IMG/VR virus record: IMGVR_UViG_3300045988_094522
Direction: 5' to 3' (one strand)
Length of the DNA stretch: 45,880 nt
Source: a virus
Part shown: piece by piece, positions 1 to 45,880 of the stretch
How positions within the stretch are numbered: position 1 is the first letter of the stretch
Layout: each line of letters begins with the position of its first letter
Translations under genes and position numbers: made by a program
The notes under the pieces: model-generated
What the model was told of the DNA's origin: nothing
What the model saw: the letters and a program-made list of their open reading frames with translations, nothing else
Database searches by the model: none

Positions 1-85
1 CCTGGTGCATTGCCCGTGAAATCCGACAACGTACCGTCTTTTGTAAGGCGGTACGTTTTTGTCGGTAAAGAGGTAAGATTATAAG
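1..85. repeat. 85-bp exact terminal direct repeat, copy 1 (assembly overlap of a circular molecule)
   Basis: cctggtgcattgcccgtgaaatccgac...aggtaagattataag is identical to 45796-45880. Confidence 0.95.
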
Positions 86-1490
86 CGATTGTGACCTTGA
101 GCATATCGTTATCTTCATCCCATACGGTCACTGAGTTTACAAAGAGGTCTATAAGTAGTCTGCAAAATTCTTCATCTTCAATATCTCCGTCCTTGAACTT
201 CTCAAGCCAGAATATGACCTGCTCTTTCTCAAGCGGCACAATCAGTTCTTCTTCCTTTTTCAGTTGGGTAGACAAGTCTTTCTTTTCCCGTTCCAGCTCC
301 ACCATACGTTTTACAAGTGCGTCTGGCGTGGCTCCTGTTTCAATCGCTTTGGTGAGGTTATTGATAGAGACCTCAGTTTGGTGTATTCTGTCTCTGATAA
401 CAGGGATGGGTGAACCAGTCTCAATCTCATAGTCGTTTCTCTCACAGGCAACCGTGGCAAGGTGTTCTATATTTTCGTCTGTGAGTAAAGAGAGTGCGTC
501 CTGGGCTACCAGTCTTTCAATATACTCTTTTCGCAGGTTTCTCTTTTGGCAGCCGTTATACTTTGACTTCTTCCCATAGCACTCATAGAACGCATACTTG
601 TTCCCGTTGCAGTTCCCATTCATTGACTCTCCGCAGTGACCGCAGAATAGTTTCCCTGATAACAGATAAACTCTCTTGGCTTTGTTTCTGCCGGGAGAGT
701 TTTTTACTTTCTTTAAGCGAAGTTGCACTCTGTCCCATAAGTCACGGTCAATGATGGCTGGTATAGCGTCCTCTGCTCTGTAGTCATGGTAAGTGTATGT
801 GCCGATATACCGCTCATTACGGAAAATCTTACTAAATGAGTTTTTACCGAACTCCGTACCCTTTGAGGTCTTATACCCTCTGGCATTGAATATCCTGCAA
901 ATTTCCGCAACGCTATGACCCTCTGCATACATGGTAAAGGCTTCCCGCACAATAGGGGCGGTCTTTTCATCTATGACCAATTTCTTATCTACTGTCTTAT
1001 ATCCCAGGGGAAGTGCACCGCCTATGGAATTGTGCTTATAGGCTGACTCCCGCATACCACGATTGATTTTCTGGGAGAGTTCTGCACTGTAGAACTCAGC
1101 CATACCTTCCAGAACGGACTCAAGGATAATACCCTCTGGACTATCGGTTATGTTTTCCGTGGCTGAGATAAGCTGTACGCCGTTCTTTTTCAGGCGATAT
1201 TTATAGGTGGCTGAGTCATACCGGGAACGGGCGAAGCGGTCTAACTTGTAGACCACTACTGCGTCAAACAATCCTTTCTCTGAGTCTTTTATCATCTTGA
1301 GAAAGGAAACACGCTTCTCAGTATTTTTGCTGGCAGACGTGGCTCTGTCTGCGTAAATCTCTATAATCTTGATATTGTGCCGCTGGCAAAATTCCTGGCA
1401 CACTCTGGTCTGCCCTTCAATGGATTGTTCCGTCTGATTATGGCTGGAAAATCTGACGTAAAGGCAGGCTGTTTTTACATCCTCAAACAT
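1..1490 (-). CDS. int: Large serine recombinase (integrase), first 496 codons. The ORF runs off the window start and continues at 45795 down to 45711.
   Basis: ATG at 1490 with GGAGGA 6 nt upstream. N-terminus MFEDVKTACLYVRFSSHNQTEQSIEGQ carries the resolvase catalytic Ser motif. Also VVVYKLDRFARS, a recombinase domain, and the zinc-ribbon motif CGHCGESMNG...YECYGKK...GC. No stop before base 1. Not in the ORF track because it is open-ended. Confidence 0.9.
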   Translation of the reverse strand, partial: MFEDVKTACLYVRFSSHNQTEQSIEGQTRVCQEFCQRHNIKIIEIYADRATSASKNTEKRVSFLKMIKDSEKGLFDAVVVYKLDRFARSRYDSATYKYRLKKNGVQLISATENITDSPEGIILESVLEGMAEFYSAELSQKINRGMRESAYKHNSIGGALPLGYKTVDKKLVIDEKTAPIVREAFTMYAEGHSVAEICRIFNARGYKTSKGTEFGKNSFSKIFRNERYIGTYTYHDYRAEDAIPAIIDRDLWDRVQLRLKKVKNSPGRNKAKRVYLLSGKLFCGHCGESMNGNCNGNKYAFYECYGKKSKYNGCQKRNLRKEYIERLVAQDALSLLTDENIEHLATVACERNDYEIETGSPIPVIRDRIHQTEVSINNLTKAIETGATPDALVKRMVELEREKKDLSTQLKKEEELIVPLEKEQVIFWLEKFKDGDIEDEEFCRLLIDLFVNSVTVWDEDNDMLKVTIAYNLTSLPTKTYRLTKDGTLSDFTGNAP

Positions 1491-1517
1491 GGTTTTTCCT
1501 CCATTCTGCTAAGTCAA

Positions 1518-1871
1518 TCACCCGGCAACTACCTCCCCTTTGGGTGCGGTTGTTTTTTCGTTCATGCAAACCTGAATGATATGGAAACGTCCCTGGGTGC
1601 TGGCTGAACGGTAGGCTTCCAGTAAGAGGCGTTCTTCCTCAGAAAATGTACAAGTCTGCGGTTTTCTAAGTTCACTTAGACCTAAAAGAAAATCAGTGGT
1701 TACGTCAAAGTATTTTGCCAAACGGCAAAGAACGTCTGCCTTGGGTTGAGAACCGCTTTTCCATCCTGATACGCTGGGGGATTTTACACCAGCAATATCA
1801 AGCATTTCCTGAGTTTGGGGCTTCATCCCATGTTCTGAACATAGCATTTCATAGCGTTCATAGAAAGTCAT
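1518..1871 (-). CDS. XRE/CI-like helix-turn-helix repressor
   Basis: 117 aa. The HTH segment QEMLDIAGVKSPSVSGWKSGSQPKADVLCRLAKYFDVTTDFLLG is typical of the XRE family. GGAGG lies 7 nt upstream. The gene is co-oriented with int, directly upstream of it, and divergent from the early operon. Confidence 0.8.
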   Translation of the reverse strand: MTFYERYEMLCSEHGMKPQTQEMLDIAGVKSPSVSGWKSGSQPKADVLCRLAKYFDVTTDFLLGLSELRKPQTCTFSEEERLLLEAYRSASTQGRFHIIQVCMNEKTTAPKGEVVAG

Positions 1872-1915
1872 AAGGACACCTCCAAAATTTTTCTAAGAAA
1901 ACCTTGAAAACCCTC

Positions 1916-1944
1916 TTGACAATCTAAGTAAACCTTGGTAATAT
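1916..1944 (+). promoter_or_regulatory. Early rightward sigma70-type promoter (PR-like)
   Basis: TTGACA (1916-1921), 17-nt spacer, TAATAT (1939-1944), upstream of the cro-like gene. Confidence 0.65.
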
Positions 1945-1955
1945 GAGTATGTCAA
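1927..1955 (-). promoter_or_regulatory. Leftward repressor promoter (PRM-like), overlapping PR face to face
   Basis: On the minus strand: TTGACA (1955-1950), 17-nt spacer, TTTACT (1932-1927). Confidence 0.45.
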
Positions 1956-2122
1956 CAAGAGTTGTTTACAAAAAGGCAAAAGAATAACGCCCCTCTGGGA
2001 TATATTTTTTGCCCGGAGAGTTCTCAATGGTTTATGAGTGTGGTAGCTTCATTATAACCTTTGGGGAGTCCTCTGTCAACTATTGTTTACAAGAATACTC
2101 AAAGGAAGGAGGTACATGAGAC

Positions 2123-2347
2123 GTGGAGGAACGTGAGAATATTCGTGAACGATTGAGGAAGCACAGTCTTTCTTACGTTTGGCTTATCAGCCAGTTACGC
2201 ATGAGGGGCATTGTCACGGACAAGACGGAAATGAGTTCTGTCATTTCTGGGGTGAGGAACGGGGCAAAAGCCGACTCAATCATCCAGACTGCCAACGATA
2301 TTCTGGACAGTTACGAACAGGGTTCTGTCCTCGTTGGTGAGAAGTAA
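2123..2347 (+). CDS. Cro-like small DNA-binding protein, first gene of the early operon
   Basis: 74 aa with a GTG start 10 nt after AGGAGG. HTH-like LSYVWLISQLRMRGIVTDKTEMSSVISGVRNG. Sits opposite the repressor. Confidence 0.55.
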   Translation: MEERENIRERLRKHSLSYVWLISQLRMRGIVTDKTEMSSVISGVRNGAKADSIIQTANDILDSYEQGSVLVGEK

Positions 2348-2514
2348 TGTTTCCGAAAATGGAAGAAAGTGCTTTGGGTTCCCTGCTTGCGAAAAGGGTT
2401 AAAGCCTACTTCCAGGACAAGGAACACCAGAAAGAATTTGAAGAATGGTACTTGAAGAAGTACGGCAAGAGATTTGAAGGAGGATATTACCATGAAGGTA
2501 AAAAGAATGATTAA
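2347..2514 (+). CDS. Hypothetical small protein (55 aa)
   Basis: The ATG overlaps the cro-like stop (TAATG). The ORF MFPKMEESALGSLLAKRVKAYFQDKEHQKEFEEWYLKKYGKRFEGGYYHEGKKND is below the track's size cutoff. Its 3' end overlaps the next gene's start. Confidence 0.4.
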   Translation: MFPKMEESALGSLLAKRVKAYFQDKEHQKEFEEWYLKKYGKRFEGGYYHEGKKND

Positions 2515-3061
2515 GTCTGACGTTGATACTTTCCGGGTTGGAGATATTATCAAGTTCAAACTGACAGACGGCGAAAAGGTACAGGCAATGGCGGTACAGC
2601 AGGAAAATGACGGTATGCTGTTCTGTCTGGTGGACTGCTTGGCTGACGAGTATTCCATGAACGATACGAACACCAATGAGGGCGGCTATGAGGGCAGTGA
2701 CCTCAGAAAGAAGCTGAACACTGAGATTATTGCCCGCTTCCCTGCCGACATTAAGGCTATGATGGTTCCTTTCGGAAATGGAGATTATCTCCGTCTGCCA
2801 ACTGAAAAAGAGATTTTCGGTGAGAACTACTATGGCGAGTACGAGAGTCCGTATGTGCAGCAGTGGAAGCCTATGAAGCAGAGACGGAACCGCATTGCAT
2901 TTCAGGGTAAGAATGGTGGCTGGGAATGGTACTGGCTCCAGAATAAGTGTAGAGACTCCGCTGCTCACTTTGCCAGTGTCGACGACACCGGCGGTGCGGG
3001 CTACGGCGGCGCTTCTTACTCTTATGGCGTTCGTCCCGCTTTCAAAATCAGGGTTCTTTAA
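2492..3061 (+). CDS. Remote DGR target protein 2: stand-alone ligand-binding-type domain (DUF6273/C-type-lectin-like) with C-terminal VR2
   Basis: ATG 2492 lies 8 nt after GGAGG. 189 aa with no signal peptide. Motifs DLRKKLN, LPTEKEIFG, WYWLQN and C-terminal GVRPAF. The C-terminus is paralogous to the tail-fibre-like gene 39968-40852 and matches the TR. Confidence 0.8.
   Translation: MKVKRMIKSDVDTFRVGDIIKFKLTDGEKVQAMAVQQENDGMLFCLVDCLADEYSMNDTNTNEGGYEGSDLRKKLNTEIIARFPADIKAMMVPFGNGDYLRLPTEKEIFGENYYGEYESPYVQQWKPMKQRRNRIAFQGKNGGWEWYWLQNKCRDSAAHFASVDDTGGAGYGGASYSYGVRPAFKIRVL
2954..3043 (+). repeat. DGR variable region VR2
   Basis: Gap-free 90-bp alignment to TR 41443-41532. 18 mismatches fall at TR adenines. 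One T-to-C mismatch lies at the third base of the 5' edge. Confidence 0.85.
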
Positions 3062-3062
3062 T

Positions 3063-3085
3063 CTACACCCCCTTGTGGGGTGTAG
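3063..3085 (+). promoter_or_regulatory. GC hairpin downstream of VR2 (candidate DGR target-recognition cruciform, possibly also a terminator)
   Basis: ctacacccc / cttgt / ggggtgtag: 9-bp stem and 5-nt loop, preceded by ttaatcta. Same architecture and loop as 40861-40883. Confidence 0.65.
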
Positions 3086-3097
3086 GGGAGGTACTAC

Positions 3098-3505
3098 ATG
3101 AAGCGAGTGAACAAAACAATAGGAAATCAGTTTGAAGAAGAACTCTGTAGACTTCTGGCTGAACATGGATGGTGGGCGCACAATATGGCGCAGAACCAGA
3201 CAGGGCAGCCCGCAGATGTGATAGCGGTCAAAAATGGTATTCCCGTACTGATTGACTGCAAGGACTGTGCCAATAACATTTTCACCCTGTCTCGTATTGA
3301 AGCGAACCAGGAAGGGGCTATGACCCGCTGGGAAGCTACAGGGAATGAGCATTGTTACTTTGCTATGCGGCTGAATACAGGGCAGATTTACATGGTGCAT
3401 TTTGATGAACTTTGCCTGCGGGAGTTGTACGGCGAAGGGAGCATTACCGAAAAAGAGTTTCCAGAGTTCAAGACCTTCAAACAGTGGGTGGAGGAATTTG
3501 AATGA
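3098..3505 (+). CDS. Holliday-junction resolvase-like PD-(D/E)xK nuclease (RecU/Hjc-like)
   Basis: 135 aa with GNQFEEELCRLLAEHGWW...QPADVIAVKNGIPVLIDCK, the D...(D/E)xK pattern. Confidence 0.6.
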   Translation: MKRVNKTIGNQFEEELCRLLAEHGWWAHNMAQNQTGQPADVIAVKNGIPVLIDCKDCANNIFTLSRIEANQEGAMTRWEATGNEHCYFAMRLNTGQIYMVHFDELCLRELYGEGSITEKEFPEFKTFKQWVEEFE

Positions 3506-4890
3506 TAACGGAAATCGGAAGCCGTTTGAAAATCACTGACCCTTCCCCGGAACTGGTTGCCTGGTGCAAGAAAAATCTGGAAATGCCGAACCCAGAGTAT
3601 CAGAAGAAAGCAAGGATGAATTTGTGGCTGGGAAATACGCCCAGAACTCTCATTTTATATGAGATAGAGGGCAACGCTATAATCCTTCCTTTCGGCTGTC
3701 TGAGGGGTATCCTGCCGCTTTTGGAAGGGGAGGTAGTGAAATACTTCCCTGAGAAAAGAAACGTCAAATACGGCGGCTCTGTGCCGTTATACGACTATCA
3801 GGAAGAAGCTGTAGGAGCCATGCTGATAAATCATTACGGTATCTTGCAATCTCCCGCTGGAAGCGGAAAAACGCAGATGGGAATTGCTCTTGCCAGTGAT
3901 TTAGGTGTAAGGACGCTTTGGCTGACCCATACGAAAGACCTTCTAACCCAGAGTAAGAACAGGGCTGAACAATACTTCTCTCCTGACCTCATGGGAACCA
4001 TTACAGAGGGAAAAGTCAATATCGGGACAGCTATGACGTTTGCCACGATACAGACCATGTGCAAATTGGATTTGGAACAATACCGTGATACCTGGGACTG
4101 TATTATCGTGGATGAATGTCACAGAGTAAGCGGAACGCCTACGGCAGTCACGCAGTTCTCAAGGGTTCTGAACGCTCTCAGGGCAAGGCACAAATACGGA
4201 CTATCCGCTACGGTACATAGGGCTGACGGATTGATAAAGGCAACCTACGCAATGCTTGGGGAAGTGGTTTATACCGTTCCTGATGAAGCTGTGAAGTCAA
4301 AGATAATGACAGTTCATGTGCAGCCGAAAGGGACAGGGGTAAAACTCAGTTCAGATTTTTTAAACAGTGACGGCACTATCAATTATCCGAAGATGATTAC
4401 TTATCTGACTGAGAATGAGGAACGGAATGAGATTATCATGGATGACCTTTTGGAAAACTGTGACCATTACAACCTTATCCTCTCAGACAGAGTTGACCAC
4501 CTGAGAAGCCTGTATGAAAGTTTGCCACTGGCACTGAAAGTTCGGGCGGCGGTAATTGATGGGAAAATGACTACCAAAAAGCTGAAAGCAGAACGGGAAC
4601 AGGCACTTGAAGATATGCGCTCCGGAAAGAAGCATTACCTGTTTGCCACTTATGCTTTGGCAAAGGAAGGGTTGGATATTCCCCGGCTGGATAGGCTCTA
4701 TCTGACCACGCCACAAAAGGATTATGCAGTCATAGTCCAGAGTGTGGGACGAATTGCCAGAACCTTTGACGGGAAGGAACAACCCATTGCATACGACTAT
4801 GTAGACTACATACGGTCATTGCAGAAATCCTTCAAGAAACGCTGCACGAGTTATCGTAAGTGCGGTTGCGTGATATTGGAGGGTGAATGA
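3502..4890 (+). CDS. SF2 DEAD/DEAH-box DNA helicase
   Basis: Walker A SPAGSGKTQ, motif II IIVDECHR, and C-terminal helicase motifs (FATYALAKEGLDIP, QSVGRIAR). Confidence 0.85.
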   Translation: MITEIGSRLKITDPSPELVAWCKKNLEMPNPEYQKKARMNLWLGNTPRTLILYEIEGNAIILPFGCLRGILPLLEGEVVKYFPEKRNVKYGGSVPLYDYQEEAVGAMLINHYGILQSPAGSGKTQMGIALASDLGVRTLWLTHTKDLLTQSKNRAEQYFSPDLMGTITEGKVNIGTAMTFATIQTMCKLDLEQYRDTWDCIIVDECHRVSGTPTAVTQFSRVLNALRARHKYGLSATVHRADGLIKATYAMLGEVVYTVPDEAVKSKIMTVHVQPKGTGVKLSSDFLNSDGTINYPKMITYLTENEERNEIIMDDLLENCDHYNLILSDRVDHLRSLYESLPLALKVRAAVIDGKMTTKKLKAEREQALEDMRSGKKHYLFATYALAKEGLDIPRLDRLYLTTPQKDYAVIVQSVGRIARTFDGKEQPIAYDYVDYIRSLQKSFKKRCTSYRKCGCVILEGE

Positions 4891-6755
4891 TGGAAAATGA
4901 CATTTTTATCTTTGACTGTGAGGTGTTCGCTCACGATTGGCTGTTCGTTTTCAAAGAGATAGCCACTGGGGAATACACAGTTATCCATAATGACAATGAC
5001 GCTGTAGTTGCTTTCATGGAGCGCAACCCGTTCCTGGGAGGATTTAACAACAAGCACTATGACAATTTCATTTTAAAAGGGGTGATGTGCGGGCTTACTC
5101 CCGAACAGATTAAGGAAATCAATGACCTTATCATTGTGGAGGAAGTCAACGGATGGGATATACCCGTTCTCAGAGAGTACAGAGTATACTTTGACAGCTT
5201 TGACCTTATGGACGATTGCCAGGTTGGGTTGTCTCTTAAAGCGATTGAAGCCCACCTGGGAATACCGATTGAGGAAACTGAGGTTGACTTCAATATCACT
5301 CATAGGCTCTCAGAGAAAGAATTGCAGGAAACCATTTACTACTGCAAATATGACGTGGACGCTACTGAGAAGCTGTATCACCTGCGGCAAGCGTATCTGA
5401 AAAACAAAGTCACTCTGGGTAAAGCGAGAAACCTGACAGATAGACAGGCAATGTATATGACCAATGCAAAACTGACTTCTGTTTATCTGAAAGCGCAAAA
5501 GCCTGAAAAGCCCTGGAATGACGAAAGGAACTATCAATACCCGGAAAAGCTGTTACGGCAGTATATCCCTCAAGAGGTGTTTGACTTCTTTGACCGCATG
5601 AAAGATGACTGCATACCCAATGATGAACTGTTCAGTAGCAAGCTGGAAATTATGGTAGGTGTTTGCCCCTGCACTATCGCTTATGGTGGTATTCACGGCG
5701 CAATTCCTACCTATGTGGAAGAAGCCACTGAAACACGCACAATTCGCAACAAAGACGTGGCAAGCTACTATCCGCACTTGATGACCCTTATGGGTTATTG
5801 CAGCCGTAATATGCCGTCTCCGAAGATGTTTGAGGACACACTGGAAGAAAGAGTTGCCGCTAAAAAGGCAGGCGATAAAGCCACTGCAAACGCTTTGAAG
5901 TTGGTTCTTAACACAACATACGGAGCCATGCTGAACGGTAAGGATGGAACAGCGTTTAATGACCTGTATGACCCCCTGATGGGACGTTCCGTGTGCATAT
6001 CTGGGCAGCTTTTCCTCTTGGAACTTTCCGAACACCTGATTGCTGAGTGTCCTACTTTGAAAATCATTCAGCTTAACACAGATGGTATCATGGTGAGTTT
6101 TGACCATGAGGATGAAGCAAAATATCAGGAAATCACCCAGGAATGGCAGGACAGAACAGGTTTTGAACTGGAAGAAGATTTTATTCGCAAGATTGTTCAG
6201 AAGGACGTAAACAACTATGTGGAAGTCCCGGCTGACGGCGGGGAGCCGAAGGTCAAAGGTGGACAGCTTGTGCGGGGGATTGCTCCTGCGGGAGCCTTTA
6301 ATATCAACAATAATGCTGTGGTAGTCGCAAGGGCGATAAAGCAGTATTTCATTGACGGTACTCCCCCGGAGGAAACCATTGCGGCAAGTGAGAACATTCT
6401 GGATTTTCAGCTTATCGCAAAGGCGGGAGGTAAGTATTCTCAGTGCTATCACCTGGTAGGCGGGGAAAAAGTGATTGTTCAAAAGGTGAACCGTGTTTAT
6501 GCAGTATCAGACAAAAGCAAAGGGACAGTCTATAAAACCCACGCTGTTACAGGTAGAGACGCTAAAGTGGCTGGACTTCCCACGCATTGTGCCATTGACA
6601 ATAACAACAATCTCTCCATAGAGGTAGTTGACCGAAAGTGGTATGTCAAATTGGCAAAGAAGTATATCAATGATTTTTTGGGCATTAAGCCGCCCAGAAA
6701 AAATACCAGACGGATTAACTCACTCAAAAAGAAATCTTTAGCATTATTCGATTAA
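4887..6755 (+). CDS. DNA polymerase, family-B-like, with N-terminal 3'-5' exonuclease
   Basis: Exonuclease motifs FDCEV, NNKHYDNFIL and YCKYDVDAT. Polymerase motifs DVASYYPHLM (DxxSLYPS-like), KLVLNTTYGAM (KxxxNSxYG-like) and LNTDGIMV (DTD-like). Confidence 0.75.
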   Translation: MMENDIFIFDCEVFAHDWLFVFKEIATGEYTVIHNDNDAVVAFMERNPFLGGFNNKHYDNFILKGVMCGLTPEQIKEINDLIIVEEVNGWDIPVLREYRVYFDSFDLMDDCQVGLSLKAIEAHLGIPIEETEVDFNITHRLSEKELQETIYYCKYDVDATEKLYHLRQAYLKNKVTLGKARNLTDRQAMYMTNAKLTSVYLKAQKPEKPWNDERNYQYPEKLLRQYIPQEVFDFFDRMKDDCIPNDELFSSKLEIMVGVCPCTIAYGGIHGAIPTYVEEATETRTIRNKDVASYYPHLMTLMGYCSRNMPSPKMFEDTLEERVAAKKAGDKATANALKLVLNTTYGAMLNGKDGTAFNDLYDPLMGRSVCISGQLFLLELSEHLIAECPTLKIIQLNTDGIMVSFDHEDEAKYQEITQEWQDRTGFELEEDFIRKIVQKDVNNYVEVPADGGEPKVKGGQLVRGIAPAGAFNINNNAVVVARAIKQYFIDGTPPEETIAASENILDFQLIAKAGGKYSQCYHLVGGEKVIVQKVNRVYAVSDKSKGTVYKTHAVTGRDAKVAGLPTHCAIDNNNNLSIEVVDRKWYVKLAKKYINDFLGIKPPRKNTRRINSLKKKSLALFD

Positions 6756-6768
6756 GGAGGATAAGACT

Positions 6769-7269
6769 ATGAAGTTTACAGAAGTAGCACCCATGATGGA
6801 AAAGGGAGCAAAAATCAAGTTAAAGCAGTGGAAAAATGCTTATTGGTATCTGGACAACAAAGGTTGTCTTATTAACCACTTTGAGGAAGGTGAAGAAATT
6901 CCTGCGGCTGACTTATTTCCTTACACCTTGGCATGGGGACTTTGTAATGACTGGGAGATTGTGCAGGAGCCGAAGGTAGAAAAAATTCACTCCTTTGGTT
7001 ACGCCCTTTCTGCTCTCAAGAACGGTAAGAAGGTTGCCCGCAAGGGTTGGAACGGCAAGGGAATGTTTCTTGTGCTTTGCCCTGGTAATAAGGTTCCCGC
7101 TGACCACATGAAGGTCAAGGAAGTCAAGAAATTCTACCAGAACGAGAAACAGGACACGGTTACTATCAATCCGCACATTGATATGAAAGCTGCTGACGGT
7201 ACATACGTTACAGGTTGGCTTGCTTCTCAGACTGATATGCTGGCTGATGACTGGTATGTGGTTGAGTAA
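6769..7269 (+). CDS. DUF2829 (Tad2/MW1434-like) protein, apparently two tandem domain copies
   Basis: The C-terminal half has the family hallmark ALKNGKKVARKGWNGKGMFL...IDMKAADGTYVTGWLASQTDMLADDWYVVE. The N-terminal half is a degenerate copy (MEKGAKIKLKQWKNAYW...NDWEIV). Confidence 0.65.
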   Translation: MKFTEVAPMMEKGAKIKLKQWKNAYWYLDNKGCLINHFEEGEEIPAADLFPYTLAWGLCNDWEIVQEPKVEKIHSFGYALSALKNGKKVARKGWNGKGMFLVLCPGNKVPADHMKVKEVKKFYQNEKQDTVTINPHIDMKAADGTYVTGWLASQTDMLADDWYVVE

Positions 7270-7282
7270 GGAGGACAAGCAG

Positions 7283-7468
7283 ATGAAAGTATTTCTTTTC
7301 TTACTTTTACTCATTGCCCTTGAAGCCCTCAGTTTCGGACTGGCAGCACTCATTGTGTGGGTATTGAGCCTGTGTTTTGGCTTTGTATTCTCATGGAAAC
7401 TGGCTTTAGGGTTATGGATTTTGTTCCTTGTCGCTCAGAGTATTTTTAAGCCCAGAAACAACGGTTAA
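7283..7468 (+). CDS. Small hydrophobic membrane protein
   Basis: ATG follows AAGGAGGA. 61 aa, MKVFLFLLLLIALEALSFGLAALIVWVLSLCFGFVFSWKLALGLWILFLVAQ, about 2 TM helices. Confidence 0.5.
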   Translation: MKVFLFLLLLIALEALSFGLAALIVWVLSLCFGFVFSWKLALGLWILFLVAQSIFKPRNNG

Positions 7469-7481
7469 GGAGGAATTTGAA

Positions 7482-8234
7482 ATGGCAAATATCTATGAAG
7501 GAATGAATGTACGGCAGAAGTTGGCAAAGGCAAGGCTGTACTTTCTCAATCAGAAAATCAAGAAGTCTGGTAAGAATATGCACCTTGAGTTCAAGTACTT
7601 TGAATTGGAGGATATTGTACCCCCGGCAATCCGCATTTTCGCCCGTGTTGGTCTCACCACCAACATTGAGTTTACGGACGATAAGGCGGTAATGAATGTG
7701 TTCAACACAGATGATGTGAATGAACCCCCGCTGTCCTTCACGGTTCCCTATCGTGAGGTTAAGCCGATTATCAGCAATCAGGGTAAAGAGGTCACAAACC
7801 CCATGCAGGCGTTGGGTTCTTCTGTTACATATCTGCGGCGTTACCTCTGGATGACCGTTCTTGATATTACGGAGCCTGATGACATTGACGCAACTCTGGG
7901 AGCAGAGGATGAAGGGACAGAGGAAGGAGAAATTCCCGCCCCAAACCCTGAGACTGCAAAGAAAGAAAAGAAGCAGAAGCCCCCGGCTACCGCTACGGAG
8001 CGTAAGGCGGCAAAGGAAAATCTGACCGATACTGAGGGCAACGCTGACGCTTTGCAGATTGCGGCTCTTAAGAAGGTTTGCAAGGAACTCTTGGAAAAGG
8101 ACGAGACTCAGGAAGATTTTGTTCAGCAGATTGCCATGAAAACTCAGGGCTTTACCGTTGTGACCCGTTCGGCTTGCGAACAGCTTATCAAGAACCTTGG
8201 TGAAATGATTGAGTCTTACGGTACGGAGGAATAA
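7482..8234 (+). CDS. erf: ERF-family single-strand annealing protein
   Basis: ATG follows AAGGAGGA. Motifs KSGKNMHLEFKYFELEDIVPP and QALGSSVTYLRRYLWMTVLDI match the ERF pattern. Acidic/lysine-rich C-terminus. Confidence 0.7.
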   Translation: MANIYEGMNVRQKLAKARLYFLNQKIKKSGKNMHLEFKYFELEDIVPPAIRIFARVGLTTNIEFTDDKAVMNVFNTDDVNEPPLSFTVPYREVKPIISNQGKEVTNPMQALGSSVTYLRRYLWMTVLDITEPDDIDATLGAEDEGTEEGEIPAPNPETAKKEKKQKPPATATERKAAKENLTDTEGNADALQIAALKKVCKELLEKDETQEDFVQQIAMKTQGFTVVTRSACEQLIKNLGEMIESYGTEE

Positions 8235-8236
8235 GG

Positions 8237-8593
8237 ATGGGTGACAATGTAAATCACCCTGCCCATTACGAAACAGGTAGATTTGAGTGTATTGACGTTA
8301 TGCTGGAAACCCAGGGTACGGAAGCAGTAAAAAGTTTTTGTATCTGCAATGCACTCAAATATATCTACCGTCACAAACGAAAGAATGGGTTTGAGGATAT
8401 AAGAAAAGCTATCTGGTATCTGAATAAAGCTGTTGAATTGGAGGATAAAGACCATGAGAAAACTGAGACGAAGTGTAGCAAGACACAATATGTTGCGGGC
8501 GGGATTTACCCGGCTGAACAAAAAGGGCGGGGATGGAAGAAGCACTTTTTCAAAGCTGTGGAGAGAGTACGTTTAAGGAGGGATAAGCCATGA
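8237..8593 (+). CDS. DUF3310-family phage protein
   Basis: NHPAHYETGRFECIDVM...ICNALKYIYRHKRKNGFEDIRKAIWYLNKA matches the family signature. The C-terminal ~45 aa are low-information and overlap a nested ORF. Confidence 0.65.
   Translation: MGDNVNHPAHYETGRFECIDVMLETQGTEAVKSFCICNALKYIYRHKRKNGFEDIRKAIWYLNKAVELEDKDHEKTETKCSKTQYVAGGIYPAEQKGRGWKKHFFKAVERVRLRRDKP
8454..8576 (+). CDS. Possible nested small basic protein (40 aa)
   Basis: GGAGG lies 8 nt upstream of ATG 8454. MRKLRRSVARHNMLRAGFTRLNKKGGDGRSTFSKLWREYV. It stops just before the RBS of the next gene. Below the track's size cutoff. Confidence 0.35.
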   Translation: MRKLRRSVARHNMLRAGFTRLNKKGGDGRSTFSKLWREYV

Positions 8594-9642
8594 AGTGGAA
8601 TGACGATAAGACAATTACGATTGTCCCACCGAAAAAACCGAAGAAAATCACGGGTACACGGTTTGCGGCGATTATGGGGCTGAACCAGTGGACTACCCCC
8701 TTCAATGCCTGGTGTGCAATCACCAGAACTTATGAGGAACCTTTTGAGGACACCATTTACACTGTGGCTGGTAAGACAATCGAACCGAAGCAGGCTGACT
8801 TTATGAAGAAGTCCTATTTTATGAGTAACCTCATTTCCCCTACAGATGTGTACGGGAAGGATTACTTCAAAAAGACCTGGGGTGACTTCTTCCATGATAC
8901 GCCTATCTTTGGTGGAATGTGGGACTATTTGCTGGTAGATAAGGACGGAAAGCCTACTACTGTACTGGAAATGAAAACCACGAAGCGCAGTGAGGATTGG
9001 CTGGATGATGTGCCTGAGTATTACGCTTTGCAGGCGGCTCTCTACGCTTACCTGTTGGGAGTGGATGACGTTATCATGGTGTGTTCATTCCTTGAGGAAA
9101 AGGATTATGAACACCCAGAAGATTATCAGTGCAGCACAAAGAACACGATTGTTCGTCCCTTCAAGCTGTCTGAGCGTTATCCCACCCTGAAAAAGACCAT
9201 TGAGCAGGTGAAGAAATGGTGGAAAACCCATGTGGAGGGCGGCGTGTCCCCTAAGTATGATGAAAAGGCTGACGCTGATATTCTGAAAGTGCTGCGAGAC
9301 AATAACCTTTCTCCTGACACGGATTTGGACGCTCTGGTAAAAGAAGCAGAAAGCCTTATGAGCCATATCGAAACGGTATCTGCCACAATCGCAGATGACG
9401 AGAAGCGGCTAAAAAAGCTGAAAGAACTGATTAAGGCGGCTGCGGTCAAACAGTTTAAACCGGGTGACAAGACCGTGACGATTGAGGGTGGCTCTTACAA
9501 CTGGGTAACTTCTGTATCTATTAAAAAGAAGCAAGAGTTCAACGTAGGGGCTATGGAAAAAGACGGGGTTTACAGCAAGTATGTAAGCGAGACAGAAATC
9601 CCTGAGTATAGGTTTACGGCAAAGAAACGGGAGGATAAGTAA
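8590..9642 (+). CDS. YqaJ/lambda-Exo-type PD-(D/E)xK recombination exonuclease
   Basis: ITGTRFAAIMG, AGKTIEP, DYLLVDKDGKPTTVLEMKTTK and YYALQAALYAYLLG. Partnered with Erf. Confidence 0.75.
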   Translation: MKWNDDKTITIVPPKKPKKITGTRFAAIMGLNQWTTPFNAWCAITRTYEEPFEDTIYTVAGKTIEPKQADFMKKSYFMSNLISPTDVYGKDYFKKTWGDFFHDTPIFGGMWDYLLVDKDGKPTTVLEMKTTKRSEDWLDDVPEYYALQAALYAYLLGVDDVIMVCSFLEEKDYEHPEDYQCSTKNTIVRPFKLSERYPTLKKTIEQVKKWWKTHVEGGVSPKYDEKADADILKVLRDNNLSPDTDLDALVKEAESLMSHIETVSATIADDEKRLKKLKELIKAAAVKQFKPGDKTVTIEGGSYNWVTSVSIKKKQEFNVGAMEKDGVYSKYVSETEIPEYRFTAKKREDK

Positions 9643-9644
9643 TT

Positions 9645-9773
9645 ATGTATGTAAATGCGTTTGTTCTGGGAGTGCTGGCTACTCTGTTTGTAGAAATGGC
9701 TCTGGTTATTGGAGTCGCAGTCTGCTACGGAATTTATGAAAGCCGTCATTCTCATAACAAGAGAAGGGGGTAA
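9645..9773 (+). CDS. Small membrane protein (42 aa)
   Basis: MYVNAFVLGVLATLFVEMALVIGVAVCYGIYESRHSHNKRRG. Fills the gap between the exonuclease and the methyltransferase. Confidence 0.4.
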   Translation: MYVNAFVLGVLATLFVEMALVIGVAVCYGIYESRHSHNKRRG

Positions 9774-9779
9774 TGCCCT

Positions 9780-10894
9780 TTGCTCAAATATATCAGCTTA
9801 TTCAGCGGTATAGGAGCCTTTGAGAAAGCCCTTTTCAACATTGGCGTACCGTATGAACTGATAAATTATTGTGAGATAGATAAGTACGCAAGTAAGGCAT
9901 ATTCTTTGATACACCATATCCCCGAAAGTAAAAATCTGTGGGACATTACAAAGGTGAATGAAACCGCTCTCCCCTCAGATGTTGACTTGATTACATACGG
10001 CTTTCCCTGCCAGGACATTTCTATTGCGGGAAAGAAACAGGGATTTGTAAGTGAAGATGGGAAAAAGACCCGAAGCGGGTTGTTCTTTGACGCATTGAGG
10101 ATTATCGAACACTGCAAACCTAAAGTGGCTATTGCAGAAAACGTGAAAAACCTGACCAGTAAAAACATGAAAGGCATTTTTGATATTGTTCTGAACTCTC
10201 TGGACGAAGCGGGCTATAACTGCTACTGGAAAGTAATGAACGCTGCTGATTATGGTATTCCTCAATCACGGGAACGAGTGATTATCGTATCAATCCGTAA
10301 GGATATTGATAATGGCTCTTTCCAATTCCCTGACCCAATTCCTCTTACATGTTGTCTTGCTGATATGTTGGAGGATGATGTGCCAGAAGCATTTTATCTT
10401 TCAGAGGATAAGACCCGAAGCGTCATTTCTCACAATGATAAACACCCTGGTCATATTGCAGACAGGGGGGGATATGCCCCACGCTCCTATCAAGAGACTG
10501 CAAAGACCCGAAAGTGATAATTGTGCCTATGAAAATCATTCAGGCGGCAGATTTGAACCATTACGGTAATGACCAGATGAACCGTATCTATTCACCAGAA
10601 GGGCTTGCCCCAACACTGAAAACCGTTAGTGGGGGGGGACGTGAGGTGAAAATAGAGGATAACGGGAGATACCGAAAGCTGACACCTAAAGAGTATTTCA
10701 GACTGATGGGATTTACAGACAGTGATTATGAAGTGCTTGCGTCCAATGGTATTTCCAAAACACAGATTTATAAGATGGCTGGCAATTCGATTGCTGTTAC
10801 CATGCTGGAACACCTGTTCCGAAAACTCTACCCCGATACCAGTCGGATTGATACCTTAAAGGCACAATCTCTGGATATATTACGAAAACTATAA
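9780..10894 (+). pseudogene. DNA (cytosine-5)-methyltransferase split by a frameshift at a G7 tract
   Basis: The upstream frame (TTG 9780) has motif I FSGIGAFE, IV GFPCQDIS, VI ENVKNL and VIII QSRERV. After 10465-10471 the family sequence continues in the -1 frame: GGICPTLLSRDCKDPKVIIV...GLAPTLKT...YKMAGNSIAV (motif X). One extra G would give a single 371-aa ORF. Confidence 0.8.
10465..10471 (+). repeat. G7 homopolymer at the methyltransferase frame break
   Basis: gacaGGGGGGGatatg. A second, in-frame G8 lies at 10631-10638. Confidence 0.9.
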
Positions 10895-10907
10895 GGAGGA
10901 ATTTACA

Positions 10908-11402
10908 ATGGCAAAAATTGGTTTGAGTGAGGGGTTTTCCCTTATCCCGAAAGGCACTCATGTTTTCCAGATTGTCAAGGTCAACTATAAAGAGGATTTT
11001 GGCAAGATGGAAGTCACCATGCAGCTTGCTTCCGGGCAGAAACACGTTGAACGGTTCTCTCTGCTGGACTCTAACGGGGAGCCGAACCAGGGTGGCTTGA
11101 ACGCTTTCAGCTACTTTGCAAAGACCGCACTGAATGATTTTTCCCTTACGGAAATCGACCATGAAGATTTGGTAGGGCATTTTATCCGTTGTGAGGTTGA
11201 CCATGAGGAAGTAGAAAGCAATCGTACCCCTGGGAAAATGCTCAAGTTTGTGCGGCTGGGTGATAAGGAGCCTGCGGATGGTTTTGATGAAGAAACCGCT
11301 GCGCCTAAGAAGGAGACGAAGCCTGCCCCTGCAATGAACCCGCCTGAGACAGCGCATACCGCAAAGAAAGGCGGATTTGACCTTGACACTTTGTTAGGGT
11401 GA
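10908..11402 (+). CDS. Hypothetical protein, possibly DUF669/SSB-like
   Basis: 164 aa. IPKGTHVFQIVKV... core, a Pro/Lys/Glu-rich linker and a C-terminal tail GGFDLDTLLG that resembles SSB-type tails. Sits in the recombination/replication block. Confidence 0.3.
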   Translation: MAKIGLSEGFSLIPKGTHVFQIVKVNYKEDFGKMEVTMQLASGQKHVERFSLLDSNGEPNQGGLNAFSYFAKTALNDFSLTEIDHEDLVGHFIRCEVDHEEVESNRTPGKMLKFVRLGDKEPADGFDEETAAPKKETKPAPAMNPPETAHTAKKGGFDLDTLLG

Positions 11403-11494
11403 GAAAGATGACCTGCGGAGAGTTAAGGTTTACGCCTAAACTCTCCAATGGTTATATCTGAAAATATCAGAAACAAAGAAATGGAGGTTTATTC

Positions 11495-12031
11495 ATGGAT
11501 AAAAACGGACGTGTGCGGCTGTTTTATCAGATTATGAAAGAGGTCTTTGACAAAAAGACGGTAACGTTGCTTATTGCAAACCTTGAAAGTATCGGTTTCT
11601 TTGACGCTCCTGCTTCTACGAAGTATCACGGGAATTATCCCGGAGGGCTGTTTGACCATAGCTTTGCCGTGACCAAAACGCTTCTTTCCCTCACTGAACG
11701 GCTGGAACTCAAATGGAAGCGTCCTCAGAGTCCTTACCTGATTGGTATGCTCCACGACCTATGCAAGTGCGACAACTATATTCGTAAGCCTGATGATACC
11801 TACGAGTATAATACAGGGCTTACTTTGACGGGACATGGTGATAAGTCGGTCATTATGACTCAGTCGCTTCTTCACCTTACGGATGAAGAAATTCTCTGTA
11901 TCAGGTGGCACATGGGAGCCTATGACAGTAAGGAGAACTGGAACGCTTATGGAGCGGCGATTGAGCAATACCCTAACGTACTCTACACTCATACTGCCGA
12001 TATGATAGCGGCAAAAATTCTCAAAGTTTAA
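11495..12031 (+). CDS. HD-domain phosphohydrolase
   Basis: STKYHGNYPGGLFDHSFAV, LIGMLHDLCK and GHGDKSV...RWHMG. Confidence 0.7.
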   Translation: MDKNGRVRLFYQIMKEVFDKKTVTLLIANLESIGFFDAPASTKYHGNYPGGLFDHSFAVTKTLLSLTERLELKWKRPQSPYLIGMLHDLCKCDNYIRKPDDTYEYNTGLTLTGHGDKSVIMTQSLLHLTDEEILCIRWHMGAYDSKENWNAYGAAIEQYPNVLYTHTADMIAAKILKV

Positions 12032-12044
12032 GGAGGGATTTTCT

Positions 12045-12428
12045 ATGAAGAAATTTGTTGCTTTGCTCATGGTTATGGTTCTGGGAATGTGTATGCTGAC
12101 GGGCTGCACTGAGTCAGACCAGGTTTCCTATAATATCAGTAAGGAAGCCAATAACTTCAATGTAACCTGAAAGCTGACCGTTATCAATGCCCGCACTGAT
12201 ACGGTATTGCTTGAAATGATTGGCACATTCTCACTCAGCAATAACAGTACAAATGAACTGGAAATTATTTGTGAGGTTGATGACGGTATCTACCAAAAGC
12301 ACTTTGTTCATCTGAATGAATATACGCTGTATGTGGTGGAAGATATTTCTGGTGCGGAAGTAGATAAGTACCATTATGAAATCAACTTCCTGCCTGAATA
12401 TGGATTTTCTGTTACTCACAGTGATTAA
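12045..12428 (+). pseudogene. Lipoprotein gene interrupted by one in-frame TGA (12168-12170)
   Basis: MKKFVALLMVMVLGMCMLTGC (signal peptide plus lipobox) ...NNFNVT-TGA-KLTVINARTDTVLLEMIGTFSLSNNSTNELEIICEV...YHYEINFLPEYGFSVTHSD. The frame is the same on both sides and there is no other lesion. Confidence 0.65.
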
Positions 12429-12442
12429 GGGAGGGTAAAACC

Positions 12443-12778
12443 ATGACTGGAAATGAATATCAGAAGTTGGCAATGAGAACTTGCAGTATTCCCTATGATA
12501 AGAAGGATGACCGTTTGAACCATGCTGTTTTTGGTCTGACTTCCGAAGCTGGGGAGGTTGCAGGAATTTTACAGAAGGTGTACCAGGGACACCCGTTTGA
12601 CAAGGAGCATATCAAGAAAGAACTTGGTGACTGCCTGTGGATGATTGCAGAAGCGTGTGAAGCACTGGACTTTGGGATGGATGATGTTATGCAGCTTAAC
12701 ATTGATAAGCTGAAAGCCCGTTACCCAGAGGGCTTTGACACTCAGCACTCCCTTCATAGGGCAGAAGGTGATGTGTGA
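12443..12778 (+). CDS. mazG: MazG-like nucleoside triphosphate pyrophosphohydrolase
   Basis: NEYQKLAMRT, GLTSEAGEVAGILQK and ELGDCLWMIAEACEALDFGMDDVMQLNIDKLKARYPEGF. Confidence 0.8.
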   Translation: MTGNEYQKLAMRTCSIPYDKKDDRLNHAVFGLTSEAGEVAGILQKVYQGHPFDKEHIKKELGDCLWMIAEACEALDFGMDDVMQLNIDKLKARYPEGFDTQHSLHRAEGDV

Positions 12779-13284
12779 TGAAATATCACAATATCACCCA
12801 TGATGATATGAACAACGGTGACGGACTGAGAGTAGTTCTCTGGGTATCAGGGTGTGAACACCACTGTAAGGGCTGTCAAAATCCCGTCACTTGGAACCCT
12901 GATGACGGTTTGGTATTTGGGAAGCGTGAAAGGAAGGAAATCTTCAATGCTCTCAAGAAACCGTATATTGCAGGGATAACATTTTCTGGTGGAGACCCGC
13001 TACACCCTTCTAATCGTGCCTGTGTATACCTTCTGATGAAGGATATTAAGCAGCGGTTCCCGAAAAAGACAATCTGGGTTTATACGGGGTACACTTGGGA
13101 TGAAATTATGGCAAACAAATATCTTCCTACCGTTATGAAGTATGTGGACGTTCTGGTGGATGGACGCTTTGAGGAAGAACTGAAAGACGTTAATTATCAC
13201 TGGGCGGGGTCTACCAATCAGAGGGTAATTGATGTGCCGCAGACTTTAAAGGAAGGAAAGGTGGTACTGTATGAAAGTCATTAA
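12778..13284 (+). CDS. nrdG: Anaerobic ribonucleotide reductase activating protein (radical SAM)
   Basis: DMNNGDGLRVVLWVSGCEHHCKGCQN (CxxxCxxC) and FSGGDPL. The ATG overlaps the mazG stop (TGATG). Confidence 0.85.
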   Translation: MKYHNITHDDMNNGDGLRVVLWVSGCEHHCKGCQNPVTWNPDDGLVFGKRERKEIFNALKKPYIAGITFSGGDPLHPSNRACVYLLMKDIKQRFPKKTIWVYTGYTWDEIMANKYLPTVMKYVDVLVDGRFEEELKDVNYHWAGSTNQRVIDVPQTLKEGKVVLYESH

Positions 13285-15397
13285 GAAAGATGGAACACTG
13301 GAAGATTACAACGAGCAGAAAATTATAAACGCCGTTCATAAATCTGCTGCAAGGGCTATGGTGGAACTGACTGAAAGCCAGTATGCGGATATTGTGGCAA
13401 GAGTCAACGCTATGGTTAATGACAAGTTCTTTGGAGCCGTACCCGTTGCAGAAATGCACAATATGGTAGAGAAAGTTTTGGATGATGTGGAGCCGAGAGT
13501 TGCGAAGTCCTATCGGGATTATCGTAACTATAAGAAGGATTTTGTTCATCTTATGGACAAGGTATATCAGAAAAGCCAGTCTATTCGTTTTATCGGAGAT
13601 AAGGAAAATGCCAATACGGACTCTGCCCTGGTTGCCACCAAACGCTGCTTGATTTTCAACGAACTCAACAAGCGTCTGTATCGTAAGTTTTTTATGACTC
13701 AGGACGAGTTGCAGGCTTGCAAGGACGGCTATATCTATATCCATGACCAGTCTGCCCGTCTGGACACCATGAACTGCTGTCTCTGCGATATTGCTTCCAT
13801 TATGACAGGCGGTTTTGAAATGGGTAATGTTTGGTACAACGAACCGAAAGCCCTTGATACTGCCTTTGACGTGATGGGAGATATTATTCTTGCCACTGCT
13901 TCTCAGCAGTATGGCGGCTTTACCGTCCCGGAGGTTGATAAAATCCTCTCTCCCTATGCTGAGAAGTCCTACAAAAAGTATGTGGCAGAATATATGGAAA
14001 TCCGCAATCAGCAGACTTTTACTACGGAAGTCCGGGACTGGGCTATGCAGAAGGTACGCCGTGACTTTGAGCAGGGTTTCCAGGGAATTGAAATGAAGCT
14101 GAACACGGTTGGTAGTTCCCGTGGAGATTACCCTTTTATCACAATGACCTTTGGGCTGGCAACTGATACGTTCGGTAAGATGGCAGCAATCACTTTCCTT
14201 GACGTGCATAAGAACGGGCAGGGTAAGCCTGGGAATAAGAAACCCGTTCTGTTCCCGAAGCTGGTTTTCCTCTATGACGAAAATCTTCATGGTGAGGGTT
14301 GTATCAATGAGGACGTGTTTGAAGCAGGTATTCAATGCAGCGCAAAGACCATGTACCCTGATTGGCTTTCTCTTACGGGAGAAGGTTATGTGGCTGAAAT
14401 GTACAAAAAGTATGGCAGAGTGGTTCACCCTATGGGGTGCAGGGCTTTTCTCTCCCCGTGGTTTGAACGTGGCGGCATGACTCCCGCTGACGAAGATGAC
14501 AAGCCTGTATATGTCGGGCGGTTTAATATCGGCGCAGTTTCCCTTCACCTGCCTATGATACTGGCAAAAGCACGAGAGGAAAACAGAGACTTCTATGAGG
14601 TGCTTGACTACTATCTGGAAATGATTAGAGGTATTCACAAACGCACTTATGAATATCTGGGGGAAATGAAAGCCAGTACCAACCCGATTGCCTACTGTGA
14701 GGGAGGTTTTTACGGCGGTCACTTGAAGCCTACCGATAAAATCAAGCCGCTTCTGAAACCCATGACTTCCTCTTTCGGTATCACGGCTCTCAATGAGTTG
14801 CAGGAACTCTATAACGGAAAGTCCATTGCAGAGGACGGAGCCTTTGCCCTGGAAGTTATGAACCATATCAACGATAAGGTAAATGAGTTCAAGCAGAAGG
14901 ACGGCTGGCTGTATGCAATCTACGGTACGCCTGCGGAAAGCCTTTGCGGATTGCAGGTTGAGCAGTTCCGCAAAAAATACGGGGTTATTCATAATGTTTC
15001 TGACCGCCCGTATGTGTCCAATTCGTTTCACTGCCATGTGACCGAAGATATTACCCCTATTCAGAAGCAGGATTTGGAGGGGCGGTTCTGGAACCTGTTC
15101 AACGGTGGGAAAATCCAGTATGTAAGATACCCTGTAGATTACAATATCGAAGCCGTAAGAACGCTGGTAAAGCGGGCTATGAAGCTGGGATATTACGAAG
15201 GTGTAAACCTTTCTCTGGCGTACTGTGATGACTGTGGACACCAGGAATTGGAAATGGACGTTTGCCCGAAGTGTGGCAGCAGGAACTTGACAAAGATAGA
15301 CCGCATGAACGGCTATCTGTCTTACAGCAGAGTCCACGGCGATACACGGCTCAATGCTGCAAAGATGACTGAGATTGCAGAAAGGAAATCCATGTGA
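13271..15397 (+). CDS. nrdD: Anaerobic (class III) ribonucleoside-triphosphate reductase
   Basis: 708 aa. N-terminal ATP-cone (VIKKDGTLEDYNEQKIINAV), C-terminal Zn site CDDCGH...CPKCGS, and a glycyl-radical-type tail RMNGYLSY. Confidence 0.9.
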   Translation: MKVIKKDGTLEDYNEQKIINAVHKSAARAMVELTESQYADIVARVNAMVNDKFFGAVPVAEMHNMVEKVLDDVEPRVAKSYRDYRNYKKDFVHLMDKVYQKSQSIRFIGDKENANTDSALVATKRCLIFNELNKRLYRKFFMTQDELQACKDGYIYIHDQSARLDTMNCCLCDIASIMTGGFEMGNVWYNEPKALDTAFDVMGDIILATASQQYGGFTVPEVDKILSPYAEKSYKKYVAEYMEIRNQQTFTTEVRDWAMQKVRRDFEQGFQGIEMKLNTVGSSRGDYPFITMTFGLATDTFGKMAAITFLDVHKNGQGKPGNKKPVLFPKLVFLYDENLHGEGCINEDVFEAGIQCSAKTMYPDWLSLTGEGYVAEMYKKYGRVVHPMGCRAFLSPWFERGGMTPADEDDKPVYVGRFNIGAVSLHLPMILAKAREENRDFYEVLDYYLEMIRGIHKRTYEYLGEMKASTNPIAYCEGGFYGGHLKPTDKIKPLLKPMTSSFGITALNELQELYNGKSIAEDGAFALEVMNHINDKVNEFKQKDGWLYAIYGTPAESLCGLQVEQFRKKYGVIHNVSDRPYVSNSFHCHVTEDITPIQKQDLEGRFWNLFNGGKIQYVRYPVDYNIEAVRTLVKRAMKLGYYEGVNLSLAYCDDCGHQELEMDVCPKCGSRNLTKIDRMNGYLSYSRVHGDTRLNAAKMTEIAERKSM

Positions 15398-15400
15398 TGT

Positions 15401-15832
15401 ATGAGCAATGGGAAAAGCAGTCACGGGGGGGGACTCTCCCCAATCGGTATTGAAAATCTGAAAATTGCAATCGTAAAGCAGGCGGCGGATGATTATATCG
15501 ACCTGCGGGGTGGATTTGCCGTGGAGACTGCTGAGTGTAATTTGAAAGAAATAAAGAGGTTCTTTCATTCTGACTGGTATTCACTACTCAGCAAAGTAAA
15601 CCCCGATTACATTCTTGAAGAACTGGAAAGGAAACTGAAAAAGATGGAACTGAAATACACGATTGCGAAGGAAAGAGGGAGTAGCCATTATTATGTCCAT
15701 GAAGTGGGCAACCCCTCTCCTATCCCGAATACCTACGGGACTAAAAAGCAGGCATTACATAAGGCGGCAAAACTGAATGACCTTGGATATAAGGACTACA
15801 TGAAGGTTCGCAGAAAGGCAGGTATGGAATGA
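15401..15832 (+). CDS. Hypothetical protein
   Basis: 143 aa. A G8 tract at 15425-15432 lies in codons 9-11 (HGGG). No recognisable motif. Confidence 0.5.
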   Translation: MSNGKSSHGGGLSPIGIENLKIAIVKQAADDYIDLRGGFAVETAECNLKEIKRFFHSDWYSLLSKVNPDYILEELERKLKKMELKYTIAKERGSSHYYVHEVGNPSPIPNTYGTKKQALHKAAKLNDLGYKDYMKVRRKAGME

Positions 15833-16533
15833 TTAAGTTTGAACATACAGAGACTTACGGCTGGGAAACGGCTATTCGTGGTATGAGAAATCCGTTGAAC
15901 TCTTGGGCAAAATCTGATAGCTACCCGGCTGTAGATTGTGGTAAATGTGGGATTGTAGACCGTGAAGGGGTATGTGTTCCCAAAGAACATGACTGTACCC
16001 CATACCGCTGTTATGCAATAGGTGAAAATGACCTGGCTCTCATGAAAAAGTTGAGGGCAGCAGGAAACGACCACGGGAAGTTTATGCGGATGATTACCGT
16101 CACGGTTGACATTACCGCCCCTCTCTATTGGTGGAAAGAGTTTGACACCTATAAGGTGGGTACGGTTGCTAATTCCTGCTCCACAATGCACAAAATTCAG
16201 GCAAAGGAATTTACCTATGATGATTTTAGTATGGAGCATATCGGAGATGTTCCGAACTGTGACCCCATGTACAGTGAAGCACTGGATTATGTGATTATGG
16301 CTCTGAATGAAGCCCGTCACTGCTATCTGGACACAAAGGATAAGGCGTATTGGTGGCAGATGATACAGCTTCTTCCTACGTCATATAACCAGAGACGAAC
16401 GGTACAGCTTAACTATGCTGTTCTCAGGAATATCTATCACAGTCGGCAAAATCATAAGCTGAATGAATGGCTGGACTTCTGCGGCTGGATTAAAGATTTG
16501 CCGTATAGCGAACTTATCACCGACACAGAGTAA
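15829..16533 (+). CDS. Hypothetical protein, possibly a divergent ThyX-like fold
   Basis: GENDLALMKKLRAAGNDHGKFMRMITVTVDITAPLYWWKEFDTYKVGT parallels the ThyX helix pattern, but the RHRxxS motif is not seen. Lies in the nucleotide-metabolism block. Confidence 0.3.
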   Translation: MIKFEHTETYGWETAIRGMRNPLNSWAKSDSYPAVDCGKCGIVDREGVCVPKEHDCTPYRCYAIGENDLALMKKLRAAGNDHGKFMRMITVTVDITAPLYWWKEFDTYKVGTVANSCSTMHKIQAKEFTYDDFSMEHIGDVPNCDPMYSEALDYVIMALNEARHCYLDTKDKAYWWQMIQLLPTSYNQRRTVQLNYAVLRNIYHSRQNHKLNEWLDFCGWIKDLPYSELITDTE

Positions 16534-16547
16534 AGGAGCGTGGGGTA

Positions 16548-17333
16548 ATGGATTATACCAGAATACCAGAAGAATTGAAAAAATTGCCCCAGTGGGTGTG
16601 TGCCTGGGATAATTCCAAAATCCCTATGAAAGCCTTTGAAAAGAAAGCTGCTTCCTCTACCGCCCCTGAAACCTGGGCAACCTTTGACCAGGCAGAAGCG
16701 GCGGTAAAGGACGGGCTTTATGACCACTTGGGATTTGTATTTGCAGGCAGTGACCTTGTAGGGATAGATATTGACGTGGGCTTTGATGACGGTTTGATGA
16801 CACCCCTTTGCGCTGATATTATGCAGCACTGCCAGTCTTACACTGAAAAGTCCCGAAGTGGACGTGGGGTACATATCTTCCTGAAAGGGAAATTACCATT
16901 TCACGGACGCAATAATCTGAAAGGCGTGGAGATTTATCAGTCGAGACGATTTTTTATAATGACCGGGAAGGTGCTTATCTTCCCGGAAATTATAGAAAAT
17001 CAGGAAGCTATTGATTATGTGGTGCAGAAATACTTTCCTGAGACAGAGAAAACGGGAAACGGTAAATCTTCAACGGTGCAGCGGATTTATGCCCCTATGT
17101 ACCAGAAGCCCGTAGACGGCAAAATACCTCTTGCTCCTGAATATCCCCCTATCCCGGCTGGCGGCAGAAACCTCTCTCTTACGTCTCTGGCGGGAGCCTT
17201 GCACAATACCGGGTACACAAAAGCGCAGATATACGCCGAACTCTGTAAGGTAAATCAAATGCAGTGTAAGCCGCCGTTAAAGGACAGAGAAATCCAGACT
17301 ATCACGGAAAGCGTGACACGGTATAGGAGGTGA
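16548..17333 (+). CDS. Bifunctional primase/polymerase (AEP prim-pol) with PriCT-like C-terminus
   Basis: LPQWVCAW, LVGIDIDVG, SRSGRGVHIFLKG and VEIYQSRRFFIMTG. C-terminus: GGRNLSLTSLAGALHNTGYTKAQIYAEL...CKPPL. Confidence 0.8.
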   Translation: MDYTRIPEELKKLPQWVCAWDNSKIPMKAFEKKAASSTAPETWATFDQAEAAVKDGLYDHLGFVFAGSDLVGIDIDVGFDDGLMTPLCADIMQHCQSYTEKSRSGRGVHIFLKGKLPFHGRNNLKGVEIYQSRRFFIMTGKVLIFPEIIENQEAIDYVVQKYFPETEKTGNGKSSTVQRIYAPMYQKPVDGKIPLAPEYPPIPAGGRNLSLTSLAGALHNTGYTKAQIYAELCKVNQMQCKPPLKDREIQTITESVTRYRR

Positions 17334-17338
17334 ACAGT

Positions 17339-17647
17339 ATGGCGAGAACACTTTACCTGAATGACGGCTCTACAGAAGTTGTTATTGGAGACCAGGAAGA
17401 AGTTTTGGGGAGAATTATTGAAGAACTGCTGGGGAGAGATTGCAAAGAACTCTTTGACGATATTAAACAGGAATGGATAGAAGAACCCTGGGATACAAAC
17501 GGCAGAGAGGATTATGAAAGAATTGCTGATAACTTCCGGGCTATAGCCGTGAGTGCTATGAACGCCCTTCACGAAGTCATCATGCAGCCCAGGTTAAGCA
17601 GAAAACGACTGGAAGCTATCTACAATGACCTGGATAAAAACTTGTGA
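17339..17647 (+). CDS. Hypothetical acidic protein
   Basis: AGGAGG lies 8 nt upstream of ATG 17339. 102 aa. Confidence 0.5.
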   Translation: MARTLYLNDGSTEVVIGDQEEVLGRIIEELLGRDCKELFDDIKQEWIEEPWDTNGREDYERIADNFRAIAVSAMNALHEVIMQPRLSRKRLEAIYNDLDKNL

Positions 17648-17660
17648 GAGGTATGCGAAG

Positions 17661-17852
17661 ATGTTTGATGAACAGGCATGGGATAACAATGAATGGATTG
17701 AAAGCAATCTGGTACAGGAACATTTTAACCTAACCTTTGGTGAATGTTTCAAGCGGTTTGAGTTTTGCAGAACAGCAGAATGGAACAAGTACCCGCTGGA
17801 AGGGCAGAAAATAACCACTTATTTCAGAAAGGGGGTGAAAAGTAATGGCTGA
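17661..17852 (+). CDS. Hypothetical small protein
   Basis: In-frame ATG 17661 after GAGAGG. 63 aa. Confidence 0.4.
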   Translation: MFDEQAWDNNEWIESNLVQEHFNLTFGECFKRFEFCRTAEWNKYPLEGQKITTYFRKGVKSNG

Positions 17853-19323
17853 TGAATTGTTTCAGCTTTCTAATGGGCGATATATCACGTCTGAGGAAAT
17901 CAGTAAAAAGATGTTTTACATAAAGTCCATTCACCCGGAAACCCCTTATCAGGAAAATTCTACAGGGTATTCATGGGATGAAGCAGGTATGGCAGACCTT
18001 TTCTCTGAATGTTACCAGAATGACACCCGTTACTGCCCGGAAGCTAAATCATGGTATACCTATGATGGCGGCAGATGGCAGAAAGACGTTGGTTCTTTGC
18101 TGGTATCTTCAAAGATTAAAGAGTTTGTGCGGCTTATGGCACTGTACTGCGGAGAAATCCCTGACGAAGAAAAGCGCAAGCAATATATGGGCTTTGTGTC
18201 TAAGATGGGTGACAGGCGGTTTCGTGACCGTATGATGAAGGACGCCGCTGACAGCATGACGATTGCCGCCGCTGAGTTTGATACTCACCCGTATCTGATT
18301 AACTGTAAGAATGGCACTTATGACCTTGAGACTATGACTTTCCGGGAGCATGACTGGAAAGACTTTCTGACAATGCAGACTAACTTTGATTATACTATGC
18401 AGGAAGTCACCTGCTCCAGATGGGAACAGTTCATAAAGGAAGTCACTCAGGATAATAAAGATAAAGCAGATTACTTGCAGCGGGCTTTGGGCTATTCTAT
18501 TCTGGGAACGGGTAAAGAGGAATGTATGTTCATCCTTCATGGCAAGACCACCCGCAACGGCAAGTCAACTATGCTGGACGCTATTCAACACCTGCTGGGC
18601 GATTACTCTACCGTGGCTCCTGTGGAACTTATCTGCCGCAATGAGAGACAGAAGAACGCCGAAGCTGCAAACCCTGTGCTTGCCCGGTTAAAGGGAAAAA
18701 GAATGGTTACTATGTCAGAGTCCGACACGGCGGGCAAGCTGGATGAAGCCACTATAAAGCAGTATACAGGTGGTGAGGATATTACCGCCCGTGAACTGTA
18801 TCAGAGTGCAATTACATTCAAGCCCCAGTTTACCATGTGGCTCTCTTGTAATGACCTGCCCGCAGTAAAGGACAAAAGCCTGTTTGCTTCTGACCGTGTG
18901 AGAGTCATTGAGTTCAACCGCCACTTCTCAGACGAAGAACAGGACAAGGGTTTGAAGGATTACTTTGAAACGCCCGAAGCTATGAAGGGTATCTTCACCT
19001 GGCTGGTGGCTGGGTATTTTAAATATCGCCGCTTTGGTTTGAAAATGTGTGACGATATGAAGAAAGTTATCAAGCAGTATGAGAAGGACAATGACCTGGT
19101 TCTGCAATTCCTTGAAGAAAAGTGTGAGGGTGCAGACGAAGGTTATACGAAAGCCAAAACGCTGTATGATAACTATAAAATCTGGTGTAAAAGCAACGGG
19201 TATTATGTTTGCAGCATGAAGAAATTCAATGCAGAACTGACAACGCACCCGGAATGGTATCACGAAAAAAGTCTTATTGCAGGGGTTACAGTATATCATG
19301 GGTTGGCTTTGAAAGCAGTTTAG
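17845..19323 (+). CDS. P4/D5-family primase-associated SF3 DNA helicase
   Basis: D5_N-like YLINCKNGTYDLET and Walker A LHGKTTRNGKSTMLD, then ITARELYQ and a C-terminal winged-helix-like tail. Confidence 0.85.
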   Translation: MADELFQLSNGRYITSEEISKKMFYIKSIHPETPYQENSTGYSWDEAGMADLFSECYQNDTRYCPEAKSWYTYDGGRWQKDVGSLLVSSKIKEFVRLMALYCGEIPDEEKRKQYMGFVSKMGDRRFRDRMMKDAADSMTIAAAEFDTHPYLINCKNGTYDLETMTFREHDWKDFLTMQTNFDYTMQEVTCSRWEQFIKEVTQDNKDKADYLQRALGYSILGTGKEECMFILHGKTTRNGKSTMLDAIQHLLGDYSTVAPVELICRNERQKNAEAANPVLARLKGKRMVTMSESDTAGKLDEATIKQYTGGEDITARELYQSAITFKPQFTMWLSCNDLPAVKDKSLFASDRVRVIEFNRHFSDEEQDKGLKDYFETPEAMKGIFTWLVAGYFKYRRFGLKMCDDMKKVIKQYEKDNDLVLQFLEEKCEGADEGYTKAKTLYDNYKIWCKSNGYYVCSMKKFNAELTTHPEWYHEKSLIAGVTVYHGLALKAV

Positions 19324-19409
19324 TAGAGTATTTTCGCTTTTTCCTATAAGTTTTCTTAGTATGCGCGTATATAGAAGAAGTTATAGTAAAATACGATTTT
19401 ACTCTACAA
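19321..19409. repeat. ~90-bp AT-rich quasi-palindromic element, copy E1
   Basis: Bounded by tagtagag...ctctacaa. Contains tatagtaaaat-acg-attttactcta (11-bp arms, 1 mismatch). Positions 19339-19409 match the reverse complement of 22764-22834 at 56/71 positions without gaps. Confidence 0.75.
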
Positions 19410-19505
19410 CCCTGTAGCCCAGGAAGGAGTTTATCATGGAAAGCTACGTTGAAAGATGGAAACGAGAGAAAGAGGAAGCCCGGTATAGGAAGGATGTGAG
19501 CAACA

Positions 19506-20165
19506 ATGGCAGAAAACGAAAAGCCCGTAAAGATGGGGAGACCGAAGGGCAGCAAAGACAGAAAGCCCAGACGGACAGAGGGGTACAAAGAAAGCAGTCC
19601 GAAGAACTTAGAGAAAGCGAGAAGTAATTCCCCCATTATGCAGGGACAGAAGGGAGAAATGCCGAAGGGGTATAATGCGAAGATGGTTAGTTTCATTTTG
19701 GCTATTACCCCAAAGGAGCCGCTTGACTATAGTGACGTGGACGAGATGGAGAGACGGTTCTATAATTATCTGGAAATGTGCGCTGCATGGGATATGAAGG
19801 TAGGAAACCAGGCGGCGTATACTGCTATAGGTATTACTAAAGAACAAGCGTGGGAATGGGAGAATGTGACGAAGGGGAACCCTCGCCGCACTGACTTTAT
19901 CAAAAAAGTTCGTCAAATTTGCGGGCTTTATAGAGAGGGTTTAATGCAGGACGGCAAGATAAACCCCGTCACTGGTATTTTCTGGCAGAAGAATTATGAC
20001 GGTATGAAAGACCAGTCCGAAGTGGTTCTCACGCCTAACAATCCTCTGGGAGACAGTAAAGACACGGAAGCCTTAAAGCAGAAGTATCTTGAAGCCGCCG
20101 ATATAGTAGAGGTATCGGACGAGACAGAGACGGCAGAGATTATAGAAACTCCTGCCGAAGATTGA
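19506..20165 (+). CDS. terS: Terminase small subunit
   Basis: N-terminal GRPKGSKDRKP, then ERRFYNYLEMCAAWDMKVGNQAAYTAIGITKEQAWEW (HTH-like) and NPVTGIFWQKNYDGMKDQ. This is the typical TerS pattern. No clear SD at this ATG. Confidence 0.65.
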   Translation: MAENEKPVKMGRPKGSKDRKPRRTEGYKESSPKNLEKARSNSPIMQGQKGEMPKGYNAKMVSFILAITPKEPLDYSDVDEMERRFYNYLEMCAAWDMKVGNQAAYTAIGITKEQAWEWENVTKGNPRRTDFIKKVRQICGLYREGLMQDGKINPVTGIFWQKNYDGMKDQSEVVLTPNNPLGDSKDTEALKQKYLEAADIVEVSDETETAEIIETPAED

Positions 20166-20171
20166 GCCGCC

Positions 20172-20308
20172 GTATAGAGAGGTTTCACCAAAATATTTTG
20201 GCGCAGTATAGGCGGCTGTCTGAAAATTCAAATCGCCAGTATAGCGTGTCTGTCCTCTTTATCAGCCCTGTAATTAAAGCGGCTCTGTGGAACGTGTGGA
20301 GCGTATAG
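20172..20308. repeat. Phased GTATAG repeats (4 exact copies, 1 degenerate) in the terS/ftsK-like convergent spacer
   Basis: GTATAG at 20172, 20206, 20239 and 20303 (spacings 34, 33, 64), each preceded by GC-rich bases (gccgcc, ggcgca, tcgcca, ggagc). A degenerate gtaatt at 20270 fills the double gap. Confidence 0.7.
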
Positions 20309-20322
20309 AGGGCAAAAAGAAA

Positions 20323-20353
20323 CCCCGGCGGGCTTGTGTGCCTGTCGGGGCTT
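20323..20353 (-). terminator. Rho-independent-type terminator after the FtsK-like gene; copy A of a 31-bp exact direct repeat
   Basis: Minus strand: aagccccgacaggcacacaagcccgccgggg followed by tttcttttt. Identical 31-mer at 21119-21149. Confidence 0.55.
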
Positions 20354-20358
20354 TTCTG

Positions 20359-21093
20359 TTATAACCATCTTAAACGGGGCTTTTTCTGCCGTCTCCAATA
20401 GTCTAACATTTCTTTTACTTTATCGGGGCTGTACATGGGTATATTATACAGTTGCAAGCCTGCGGGGGTCATATAATATCCTTTGCCATATCTGGGCAGC
20501 AGTTCGCAACCTTTAACGCCTAAAATGTTGCGGCTGTCCTGGGCGCAACGGGTACGCAAGGCAACCCGGCTATCAAAGTTTACTTTTATAGGAGTAGGGA
20601 TGACAGAGGAAAGCGGGCATTGCGTGGCGGCTATAATATGGACGTTTGCCGCCCTGCCTACTTGTGCAAGCCGTTGTAAAACGGGCTGCACCTGGCGGCG
20701 AGCGGTGGTCATTAAATCGGCTAATTCATCAATGATAATATAGACTGCCCCGCCGTCATAGTTTTTTATATGGCGGGCTTGCATGGCTTTATAGCGGCGT
20801 TCTGTTATTTCCATAGCATAATTTAACGCTTGCACCATTTCCCCCGGTTCACTGGAATATTTGAGCGTATGCGGTAACGGTTTATAGTCTATCAATTCAA
20901 CCCGTTTCGGGTCTATCAAGATAAATTGCACTTGTGCGGGGCTTTTAAATAAAGCTGTGTACATTATGCCATTGATAACAACGCTTTTACCGCTGCCCGT
21001 TGCGCCTGCTACTAATAAATGGGGTTGTTGTAACATATCGTTGTAAAGGTCATATACTGCACCCGCTGGCGTTGTCCAGGTCTTTTTTAACAT
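20359..21093 (-). CDS. FtsK/SpoIIIE-family ATPase, motor domain only
   Basis: The second ATG (21093) lies 7 nt after GGAGGT. Walker A LLVAGATGSGKSV, Walker B VYIIIDELADL, IIAATQCP, and DSRVALRTRCAQDSRNILG. No TM or gamma domain. Confidence 0.8.
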   Translation of the reverse strand: MLKKTWTTPAGAVYDLYNDMLQQPHLLVAGATGSGKSVVINGIMYTALFKSPAQVQFILIDPKRVELIDYKPLPHTLKYSSEPGEMVQALNYAMEITERRYKAMQARHIKNYDGGAVYIIIDELADLMTTARRQVQPVLQRLAQVGRAANVHIIAATQCPLSSVIPTPIKVNFDSRVALRTRCAQDSRNILGVKGCELLPRYGKGYYMTPAGLQLYNIPMYSPDKVKEMLDYWRRQKKPRLRWL

Positions 21094-21118
21094 TCTTTTA
21101 ACCTCCATTCTGAGAAAA

Positions 21119-21149
21119 GCCCCGGCGGGCTTGTGTGCCTGTCGGGGCT
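21119..21149 (-). terminator. Copy B of the 31-bp repeat / hairpin between ORF 21160-21498 and the FtsK-like gene
   Basis: Same 31-mer, followed on the minus strand by cttttctcag and then the RBS of the FtsK-like gene. Confidence 0.45.
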
Positions 21150-21159
21150 TGCCTGTGGG

Positions 21160-21498
21160 CTACTGTCCTATATAGCTATAATCGTATTCTTGAACGGTTC
21201 CCAGGGTTTCCGCTGTGGGCTTTTCACCTGTGAAACGGTCTACAGTTCTAACAGGGATATAAAACGCTGTACGGTTCCTTTTTCCTCTCAAATTGTAGTA
21301 TTCAAACGAGTTTACAGCTTCTTCAAAGCTGGCGGCGGCTTTTCCGCTTATGCTTATTTCTGGATGATATGGAAAGCCGGGGCGCAAGTTTGAAGGACAG
21401 AGGACAACCCGCAAGCCGTTGCTGTACGCTTTCCGGGCTGTGGTTTTAGTGATACGGACGAACAACCGCCCGCCGTCTGTGTAGGTGTATTCTTTCAT
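21160..21498 (-). CDS. Hypothetical protein (112 aa)
   Basis: GGAGG RBS. Member of the reverse-strand operon. Confidence 0.55.
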   Translation of the reverse strand: MKEYTYTDGGRLFVRITKTTARKAYSNGLRVVLCPSNLRPGFPYHPEISISGKAAASFEEAVNSFEYYNLRGKRNRTAFYIPVRTVDRFTGEKPTAETLGTVQEYDYSYIGQ

Positions 21499-21647
21499 GG
21501 TTTAACCTCCTGTATTTGTGCATTTTGTCAATGTGCTATTAACTGGCATTGCTGCGGGTTTGAAATCCCACTTTTTCCAGACCTCCCAGGGCTTGCACCC
21601 TGGGAACGCTTGCGCCCTAACTGGCTATTTATACCCGGCGCAACGGG

Positions 21648-22025
21648 TTAAAATGCTATGTTTGAAAGTCTGCGGGCTGCCTGTTTTAAAGCTCTTGCTT
21701 GTACGTCTAACCATTCTTCCCGGCTGTTAGGTCTGCGCTGCCCTTCATTGCTGCGCTTGTATTCAGACGGACAACAAAGACGCTTTGCAATGTCTCCATC
21801 ATAGATAAGAGAAGAACCACCGTAGCTGTAGGACTCCCAGGAGTCAGCACCATTTAACAACCATTCTTTAAACTCTTTGCAGTCTGCGGCTTCCCTTCCC
21901 TCATACTGCACCCGCTCTTGATACTCTTCTAATAATTCCAGGGCGTACAGTGTAACGCCTTTATTCCATGCGCTGCGGTCTTTTCTGGTTTCTAATCTGT
22001 TTTTAATTTCATTGTAGTTTGTCAT
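21648..22025 (-). CDS. Hypothetical protein (125 aa)
   Basis: The ORF has an RBS. SAWNKGVTLYALELLEEY motif of unknown function. Reverse-strand operon. Confidence 0.55.
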   Translation of the reverse strand: MTNYNEIKNRLETRKDRSAWNKGVTLYALELLEEYQERVQYEGREAADCKEFKEWLLNGADSWESYSYGGSSLIYDGDIAKRLCCPSEYKRSNEGQRRPNSREEWLDVQARALKQAARRLSNIAF

Positions 22026-22052
22026 ATCCTTTTACCTCTTTTCTTTTTTTGG

Positions 22053-22274
22053 TTATTCTTCTACAATAGGTTTACAAGGTGTAGTTGCTATATTGATTTC
22101 GTAAGTATCGGAATTTAAAGCCCTGAATGTATCAACCTTAAATTTTCCATAGGCTTCTAAGTGAAAAGGGTTGTTAATATCAAGTGTGGTGTTAAAATCT
22201 TCCCCATAACCTACAGTAATTTTAATTTGTAAATCTTCCTTGTAAATCATGCTTACAAGCTGTTTTACATTCAT
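22053..22274 (-). CDS. Hypothetical protein (73 aa), first gene of the reverse-strand operon
   Basis: AAAGGAG RBS. Preceded by a consensus-like promoter. Confidence 0.5.
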   Translation of the reverse strand: MNVKQLVSMIYKEDLQIKITVGYGEDFNTTLDINNPFHLEAYGKFKVDTFRALNSDTYEINIATTPCKPIVEE

Positions 22275-22305
22275 GCTCTCAGCTCCTTTCTTTTATCTTG
22301 TAAAC

Positions 22306-22334
22306 ATGATAACACGTTTAAATGATATTGTCAA
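22306..22334 (-). promoter_or_regulatory. Promoter of the reverse-strand accessory operon
   Basis: Minus strand: TTGACA (22334-22329), 17 nt, TATCAT (22311-22306). The -35 is bracketed by the inverted repeat aacacgttt (22311-22319) / aaacgtgtt (22341-22349). Confidence 0.6.
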
Positions 22335-22365
22335 GCGTGAAAACGTGTTTTTGAGATATTTTTTC

Positions 22366-22456
22366 GTCTGGCTGGCTCTCGTACCGGGTGGAACCCTGGC
22401 GGCTGCACCCCCTGCGGGGGAAATCGACCCCCGCCGAGCCGAGCCGGGTGAGGGTC
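22366..22456. other. GC-rich structured spacer between the divergent island promoters
   Basis: About 90 bp far more GC-rich than its surroundings. The G5 run at 22416-22420 can pair with C5 at 22408-22412 or with C5 at 22428-22432 (7-bp stem gcggggg/cccccgc, loop aaatcga). Outer pairing ggctggctc / gagccgagcc. Tandem ccgag-ccgag. Confidence 0.5.
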
Positions 22457-22483
22457 AAAAATACCGCAAAAATAAAAAAGTTA

Positions 22484-22512
22484 TTGACTTAACCGTGTTA
22501 TTGCGATATAAT
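22484..22512 (+). promoter_or_regulatory. Consensus sigma70-type promoter of the island HTH gene
   Basis: TTGACT (22484-22489), 17 nt, TATAAT (22507-22512). Confidence 0.7.
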
Positions 22513-22536
22513 GTAAACACGATAAGGAGGATTGCT

Positions 22537-22755
22537 ATGAAAGCTAATGATATTGTCAAAAATTTAATGAAAGAAAGAAACTTGACTCAGGGGGAACTTA
22601 CCAAAATCATGGGTAAAACGAGTCAATCTGCAATCAGTGGAGCATTAAACAGGGATATGAAAATATCTACATTGGTATCCTTTCTTGACGCTCTGAATTG
22701 CACTTTGGTTATCAAGGATAAAAACGGAAATGAGTGGACGGTTGAAAATGAATAA
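22537..22755 (+). CDS. XRE-family HTH transcriptional regulator (72 aa)
   Basis: ATG follows AAGGAGG. LTQGELTKIMGKTSQSAISGALNRDMKISTLVSFLDAL. Confidence 0.75.
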   Translation: MKANDIVKNLMKERNLTQGELTKIMGKTSQSAISGALNRDMKISTLVSFLDALNCTLVIKDKNGNEWTVENE

Positions 22756-22763
22756 GCAAAGTA

Positions 22764-22853
22764 TTGTAGAGTAAAATCAAGTTTTACTATAAGTTTATAT
22801 AGATATACGACTACTAAGAGAAGTCATAGGAAAATCATTGATTTGCTCTACAA
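22764..22853. repeat. ~90-bp AT-rich quasi-palindromic element, copy E2 (inverted relative to E1)
   Basis: Bounded by ttgtagag...ctctacaa. Contains tagagtaaaa-tcaag-ttttactata. Confidence 0.75.
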
Positions 22854-22891
22854 GTCTACAGGTTGAAATACTGATTAAGGAGGTATAACCA

Positions 22892-23497
22892 ATGGATGAA
22901 TTAAGTTTCAAATTTCAGGAAACTGCTGTAAGAACCCTGTTAATAGAACGTGAACCGTGGTTTGTAGGAAAAGACGTGGCAGAAGCATTACACCATAGCA
23001 ACCCTGAAAGGGCGGTTCGTAATTTTGTAGATGATGAAGATAAAGGAGTGACCGTTTTAGTCACCCCTGGTGGAACTCAACAAGTTACGATTATTAACGA
23101 ACCGGGAGTATATTCTTTAATCTTGCAAAGTAAGACAGAAACGGCTAAGAAGTTTAAACATTGGGTAACACATAATGTCTTGCCGTCTATTCGCAAGCAA
23201 GGTTATTATTCTGTTCTATCTGATGAAGAATTGATTGAAGCACTTACCCAAAAGCTGCAAGACAATCCAAAGTTCTTGAAATACACTGACGGACTTACCC
23301 CGGCACAAAAGAAGGACGCTAACAAATTAAGACGAGAAGCCGATTATCAGGAGTTACGCAAAAACTGGAAAGATATGGAGCCACGGGAAGTGACACAAAA
23401 ATTGAGTGATATTTTCTTTGATGACCCCAGACGGTTTGAACGGGAGAACAACAAATTCATCTACTGGTATAACCACAACAAAATTTCCAGATTTTAA
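22892..23497 (+). CDS. BRO-N domain protein (antirepressor-like)
   Basis: FQETAVRTLLIEREPWFVGKDVAEALHHSNPERAVRNFVDDEDKG...INEPGVYSLILQSKTETAKKFKHWVTHNVLPSIRKQG. Confidence 0.75.
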   Translation: MDELSFKFQETAVRTLLIEREPWFVGKDVAEALHHSNPERAVRNFVDDEDKGVTVLVTPGGTQQVTIINEPGVYSLILQSKTETAKKFKHWVTHNVLPSIRKQGYYSVLSDEELIEALTQKLQDNPKFLKYTDGLTPAQKKDANKLRREADYQELRKNWKDMEPREVTQKLSDIFFDDPRRFERENNKFIYWYNHNKISRF

Positions 23498-23509
23498 GGA
23501 GAGTGTACA

Positions 23510-23992
23510 ATGAAGCGGTTTACAATGATTTTATTATCTTTTGTGTTGTTGTTCAGTTTGACAGCTTGCGGTTCGTCTGAACCAGCAGTGGAGGTGACTG
23601 CGGAAAGTGCAGTTACGGCATTGCAAGAGAAGATACCTGATATAACAAGTATCACGGTATATGACGAGGAAACCGACCCGAATGAAAATTTAGGGAGACC
23701 GGGACAATATATCGGTAAAGCAGACTTCTTTGATAGCCGCATGGAGTATGAAGAAGATAATGCCGGGACAATCGAGTTTTTCTCGTCTAAATCAGATTGT
23801 GATGACAGATACGAATATTTGTGCAAACTCTCTGACCCAGAGTTGGGAGCATTTGGTGTAAACCAATATATTTATAAATACGACCTTGCCGTGTTCAGAG
23901 TTAGTTATGATTTGACTCCTTCTCAAGCAGAAGAATATAAGCAAGCTATGGATGAGATTATGGGTGAGGTTTCCGAACAATACGAAGGATAA
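23510..23992 (+). CDS. Lipoprotein of unknown function
   Basis: MKRFTMILLSFVLLFSLTAC: signal peptide plus lipobox. Confidence 0.7.
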   Translation: MKRFTMILLSFVLLFSLTACGSSEPAVEVTAESAVTALQEKIPDITSITVYDEETDPNENLGRPGQYIGKADFFDSRMEYEEDNAGTIEFFSSKSDCDDRYEYLCKLSDPELGAFGVNQYIYKYDLAVFRVSYDLTPSQAEEYKQAMDEIMGEVSEQYEG

Positions 23993-24034
23993 TTTTATAA
24001 CAAACCCTGAGTGGAGACTGAGGGTTGTCCAATG

Positions 24035-24065
24035 GGACTGTCTGATGACAGTCCTTATTTTTTTT
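24035..24065 (+). terminator. Rho-independent terminator closing the accessory island
   Basis: ggactgtc-tgat-gacagtcc followed by ttatttttttt. Confidence 0.75.
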
Positions 24066-24078
24066 GCAGGAGGATATT

Positions 24079-25746
24079 ATGGAATACAAGAAAATCAAAA
24101 CACAGATTGAAAATGCTGTGCGAAAGTCCCCTTCTGACCCAGTGCCGTATGAGGATATGTTTTCCCTCTGCCGGGATATGGAGAAGGAAGATTTTGCAAA
24201 GGCTCATAAATGGAACCAGGCTTTTAGAAAGAAAATATCTGCTGCCATTCGTCTGTCTGTAACGGACGGGGATATGCTGGCGGCTGAACAGTTCGACAAT
24301 CTTTTGTTCCGCTCTCTACTTTTTGGTGCGCCGCATTTCTTTGATGATTACTTGCAGGCAGTGGAGTTTGGCAAGCCGCTTGATAAGAAGTTCTATCAGC
24401 CCCGCCGTCATTACCTGAAACGGTATGTAGACGCATATCAGGAAGTGCTTGAGGGGAAGCTGGACTTTCTCTCTATCTCCATGCCGAAACGTGCGGGTAA
24501 GTCTCAGTTAGGTATCAACTTTACCAATATGCTTTCCGGGAAATTTCCTGACCGCTCTACCCTGATGGAAGGTACAGGTGATGACCTTGTGAAGTCGTTC
24601 TATTTGGGTTGCCTGGAATATATGACCACCCCCAGTGACTATCACTTTTATGATATTTTCCCTGAGAGTAAGTTGGTGCAGACAAACGCAGATACGAAGA
24701 TTATTAACTTGCTCCATAAATCCCGTTTCCCCACGGTAATGTGCCGTTCCATTGACGCAAGGCAGGTAGGTCTTTCCGAAGCAACGAACCTGCTTTATCT
24801 GGATGACTGTGTAGAGGGACGTGAGGAAGCAAAGAACAGACAGCGGCTTGATGATAAATGGGAGGTTATTTCTGGTGACGTTATCGGACGTGCAATCGAA
24901 GGAACACCCATTGTGATTTGCGGTACACGGTATTCTCTGTATGACCCTATCGGGCGGTTACAAGAGGAAATGCGTAAGCAGGGTAAGCGAATGAAGATTA
25001 TCGAAACCCCGGCTCTTGACCTTGTGACGGATGAAAGCAACTTTGAGTATGTGCGTGAGGGAAGGAAAGTTTTCACCACGCAGTATTTCCGTGACCAGAG
25101 AGAAATGCTTTCGGCTGAACAGTTTGAGTCTGAATTTCAGCAGCAACCTTTTGAAGCGAAGGGCTTACTTTTCCCGGAAGCCAGTTTGAACCGTTTCTTT
25201 GAACTTCCGATTGACCGTGACCCTGACAGTATCATTGCGGTCTGCGATACTGCGGATAAAGGTGAGGATTATTGCGCTATGCCGATTGCGGCGGTCTATG
25301 GGGATGAAGTGTATATCATTGACGTGGTGTTTGATGACTCTCCCCCAGAGGTGACGAAGCCAGAATGTGCAAAGGCTCTGATGGATAACAAGGTGGTTGC
25401 CTGTACCTTTGAGTCCAATAATGCGGGTTCGTACTTTGCAAGGGACGTGCAGGATATTATGACGAAGCGGGAGTACGTCTGCAATGTGAGAACGAAAAGG
25501 ACTATCAGCAACAAGCAGACAAGAATTGAGTTTGCTTCTGATACCATCCTGAAAAACTTTTATTTTAAAGACCCGTCTCTTTACGCGAGGAACAGTCAGT
25601 ATGCAGCTTTCATTAAGCAGGTAATTACATACACCCGCTCTGGTAAAGTGCCGCATGATGACGCTCCTGACTCCCTTTCTCTGCTGGAAAATGAACTCAG
25701 GGGGCTTGTCGGCGCAAAGGTTGAGGTGTTTAAGCGTCCTTGCTAA
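24079..25746 (+). CDS. terL: Terminase large subunit
   Basis: ATG follows AGGAGG. Walker A-like ISMPKRAGKSQLG, LLYLDDCVEG, and the nuclease region AVCDTADKGEDYCAM...FESNNAG...PHDDAPDS. Confidence 0.85.
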   Translation: MEYKKIKTQIENAVRKSPSDPVPYEDMFSLCRDMEKEDFAKAHKWNQAFRKKISAAIRLSVTDGDMLAAEQFDNLLFRSLLFGAPHFFDDYLQAVEFGKPLDKKFYQPRRHYLKRYVDAYQEVLEGKLDFLSISMPKRAGKSQLGINFTNMLSGKFPDRSTLMEGTGDDLVKSFYLGCLEYMTTPSDYHFYDIFPESKLVQTNADTKIINLLHKSRFPTVMCRSIDARQVGLSEATNLLYLDDCVEGREEAKNRQRLDDKWEVISGDVIGRAIEGTPIVICGTRYSLYDPIGRLQEEMRKQGKRMKIIETPALDLVTDESNFEYVREGRKVFTTQYFRDQREMLSAEQFESEFQQQPFEAKGLLFPEASLNRFFELPIDRDPDSIIAVCDTADKGEDYCAMPIAAVYGDEVYIIDVVFDDSPPEVTKPECAKALMDNKVVACTFESNNAGSYFARDVQDIMTKREYVCNVRTKRTISNKQTRIEFASDTILKNFYFKDPSLYARNSQYAAFIKQVITYTRSGKVPHDDAPDSLSLLENELRGLVGAKVEVFKRPC

Positions 25747-25844
25747 TCCCTCAATGGTTATCTAAAATTTTTCCTTGAAATGAGCATTGGAGGATGATAT
25801 ACTCATGTTAGAAGATATTTTGTGCAGTGAGGGAGGTGATTAAC

Positions 25845-27320
25845 GTGGGTATGGTACTGCATGGAAGAATGATGATTACGACTGACGAAACAGAAGTAAC
25901 CATGAACAATGTGCTTACTATCCTGCAAAAAGCACTTCCTTATCACTGGAAAAACCGCTCTGAGATTGATTATCTCTATTGGTATTACAAGGGCATACAG
26001 CCCATTCTCAACCGCCAGAAAGAAGTAAGACCTGAAATCTGCAATCATATAGTGGAGAACCGGGCGAATGAGATTGTCTCTTTTAAATCGGGCTATCTGA
26101 TGGGAGAACCGCTACAGTATGTCTCTCGTGGTAACGGTGATAATCTGGCAGAAGCAATCAATCAGCTTAATGAGTTTGTTTTTGCAGAAGAAAAGCCTGC
26201 AAAGGATAAGGAGTTGGCTGACTGGTTTCATATCTGCGGAACTTCCTTCCGAATGGTTCTGCCTGATGAAGCGGGTGAGGAAGATGATGCTCCGTTTGAG
26301 ATTTACACCCTTGACCCCAGAAACGCTTTTGTGGTGTATCATAACGGGCTGGGGAATAAACCCATTCTGGGTGTGAAATATGTGGTGGACGAAAACGGGC
26401 TGGTGCATTACAGTTGTTATTCCGACCACGAGTATTTTGAAATCGTGGACACTCAGATTGTCGCACATGATACGCACATTCTGGGGGATATTCCGATTAT
26501 CGAATATCCGTTGAATATTGCCCGTATCGGCGCATTTGAGTTGGTCATTCCCCTGTTGGACGCTATCAACCTGACAGACAGTAACAGACTGGATGGGGTT
26601 GAGCAGTTTGTCCAGGCTCTTATGCTTTTCCATAACGTGGATATTTCCTCTGAGGATTATCAAAAGTTGCGTGAGGAAGGGGCAATTAAGTTCCGGGATA
26701 TTGACCCGCAGATGAAAGCGGAGATTGACTACCTGATTAGCAATCTGAACCAGAGTGAAACGCAAACTCTGGTAGACCATATGTATCAGACAGTGCTTAC
26801 CATTTGCGGTATGCCGAACCGTAACGGCGGTTCTTCTACGAGTGATACAGGTTCCGCAGTTATCATGCGTGATGGCTGGTCTGCTGCCGAAGCAAGGGCG
26901 AAGGACAGTGAACTCATGTTTAAAAAGTCTGAGAGGATTTTCCTCAGACTGATTTTGAACATTTGCCATACGCTGGTAGATATGGATTTGAAGGTCTGCA
27001 ACATTGAAATCCGTTTTACCAGGCGTAACTACGAGAACATTTACCAAAAGGCACAGGTGCTTGACCTCATGCTCAAGAATGAGAAAATTCATCCACGCCT
27101 TGCCTTTGAACACTGCGGCTTGTTTGTTGACTCTGATTTGGCTTACACATTGAGTGTGGAATATGCCGAAGAACAGGAAAAGAAAGCCCAGGAGTTATTT
27201 GAGAAACAGCAAGCTATGAAAGAGGGAGGTAATGAAGATGACCCCAGTGATAACGAAGGAAATGGTGGAACAGATGGAAACACTGCTCAAACACGGGAGC
27301 AGGGTGGAAATACTGATTGA
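25845..27320 (+). CDS. Portal protein (SPP1 gp6-like)
   Basis: GTG 25845 lies 8 nt after GGGAGG (start uncertain; ATG 25851 is an alternative). YWYYKGIQPILNRQKEVRPEICNHIVENRANEIVSFKSGYLMGEP. Follows terL. Confidence 0.8.
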   Translation: MGMVLHGRMMITTDETEVTMNNVLTILQKALPYHWKNRSEIDYLYWYYKGIQPILNRQKEVRPEICNHIVENRANEIVSFKSGYLMGEPLQYVSRGNGDNLAEAINQLNEFVFAEEKPAKDKELADWFHICGTSFRMVLPDEAGEEDDAPFEIYTLDPRNAFVVYHNGLGNKPILGVKYVVDENGLVHYSCYSDHEYFEIVDTQIVAHDTHILGDIPIIEYPLNIARIGAFELVIPLLDAINLTDSNRLDGVEQFVQALMLFHNVDISSEDYQKLREEGAIKFRDIDPQMKAEIDYLISNLNQSETQTLVDHMYQTVLTICGMPNRNGGSSTSDTGSAVIMRDGWSAAEARAKDSELMFKKSERIFLRLILNICHTLVDMDLKVCNIEIRFTRRNYENIYQKAQVLDLMLKNEKIHPRLAFEHCGLFVDSDLAYTLSVEYAEEQEKKAQELFEKQQAMKEGGNEDDPSDNEGNGGTDGNTAQTREQGGNTD

Positions 27321-27375
27321 GCAGGGTAAGGTAGCCATTGTAGAAGTCAAACGAAAGCTGAAAATGAAGGAGTAA
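27238..27375 (+). CDS. Possible small ORF overlapping the portal 3' end
   Basis: GAGGGAGG lies upstream. MTPVITKEMVEQMETLLKHGSRVEILIEQGKVAIVEVKRKLKMKE. Confidence 0.25.
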   Translation: MTPVITKEMVEQMETLLKHGSRVEILIEQGKVAIVEVKRKLKMKE

Positions 27376-27406
27376 CGCCGGGGCAACGGCTCTGGTGAGT
27401 CCAATG

Positions 27407-27443
27407 GGACTGTGAGTGACAAACTCATAGTCCTTTTATTTTT
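27407..27443 (+). terminator. Strong hairpin + T-run inside the late operon
   Basis: ggactgtgagt-gacaa-actcatagtcc (11 bp with one G.U) followed by ttttattttt. Confidence 0.7.
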
Positions 27444-27446
27444 GCC

Positions 27447-28025
27447 ATGAACGAGATTTTTAATTCCTACATTGAAGCGTTTGACGAACTCAATGTGCTT
27501 ACTACTGCCAGTTATTACTCTGCTGATAACGAAGAACAAATTGCAGATGACGTACTCTCATTTCTGATACAAGCCTACCGACTGGGAATTATGGCGGCAG
27601 GTGAAATGCTTACGGCTGACCTGAGTGTAGATATGGACAGCATGAGAGACGTTATCTATTTCCTGATTGATGGAAAAACCTTTGAGGACAGAGTGGCAAC
27701 CCATGTAGCTTCCGATAATCTGACTGGGTTAAAGCTACTGGTGGAGTCAGAGTATCAAAGGGTTTTCAATGCCGCCATTTATGACGGCGGAGAACAGTAC
27801 CAGAGAAATACAGGGATAAGGGTATCAAAGGTATGGCGAACCATGCTGGACGAAGATGTGAGAGATAGCCATAGATACCTGGAAGGTATGACGGTTCCGC
27901 TGGATGACTATTTCTATACCTGGGATGGGGATTATGCCCTGGCTCCGCATGGATTTACTCAGGTATGGAACAATGCGAACTGCCGCTGTGTGCTGGTGCT
28001 GAAAATGGATGGTTTGCAGAATTAA
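27447..28025 (+). CDS. Head morphogenesis protein (Mu F / SPP1 gp7-like)
   Basis: VSKVWRTMLDEDVRDSHRYLEGMTVPLDDYF...NANCRCVLV. Confidence 0.75.
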   Translation: MNEIFNSYIEAFDELNVLTTASYYSADNEEQIADDVLSFLIQAYRLGIMAAGEMLTADLSVDMDSMRDVIYFLIDGKTFEDRVATHVASDNLTGLKLLVESEYQRVFNAAIYDGGEQYQRNTGIRVSKVWRTMLDEDVRDSHRYLEGMTVPLDDYFYTWDGDYALAPHGFTQVWNNANCRCVLVLKMDGLQN

Positions 28026-28038
28026 CCCTTCTGCTTGT

Positions 28039-28120
28039 CATGGTGAGGGAACACCTTAAAACGCAAACTCAGACAAGAGGATAAAACGGAAAACATGGTG
28101 AGGGAACACCTTAAACGCAA
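28039..28120 (+). repeat. Two direct copies of catggtgagggaacaccttaaa(a)cgcaa upstream of the scaffold gene
   Basis: Copies at 28039-28066 and 28094-28120, identical except for a 1-nt indel. Confidence 0.85.
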
Positions 28121-28131
28121 GGAGGACTATT

Positions 28132-28719
28132 ATGAGTTATTTAAGTGATTTGCTGGGCAGTGCCTACAAAGAGGGCATGACCGAAGATGAAATTTCAACT
28201 GCCTTACAGACGGTTGGACAGGGAAATGAAGCTGAGATTAACAGGCTGAAAGCTGCGCTTTCAAAGGTAAATTCGGAAGCTGCCGACTATAAGAAGCAGT
28301 TACGCACGAAGCAGACGGATGATGAAGCTGCGGAAGCTGAACGGAAAGCCAATATGGAAAAGCTGACTCAGGAAAATGCCGACCTCAAACGGTCTATCGC
28401 TCTTTCTGAGAAAAAATCAAAACTGCTTGGAATGGGTTATGACGAGCAGTTGGCTGAAAGTACCGCTACCGCTATGGTGGACGGTGACATGGACGCTGTG
28501 ATGGCTAATCAGAGTAAATATCTCGAAGCCCAGAAGAAGGATATTCTTGCCGACAAAATGAAGAAAACCCCACGTCCTGCTGGGGGTTCTGAAAATACTG
28601 GCGGCGCAGATTATCAGAAGAAAATTGCAGAAGCACAGGCAAGCGGCGATTATACCGCTGCCGCATATTATACACGCCTGATGGCACAGGAGACTGCGGC
28701 ACAGGCAGAAAATAAGTAA
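28132..28719 (+). CDS. Scaffolding protein (DUF4355-like coiled coil)
   Basis: Lies between the MuF-like and capsid genes. Ala/Glu/Lys-rich coiled coil. Confidence 0.65.
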   Translation: MSYLSDLLGSAYKEGMTEDEISTALQTVGQGNEAEINRLKAALSKVNSEAADYKKQLRTKQTDDEAAEAERKANMEKLTQENADLKRSIALSEKKSKLLGMGYDEQLAESTATAMVDGDMDAVMANQSKYLEAQKKDILADKMKKTPRPAGGSENTGGADYQKKIAEAQASGDYTAAAYYTRLMAQETAAQAENK

Positions 28720-28733
28720 AGGAGTGACATATA

Positions 28734-29756
28734 ATGCCTGATACGTTTGCTACCAGTTTTGGTGTACTGAACTACAGCGGTATGCTGTTCAATAAGGGTA
28801 ACGTGCGTACCCCGCTTTCTGCCATTATCGGCAGTAAGGCAAAAACCACGAACCATGTAGAATTTGTGACCGGGCAGGAATACACTGCGGGCGGTGACGG
28901 GTCTCAGCCTGAAATCAGTGAGAACGCTTCTCTGACTGCCCCTGACGCTACGGTGACGAAGCGTGAGCAGAAAACCAATGTGACCCAGATTTTCCAGGAG
29001 TCCGTGGGTATCTCTTACGGTAAGCAGAGTAACATGGGTACTCTGTCCGGGCTGAATGTTGCTAATCAGCAGGCTAACCCCATGAACGAACTGGACTTCC
29101 AGGTTGCAGCGAAGGTTCAGAAGGTGAACCGTGACATTGAGTATACGTTTATCAACGGCGTATATCAGAAAGCAACGGATGATGACACGGCGAACAAAAC
29201 CCGTGGTCTTATCCCGGCAATTACCAGTAACACTATGGCTCTGAGCAATAAGCCCCTGGGTCTGTGGGACATTGCCGATATGGTGAAGAAAATCTACGGC
29301 GCAAACGCCCCGACTGATGGGCTTTGTCTGTGGTGTGACGCTACTACGCTGTTCCAGGTGAACGCTGACGCTGTTCAGAACGGTCTTACCGTTGTCCCGG
29401 CTGCCCGTGAGATTAACGGTATCGCTCTTTCCAGTGTGGTAACGCCTATCGGTGTGGTTTACCTGTATCTTGGTGAGTGCCTGCCTGCTGGTACGGCTCT
29501 GCTTCTGAACCTGAGTGTTCTGGCTCCCGTTTATCAGCCTGTTCCCGGTAAGGGCAACTTCTTCCTTGAGCCGCTTGCAAAGACTGGCGCAGGTGAGAAG
29601 TATCAGCTTTTCGGGCAGATTGGTCTTGACCACGGCCCCGAATGGTATCACGGCAAGTTCACGGGTGTCAGCACGAAGTTTGACAAGCCGACTTACAGCC
29701 GTTCCATTTATGTGGCGAACGCTTCTGAGTTCCCCACTGGCGGCGCAGGTGCCTGA
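28734..29756 (+). CDS. Major capsid protein (HK97 fold presumed)
   Basis: 340 aa directly after the scaffold gene, with a strong RBS. Composition and length are typical of this family. Confidence 0.75.
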   Translation: MPDTFATSFGVLNYSGMLFNKGNVRTPLSAIIGSKAKTTNHVEFVTGQEYTAGGDGSQPEISENASLTAPDATVTKREQKTNVTQIFQESVGISYGKQSNMGTLSGLNVANQQANPMNELDFQVAAKVQKVNRDIEYTFINGVYQKATDDDTANKTRGLIPAITSNTMALSNKPLGLWDIADMVKKIYGANAPTDGLCLWCDATTLFQVNADAVQNGLTVVPAAREINGIALSSVVTPIGVVYLYLGECLPAGTALLLNLSVLAPVYQPVPGKGNFFLEPLAKTGAGEKYQLFGQIGLDHGPEWYHGKFTGVSTKFDKPTYSRSIYVANASEFPTGGAGA

Positions 29757-29778
29757 TTAAGAAAGGAGGGTGGACAGC

Positions 29779-30087
29779 ATGACGAATGATGAAAAACTGG
29801 TAATTCTGAAACGCATTACGGGTGAGACGGATGACGAAGTGCTGTCCACTTATCTTTCTCTGGCTGCTGGGGTGGTTCTGACTCACGCTTACCCATACGG
29901 GGGTGTTGAAGAAGTTCCGGCTCAGTATGACAATGTTCAGATTGAGATTGCGGCGTATATGCTGAATAAGCGTGGTGCAGAGGGAGAGACGAGTCATAGC
30001 GAAAACGGCGTTTCCCGTTCTTATGAAGATGGTGACATACCGCCTACTCTGCTGCGCCGTATCGTTCCTACAGCGGGGGTGTTGTGA
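29779..30087 (+). CDS. Head-tail connector (gp6-like adaptor)
   Basis: ATG lies 9 nt after AGGAGG. DDEVLSTYLSLAAGVVLTHAYPYG...NVQIEIAAYMLNKRGAEGETSHSENGVSRSY. Confidence 0.65.
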   Translation: MTNDEKLVILKRITGETDDEVLSTYLSLAAGVVLTHAYPYGGVEEVPAQYDNVQIEIAAYMLNKRGAEGETSHSENGVSRSYEDGDIPPTLLRRIVPTAGVL

Positions 30088-30461
30088 TGAAACTGATGAA
30101 GCGCAATTTATCCCCCATTCATTATTGCTTGTACAAAGGGAAAGAACCGCTGCTTGATGACAGTGGTTATGAGACAGGCGAGACCCGTATCTCTTATGAG
30201 TCCCCCGTTTCTCTTTTGTGCAGCGTTTCCCCCGCCACGGGATATGCACAGGTAAATATGTTCGGCAATTTGGAGTCTTATGACAAGGTTCTGATAACGG
30301 ACGATATGAGTTGCCCGATTGATGAAAACACAGTGCTTTTTGTAGATAAGGAGCCTGAGTTCAGTCAAGAGGGAGTACCGCTCTTTGATTACCGTGTGCG
30401 GAGAGTGGCAAAGTCACTGAACAATATCTCTTACGCTATAAGCAAGGTGACTGTATCGTGA
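30087..30461 (+). CDS. Head-tail joining protein (hypothetical)
   Basis: Called from position. TGATG overlap with the upstream gene. Confidence 0.45.
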   Translation: MKLMKRNLSPIHYCLYKGKEPLLDDSGYETGETRISYESPVSLLCSVSPATGYAQVNMFGNLESYDKVLITDDMSCPIDENTVLFVDKEPEFSQEGVPLFDYRVRRVAKSLNNISYAISKVTVS

Positions 30462-30988
30462 AGAAGCGTGTTATCAAGGTGGAGTTATCCCAGAAAGGGA
30501 TTGATAAAGCCATAAAGGAACTGAATGACTATAAGAAATGGTTAAAGGATTGCACTGAGAAATTTCTGAAAGCCCTGGCAGACGAAGGGGCGCAGATTGC
30601 TACAGCAAAATTTCAGCGGGCAGTTTATGACGGCACGAATGATGTAAAAGTCTCCGTGGAAAACAGGGATGAAGATACCGTTGCCGTTGTTGCCGTTGGA
30701 GGTGCGGTTCTGTTTATTGAGTTTGGTACCGGCGTGAAATATCCTGACAATCACCCGGAAGCCGGGAAGAACGGTTTTACCCGTGGCGGTTACGGGTATC
30801 ACCTGGGCAGGCTCAAAAACGGATGGCGTTATACAGGCAATCCAGGTTCCAATGGCGAGGTTATCACCAGTGGTGAACACGCTGGCGAGGTACATACCTA
30901 CGGCAACCCTGCCAATATGAGTATGTACCGGACAGTCCGGGAGTTGGAAGAACATTTTGAAGAAATTGCAAGGAGGTGTTACACATGA
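30458..30988 (+). CDS. HK97 gp10-like tail-completion family protein
   Basis: GGAVLFIEFGTGV motif. GTG start overlaps the upstream stop. Confidence 0.45.
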   Translation: MKKRVIKVELSQKGIDKAIKELNDYKKWLKDCTEKFLKALADEGAQIATAKFQRAVYDGTNDVKVSVENRDEDTVAVVAVGGAVLFIEFGTGVKYPDNHPEAGKNGFTRGGYGYHLGRLKNGWRYTGNPGSNGEVITSGEHAGEVHTYGNPANMSMYRTVRELEEHFEEIARRCYT

Positions 30989-31386
30989 TTGACTGCGAAA
31001 ATGAAGTTTATACCAGAGTCGCACAGGTGTTGCGTGAAAAGTTTCCTGGTATAGACGTAGCCAGTGAATATGTGCAGTCACCTTCTTCTTTTCCTCATGC
31101 GAGTATTACCCAGAGTGACAGCTATACGCTGAATGAGCGGCAAGACACGAGCATGAAGGAAAACATGATTGAGGTCATGTTTGAAATCAATGTGTACTCC
31201 AACAGGACTGATGGTAAGAAAACAGAATGTAAGAACATTCTGAAAGTAATAAATGACGAATTGTACTCCATGAATTTCAGACGGACGGCAATGACACCCG
31301 TTCCGAACATGGAGGACGCAACTATCTACCGTATCACTGCCCGATACAGGGTAGCGACTGACGGGAAACATTTTTACAGGAGGTAA
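30985..31386 (+). CDS. Tail terminator-like protein (hypothetical)
   Basis: Lies immediately before the tail tube gene. AGGAGG is 8 nt upstream. Confidence 0.4.
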   Translation: MIDCENEVYTRVAQVLREKFPGIDVASEYVQSPSSFPHASITQSDSYTLNERQDTSMKENMIEVMFEINVYSNRTDGKKTECKNILKVINDELYSMNFRRTAMTPVPNMEDATIYRITARYRVATDGKHFYRR

Positions 31387-31391
31387 TAAGT

Positions 31392-31823
31392 ATGGCTACG
31401 AGTACCTATATGACTTTCCTCATGCACAAGAACGAGGACGCATGGGAGAAGTTGCTGGATATTACGGAGTTCCCCGACCTGGGCGGTGAACCTGAACTGC
31501 TGGAAACCACTACTCTGTCCCACCGTATGCAGACGTATGTAAAGGGTGTTCAGAGTAACGAAGGTCTGAATTTCAATGCGAACTATGACCTTACCGAATA
31601 CAAGGCTCTGAAAGCACTTGAAGGTAAGGACGAAGAATACGCTGTTTGGTTTGGCGGTACGGAGACTGCTTCTCTGCCTACGCCTACTGGCTCTGAGGGT
31701 AAGTTTTCCTTCCGTGGTGATTTGTCCGTATTTGTTACGGGCGGCGGCGTGAATGAGGTTCGTGGTATGACCATCACGATTGCTCCGTCCACGGTTATCA
31801 GTGAAGTCACGGATGATGTGTAA
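31392..31823 (+). CDS. Major tail (tube) protein
   Basis: LLDITEFPDLGGEPELLETTTLSHRMQTYVKGVQ...LNFNANYD matches the siphovirus tube pattern. No sheath gene is present. Confidence 0.7.
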   Translation: MATSTYMTFLMHKNEDAWEKLLDITEFPDLGGEPELLETTTLSHRMQTYVKGVQSNEGLNFNANYDLTEYKALKALEGKDEEYAVWFGGTETASLPTPTGSEGKFSFRGDLSVFVTGGGVNEVRGMTITIAPSTVISEVTDDV

Positions 31824-31861
31824 GAAACATTTAATTTGAAGAATTAAAGGAGGGTTTGGCA

Positions 31862-32194
31862 ATGGCTAAACAGATTATTTTCACTTTTGAGGACAAGGAA
31901 TATACGCTTGAGTTCAACAGGCGTACCGTCAAGCAGATGGAGGACGAAGGCTTTGTTGCCCAGGAGATTGACTCCCGCCCTATGACGCTGCTCCCTGCTT
32001 TGTTTGCAGGTGCGTTTAAAGCACACCACCGTTTTGTGAAGCAGGAGACCATTGACAAGATTTATAAGGCTATGCCGAATAAGGAGGATTTGATTGGTAA
32101 GTTGGCTGAAATGTACAATGAGCCGATTATCGCTCTGATGGAGGAGCCTGATAACAAAGCGGGAAAAAACGTGGAGTGGACAACGAACTGGTAA
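31862..32194 (+). CDS. Tail assembly chaperone (G-like)
   Basis: Lies between the tube and tape-measure genes. Ends shortly after the slippery site. Confidence 0.7.
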   Translation: MAKQIIFTFEDKEYTLEFNRRTVKQMEDEGFVAQEIDSRPMTLLPALFAGAFKAHHRFVKQETIDKIYKAMPNKEDLIGKLAEMYNEPIIALMEEPDNKAGKNVEWTTNW

Positions 32195-32631
32195 CGGGTT
32201 CTGAGTCCGGGGCTGCAACGGGCGGCGGCAACCGCCGCCGACCCGTTGTTTCACGTTACGGAGAAAAGTTTGAAGAACTTTGCGGATATTACATGAGCAT
32301 AGGGATGACCTACCACGAATACTGGGACGGAGACTCTATGATGGCAAAATATTTCCGTGAAGCGGAAGAACGGAAAAGAGAACGTGAAAACTATAATGCT
32401 TGGCTTCAAGGGGTTTATATCTATGAAGCCTTGCTGGACGCTTCCCCGGCACTGAACGCTCTGAGTAAAAAGAAAAAGCCTTATCCCTACAGGAAATCTC
32501 CTATTCCGATTACGGAAACCGAAACCCGCAGGCAGAAGGATGAAGAAAATCGGGAAAAGATGAAAAACGGTTTGGGTGCTATGAGGGCGCTTATGGCGGG
32601 GATTAACAAGAAATTTGGGAAGGAGGGATAA
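31862..32631 (+). CDS. Tail assembly chaperone, -1 frameshift fusion (GT-like)
   Basis: A -1 slip at G GGA AAA (32161-32167) joins the open frame that runs to 32631. Confidence 0.6.
32161..32167 (+). promoter_or_regulatory. Programmed -1 frameshift slippery heptamer GGGAAAA
   Basis: In the zero frame it reads gcG GGA AAA aac. The -1 ORF is open from here. Confidence 0.6.
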
Positions 32632-32634
32632 CCT

Positions 32635-35600
32635 ATGGCAGTTGAGATTGAAGGTCTTGAGTTTCAAATTCAGTCCGACTCTGACAAAGCGGCGAAAGGT
32701 GTTGACGCATTGGCAGACAGCTTTGAAAAGCTGAAAAAGTCTCTGAAAGGTAACGCTGGCTTGAACGGCGTGAGTAAGAAACTGGAAGCTATCAACAGCG
32801 CAAAGGACAAGCTGACTGGCATGGAAAAACTGGAAAGCCTTGCGAAAGCCTTAAATCAACTGAATACCGTAAAAATTTCCCCCACAATCTCCAAAAGACT
32901 GACAGATATAGGCTCTGCCATTAACACCATTACCCCAGCGGCGGTACAGAATGTTTCTAATCTGGCAACGGCATTACAGAGAATACAGGGGCTACAGGTT
33001 CCGAACCTGAGAGGGCTTACAGGCGGCAGACGTGCTTCTTCTGCTAATTCTGCTCCTGCTTCTGCCCCGGCTGGCGCAAGTGCTGCTGGTGCTGCTACCT
33101 CTGGAATGACTCAGTATACAGCACAAACTCAGCAAGCCGCTGTTCAAACCAATAGCTTTCTGTCTGCACTTGGTAGAGTTGCAAGAGGTGTAGATGGGTT
33201 AGTAGGCATTTCTTATCCATTTACTCAATTAAAAAGTGCTTTGACGGGGGTTCCGCAGAAAATAAGTGAGGTAGTTGGTAAGCTGAGAGAAATGTATGGG
33301 CAATTCAAGAACTCTGGTGGTGTTATCGGTATGTTCAGCCGAAGTATTAAGAGTCTCGCAAGTAGCCTTGGGTCTAAACTTGCAGCTTCTATGAAGAATT
33401 TTACTTCTTCACTAGGGAAAGGTTTTACATCTCCCTTGAAAAAAGCTACCTCTGGTCTGGGGAAACTGGGCTACGCCTTTAAGCAGGTTCTTCTCTATCA
33501 GGGGTTGAGCAGTCTGATTTATGGCTTTGCCAATGCCATGAAGGAAGGTATCAACAATCTGTACCAGTACAGTTCACTCATGGGCGGTCAGTTCAAGAGT
33601 AGCATGGACAGTCTGGCTACGAGTTTCCAATACTTGAAAAACAGTATGGGGGCTATGGTATCTCCTATCATTAACGCTTTGGCTCCTGCTATCGACTTCC
33701 TGATTGATAAGTTTGTAGCCCTGCTGAATATCGTCAATCAGTTTTTTGCGAGACTGACGGGGGCAAGTACCTACACGGCGGCTAAGAAATCTGCCGCTTC
33801 TTATGGGGACACAATCAACGATACCGCAGGGACAGCGAAAAAGGCTGCAAAAGAGATTAAGGACGCTACCACTGGAATTGATGAACTGAACATTATCAGT
33901 CAAAATGATAATTCTGGTTCTGGCGGCGGTGGCGCAGGCGGCAAAGACTATGGCTCCATGTTTGAGCAGTTGCCGATTGAAAACTCTATCTCTGAGTTTG
34001 CTGACAAGCTGAAAGCGGCGTTTGAAGCTGGGGACTGGAAAGAACTTGGAACCCTTCTGGGTGAAAAGTTTAATGAGATTGTGGACGGCATTGATTGGTC
34101 TGGTATTGGTCATAAGATTGGCTACGGACTGAACGGTGCAATTCAGACGGCGTATTGGTTCCTTGATACAGTCGATTTTACCAACCTTGGAGCGCACATA
34201 GCAGAATTGCTTAATGCGGCTTTGAGTGAGATAGATTTTACCTACGCAGGGAGGTTGCTCGTCAAGACGTTTACTATTCTGCCCGATATGATTATTGGGG
34301 GATTGAGTGAACTGGATTGGGGGCTGGTAGGTAAGAGTATCAGTGATTTTATCATTGGTGCGTTTGATGAAGCTACAAAGTGGCTGAATAGCTACAACTG
34401 GTCTGACCTGGGTTCTCTGCTCTGGCAGAAAATCAAAGACCTGTTCACCAACATTGACTGGGGAGGTATCGCAAGCAGTATCTTCACTTTTCTTGGCACA
34501 GCCATTCGTTCTTGTGTTGAGTTCCTGGGTGGCTTCTTTGGAAGTATCGGGAAGGACATTAAGAACTGGTGGGATAAAGAGATTGCCGGGGAGGATTGGA
34601 AGGAAACCGCTGTAAACCTTCTGAACGCAATCGGCAAAGGATTTGCCGACATAGGCTCTTGGGTCATGGACAACATGATTGACCCGCTCTTTAACGCACT
34701 GGTTGGGGAGGAAAAATGGGCTGAGTTCAAGCAGGCTGGTAGAGACCTCTGGAACGGCTTCACTCAGGGTGTGCAGGAGTTCTTTGATGACCCCGGCGCA
34801 TGGATTAAACAGCATATCGTTGACCCGTTTGTGAAATGGTTCAAAGACCTGTTCGGTATTCACTCTCCGTCTACGGTGATGAAAGAAATCGGGCAGTATG
34901 TGGTAGAGGGATTTTTGGAAGGTATCAACTTCTTTTCTTCTATCGCCGGGACTGTGAAGAAATGGGGAAGCAGTGTTGTTGAGTGGTTTACAAAGGGTGA
35001 GGACGGCAAGGGAATTGTTGAGCATTTCAAAGAGATTGCTGGGAATATTATCAGCGGTTTTAAAGATAAGGTTGGCTCTACCTATACGACCGCCAAGACC
35101 AATGTGACTACCTGGGCTTCCAAAGTTAAAGAGTGGTTCACCAGTAATTCCTTTGGAGGTGTAAACCTCTCCACATTCGCTACTTATGCCAATGAGACCA
35201 TAGAAGGTTTCAAAAGCAAAATTGGCAGTGCTTATACGAATGTGAAAACGAACATTACCACCTGGGCTTCTAAGGTTAAAGAGTGGTTTACCAGTAGTTC
35301 TTACGGAGGGGTGAATTACCAGAACTTCTCTACATTTGCCAATAATACGATTGAGGGCTTTAAGTCTAAAATCGGCTCTGCTTATACCACGGTCAAAACG
35401 AATGTTACGACTTGGGCAAGCAAGGTGAAGGAATGGTTTACCAGTAGTTCCTTTGGCGGCGTGAACAGCGCAAACTTCTCTACGTTTGCAAGCAATGTCA
35501 TTACTGGATTTAAAGACAAAATCGGTTCTGCCTACACGACTACTAAGAGTAACATTCAGACGTGGGCTACCAATGTAAAGAACTGGTTTACAGGGATTGC

Positions 35601-36312
35601 TTCTAAGTCTGCGTTCTCTGGGTTTGCAAGTGATGTTATCAACGGCTTCAAGGACAAAATCGGTTCTTATTATACAACCGCAAAAAGTAATATCACGACC
35701 TGGGCAAGCAAGGTGAAAGAGTGGTTCCAGTCTGAAAATTCCAGCAGTTCTTGGGGAACTATCGCTAAGAACATTGTAGACGGGTTTGCAAACGGTGTTA
35801 CCAGTTGGGCGAGAAGGTGTAAGGACGCTGTAGTAAGTTGGGGACAATCCGTTCTGAACTGGTTTGAGGACACGCTGGATATAAATTCTCCGTCTAAGGT
35901 TTTCTATGACATTGGTGGATTTGCCGTTGCAGGCTTTAACAACGCCATTGCTCAAGTGGGTAAGACCACAAGAAACGTGGTGGGTGAATGGGCGAACTCA
36001 TTCACAAATATTACGCCGACAATGACTATGGCGGTTGATACCTCTGCTTTACGGTATTATGACTCTGACGCATTTGCGAGAACTATTTCTTCCAATGTGG
36101 AGACGAACAATGAAATTTCTTCCACTGGGTTTAAGCAGGCTATGGAGGACTTCTACCGTGAGTATGTGGAGCCGACTCTGAACCAGATTGCGGAAGATAC
36201 ACGCAGACAGGCAGATAAGGACGAACACCCGATTGTGCAGATTGGCAACCGTGTTATCACAGACGCTGTAGATGTGCAGACGAAAGCCAATGGATATAGA
36301 TTTACGAAGTAA
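32635..36312 (+). CDS. Tail tape measure protein
   Basis: 1225 aa, Ala/Ser/Gly-rich, with tandem repeats. Follows the chaperone pair. Confidence 0.9.
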   Translation: MAVEIEGLEFQIQSDSDKAAKGVDALADSFEKLKKSLKGNAGLNGVSKKLEAINSAKDKLTGMEKLESLAKALNQLNTVKISPTISKRLTDIGSAINTITPAAVQNVSNLATALQRIQGLQVPNLRGLTGGRRASSANSAPASAPAGASAAGAATSGMTQYTAQTQQAAVQTNSFLSALGRVARGVDGLVGISYPFTQLKSALTGVPQKISEVVGKLREMYGQFKNSGGVIGMFSRSIKSLASSLGSKLAASMKNFTSSLGKGFTSPLKKATSGLGKLGYAFKQVLLYQGLSSLIYGFANAMKEGINNLYQYSSLMGGQFKSSMDSLATSFQYLKNSMGAMVSPIINALAPAIDFLIDKFVALLNIVNQFFARLTGASTYTAAKKSAASYGDTINDTAGTAKKAAKEIKDATTGIDELNIISQNDNSGSGGGGAGGKDYGSMFEQLPIENSISEFADKLKAAFEAGDWKELGTLLGEKFNEIVDGIDWSGIGHKIGYGLNGAIQTAYWFLDTVDFTNLGAHIAELLNAALSEIDFTYAGRLLVKTFTILPDMIIGGLSELDWGLVGKSISDFIIGAFDEATKWLNSYNWSDLGSLLWQKIKDLFTNIDWGGIASSIFTFLGTAIRSCVEFLGGFFGSIGKDIKNWWDKEIAGEDWKETAVNLLNAIGKGFADIGSWVMDNMIDPLFNALVGEEKWAEFKQAGRDLWNGFTQGVQEFFDDPGAWIKQHIVDPFVKWFKDLFGIHSPSTVMKEIGQYVVEGFLEGINFFSSIAGTVKKWGSSVVEWFTKGEDGKGIVEHFKEIAGNIISGFKDKVGSTYTTAKTNVTTWASKVKEWFTSNSFGGVNLSTFATYANETIEGFKSKIGSAYTNVKTNITTWASKVKEWFTSSSYGGVNYQNFSTFANNTIEGFKSKIGSAYTTVKTNVTTWASKVKEWFTSSSFGGVNSANFSTFASNVITGFKDKIGSAYTTTKSNIQTWATNVKNWFTGIASKSAFSGFASDVINGFKDKIGSYYTTAKSNITTWASKVKEWFQSENSSSSWGTIAKNIVDGFANGVTSWARRCKDAVVSWGQSVLNWFEDTLDINSPSKVFYDIGGFAVAGFNNAIAQVGKTTRNVVGEWANSFTNITPTMTMAVDTSALRYYDSDAFARTISSNVETNNEISSTGFKQAMEDFYREYVEPTLNQIAEDTRRQADKDEHPIVQIGNRVITDAVDVQTKANGYRFTK
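35024..35735 (+). repeat. About five tandem ~41-43-codon repeats inside the tape measure gene
   Basis: The unit F.(T/G)FA...I.GFK.KIGS.YT..K.N.TTWASKVKEWFTS.S.GGVN recurs. Confidence 0.85.
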
Positions 36313-36327
36313 GGAGGTGCGGTGACA

Positions 36328-36699
36328 ATGGCATATCTGGCAATTAACGGGTACGAGTTACCGTCTCCTAAACGTGGCGTAAGCCCGGTAGTCACTACTC
36401 TGGTTGACTCCGGGCGAAACGCTAACGGTACTGTGGTGGCACAGAGAATTGGACGTGACCAGTATAAGATTGACAATCTTGAATGGCCGTGGCTGACCGC
36501 CGAACAGTGGGAAACGATACTGAGTATTCTATCCAACTTTTTTGTGGACGTAACCTTTATTGACCCTGTTACCAATTCCAGGAAAACAATCAAGATGTAC
36601 TGTGGTGACAGGACTGCTGAACCTTACTGGGTTGATGATGACGGCAAGCCTACGCACTACAGGAATTGCAAGGTAAATCTGATTGATACGGGGGAGTGA
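36328..36699 (+). CDS. Small tail protein (possible distal tail component)
   Basis: Follows the tape measure gene. ATG follows AAGGAGG. Confidence 0.4.
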   Translation: MAYLAINGYELPSPKRGVSPVVTTLVDSGRNANGTVVAQRIGRDQYKIDNLEWPWLTAEQWETILSILSNFFVDVTFIDPVTNSRKTIKMYCGDRTAEPYWVDDDGKPTHYRNCKVNLIDTGE

Positions 36700-36701
36700 T
36701 T

Positions 36702-38924
36702 ATGCAGAAAGTATCGAAAGCATATAAGAAAAGCATGAAAGCCCCTTTGCGGGATAGAGGTTATATAATGCTCTCTTTCGGCGTGGTCAATCAGGAAGCA
36801 CAGGCAAAGGCAGAGGTTTCAGACGGGGATTTTACCTATTATTCCAATGAGGAAAATCTGTTCAAAGAACATGATGACAGCTTGGTATACGCTACACTGG
36901 AAGAAAACTTTACACGGGTAGATGGCTCTATGTATTTTCTGCCCAGAGAGTCCCCGTCTGCACTCTACCTTGATACCGGGCTGGTAGGGAGAGACCTTGT
37001 ATCGGAAGCACAGTATGAGGTCACAATCGACCTGAATATTAAGGCAACCGACTTTAGAGGTATCACAATCAATTTTGGTGAGAACTACCCTACCGATTTT
37101 GACTTTGTAACCGATAAGGGGCAGGTGGTGGAGTTCAGAGGTAATGACCAGGCAGTTTTCAGTACAGAGGAAGTGCTGGAAAGCGTAACTACGCTGACGC
37201 TGGTTATCTACCGCATGAAGAACCCTCAAAGCAGGCTGCGGATTTATTCTTTCCGTTTTGGTTACGGCTTGATTTATGAGAATGACTCTGTGTTGAGTTC
37301 GTCTCTGGAAAGCTATGTTTCCCCTATCGGCAGTGATATTCCGCAGATTGATTTTACCGTTACCCTGAAAAACTACGATAAATATTTTAACGTGGACAAC
37401 CCGAAGTCTGCTATCAACTTTTTGGAGACTGGACAGGAAATGGAAATTTTCTACGGGTATCAGCTTCCAGATGGCGGCGGGATTGAATGGGTAAGAGGGA
37501 ACCACCTGCTTTGTTCTGAGTGGGAGTCTGATGACTATACAGCGACTATCCGCTGTCAGGACGTTTTCAGGACTATGGACTCTGAGTATTACAAGGGAAT
37601 GTACGTTGGCACAGGGAAAAGCTACTATGATTTGGCTCTGGAAGTTTTGCAGGACGCAGGACAGACAGACTATTACATAGACCCCCGGCTGAAAAACCTG
37701 TATTCTAAAAATCCTTTGCCCCGTGTGCAGCATAAGGAAGCGTTGCAGATTATCGCCAACGCTTGCCGTTGCACGTTGTCTCAGACGAGGTACGGAACCA
37801 TTCAGATTAAATCCAACTTCATTCCCGAAGCGGCGGCAAGCAGTAACGGTGAGACGGATTACTCCAATGTGAAGAATATCCTAAATACCGATACGAAAAG
37901 CGAATACGCAACTCTGGCAACGAATTACACGACTGCTGACGGGAAGATGTACTTCCTTCCCAGAACGGCAAGTGCGAGGACGCTCAATACAGGTTTTGTT
38001 TCCAATGAGCAGTCTGACGGGGAAGGAAAGTTCACTACAAACCCTATCGTGACAATTGTTCAGGAAGCCGCCTGTATGTACCACGGCGTTAAGTTCACGT
38101 TCGGAAATGCCTTACCTTCCGGGATTGTGATTAGAACATATAACAATGGAGACCTGGTGACAGAGTACGAAGTAGAGGAAGAAATGGAGAGAGTTCTGGT
38201 TATCCTCTATGACTTTGATGACTTTGACACCATGCAGATTGAGTTTACAGGGACAGCGGAACCTTACAACCGCATTGTGCTGAACAACTTTGCTTTTGGT
38301 GATGTGACAGACTTCACTATGGAGCGAATGGATATGACCAGTTCCCCGAAAGCAATTAAGCAGGAATTGGTAAAAGAGGTTATCGTCCCCTGTTACAGTT
38401 ATCAGCAGGGAACTTCTGAGGAAACACTGGTAAGTGAAGAAATTACCGTAACTGCCGGGGACGTGGAAACCTTCTTTGTTGGTGAACCTTCCTACAATTT
38501 CCGGGCAACGCTGAATGAAGGAAGTTCTGGCGTGACAATCACCGACTGGGGCAACTATTATGTGACCCTCAAATTCAGCCAGACAGGAACCTTCCGACTG
38601 GAAGTGCTGGGGTATCGGTACAAGATTGTGGAGCGATATGCGACAAAATCTTTGAACCTGAGAGGAAAAACCGTGAAATGGGAAAACCCCATGATAAGTG
38701 ATATGGAAATGGCGCAGGATTTGGCTGATTGGCTGGGGGACTACTATTCCGCAGGCATTGAGTATGAGTATTCGACCAGAGGGAACCCGGAGATTGACGC
38801 AAACGATATTGTGTACCAGGAGAATGAGTTCCATGACGGTATGAAGGTTAATATCTACCGAACCACTATCAACTTCAATCAGGCGTTCTCCGGGAAGGTA
38901 ACAGCCCGCAGGACAACCGCATAG
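36702..38924 (+). CDS. Large tail tip/baseplate protein with an internal domain duplication
   Basis: 741 aa. YATLEENFTRVDGSMYFLPRES...LDTGLVG...RIYSFRFG is echoed by YATLATNYTTADGKMYFLPRTA...LNTGFVS...RIVLNNFAFG. Confidence 0.6.
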   Translation: MQKVSKAYKKSMKAPLRDRGYIMLSFGVVNQEAQAKAEVSDGDFTYYSNEENLFKEHDDSLVYATLEENFTRVDGSMYFLPRESPSALYLDTGLVGRDLVSEAQYEVTIDLNIKATDFRGITINFGENYPTDFDFVTDKGQVVEFRGNDQAVFSTEEVLESVTTLTLVIYRMKNPQSRLRIYSFRFGYGLIYENDSVLSSSLESYVSPIGSDIPQIDFTVTLKNYDKYFNVDNPKSAINFLETGQEMEIFYGYQLPDGGGIEWVRGNHLLCSEWESDDYTATIRCQDVFRTMDSEYYKGMYVGTGKSYYDLALEVLQDAGQTDYYIDPRLKNLYSKNPLPRVQHKEALQIIANACRCTLSQTRYGTIQIKSNFIPEAAASSNGETDYSNVKNILNTDTKSEYATLATNYTTADGKMYFLPRTASARTLNTGFVSNEQSDGEGKFTTNPIVTIVQEAACMYHGVKFTFGNALPSGIVIRTYNNGDLVTEYEVEEEMERVLVILYDFDDFDTMQIEFTGTAEPYNRIVLNNFAFGDVTDFTMERMDMTSSPKAIKQELVKEVIVPCYSYQQGTSEETLVSEEITVTAGDVETFFVGEPSYNFRATLNEGSSGVTITDWGNYYVTLKFSQTGTFRLEVLGYRYKIVERYATKSLNLRGKTVKWENPMISDMEMAQDLADWLGDYYSAGIEYEYSTRGNPEIDANDIVYQENEFHDGMKVNIYRTTINFNQAFSGKVTARRTTA

Positions 38925-38937
38925 GAGGTGAGGTTCA

Positions 38938-39369
38938 ATGAGTTGGGTTACACCCAAAACAGATTGGCATGGGCAGACAGACAGTGACGGTAACTATACG
39001 GGTGACAGGTTCAATGCTGCGGATTTTAACCGTATCAAGAATAACCTTGATTATCTGCGAGATATGGCTATCAAACTGTATGACGAATTTTCCATTGTCA
39101 GTCTGGGAACAGACAGAACTCCGAAGGATTATTTCTATGCTGATGAAATCAATCAGCTTGAGGAAAATCTGAAAACCATTAACAACTCTACTTTGCAGAT
39201 GGCATACGGGGAGCCGCCCGTATATTACGATAACGGAAACACAATGGACTTTACAGAGTTGAACCGCTTGGAAAGCGCAATTCTTGACCTGTATGACCGT
39301 CTGACAAACGAGAGTGAGGGAAGGAGGATGTTTACATGGAATTTTGGAATGAAGGGAGGGGACTTGTAA
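38938..39369 (+). CDS. Tail-fibre-associated protein (hypothetical)
   Basis: TDW...FNAADFNRIKNNLDYL...ELNRLESAILDLY pattern, common upstream of Firmicutes phage fibres. Confidence 0.45.
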   Translation: MSWVTPKTDWHGQTDSDGNYTGDRFNAADFNRIKNNLDYLRDMAIKLYDEFSIVSLGTDRTPKDYFYADEINQLEENLKTINNSTLQMAYGEPPVYYDNGNTMDFTELNRLESAILDLYDRLTNESEGRRMFTWNFGMKGGDL

Positions 39370-39963
39370 ATGGCATGGGAACTTTTACCCGTTGATTATA
39401 CGGACGCTGTTTGGAGTGGCTTGAAGCGGTACAATACCGTGAACAATGAGGACGGCACAGTTTCCTTCCAGGACGTAACGGTGTATTCAGGAAAGGAAAA
39501 ATCCTTCTTTGGCGCAAAGGACGCTAACAGGATGAACGAAGCCCTGAATACGCTTATGAGTATGGTGGAGAATGGAACTGACCTGTATACAGCTTTCCAG
39601 AATTACTTTGCAGTGCAGAAGGATTTGTTTGAGGAAGAAGCAGACAGCAAGGCAGAGGATTTTGACGATTACACCGATAATCTAAAAGCTGAATATCAGG
39701 CGAGTATGGCTCAGTTTGAAAGCCAACAGCAACAGACGTTCAATGCGTGGTTTCAGGCTATGCAGAACCAGTTATCTCAGGACGCTGCGGGGAACCTGCA
39801 AAATCAGTGTACGGAACTGGACGAAAGGCTCAGTCTTTTAGAGTACATGACTATGCAGAATGACTTCTCTGCTCCGATTGCTACGGATGACGAGACTATC
39901 ACTCTCATTGTGGATGACCTGGATTACGCTATTTTGGCAGATTGGAAACATAAGGAGGAATAA
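39370..39963 (+). CDS. Tail-fibre-like coiled-coil protein
   Basis: Central Gln/Glu-rich coiled coil. Lies in the fibre module. Confidence 0.45.
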   Translation: MAWELLPVDYTDAVWSGLKRYNTVNNEDGTVSFQDVTVYSGKEKSFFGAKDANRMNEALNTLMSMVENGTDLYTAFQNYFAVQKDLFEEEADSKAEDFDDYTDNLKAEYQASMAQFESQQQQTFNAWFQAMQNQLSQDAAGNLQNQCTELDERLSLLEYMTMQNDFSAPIATDDETITLIVDDLDYAILADWKHKEE

Positions 39964-39967
39964 AGAA

Positions 39968-40852
39968 ATGTCGGTTATTAGCGTTCAGACAAAGAAATTT
40001 GGAGACCTTGGGACTATCCTTACCGCAGGTGATGACAGCCTGCTTCTTATCCATGATGGTACGGGAGTCAAGACTATCTCCACGGCGAACTTCAAAAAGG
40101 ATTTGAAGGAATACATGGAAGGGGTCAATACCATTCTGGAGCAGTTGACCTATGACAATGCTGGGGCGCACAACTCTATCTACAGAGGGAAGAACCTTGG
40201 CACTACCGTAACGGAGGAACAGTGGGAAGCTATTTCCAGTGGTACTTTCACTGACCTGTACATTGGTGATTACTGGGTTATCGGCGGCGTGAACTGGCGT
40301 ATTGCGGCGTTTGACTATTACCTGAACTGCGGCGATACCAGTTTTACGAAACACCACGCAGTCATTGTGCCTGATACCTGCCTGTACAATGCTCAGATGA
40401 ACACTACCAACGTGACCACTGGCGCATACAAAGGCTCTGCTATGTACACGGCGAACTTGACGCGGGCGAAGTCCACTATCAACAGTGCGTTTGGAAGTTC
40501 GCACGTTCTGTCTCACAGAATTTATCTTTCCAATGCAACGTCCAACGGTAGGGCTTCTGCTGGTGAGTGGACAGACAGTACCGTTGACCTGATGTGTGAA
40601 CACATGGTTTACGGAAGTGGTATTTTCAGCCCGGTATCGGACGGTAGCAATGTTCCGAACAATTACCGTGTTGAGAAAGGGCAGTTGCCGCTCTTTGCTC
40701 TGGAACCGTCCAGAATTTGTAACAGGGCTGCATGGTGGCTGAGAGATGTGATTACCGCTGCTATCTTTGCCGTTGTCGGCGGCCGCGGCGATGCGTACTA
40801 CTTCGACGCTTCTGACTCTAGTGGCGTTCGTCCCGCTTTCTGTATCGGTTAA
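39968..40852 (+). CDS. DGR target protein 1: tail-fibre/receptor-binding-like protein with C-terminal VR1
   Basis: ATG follows AAGGAGGA. 294 aa. The C-terminus AAWWLRDVITAAIFAVVGGRGDAYYFDASDSSGVRPAFCIG is paralogous to ORF 2492-3061. Confidence 0.85.
   Translation: MSVISVQTKKFGDLGTILTAGDDSLLLIHDGTGVKTISTANFKKDLKEYMEGVNTILEQLTYDNAGAHNSIYRGKNLGTTVTEEQWEAISSGTFTDLYIGDYWVIGGVNWRIAAFDYYLNCGDTSFTKHHAVIVPDTCLYNAQMNTTNVTTGAYKGSAMYTANLTRAKSTINSAFGSSHVLSHRIYLSNATSNGRASAGEWTDSTVDLMCEHMVYGSGIFSPVSDGSNVPNNYRVEKGQLPLFALEPSRICNRAAWWLRDVITAAIFAVVGGRGDAYYFDASDSSGVRPAFCIG
40751..40840 (+). repeat. DGR variable region VR1
   Basis: 90-bp gap-free alignment to the TR. All 18 mismatches fall at TR adenines. Ends 3 codons before the stop. 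Confidence 0.9.
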
Positions 40853-40860
40853 TCTAAAAT

Positions 40861-40883
40861 CCCCTCCCCCTTGTGGGGAGGGG
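40861..40883 (+). promoter_or_regulatory. GC hairpin downstream of VR1 (candidate DGR cruciform/terminator)
   Basis: cccctcccc / cttgt / ggggagggg, preceded by ttaatcta. Confidence 0.65.
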
Positions 40884-40901
40884 TAGAAAGGAACTTGCGA
40901 T

Positions 40902-41444
40902 ATGTCAGTATTAAAAAGCAAACGGAAACCCTCTCAGTTTGAGGTATTCCACCATTTGAATAAATTGAGAAAGGAAATTACTGATTTGCTTCTCCGGGAC
41001 TTTGGCTATAATGCGATAAAATCTGAGAAGCGTCTGGAAAGACGGTTCGGTAGCAGAAGTTACGAAGAACTTACTGACATTGAGAAACAGCAGTATGACC
41101 GCCAGAAGAAAAAGCAGGACGCATTTGACGAGTGGTTTATCGAGAGTGAAAGGAACGCCATTATTGACTGTCTGCGGTCTATCGGTGAACACGTCTATAC
41201 AGCAAACAGTATCTATCCTACATACCCGGAAGAACTGGTTGAAAGGCGGCTTCATCAGGATTTGGCAATCGGTCAATGTTACAGGCTGGTTCAGGAATTA
41301 CAGTACGCAATCGAGACGCTACCAGTTGATGTGAATACCTACTTGCGGTTTGGTGCTGATATTCAGAAAGAAATTGACCTTATCAAAGGTTGGAGGAAGT
41401 CTGATAACAAGTTCAAAACGGCTCTTTCACAGGGCAATCTCTAA
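40902..41444 (+). CDS. avd: Avd-like accessory variability determinant (long form, 180 aa)
   Basis: Lies between the target and the TR. Helical and basic (KSKRKPSQFEVFHHLNKLRKEI..., C-terminal IDLIKGWRKSDNKFK). Its stop codon overlaps the first TR bases. Confidence 0.55.
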   Translation: MSVLKSKRKPSQFEVFHHLNKLRKEITDLLLRDFGYNAIKSEKRLERRFGSRSYEELTDIEKQQYDRQKKKQDAFDEWFIESERNAIIDCLRSIGEHVYTANSIYPTYPEELVERRLHQDLAIGQCYRLVQELQYAIETLPVDVNTYLRFGADIQKEIDLIKGWRKSDNKFKTALSQGNL

Positions 41445-41532
41445 TACCGCTGCTAACTTTGCCAATGTCAACAACAACGGCAATGCGAACTACAACAACG
41501 CTTCTAACTCTAATGGCGTTCGTCCCGATTTC
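41443..41532 (+). repeat. DGR template repeat (TR)
   Basis: aat acc gct gct aac ttt gcc aat gtc aac aac aac ggc aat gcg aac tac aac aac gct tct aac tct aat ggc gtt cgt ccc gat ttc. 27 adenines and 12 AAY codons. Confidence 0.9.
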
Positions 41533-41597
41533 GATACTGTGATTAAATAGGCATTTGACCGTTTCACAGTGAGAGAAAGGAGAGATTGTCCTTCCGT

Positions 41598-42797
41598 ATG
41601 GTAAATACTAAACACGACACAGGCGGTTACGACCGCTCCTGTTATCAGCGTGAGATATTTGACGGCAATGCGTTGTATGACGCTTACATAAAAGCAAAGA
41701 AAGGGAGTGACTGGAAACCGCAGGTACAGAAGTTTGAAATGACCTACCTTTTATCGCTGGCAAAAGTCCAGCAGGATTTAAAGGATGAAACCTACGAATT
41801 TTTACCCGGAACACGCTTTATTATCAATGAACGTGGCAAGACCAGATGTATTACTGGTGAACAAATACAGGATAGAGTGGTGAAACACGTTTTATGTGAT
41901 GAAGTAATAACCCCAGCAATACGCAAACACCTCATTTACGATAACGGCGCAAGCCTTGAGGGTAAGGGAATTGCATTTACCAGGCGCAGGCTGGAAACCC
42001 ACCTGCACAGGTTTTACAGCAAACATGGTTCCAATGATGGATATATCCTTTTGATAGATTTTTCAAAATACTATGACAATATCCAGCATGACGTTCTGAT
42101 GAAACTGTTTTCAAAGTATATCACGGACGGAAGGGCTTTACGTTTGCTACAGCGGATTATTGACCGGGAGAAGATAGATGTTTCCTACATGACGGATGAA
42201 GAATACGCCCACTGTATGGAAATGGTATTCAATTCCCTTGAGTATGAGAAAATTGACAGGCGGCTGCTGACGGGCGAAAAGTTCATGCGAAAGCATTTGA
42301 ACATTGGAGACCAGGTAGCGCAGGACGCAGGGATAGCCTATCGAATACCGATAGACAACTTTGTGAAGATTGTCAAAGGGGTAAAATTCTATGGTGCGTA
42401 TATGGATGACAGTTACGCAATCCATGAGAGTAAAGAGTTCTTACAAGACCTGCTCTCAGAAATTATTGAGATTGCAAAAGGGATTGGTATTACCGTGAAT
42501 GTGAGAAAGACCAGAATATGCAAACTGTCTGAAATGTGGAGGTTTCTTCAAGTGCAATACTCTCTGACGGAGACTGGCAGGGTGATACATAAAATCAACC
42601 CGAAAAGACTTACGGTTATGAGACGGAAATTGAAGAAGCTGGCGGGGAGACTTCCCGAAAAGGAATTTTACAATCTGTACCATTCGTGGATGGAAAATCA
42701 CTACCGAATTATGAGCAGGCAACAGAGGGCAAATATGAATGACCTCTACAATAAGTTAAAGGAGGAACATTACCATGTACAAACTGATTTTGGCTGA
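41598..42797 (+). CDS. DGR reverse transcriptase
   Basis: RGKTRCITG, LLIDFSKYYDNIQH (motif A), LNIGDQVAQ (compare DGR [ILV]GxxxSQ), YGAYMDDSYAI (YxDD) and ITVNVRKTRI. The start may be TTG 41586. Confidence 0.85.
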   Translation: MVNTKHDTGGYDRSCYQREIFDGNALYDAYIKAKKGSDWKPQVQKFEMTYLLSLAKVQQDLKDETYEFLPGTRFIINERGKTRCITGEQIQDRVVKHVLCDEVITPAIRKHLIYDNGASLEGKGIAFTRRRLETHLHRFYSKHGSNDGYILLIDFSKYYDNIQHDVLMKLFSKYITDGRALRLLQRIIDREKIDVSYMTDEEYAHCMEMVFNSLEYEKIDRRLLTGEKFMRKHLNIGDQVAQDAGIAYRIPIDNFVKIVKGVKFYGAYMDDSYAIHESKEFLQDLLSEIIEIAKGIGITVNVRKTRICKLSEMWRFLQVQYSLTETGRVIHKINPKRLTVMRRKLKKLAGRLPEKEFYNLYHSWMENHYRIMSRQQRANMNDLYNKLKEEHYHVQTDFG

Positions 42798-43092
42798 TGG
42801 GACTGAACTGACAGGGTTCACAAAGAATGGTGACAACTATATCCGCAAGGAGAAGGTGGACGAGAGTGTTTTTAAGGACAATCTTTCCACGCTTGAGATT
42901 ACGGATGGTGAGGAAACTATCACCATGCACAATGCTGAACTCATTCAGCAGGTGGAGGACGCAGACGGCTTTCATATCTGTTTCAGAGAACTCTCTGCAC
43001 AGGAATTGCAGAATAAAGTTACAGAAAGCAATGTAACCGATATTCAGGTTGCTCTTGCTGAACTTTATGAAATGATAGTGGGAGGTGTGTAA
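42775..43092 (+). CDS. Hypothetical protein (105 aa)
   Basis: Strong RBS. Overlaps the RT 3' end by 23 nt. Confidence 0.55.
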   Translation: MYKLILADGTELTGFTKNGDNYIRKEKVDESVFKDNLSTLEITDGEETITMHNAELIQQVEDADGFHICFRELSAQELQNKVTESNVTDIQVALAELYEMIVGGV

Positions 43093-43093
43093 A

Positions 43094-43198
43094 ATGGAAA
43101 AGATTTATGTCGCTCTTATTCGCAAGGGGATAAAAACTATTGATGACGTTCCCGAACAAATTCGTGCAGAAGTCAAGAAATTATTGAAGGAGCAGTAA
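43094..43198 (+). CDS. Small phage protein (34 aa), paralog A
   Basis: MEKIYVALIRKGIKTIDDVPEQIRAEVKKLLKEQ. Confidence 0.5.
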   Translation: MEKIYVALIRKGIKTIDDVPEQIRAEVKKLLKEQ

Positions 43199-43259
43199 TA
43201 TGTTTCTCAATATTTTTGGCAATCTATTTGTTTTTGTGAGAAGAAAGGAGGTGGAACGC

Positions 43260-43388
43260 ATGGCTGTTATTTATGTCGCTCTTATTGTTAAGGGCAAGCG
43301 TACTTTTGATAGTGTTCCTGAGACTATCAAAGACCAGGTTAAGGAGTTACTGATTGACCTGGAACTGGAAACCCTCATGGGTGAGTAA
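43260..43388 (+). CDS. Small phage protein (42 aa), paralog B
   Basis: ATG follows AAAGGAGG. MAVIYVALIVKGKRTFDSVPETIKDQVKELLIDLELETLMGE. Confidence 0.55.
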   Translation: MAVIYVALIVKGKRTFDSVPETIKDQVKELLIDLELETLMGE

Positions 43389-43467
43389 ACTACAGGATTT
43401 TGGAGGGGGGAGTGAATATGTTTACTTCATTTCCCTTTCCGAAAGGTAAATCACATAATGGAAGAAG

Positions 43468-43782
43468 GTGGTTCCAGTGGAACAGTTTTTAATGCAGACG
43501 TACACTATTGCGTTACCGATTGTGCTTACGGCTCTTATGGGGTACATAGTCTTTTTGCTGAAAAATCAGAAGAAAGACAGGGACGCAAACAGCAAAGGTA
43601 CTATGCTGCTTCTGCGGGTACAGTTGATTGAGTATCATGCTGAATGGAAAGCGAGAGGTTATGTGACGAAACATGGCTTGCAGAATTTCCTTGAAATGTA
43701 TGACGCTTATCATGCGCTTGGTGGAAACGGTATGGTGACAGAACTTCTGAACGAAGTGAAGGAACTGCCCATTAAGGGGTGA
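43468..43782 (+). CDS. Single-TM membrane protein in the lysis module (function unknown; start uncertain)
   Basis: TM segment YTIALPIVLTALMGYIVFLL followed by KNQKKDRD. Alternative starts at 43477 and 43492. Confidence 0.45.
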   Translation: MVPVEQFLMQTYTIALPIVLTALMGYIVFLLKNQKKDRDANSKGTMLLLRVQLIEYHAEWKARGYVTKHGLQNFLEMYDAYHALGGNGMVTELLNEVKELPIKG

Positions 43783-43820
43783 GAATATTGAAACCAGGAC
43801 AACGGTTCTGGATGGCTCAA

Positions 43821-43859
43821 TGGGGCTAAGGGTGAGATACCTTTAGCCCCTTAATTTTT
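43821..43859 (+). terminator. Rho-independent terminator upstream of the holin gene
   Basis: ggggctaagg-gtgagata-cctttagcccc followed by ttaatttttt. Confidence 0.65.
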
Positions 43860-43876
43860 TAAAGGAGGTATTTACC

Positions 43877-44146
43877 ATGACGAACATTAACTGGATTGTA
43901 CGAATTAAGAACAAGAACTTCTGGCTGACTATTATCCCGGCTCTGCTTCTGCTTGTGCAGGTTGTGGCGGCACTCTTTGGCTTCACGCTTGACCTGGGAG
44001 ACCTGGGAAACAAGCTGATTGATGTGGTCAATGCACTGTTCGTGGTTCTGGCTATCCTTGGTGTTGTGACCGACCCGACCACGGAAGGTGTAGCCGACTC
44101 TACGCAGGCACTTACTTACACTGAGCCGAAAAAGAAGGGAGAATAA
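43877..44146 (+). CDS. Holin (phi LC3-family-like)
   Basis: NWIVRIKNKNFWLTIIPALLLLVQ...VLAILGVVTDPTTEGVADSTQALTYTEP. Confidence 0.75.
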   Translation: MTNINWIVRIKNKNFWLTIIPALLLLVQVVAALFGFTLDLGDLGNKLIDVVNALFVVLAILGVVTDPTTEGVADSTQALTYTEPKKKGE

Positions 44147-44148
44147 TT

Positions 44149-45714
44149 ATGAGCAACAGTTCTTTGGTAGATTGCACTGTTAAAAGCCCGAACCATAGCG
44201 GTGCAAGAACCCATTCCATTGACCGTATCACGCCCCACTGTGTAGTGGGGCAGCTTACGGCAGAAAGTATTGGTGGGTGCTTCACAAGCACTTCCCGGCA
44301 GGCAAGCTGTAATTATGGTATCGGCAAAGACGGCAGAGTGGTTCTGTGTGTGGATGAAGGGAATAGAAGCTGGTGTTCTTCCAGCAATGCGAATGACCAG
44401 AGGGCGGTCACGATTGAATGTGCGTCCGACCTCAATCACCCGTATGCCATGAACAATGCCGTTTACCAGAAACTTATTGCGCTCTGTGTGGATATTTGCA
44501 AGCGCAACGGCAAGACGAAGTTGATTTGGCTGGGTGACAAGAATAAGACCCTTGCTTATGAGCCGAAAGCAGGTGAAATGATGCTTACCGTCCACCGCTG
44601 GTTTGCGAATAAGGCTTGCCCCGGAGATTGGCTTTACAACTGTCTGGGAGACCTTGCGGCGGCTGTTACGGAAAAGCTGGGCGGCACGTCCTCCACTGAC
44701 ACTTCTGGCTTGCAGGCTACTTCCCTGAAAGATATGGAGAACGCCGACATTATCAAGAGGATTGGCAGTTTGTTCACGGCTGACCAGAAGAACAGCGGCG
44801 TTCTGGCTTCTGTGTCTCTGGCACAGTTTATCCTTGAGTCTGGGTATGGTAAGTCCGAACTGGCTCAGAACGCCAACAACTGCTTTGGTATGAAATGCAG
44901 TCTGTCCGGGAATACCTGGGGCGGCTCTACTTGGGATGGCACAAGCAAGTATACGAAGAAAACGCAGGAATATGAGAACGGGCAGTATGTAACTGTCACG
45001 GCTGACTTCCGCAAGTATTCCAGCGTGGAACAGTCCATTGCTGACCATTCCGCATATCTGCTTGGTGCTATGAACGGCAGCAAGAAACGCTATGACGGTC
45101 TGAAAGGCTGTACTGACTACAAAAAGGCAGTCCAGATTATCAAGGACGGCGGCTACGCTACCTCCCCGGATTATGTGGAGAAAATCTGCAATATCATTGA
45201 GACCTGGAACCTGACTGCCTATGACGCTGCGGAAAGCACAGGCGGTGCAAGCGGTACGTTCCCAGATGTTCCTTTTACCGTAAAGGTCATCATTAACGAT
45301 TTGAACTACCGCTCTGAACCGTCCATGAGCGGCAAGGTGAAGGGGCAGACTGGCAAGGGTGTGTTTACCATTGTTGAGGTCAAAGACGGCTGGGGACGGC
45401 TTAAATCTGGCGCAGGCTGGATTTATCTGCTCAACCCGTCTTACTGCACTGTCAACGACTCTGCTTCTTCTGGCAGTACGGCAAGTGCTGTTCCGTATAT
45501 GGTGCGTGTCAAGGTTTCTGATTTGCGTATTCGTAAGGGCGCAGGCACGAACTATGCGGCTACTGGCTCTTATACGGGTAAGGGTGTATTCACCATTGTT
45601 GAGGAAGCGCAGGGGCAGATTGACAGCGCAGGTAACAAGGGTCTCTGGGGCAAGCTGAAAAGCGGCGCAGGCTGGATTTGCCTTGCTTATGACAGCTATA
45701 CCGAAAAGGTCTAA
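44149..45714 (+). CDS. Endolysin: N-acetylmuramoyl-L-alanine amidase + glucosaminidase + 2 SH3b repeats
   Basis: Amidase_2-like N-terminus (ITPHCVVGQ...NDQRAVTIECASD...HRWFANKACPG). LAQFILESGYGKSELAQNANNCFGMK. Two copies of GKGVFTIVE...G(R/K)LKSGAGWI. Confidence 0.85.
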   Translation: MSNSSLVDCTVKSPNHSGARTHSIDRITPHCVVGQLTAESIGGCFTSTSRQASCNYGIGKDGRVVLCVDEGNRSWCSSSNANDQRAVTIECASDLNHPYAMNNAVYQKLIALCVDICKRNGKTKLIWLGDKNKTLAYEPKAGEMMLTVHRWFANKACPGDWLYNCLGDLAAAVTEKLGGTSSTDTSGLQATSLKDMENADIIKRIGSLFTADQKNSGVLASVSLAQFILESGYGKSELAQNANNCFGMKCSLSGNTWGGSTWDGTSKYTKKTQEYENGQYVTVTADFRKYSSVEQSIADHSAYLLGAMNGSKKRYDGLKGCTDYKKAVQIIKDGGYATSPDYVEKICNIIETWNLTAYDAAESTGGASGTFPDVPFTVKVIINDLNYRSEPSMSGKVKGQTGKGVFTIVEVKDGWGRLKSGAGWIYLLNPSYCTVNDSASSGSTASAVPYMVRVKVSDLRIRKGAGTNYAATGSYTGKGVFTIVEEAQGQIDSAGNKGLWGKLKSGAGWICLAYDSYTEKV

Positions 45715-45880
45715 AATCGCTGATAACGCTTAATCTGCGGGCATACAAAGGTATGAATGACAAGGTTTCCGTGAATTGTCGGATTTGCACTCATACCTGG
45801 TGCATTGCCCGTGAAATCCGACAACGTACCGTCTTTTGTAAGGCGGTACGTTTTTGTCGGTAAAGAGGTAAGATTATAAG
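45711..45880 (-). CDS. int: 3' end of the serine recombinase gene (continuation of 1-1490; 45796-45880 duplicates 1-85)
   Basis: The frame is kept across the junction: ...DFTGNAPG-MSANPTIHGNLVIHTFVCPQIKRYQRF-stop. The stop codon (45713-45711) overlaps the endolysin stop (45712-45714). Total length 524 aa. Confidence 0.8.
   Translation of the reverse strand, partial: YNLTSLPTKTYRLTKDGTLSDFTGNAPGMSANPTIHGNLVIHTFVCPQIKRYQRF
45796..45880. repeat. 85-bp exact terminal direct repeat, copy 2
   Basis: Identical to 1-85. Confidence 0.95.
45823..45855 (+). terminator. Hairpin + T-run downstream of the endolysin gene (also present as 28-60)
   Basis: aacgtaccg-tcttttgtaagg-cggtacgtt overlapping ttttt. 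Lies inside the antisense int coding tail. Confidence 0.5.

Follow-up and report, generated by a model that had tools for sequence, protein, structure and literature searches.

The gene that we call T2 (2492..3061, + strand) is very probably a functional second target, acted on in trans, of the diversity-generating retroelement (DGR) of this gut phage, and its variable repeat, VR2, is being diversified now in an adenine-specific manner. The window, by which we mean the whole 45,880-nt stretch of DNA that was analysed, has an exact 85-nt repeat at its two ends and thus represents a complete circle of 45,795 bp. On this circle the template repeat (TR) is separated from VR2 by 7,306 nt, the stop codon of the reverse transcriptase (RT) gene from the T2 start by 5,490 nt, and the tail-side variable repeat VR1 from VR2 by 37.8 kb, so that VR2 is indeed remote from the cassette, as a preliminary description of this DNA had held. 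When positions 1-25000 of the window were compared with GenBank phages by megablast no match was found, and the relatives discussed below were identified by protein-level searches only.

The DGR cassette has the order Avd-TR-RT and is placed 3′ of the tail genes and 5′ of the holin and endolysin genes. The Avd-like accessory gene (40902..41444, + strand) lies directly upstream of TR and has a weak match (E-value 1e-4) to phrog_3206, annotated as 'Avd protein of DGR'. TR (41443..41532, + strand) contains 27 adenines in 90 nt. The RT gene (41586..42797, + strand) is likely to start at the ATG at 41598, and its product carries a YMDD motif at residue 272 and matches Pfam RVT_1 with an E-value of 8e-12. 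The motif-4 region of this protein reads IGDQVAQ, as against the canonical form ending in SQ. Database searches with the RT also match Bordetella phages, and the best matches are annotated DGR reverse transcriptases, the nearest known being those of phages Fontainebleau (44 %) and Shimadzu (33 %). A DGR-type RT is therefore found adjoining a TR and an accessory gene, although the Avd match is weak. The ORF at 44149-45714 was considered as a possible integrase gene, but this was rejected; it encodes the endolysin and is preceded by the holin gene.

When the 90-nt TR core (41443-41532) was scanned against both strands of the window, two other copies, VR1 (40751..40840, + strand) and VR2, and none further, were found. 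The gapless alignment of VR2 (2954-3043) with TR reported in the preliminary description was reproduced in full; there are 19 mismatches, 18 of which are at TR adenines, the last being a T-to-C change (41445/2956). It had been suspected that this change lies outside the homology, and the suspicion appears to be well founded: the first four bases of VR2 (2954-2957, 'G.CT') are invariant in all close relatives while the remainder varies, and the true TR homology thus starts at 2958. Within the segment 2958..3043 (+ strand), compared with TR 41447-41532, all of the mismatches (16/16) are at adenines (hypergeometric P = 8e-12), and the diversified tract spans positions 2966-3025 approximately, corresponding to T2 residues 159-178. 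VR1 shows the same pattern, with 18/18 mismatches at TR adenines (P 1e-12). The two variable repeats share one codon phase; 21 positions distinguish them, 20 of which are TR adenines, in keeping with the earlier suggestion that they were diversified independently from one template. Read in this frame, TR has AAY codons at T2 residues 159, 162, 164-166, 168, 170, 172, 173, 176 and 178, and a TAC codon at residue 171; AAY template codons are the classical DGR design, because adenine changes within them cannot generate stop codons. Locus L003, a relative recovered from IMG/VR, carries an identical TR, and its VR1, TR and VR2 lie on a single contiguous sequence, spaced as in the window. A search for TR within 10 kb on either side of 78 homologous loci found it only in L003 and L015, with most TRs falling outside the flanks that were fetched.

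The two target genes encode proteins of different architecture. T1 (39968..40852, + strand) specifies a product of 294 aa from its likely ATG, and most likely starts at 39968, not at 39860. It comprises an N-terminal virion-protein-like module, with a weak match to the virion structural protein family phrog_27494 (E-value 7e-6), and a C-terminal DUF6273-like domain; the direct match to DUF6273 (E-value 4e-4, 20.7 bits) falls under the 23.5-bit threshold, and the relationship is established via hhalign. T2 is a stand-alone DUF6273 protein of 189 aa, starting at the ATG at 2492 with a GGAGG sequence 7-8 nt upstream. It matches Pfam DUF6273 (PF19789) with 39.6 bits (threshold 23.5) and phrog_21980 over its full length (E-value 4e-29). 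The T2 family profile aligns to T1 residues 95-293 only (hhalign probability 93.6 %, E-value 2e-7), and the N-terminal module of T1 is thus absent from T2, which consists of the domain alone. The domain shared by the two C-termini in the preliminary description is therefore real, although the motif DLRKKLN, which had been listed among its common features, is present in T2 and absent from T1. T2 has no hydrophobic segment, the maximum Kyte-Doolittle mean over 19 residues being 0.72, and this agrees with the earlier statement that it lacks a signal peptide and a transmembrane segment.

Searches of PDB sequences with the T2 profile and with T1 gave no meaningful match, Mtd included in the case of T2. 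AlphaFold2 models of T2 were built from 47 and then from 54 sequences, the latter set including Fontainebleau-type homologues with 40-47 % identity, and had mean pLDDT values of 60 and 66, the half that contains the VR scoring below 50. When the second model was used in Foldseek, the best PDB match was a weak one (E-value 0.1) to the DUF6273 domain of a Thomasclavelia IgA peptidase (9qa6), and the BFVD matches, with an E-value of 3e-4, were likewise DUF6273 proteins, no other kind of protein being recovered. DUF6273 is described in the literature as C-type-lectin-like; given the low pLDDT, the attribution of this fold to T2 follows that literature and is not confirmed by Foldseek. The family is a large one. 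A profile search of 1.84 billion representatives returned 2378 clusters at 50 % identity, 228 of them at E-values of 1e-30 or below, and the best 150 of the 2378 are mostly stand-alone proteins of 175-200 aa. The N-terminal extensions of longer homologues contain DUF6275, DUF6353 and tandem or giant DUF6273 repeats only, and provide no functional clue.

That VR2 is active is seen in closely related genomes. Three IMG/VR contigs carry nearly the same T2 gene, with 461/462, 460/462 and 443/462 identities to the window in the 462 nt before VR2, and yet VR2 itself is just 78/90, 74/90 and 73/90 identical. Between the window and L001, 830/831 bases are shared upstream of VR2 and there are 12 differences within it, all at TR adenines. 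In comparisons among the window, L001 and L002, VR2 differs at TR adenines only, as expected if these are not fixed ancestral substitutions, a check that the preliminary description had set; pairs involving L003 have two differences at non-adenine positions. At the protein level, 24 close T2 alleles include no two alike, with 6-13 different residues at each AAY position. Exact-sequence look-up gives a similar picture, in that the T2 protein of the window occurs on two public contigs, within a 90 % cluster of 1790 distinct sequences, whereas the exact sequences of its resolvase and cro-like neighbours are each present on at least 1000 public contigs. The remainder of the protein is under strong purifying selection, similar to that acting on neighbouring genes: relative to L015, dN/dS is 0.08 over T2 codons 1-154 and 0.12 over the resolvase gene, as against 0.94 in the VR, values that are approximate since synonymous sites are near saturation. 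We also note that some public assemblies (P0020, P0022, P0023, P0029 and P0031) contain frameshifts inside VR2.

In Bordetella phage BPP-1, a DGR target is reportedly marked by a non-mutated 3′ block, which tells VR from TR, and by a GC hairpin just downstream. Similar features are present at both targets here. Both variable repeats end in the same 18-nt non-diversified, IMH-like block, GGCGTTCGTCCCGCTTTC (3026..3043, + strand, in VR2), and TR has GAT where the VRs have GCT, placing an adenine at the position of the C. The corresponding T2 residue, 183, is alanine in 23/24 of the close alleles, and the same TR-GAT versus VR-GCT difference recurs in phage Fontainebleau, even though its RT is only 44 % identical. 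A hairpin at 3063..3085, located 19 nt past VR2, has a 9-bp GC-rich stem, a CTTGT loop and a predicted energy of −9.6 kcal/mol, and a second, 20 nt past VR1 at 40861..40883, has the stem CCCCTCCCC/GGGGAGGGG; the CTTGT loop is common to the two while the outer stems differ. Neither hairpin is followed by a T-run and they are thus not terminator-like. No GC hairpin was found downstream of TR.

The hairpin is also found 3′ of T2 homologues, both in four context groups and in cultured Lachnospiraceae. An (A/T)ATC sequence precedes it in most cases; one group has it within an extended reading frame, and one homologue set on large contigs lacks it. Among 15 distinct sequences, compensatory changes occur at 7/9 stem pairs, and 95.6 % of the family hairpin cells are paired, as against 35-56 % in a control in which the partner was slid, figures to be read with the knowledge that the sequences were chosen by a hairpin finder, which biases them towards pairing though not towards covariation at a fixed position. 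The GGCGTTCGTCCCGCTTTC block and the hairpin would thus be candidate DGR target marks in this phage, by analogy with BPP-1. Under the established DGR mechanism, the Avd-TR-RT cassette would transcribe TR and produce cDNA in which adenines are copied unfaithfully, and this cDNA would replace the VR of any gene carrying matching 3′ recognition elements. T1 and T2 both carry such putative elements, the block being followed by a GC-rich hairpin 19-20 nt downstream, and about 12 surface codons of T2, those that are AAY in TR, would be rewritten independently of T1.

T2 is located in a region with the appearance of an early operon. A repressor-like helix-turn-helix (HTH) gene (1518..1871, − strand), matching Pfam HTH_3 (E-value 7e-5) and a PHROG family of transcriptional regulators or repressors (E-value 4e-12), is transcribed divergently from the rightward genes. 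Two predicted promoters face each other in this region: a rightward sigma-70-like one (1916..1944, + strand; TTGACA-17-TAATAT with an extended TG, 10/12 consensus positions) and a leftward one (2051..2079, − strand; TTGACA-17-TATAAT, 12/12). The first rightward ORF (2123..2347, + strand) encodes 74 aa, and the preliminary placement of T2 just after cro stands in respect of its position and HTH-like sequence, although the ORF has no Pfam or PHROG match and is cro-like in that sense only. The second (2347..2514, + strand; 55 aa) overlaps the start of T2 by 23 nt, and is kept beside the 74-aa ORF in related genomes, although not always beside T2. T2 is the third rightward ORF and is followed by genes for a Holliday-junction resolvase, an SF2 helicase and a DNA polymerase, with Erf, a RecE-like exonuclease, a methyltransferase, NrdD and a primase encoded further downstream. 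Scanning revealed no terminator-like site between the rightward promoter and position 6282, and a consensus scan revealed no promoter-like or terminator-like site separating T2 from the replication genes. T2 runs in the same direction as the early regulatory and replication genes and is translationally linked to them. From these promoter and terminator scans and the gene order it is probably expressed early; its assignment to an early or DNA-metabolism block is upheld, while the more specific term 'immediate-early' used previously would depend on the predicted promoters.

This placement is conserved in several lineages. Thirteen of the 78 IMG/VR loci have the window's order of cro, orf55, T2, resolvase, helicase and polymerase; in seven, T2 is between the helicase and polymerase genes, and in two it is downstream of the polymerase gene. 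At L043, the one Toutatis-like locus that was read, T2 lies between methyltransferase/peptidase genes and a replication initiator gene, and a prophage of Moryella indoligenes DSM 19659 has the order serine integrase, T2, resolvase, helicase, polymerase. In the readable lineages the T2 homologue is never in the structural block, although its position shifts within the early/DNA-metabolism block. Loci with multiple paralogues on contigs of 70-270 kb are a separate case, as their neighbouring genes gave almost no family matches.

Several known systems resemble this arrangement to different degrees. The Mtd protein of BPP-1 reportedly has a C-terminal VR within a lectin-type domain, an AAY-rich TR and adenine-specific mutagenesis. 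T2 is unlike Mtd in having no N-terminal beta-prism/beta-sandwich domains serving trimerisation or tail attachment and in being encoded outside the tail module; it is a single-domain protein with no PDB sequence match and its gene is in the early block. Nor does it resemble the tentaclins, in which an N-terminal C-lec domain carrying the VR is followed by Ig-like domains (Baykov et al., 2023), as its VR is C-terminal, it is 189 aa long and it has no Ig-like or Fn3 match. There is a close correspondence with orf43 of Roseburia phage Shimadzu, a T2 homologue (34 % identity, tblastn E-value 4e-16). T2 has the characteristics of this type, namely a stand-alone homologue of approximately 180-215 aa with a C-terminal VR, encoded in an early/DNA-metabolism module remote from the RT. 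Orf43 itself is about 200 aa long with a C-terminal VR, is remote from its RT cassette and has no assigned function; it lies among genes for DNA methyltransferases, Erf, SSB and replication proteins, an early-type setting like that of T2, and is followed by a GC hairpin preceded by AATC, as in the T2 family. Its VR2 has been shown to diversify, both by analysis of reads from virions and in isolates from the mouse gut (Cornuault et al., bioRxiv 10.1101/575076, 2019). Shimadzu differs from the phage described here in its myovirus background and in having an integrase, and orf43 is approximately 5.5 kb into its operon, whereas only two ORFs separate T2 from a predicted early promoter.

Phage Fontainebleau, a prophage of Acutalibacter in the OMM12 mouse consortium, encodes a T2 homologue that is likewise 189 aa long (WAK78934, 46 % identity). 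Its TR is at about 35.1 kb, VR1 is in a tail-side gene, and VR2 is in the WAK78934 gene, where 15/15 mismatches are at adenines; this gene is situated between DNA polymerase I and helicase, after the polymerase, whereas T2 follows the cro-like region. The paper naming Fontainebleau does not describe its DGR. In the Faecalibacterium phages Toutatis, Lelie and CP11 a single TR serves two DUF6273 targets, referred to as 'large and small' in Lelie and CP11; CP11 relatives show adenine-specific variation at both VRs, and Lelie in culture shows no read-level variation at its VRs. In Toutatisvirus a second DUF6273 target is 17.5 kb from TR and is a core gene; in the sequence record this gene, gp24, is in the early region between methyltransferase genes and the replication initiator, and matches its TR with mismatches at adenines only. 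There is no significant pairwise similarity between T2 and the small targets of the Toutatis, Lelie and CP11 type outside the VR motif, and the first target in those phages is Hoc-like or a tentaclin, as distinct from the T1 type present here. A 2025 Nature paper (PMC12629997) described four human-gut prophage species in which a second VR is distant from the RT cassette and close to counter-defence genes, and linked this to an arms race, an idea that the preliminary description shares; these phages are mostly of Bacteroidota, and the likeness to T2 is in the remote second VR arrangement. A remote, small second target is thus an arrangement already published and is not new, and the view implied by the preliminary description, that known phage DGR targets are tail receptor-binding proteins, is overtaken by these examples. 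The early-region paralogues that it had proposed should be sought in related phages are present in Shimadzu, Fontainebleau, Toutatis and the Moryella prophage. What is added here is the early-module position across lineages, the conserved recognition hairpin and the availability of cultured models. The class of small remote targets has been under-reported because the large DGR survey of Roux et al. could not detect them, remote targets being, as those authors state, beyond its detection.

It could be asked whether VR2 is simply a relic, an old duplicate of the lectin domain that has fixed ancestral substitutions and is no longer serviced by the DGR. The absence of read-level variation in cultured Lelie and the homologue set without a downstream hairpin would fit such a relic, but 12-17 VR2 positions distinguish near-identical genomes, in every case TR adenines save for the two in comparisons with L003, and the 1790 distinct sequences in the 90 % cluster contrast with flanking proteins that are identical on at least 1000 contigs. 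Together with the 24 distinct alleles, the hairpin maintained by compensatory changes and the purifying selection on the scaffold, these observations make a relic extremely improbable, and we reject this explanation. The function of a diversified T2 is more finely balanced. The roles offered in the preliminary description, those of a host-factor binder, an anti-defence protein or a decoy, are conjectural. We tentatively favour the idea that it is a cytoplasmic, early-made hypervariable binder of a variable ligand, either intracellular or exposed at lysis, and that it is not a stoichiometric part of the virion; its early-module position, the missing anchor module and its coupling to early ORFs all argue against a stoichiometric virion component. 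It is nonetheless possible, though doubtful, that T2 is a virion-associated accessory protein for receptor binding or adhesion, a minimal Mtd-like lectin produced in the cytoplasm and then docked on the tail or head, that would add a second and independently variable specificity for host-surface or mucosal glycans. T2 shares both its domain family and its TR with tail-side T1, virion proteins require no signal peptide, and the single-domain DUF6273 targets of nd4/nd12 and Toutatis are viewed by published authors as receptor-binding proteins, Baykov et al. (2023) considering such targets to be possible receptor binders. Such a role is harder to reconcile with the lack of any T2 counterpart to the N-terminal virion module of T1, with the overlap of T2 and an early ORF and the lack of a promoter- or terminator-like site before the replication genes, and with the location of the gene among early/DNA-metabolism genes in the readable lineages, one large-contig set having neighbours that could not be read.

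A soluble lectin that acts extracellularly, either after lysis or via vesicles, seems unlikely. Such a released ligand binder might cover the receptors of nearby cells or debris, or attach to mucus or host glycans, and there is a partial precedent in a 2026 preprint, in which a DGR-diversified DUF6273 'Hoc-like' protein of Mushuvirus was found in the bacterial secretome and in vesicles without phage particles. T2 is small and soluble by hydropathy, as this would require, but it has no signal peptide, and its location in a predicted repressor-controlled rightward operon makes production in lysogens unlikely. Returning to the cytoplasmic binder that we favour, a more specific version is that the T2 family constitutes early, antibody-like binders that are continuously re-randomised against variable intracellular targets, such as proteins of host defence systems or of competing mobile elements. 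The early-module position, the lack of a virion anchor and of a secretion signal, the 2378 clusters, and the inability of the large DGR survey to detect remote targets are consistent with such a counter-defence role, although we regard it in this specific form as rather unlikely.

The usual explanation of phage DGRs is that they switch tropism by altering tail proteins. T2 is one of a recurring class of second targets, small proteins without an anchor whose genes accompany those for early replication, a class that appears to be widespread in phages of gut Clostridia to judge from the 2378 clusters, with the DGR cis elements confirmed only in the loci examined. If T2 acts inside the cell or as a released lectin, programmed hypermutation would have a further use to the phage during its life cycle; and if the counter-defence role is correct, DGRs would be a tool of counter-defence or inter-element conflict and not of host range alone. 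Homologous two-target systems are available in culture in Roseburia intestinalis L1-82 (Shimadzu), Acutalibacter muris (Fontainebleau) and Moryella indoligenes DSM 19659.

The window ends in an exact direct terminal repeat of 85 nt (positions 1–85 recur as 45796–45880), and the window is therefore a complete genome of 45,795 bp, either circular or terminally redundant. Its genes lie on the plus strand apart from a minus-strand island (20359–22274) between the replication and packaging blocks, which includes a gene for an FtsK/SpoIIIE-like ATPase (20359–21108, minus strand); after this island comes a gene for an anti-repressor (Ant), at 22892–23497. Two strong promoter-like sites are predicted, one on the plus strand at 1916–1944 (10/12, with TG) and the other on the minus strand at 2051–2079 (12/12). 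As predicted from sequence the pair has the layout of a convergent switch and not of back-to-back promoters, and transcripts from these face-to-face promoters would overlap by about 90 nt in the interval that separates the early operon from the repressor-like gene.

No integrase was found among the annotated ORFs of the window, and the unannotated ORFs are all too short to encode a serine integrase; the ORF at 44149–45714, considered as a candidate, is an endolysin gene. A related Moryella prophage carries a serine integrase gene (7420–9006 in locus L084) immediately upstream of its homologue of T2, the DUF6273 second DGR target (2492–3061). Although no integrase was found in the window, exact copies of the proteins encoded by its cro-like ORF (2123–2347, named by its position) and by the Holliday-junction resolvase gene that follows T2 are present on contigs of up to 475–674 kb, with Acutalibacteraceae and Subdoligranulum as the source names.

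For target 1, the tail-side DGR target, the longest ORF begins at 39860, within the tail gene that precedes it (39370–39963); translation more likely starts from the ATG at 39968 (MSVISVQTKK...), and the exact sequence of the resulting 294-aa product is present in a public collection. The reverse transcriptase (41586–42797) has the catalytic YMDD. DGR reverse transcriptases usually have SQ in motif 4, and here this region reads IGDQVAQ, with AQ in its place.

A DGR with two targets is also encoded by Acutalibacter phage Fontainebleau (ON453893; loci L093 and L080), a cultured prophage of the OMM12 mouse consortium, with VR1 at about 33.9 kb, the template repeat at about 35.1 kb and VR2 at about 9.8 kb of that record; the paper that named the phage makes no mention of it. 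The Fontainebleau-type family includes longer variants (P0128, P0130 and P0132), whose alignments cover just part of the query and which lack any Pfam match.

Five proteins from public assemblies (P0020, P0022, P0023, P0029 and P0031) represent the same gene as T2, with 95–99 % identity up to the variable repeat, and all have a frameshift inside VR2 (2958–3043) that is read through to give products of 175–214 aa. Such alleles reflect either indels generated by the DGR or chimeras that arose in the assembly of mixed VR populations. The 90 % cluster of T2 holds 1790 distinct sequences, whereas that of target 1 holds only five; one possible reason is that a wide variety of tail-side targets accompanies the T2/early module as it circulates, another that clustering was uneven.

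Among a set of loci on IMG/VR contigs of 70–270 kb (L004–L014, L020–L030 and L038), some (e.g. L004, L005, L007, L008, L013 and L038) have T2 paralogs in groups of two or three, spread over about 7 kb. Nearly all neighbouring genes in this set are of unknown function, with one weak GmrSD_N match (L005, 14130–14900), and the GC hairpin (9-bp stem) downstream of the VRs is absent from every one of these loci. They may belong to another type of element and be copies that do not depend on a DGR. Eight to twelve T2-like DUF6273 repeats occur in each of three giant proteins, P0246 (3973 aa), P0367 (3404 aa) and P0387 (2245 aa), which are probably bacterial surface proteins made of the T2-type domain; P0387 has an additional weak match to a Listeria-Bacteroides repeat.

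Follow-up and report, generated by a model that had tools for sequence, protein, structure and literature searches.

Self-cleaving ribozymes at the junctions of exchangeable gene cassettes between the terminase genes of a phage clade

In the viral DNA analysed here (the window, 45,880 nt), the genes for the small and large terminase subunits are separated by a 3.9-kb block that includes a leftward set of short genes ending in an FtsK-like ATPase gene. We asked whether this block is a recent insertion or a regular part of the phage, and how its genes might be expressed and exchanged.

Results

The terS-like gene (19506-20165, plus strand) was recognized through a single weak match (phrog_606, 2e-6), and its exact start is uncertain because of an overlapping ORF at 19436; terL (24079-25746, plus strand) was assigned (phrog_38, 3e-47; PF22530). 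A sequence-only reading had claimed that the two are split by a reverse-strand gene set with its own promoter and with a motor-only FtsK homologue as its last member. We found this arrangement, and all genes, promoters and terminators claimed for 20166-24078 were present and correctly placed. The leftward promoter (22334-22306, minus strand; TTGACA-17-TATCAT with an upstream TG; 11/12 matches) precedes p73 (22053-22274), p125 (21648-22025), p112 (21160-21498) and the FtsK-like gene, all on the minus strand. A divergent promoter (22484-22512, plus strand; TTGACT-17-TATAAT; 11/12 matches) serves an XRE-type helix-turn-helix regulator gene (22537-22755, plus strand; PF01381, weak; phrog_1373, 8e-8), whose homologues (33-61% identity) occupy the same position in many relatives. 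Adjoining the XRE -35 element is a conserved block (22407-22480) composed of an A/T tract, CTCACCCGCCC and a G5/C5 hairpin; it was found in 59/81 sources and showed no covariation, which makes a regulatory site at the DNA level more probable than an RNA.

Hairpins punctuate the block. A bidirectional terminator (20320-20359), detected by terminator scan on both strands, is common to terS and the FtsK-like gene. At 93% identity to it, forming direct repeat D1, is a 40-nt GC-rich, terminator-like hairpin followed by CUUUUCU (21117-21156, minus strand), located between p112 and the FtsK ribosome-binding site. An intrinsic terminator (24034-24065, plus strand), with a 9-bp stem at 24034-24055 and then a T-run, stands ahead of terL. 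On the 5' side of terS, an imperfect palindrome of ~90 nt (19317-19409), the first of two copies, had a predicted RNA fold of -28.8 kcal/mol (z -5.2), and part of this spacer was duplicated within the terL-FtsK interval in 23/45 relatives. We saw no integrase within the window, and a prophage with the same operon sits in a 168-kb Mediterraneibacter faecis contig. The deposited phage genomes included none from the window's clade.

We next consider the ATPase at the conserved end of the operon (ORF 20359-21108, minus strand; PF01580, 1.1e-33). Starting at 21093 (20359-21093) it is 244 aa long, in agreement with homologues of 242-244 aa. Its best PDB match was the P. aeruginosa FtsK motor (2iut; 5.8e-37), with which it shares, as with FtsK/SpoIIIE generally (PDB 2iut/2iuu), the RecA-like beta domain and the Walker A, Walker B, arginine and sensor glutamine motifs. 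The alignment was limited to the beta domain and no gamma domain was matched, which bears out the earlier claim on this point; judging from the protein's length and from where the alignment starts, it would also lack a TM segment and the alpha domain. The phage protein thus differs from FtsK/SpoIIIE in comprising 244 aa only, without membrane anchor, linker, alpha or gamma (KOPS-reading) domains, and from P. aeruginosa FtsK by a deletion of ~37 residues inside the beta domain. Across 66 distinct FtsK-like sequences the GATGSGKS, DELAD and GRA motifs were unchanged, as were T and Q of the ATQ motif, and the enzyme appears catalytically intact. Phage-encoded FtsK-domain proteins are also known as the 'FtsK-like DNA translocase' of Bacillus phages and cluster J mycobacteriophages; all 388 such records were <60% identical to the protein studied here (36-43% among the matches listed).

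How widely the gene is held was assessed in 47 related contigs selected by terL (77-100% terL identity) with sufficient sequence upstream of terL. In 46/47 of these the FtsK-like gene lay in the terS-terL gap, in convergent orientation to terS, and it occupied the same position in 58/58 FtsK-selected loci that reach terL. Identity between relatives was 63-99% for the FtsK-like protein and 41-99% for the terS-like product beside it. With this distribution, the FtsK-like gene is a conserved fixture of the clade and no recent island. The plus-strand genes near terL behave differently: homologues of the BRO-N/Ant-like protein (22892-23497; PF02498, 3.6e-25; phrog_130, 4e-45) and of the acidic lipoprotein (23510-23992; signal peptide followed by Cys; weak lipo_LytA match) occurred together only in the near-identical loci L003 and L004 among 80 FtsK-seeded loci. 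The moron-like organization proposed for the whole block therefore holds for these two variable genes, the first of them of low GC, and not for the FtsK-like gene. GC content falls to 36-40% over 22000-23500, which fits a separate acquisition of the XRE/BRO-N part.

The small leftward genes proved to be the variable component of the locus. The first, p73 (73 aa), was present in only 4 of the loci; p125 (125 aa) occupies slot 1 and p112 (112 aa) slot 2. As had been supposed, their functions could not be read from known proteins: none of the three matched a characterized family in Pfam, PHROGs, PADLOC, NCBIfam, PDB sequences or Foldseek, and known defence and anti-defence families likewise gave no match to any small protein. 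One member had a weak Tad3 match, which 24 members failed to reproduce. p125 has 4477 homologue clusters, one of them from Mediterraneibacter faecis, and gave a poor AlphaFold2 model (pLDDT 62); the p112 model (pLDDT 82) had no PDB match, and its BFVD matches were solely uncharacterized phage proteins. Even between near-identical phages the small genes were interchangeable, mutually unrelated (no remote homology between cassette families; hhalign probability <4%) and sometimes absent, a pattern that contradicts the proposal that three small proteins act as partners of the FtsK-like ATPase. In L003 the p112 ORF was exactly swapped for an unrelated gene. Swap breakpoints against near-identical relatives coincided with the 21117-21156 hairpin (the left breakpoint of the p112 swap), the ribosome-binding site and the edges of a pistol-plus-spacer block. 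One cassette family, F3, is extremely acidic (net charge about -26).

The pistol in question is the feature of interest here, and had been overlooked in the sequence-only reading. This self-cleaving ribozyme (21577-21648, minus strand; Rfam RF02679, full length; 56.6 bits, above the gathering score of 34.5; E 8.5e-8) lies between p125 and p112, its first base coinciding with the final base of the p125 stop codon, and its predicted cleavage is at the G-U step 21582|21581. Among 30 distinct sequences, 97.4% of alignment cells in P1, P2 and P3 could pair and 15/17 pairs showed compensatory changes; in a control with slid partners 29-55% of cells paired. Covariation of the pseudoknot was visible as well. 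The next 78 nt (21499-21576, minus strand) are a conserved spacer that contains the p112 ribosome-binding site and would become the 5' leader of the RNA released downstream of the cut; a spacer of 76-78 nt recurs among relatives. The block 21500-21653 was 99.4% identical in L001 and L002 despite differing genes on either side, and one identical pistol sequence was found downstream of F5, p125 or F3 and upstream of F35, p112 or nothing. Given the pistol and the 21117-21156 hairpin, the 'four-gene operon' described earlier, whose genes and promoter are real, is unlikely to be expressed as a single, uncut mRNA.

Ribozymes recur across the clade. The window and 80 related loci contained 81 of them (pistol, n = 46; twister, n = 29; hammerhead-II, n = 6), every one on the FtsK (coding) strand (81/81) and at cassette junctions. 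The same junctions were occupied by pistol, twister or hammerhead-II in different relatives; many of them have a twister at the position of the 21117-21156 hairpin, and in twister-less loci elsewhere similar hairpins also precede FtsK. In 38/44 cases, spanning four unrelated gene families, the 5' end of the pistol fell within -2 to +4 nt of the stop codon preceding it; in 22/27 cases the 3' end of the twister fell 24-33 nt ahead of the start codon that follows, which usually belongs to FtsK. In 11 loci a cassette was enclosed by a pistol and a twister. At least one ribozyme was present in 56/75 loci; in the other 19/75 none was detected and genes were tightly packed, indicating that ribozymes are not obligatory. 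That the ribozymes keep such strict spacing from stop and start codons, share one strand and show compensatory changes speaks for selection in an mRNA context.

Discussion

We are confident of the architecture of this locus and of the identity of its ribozymes, and we consider the terS-terL gap to be, in all likelihood short of certainty, a clade-typical accessory operon of a temperate Lachnospiraceae phage family, rejecting the recent-island reading; the family concerned is common among gut phages. Hammerheads are known to flank individual, non-constant prophage genes, ardA included (Perreault et al. 2011, PMC3088659), and Weinberg et al. (2015), as related in PMC6765202, later discovered pistol, hatchet and twister-sister through the gene contexts that hammerhead and twister have in common. 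The window's clade resembles the prophage ribozyme clusters (PMC3088659) in having several small classes, interchangeable by position, on the coding strand between short non-constant genes, and in the processing of polycistronic RNA as the proposed role. It differs from them in its fixed place between terS and terL, its terminal FtsK-like gene and divergent XRE gene, its two or three slots, its placement of pistol at stop codons and of twister 24-33 nt before start codons, and its identical ribozymes joining different cassettes. In the literature outside Weinberg 2015 and Roth 2014 we found no description of this defined terS-FtsK-XRE-cassette architecture; FtsK may already be among the associated genes listed in one of those two papers.

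Taken as a whole, the explanation that we favour on balance is as follows. A near-consensus sigma-70 promoter, back to back with the XRE gene, would drive leftward transcription through the cassettes to FtsK. The primary transcript would cut itself at 21582|21581, giving an upstream p73-p125 mRNA whose 3' end is the retained, folded pistol, and a downstream RNA that carries p112 behind a 5'-OH leader; the terminator-like hairpin, or the twister of other lineages, would additionally uncouple FtsK. Cleavage and uncoupling would together leave each cassette's stability and translation independent of its neighbours. A RiboJ-type ribozyme placed between genetic parts strips away upstream RNA context and so makes the parts independent. 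RiboJ, reportedly a synthetic ribozyme insulator of Lou et al. in 2012, is engineered, and for the natural operon we only infer the same insulating function. In Firmicutes a 5'-OH end can make an RNA a target of RNase J1, as for glmS (PMC6765202), so cleavage may reduce expression of what lies downstream instead of insulating it. The conserved ribozyme-plus-spacer junctions could also provide the homology for cassette exchange. We think it reasonably probable that RNA processing and junction-mediated exchange operate in this way. The weakest steps concern the proteins: the variable small proteins might be arms-race genes for counter-defence or exclusion, and the FtsK-like protein might act on DNA in the same conflict as a hexameric motor. 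We accordingly suggest only tentatively that these proteins take part in conflict between phage and host or between phages.

On an island reading along the lines of the sequence-only one, the whole 3.9-kb block would be an autonomous moron or defence island of recent origin, whose FtsK-like ATPase has three dedicated partners. The block's own promoters and terminators, the low GC over 22000-23500 and the confinement of BRO-N and lipoprotein to the closest relatives agree with this, as does the similarity of the ATPase domain to the defence ATPases SspH (PADLOC; 5e-28) and mad8 (4e-23). However, SspFGH and MADS share with the locus only an FtsK-like ATPase domain: no other component of either was found nearby, and SspH exceeds 1500 aa. 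Synteny largely refutes the island, as the FtsK-like gene keeps its position down to 77% terL identity while its supposed partners are swapped or missing, and we give it little credence. A somewhat better, still unlikely, alternative is that the FtsK-like protein, as a copy of the host translocase reduced to the beta domain, serves host takeover by interfering with or replacing host FtsK/SpoIIIE, the cassettes being unrelated morons on a shared promoter; the processes affected would be cell division, chromosome segregation or sporulation. In favour, the closest relative with a solved structure is the motor of a true cellular FtsK, identity to cellular FtsK genes is 34-46%, the alpha, gamma and membrane parts required for normal FtsK function are missing, and the PHROGs category of the family is 'moron, auxiliary metabolic gene and host takeover'. 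A pure poison subunit, however, would have no need to keep its Walker B, arginine and sensor residues invariant.

The operon might instead be the first DNA to enter the cell, supplying immediate-early counter-defence and a soluble pump that imports the genome in the two-step manner of T5 or phi29. It adjoins terS, taken as the packaging start, its near-consensus sigma-70 promoter requires no phage factor, and its small genes include the very acidic, DNA-mimic-like family. Yet lambda-type cos phages bring the terS end in last, and the FtsK gene is placed behind a terminator-like hairpin; we rate this conjecture the most improbable reading. Hardly more plausible is that the ribozymes are selfish or neutral passengers, as their absence from a quarter of loci (19/75) could suggest, or that they make 5'-OH and 2',3'-cyclic-phosphate RNAs to be ligated into circles, for which the cassettes bounded by pistol and twister would bear ends suited to RtcB-type ligases. 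Against both, codon-relative positions, the uniform coding strand and compensatory changes point to mRNA-context selection, and Perreault et al. found no spliced or circular products from clustered hammerheads (PMC3088659). With exchangeable small genes that ribozymes join together, and a conserved, DNA-pump-like ATPase gene at the end, the locus offers a concrete system for asking what purpose self-cleaving ribozymes serve in bacteria.

A predicted pistol ribozyme within the reverse-strand operon

By gene content the window is a phage genome throughout, with repressor-like, helicase, DNA polymerase, Erf, exonuclease, methyltransferase, NrdDG, D5-type primase and terS genes in that order, followed by a reverse-strand set, terL, portal, major capsid protein, tail genes, reverse transcriptase and endolysin. 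As the sequence-only reading had mapped it, terS and terL are split by reverse-strand genes. The terS-like gene (19506-20165, plus strand; weak phrog_606 match, 2e-6) is followed on the minus strand by the FtsK-like gene (20359-21108; PF01580, 1.1e-33), which has the 244-aa length of its homologues when started at 21093, and by ORFs of 112, 125 and 73 aa, whose products we call p112, p125 and p73. The plus strand then carries an XRE/HTH gene (22537-22755), BRO-N (22892-23497), a lipoprotein gene (23510-23992) and terL (24079-25746), with family scan matches for BRO-N and terL. The described pair of divergent promoters, both near consensus, and the terminator before terL (at 24034) were likewise found in a signal scan. 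The true start of terS is uncertain because its ORF is overlapped at the 5′ end, in a different frame, by an ORF of 63 aa (19436-19627, plus strand) that has a good ribosome-binding site. The reverse transcriptase gene (41586-42797, plus strand; phrog_1423, 2.4e-53), which follows the tail genes and precedes the endolysin, may be part of a diversity-generating retroelement.

All four minus-strand genes were borne out, but the earlier reading had overlooked an RNA between the 125-aa and 112-aa genes. An Rfam scan of the whole window identified a full-length pistol ribozyme (RF02679) at 21577-21648 on the minus strand, covering model positions 1-68 of 68 and scoring 56.6 bits where the gathering score is 34.5 (E = 8.5e-8 for the whole window); the same scan returned neither a twister nor a type II hammerhead. 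The pistol and p125 share one base, the first of the ribozyme and the last of the stop codon. Across 30 distinct pistol sequences, 97.4% of cells in P1, P2 and P3 pair and both-sided changes occur in 15 of 17 pairs, figures somewhat favoured by an alignment that was fitted to the model; none of 500 shuffles reached the observed values, and slid controls gave 29-55%. On inspection of the alignment, the pseudoknot of the P1 loop with the internal loop reads GCGCC/GGCGC and co-varies to GCGGC/GCCGC elsewhere. The G-U cleavage step precedes the 3′ strand of P2 in 8 of 10 aligned sequences, including that of the window. By these features the window pistol adds a new member to a family already known, and cleavage is predicted. 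Set by the G-U step, the predicted cut at 21582|21581 would leave nearly all of the pistol on the upstream p73-p125 fragment, and the p112 fragment would be led by 5 ribozyme nt and a 78-nt spacer with a ribosome-binding site.

Between p112 and the FtsK ribosome-binding site lies a GC-rich, terminator-like hairpin of 40 nt (21117-21156), which recurs at 93% identity past the FtsK stop (20320-20359), where it forms a bidirectional terminator common to terS and the FtsK-like gene. Considered as a degenerate twister, the pre-FtsK hairpin gave no match to Rfam or R2 models.

Predicted self-cleaving ribozymes as a property of the operon

The FtsK-like protein has 310 relatives in IMG/VR, for which 80 loci were fetched, and Rfam scans of these loci revealed further pistols together with type II hammerheads and type-P1 twisters. 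Using covariance models built on the Rfam-scan matches, we counted 46 pistols and, as candidates, 29 twisters and 6 hammerheads across the window and the 80 loci. All 81 predicted ribozymes lie on the FtsK strand, 5′ of FtsK. Among the 75 loci with at least 1 kb upstream, 56 hold at least one ribozyme and 18 hold two or three. Twisters in related loci scored 50-59 bits (E 1e-8 to 1e-11), under the gathering score of 67.2, and their P1 covaries; type II hammerheads scored 47-49 bits, above the gathering score of 37, or 36 bits, just under it. In loci without ribozymes, a new RNA motif was considered for the gaps; these instead hold further small ORFs, with ribosome-binding sites, and a hairpin before FtsK. 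One type II hammerhead, at 3167-3235 of a related locus (L068), has the core CCGAUGA instead of CUGAUGA, and this copy may be inactive or a variant.

Probable exchange of unrelated cassettes at the ribozyme junctions

Comparison of the leftward operons gave a fixed layout of two cassette slots, two junctions and a terminal FtsK-like gene. Slot 1 holds p125, or the alternative cassette family F3, or F7 with F5. Junction 1 is usually a pistol; in 38 of 44 cases, which follow four unrelated families, its 5′ end falls within −2 to +4 nt of the stop codon. Slot 2 holds p112, F12, F35, F10 (with or without F13), F26, or nothing. In many lineages junction 2 is a twister, which in 22 of 27 cases ends 24-33 nt ahead of the following start codon, mostly that of FtsK; in others, including the window, it is a GC-rich hairpin with a short U-tract. 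That the slot alternatives are diverged homologues was ruled out by hhalign, which detected no remote homology of the cassette families to one another (probability <4%).

One related locus (L003) is 99.8% identical to the window elsewhere, the sole difference being 21150-21499, which is exactly the p112 ORF, with edges at the hairpin and the p112 ribosome-binding site. In two others (L001 and L002), a 154-nt block of pistol plus spacer is kept at 99.4% between flanking genes that differ on both sides. Over the whole set, one identical pistol follows F5, p125 or F3 and precedes F35, p112 or no cassette at all. Because the same pistol joins different genes, we regard the ribozyme junction as the conserved joint of shuffled modules. 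A Mediterraneibacter faecis-type prophage (L241) and three metagenome contigs (L242-L244) are alike in the region except for slot 2, where a 114-aa gene in the former and a 49-aa gene in the latter lie beside the shared pistol; by this comparison it is another natural cassette swap.

A beta-domain-only FtsK homologue is a fixture of the clade

The FtsK-like protein matches PF01580 with 117 bits against a cutoff of 24 and is 63-99% identical across the relative set. In 66 distinct sequences GATGSGKS, DELAD and GRA never vary, and neither do T and Q in ATQ. Among solved structures, the protein is closest to the P. aeruginosa FtsK motor beta domain (5.8e-37), and the alignment to PDB 2iut spans only chain residues 207-468, the beta domain, with no match between the gamma region and the 244-aa protein, which agrees with the earlier statement that this ATPase lacks a gamma domain. 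A bona fide FtsK would also have N-terminal membrane, alpha and C-terminal gamma winged-helix domains, all of which are missing judging by the length of the protein and the 2iut alignment. A conjugative coupling protein of the Tn916 Orf21, TcpA or TraB type would have a membrane anchor, with a relaxase and further transfer genes nearby; here the matches to TraB (5.5e-6; 25 bits where the cutoff is 800) and to the coupling protein 6o1x (1.4e-7) are weak, with no transfer-family match in ten proteins scanned from primase to terL. The Ssp and MADS defence systems also contain FtsK-like ATPases; they require full sets (SspFGH with SspBCDE, or mad1 to mad8), and their other components are missing at the locus, where the ATPase domain alone matched and PADLOC gave no other match in the 10 proteins scanned. 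As aligned, the protein is best described as a beta-domain-only homologue of FtsK.

The sequence-only reading had taken the stretch between terS and terL for a moron-like island and noted that terS and terL are normally adjacent. A recently acquired island should be found in some close relatives and be missing from others, in which terS and terL would be contiguous. Instead, the 80 fetched loci have the order primase, terS, FtsK (convergent with terS), a variable stretch, terL and portal, and the starts of terL and FtsK lie 1.7-3.9 kb apart in every one of the 58 loci holding both. When loci were selected by terL, which has 470 matches in IMG/VR, at 77-100% identity and with at least 3.5 kb upstream, the FtsK gene was present between terS and terL in 46 of 47. 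The only exception (L160) lacks it, and its terS-terL gap is still 5.5 kb, filled by other genes. These counts argue against recent acquisition of either the FtsK gene or the whole gap. Because its place is fixed across relatives, the FtsK-like gene is a conserved part of the gap, and conservation of this kind the reading itself had named as evidence against an island. What stands of the moron-like organisation is confined to BRO-N, the lipoprotein and the small cassettes, the only parts whose presence varies among close relatives: p73, p125 and p112 are patchy, and BRO-N and the lipoprotein co-occur in the closest relatives only. GC content is low over 22000-23500. The gap of the exceptional locus (1456-7001) holds an XRE-like gene, a lipoprotein and a 394-aa protein that, judged by eye, may be a homing endonuclease; no ribozymes were detected in it.

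Candidate regulatory sites were found around the operon. An imperfect palindrome of ~90 nt lies just 5′ of terS (19317-19409; RNA fold −28.8 kcal/mol, z −5.2), with a degenerate second copy 5′ of BRO-N (22760-22853), and part of the terS-upstream spacer is repeated in the terL-FtsK interval of 23 of 45 relatives. The palindrome copies may be a duplicated late-promoter or regulator site, a second one being required, on this proposal, since the late genes are broken up by the reverse operon. A 14-nt sequence, AATGATATTGTCAA, is present in two exact copies, at 22321-22334, over the operon promoter −35, and at 22546-22559, inside the XRE coding sequence, and is a candidate operator. Directly upstream of the XRE −35, a sequence-conserved, GC-rich block (22407-22480; A/T tract, CTCACCCGCCC and a G5/C5 hairpin) is present in 59 of 81 sources. 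Considered as a structured RNA, it had no Rfam match at E up to 5, and since covariation is absent it is probably a DNA regulatory site.

Discussion

Pistol ribozymes cut near their 3′ end and type-P1 twisters near their 5′ end, and therefore in both classes the folded ribozyme stays on the adjacent ORF as a terminal structure. At the RNA level, each cassette would be insulated by such a cap, the pistol covering the 3′ terminus of the mRNA upstream and the twister the 5′ terminus of the mRNA downstream. At the DNA level, ribozyme-plus-spacer units would supply the homology at which unrelated conflict genes shuffle before a fixed FtsK-like motor. We have fair confidence in the RNA-level and architectural explanation of the operon, which is drawn from sequence comparison. 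That the units serve as natural plug-and-play joints, combining RNA insulation with DNA-level shuffling homology, is a tentative and rather doubtful extension. The 5′-OH product of the glmS ribozyme is degraded in Firmicutes (PMC6765202), and downstream expression may for that reason fall rather than merely be insulated.

The small proteins have no known family, as had been supposed: p73, p125, p112 and the alternative cassettes gave nothing significant in Pfam, PHROGs, PADLOC, NCBIfam or PDB-sequence searches. The predicted model of p125 was poor (pLDDT 62) and not searchable; that of p112 was good (pLDDT 82), yet without a structural neighbour in the PDB. A match of one p125-like sequence to the Thoeris inhibitor Tad3 (E 0.03, once) was reproduced in none of 24 family members. 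F3 proteins (~135 aa; for example 7056-7445 in L004 and 7019-7411 in L007) have a median net charge of about −26 and a pI of 4.05. In this extreme acidity they resemble DNA-mimic anti-restriction proteins, but in sequence they match neither ArdA nor Ocr nor any Pfam family. An ardA gene flanked by hammerheads has been described (Perreault et al.; PMC3088659). A conflict-related role for the cassette proteins and the FtsK-like protein is suggested with low confidence.

Among deposited phage genomes, the FtsK-like protein gave only matches below 60% identity (tblastn) and megablast of 17800-27400 gave no match; by these searches no member of the window's clade was found there. Among the matches listed for the FtsK-like protein in species-representative genomes, cellular FtsK genes at 34-46% identity predominated, and these pointed to no host. 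A host clue came from a p125 homologue located on a 168-kb Mediterraneibacter faecis contig (GCA_052148975.1), inside a prophage with the same operon in which a pistol abuts the stop codon. The metagenome protein families are very abundant (5865 and 4477 clusters, the latter for p125), some clusters having thousands of members.

In phages, several ribozyme classes cluster near short, non-constant genes, and gene contexts common to hammerhead and twister were exploited for pistol discovery (PMC3088659; PMC5737381; PMC6765202); why hammerhead and twister have common gene neighbourhoods has 'not yet been determined' (PMC6765202). In the accessible literature, outside the two primary discovery papers and their supplements, we found no report of a defined operon layout, of stop- or start-codon positional rules, a conserved FtsK-like anchor between terS and terL, or identical ribozymes joining different cassettes. 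A full-text search combining ribozyme with FtsK returned nothing.

If true, the plug-and-play reading would for the first time explain in functional terms why several classes of self-cleaving ribozyme go with particular phage genes, a tie noted long ago and left unexplained. A conserved beta-domain-only FtsK homologue, predicted to be catalytically intact, emerges as a core gene of these phages, and the ribozyme-bounded slots are a place to seek new counter-defence or exclusion genes. With a gut-abundant clade, a prophage in a sequenced M. faecis, a fixed operon layout, three ribozyme classes at defined junctions and near-isogenic natural variants differing by one cassette, the locus is a tractable system, abundant and linked to a host, in which the role of self-cleaving ribozymes in bacteria can be tested.
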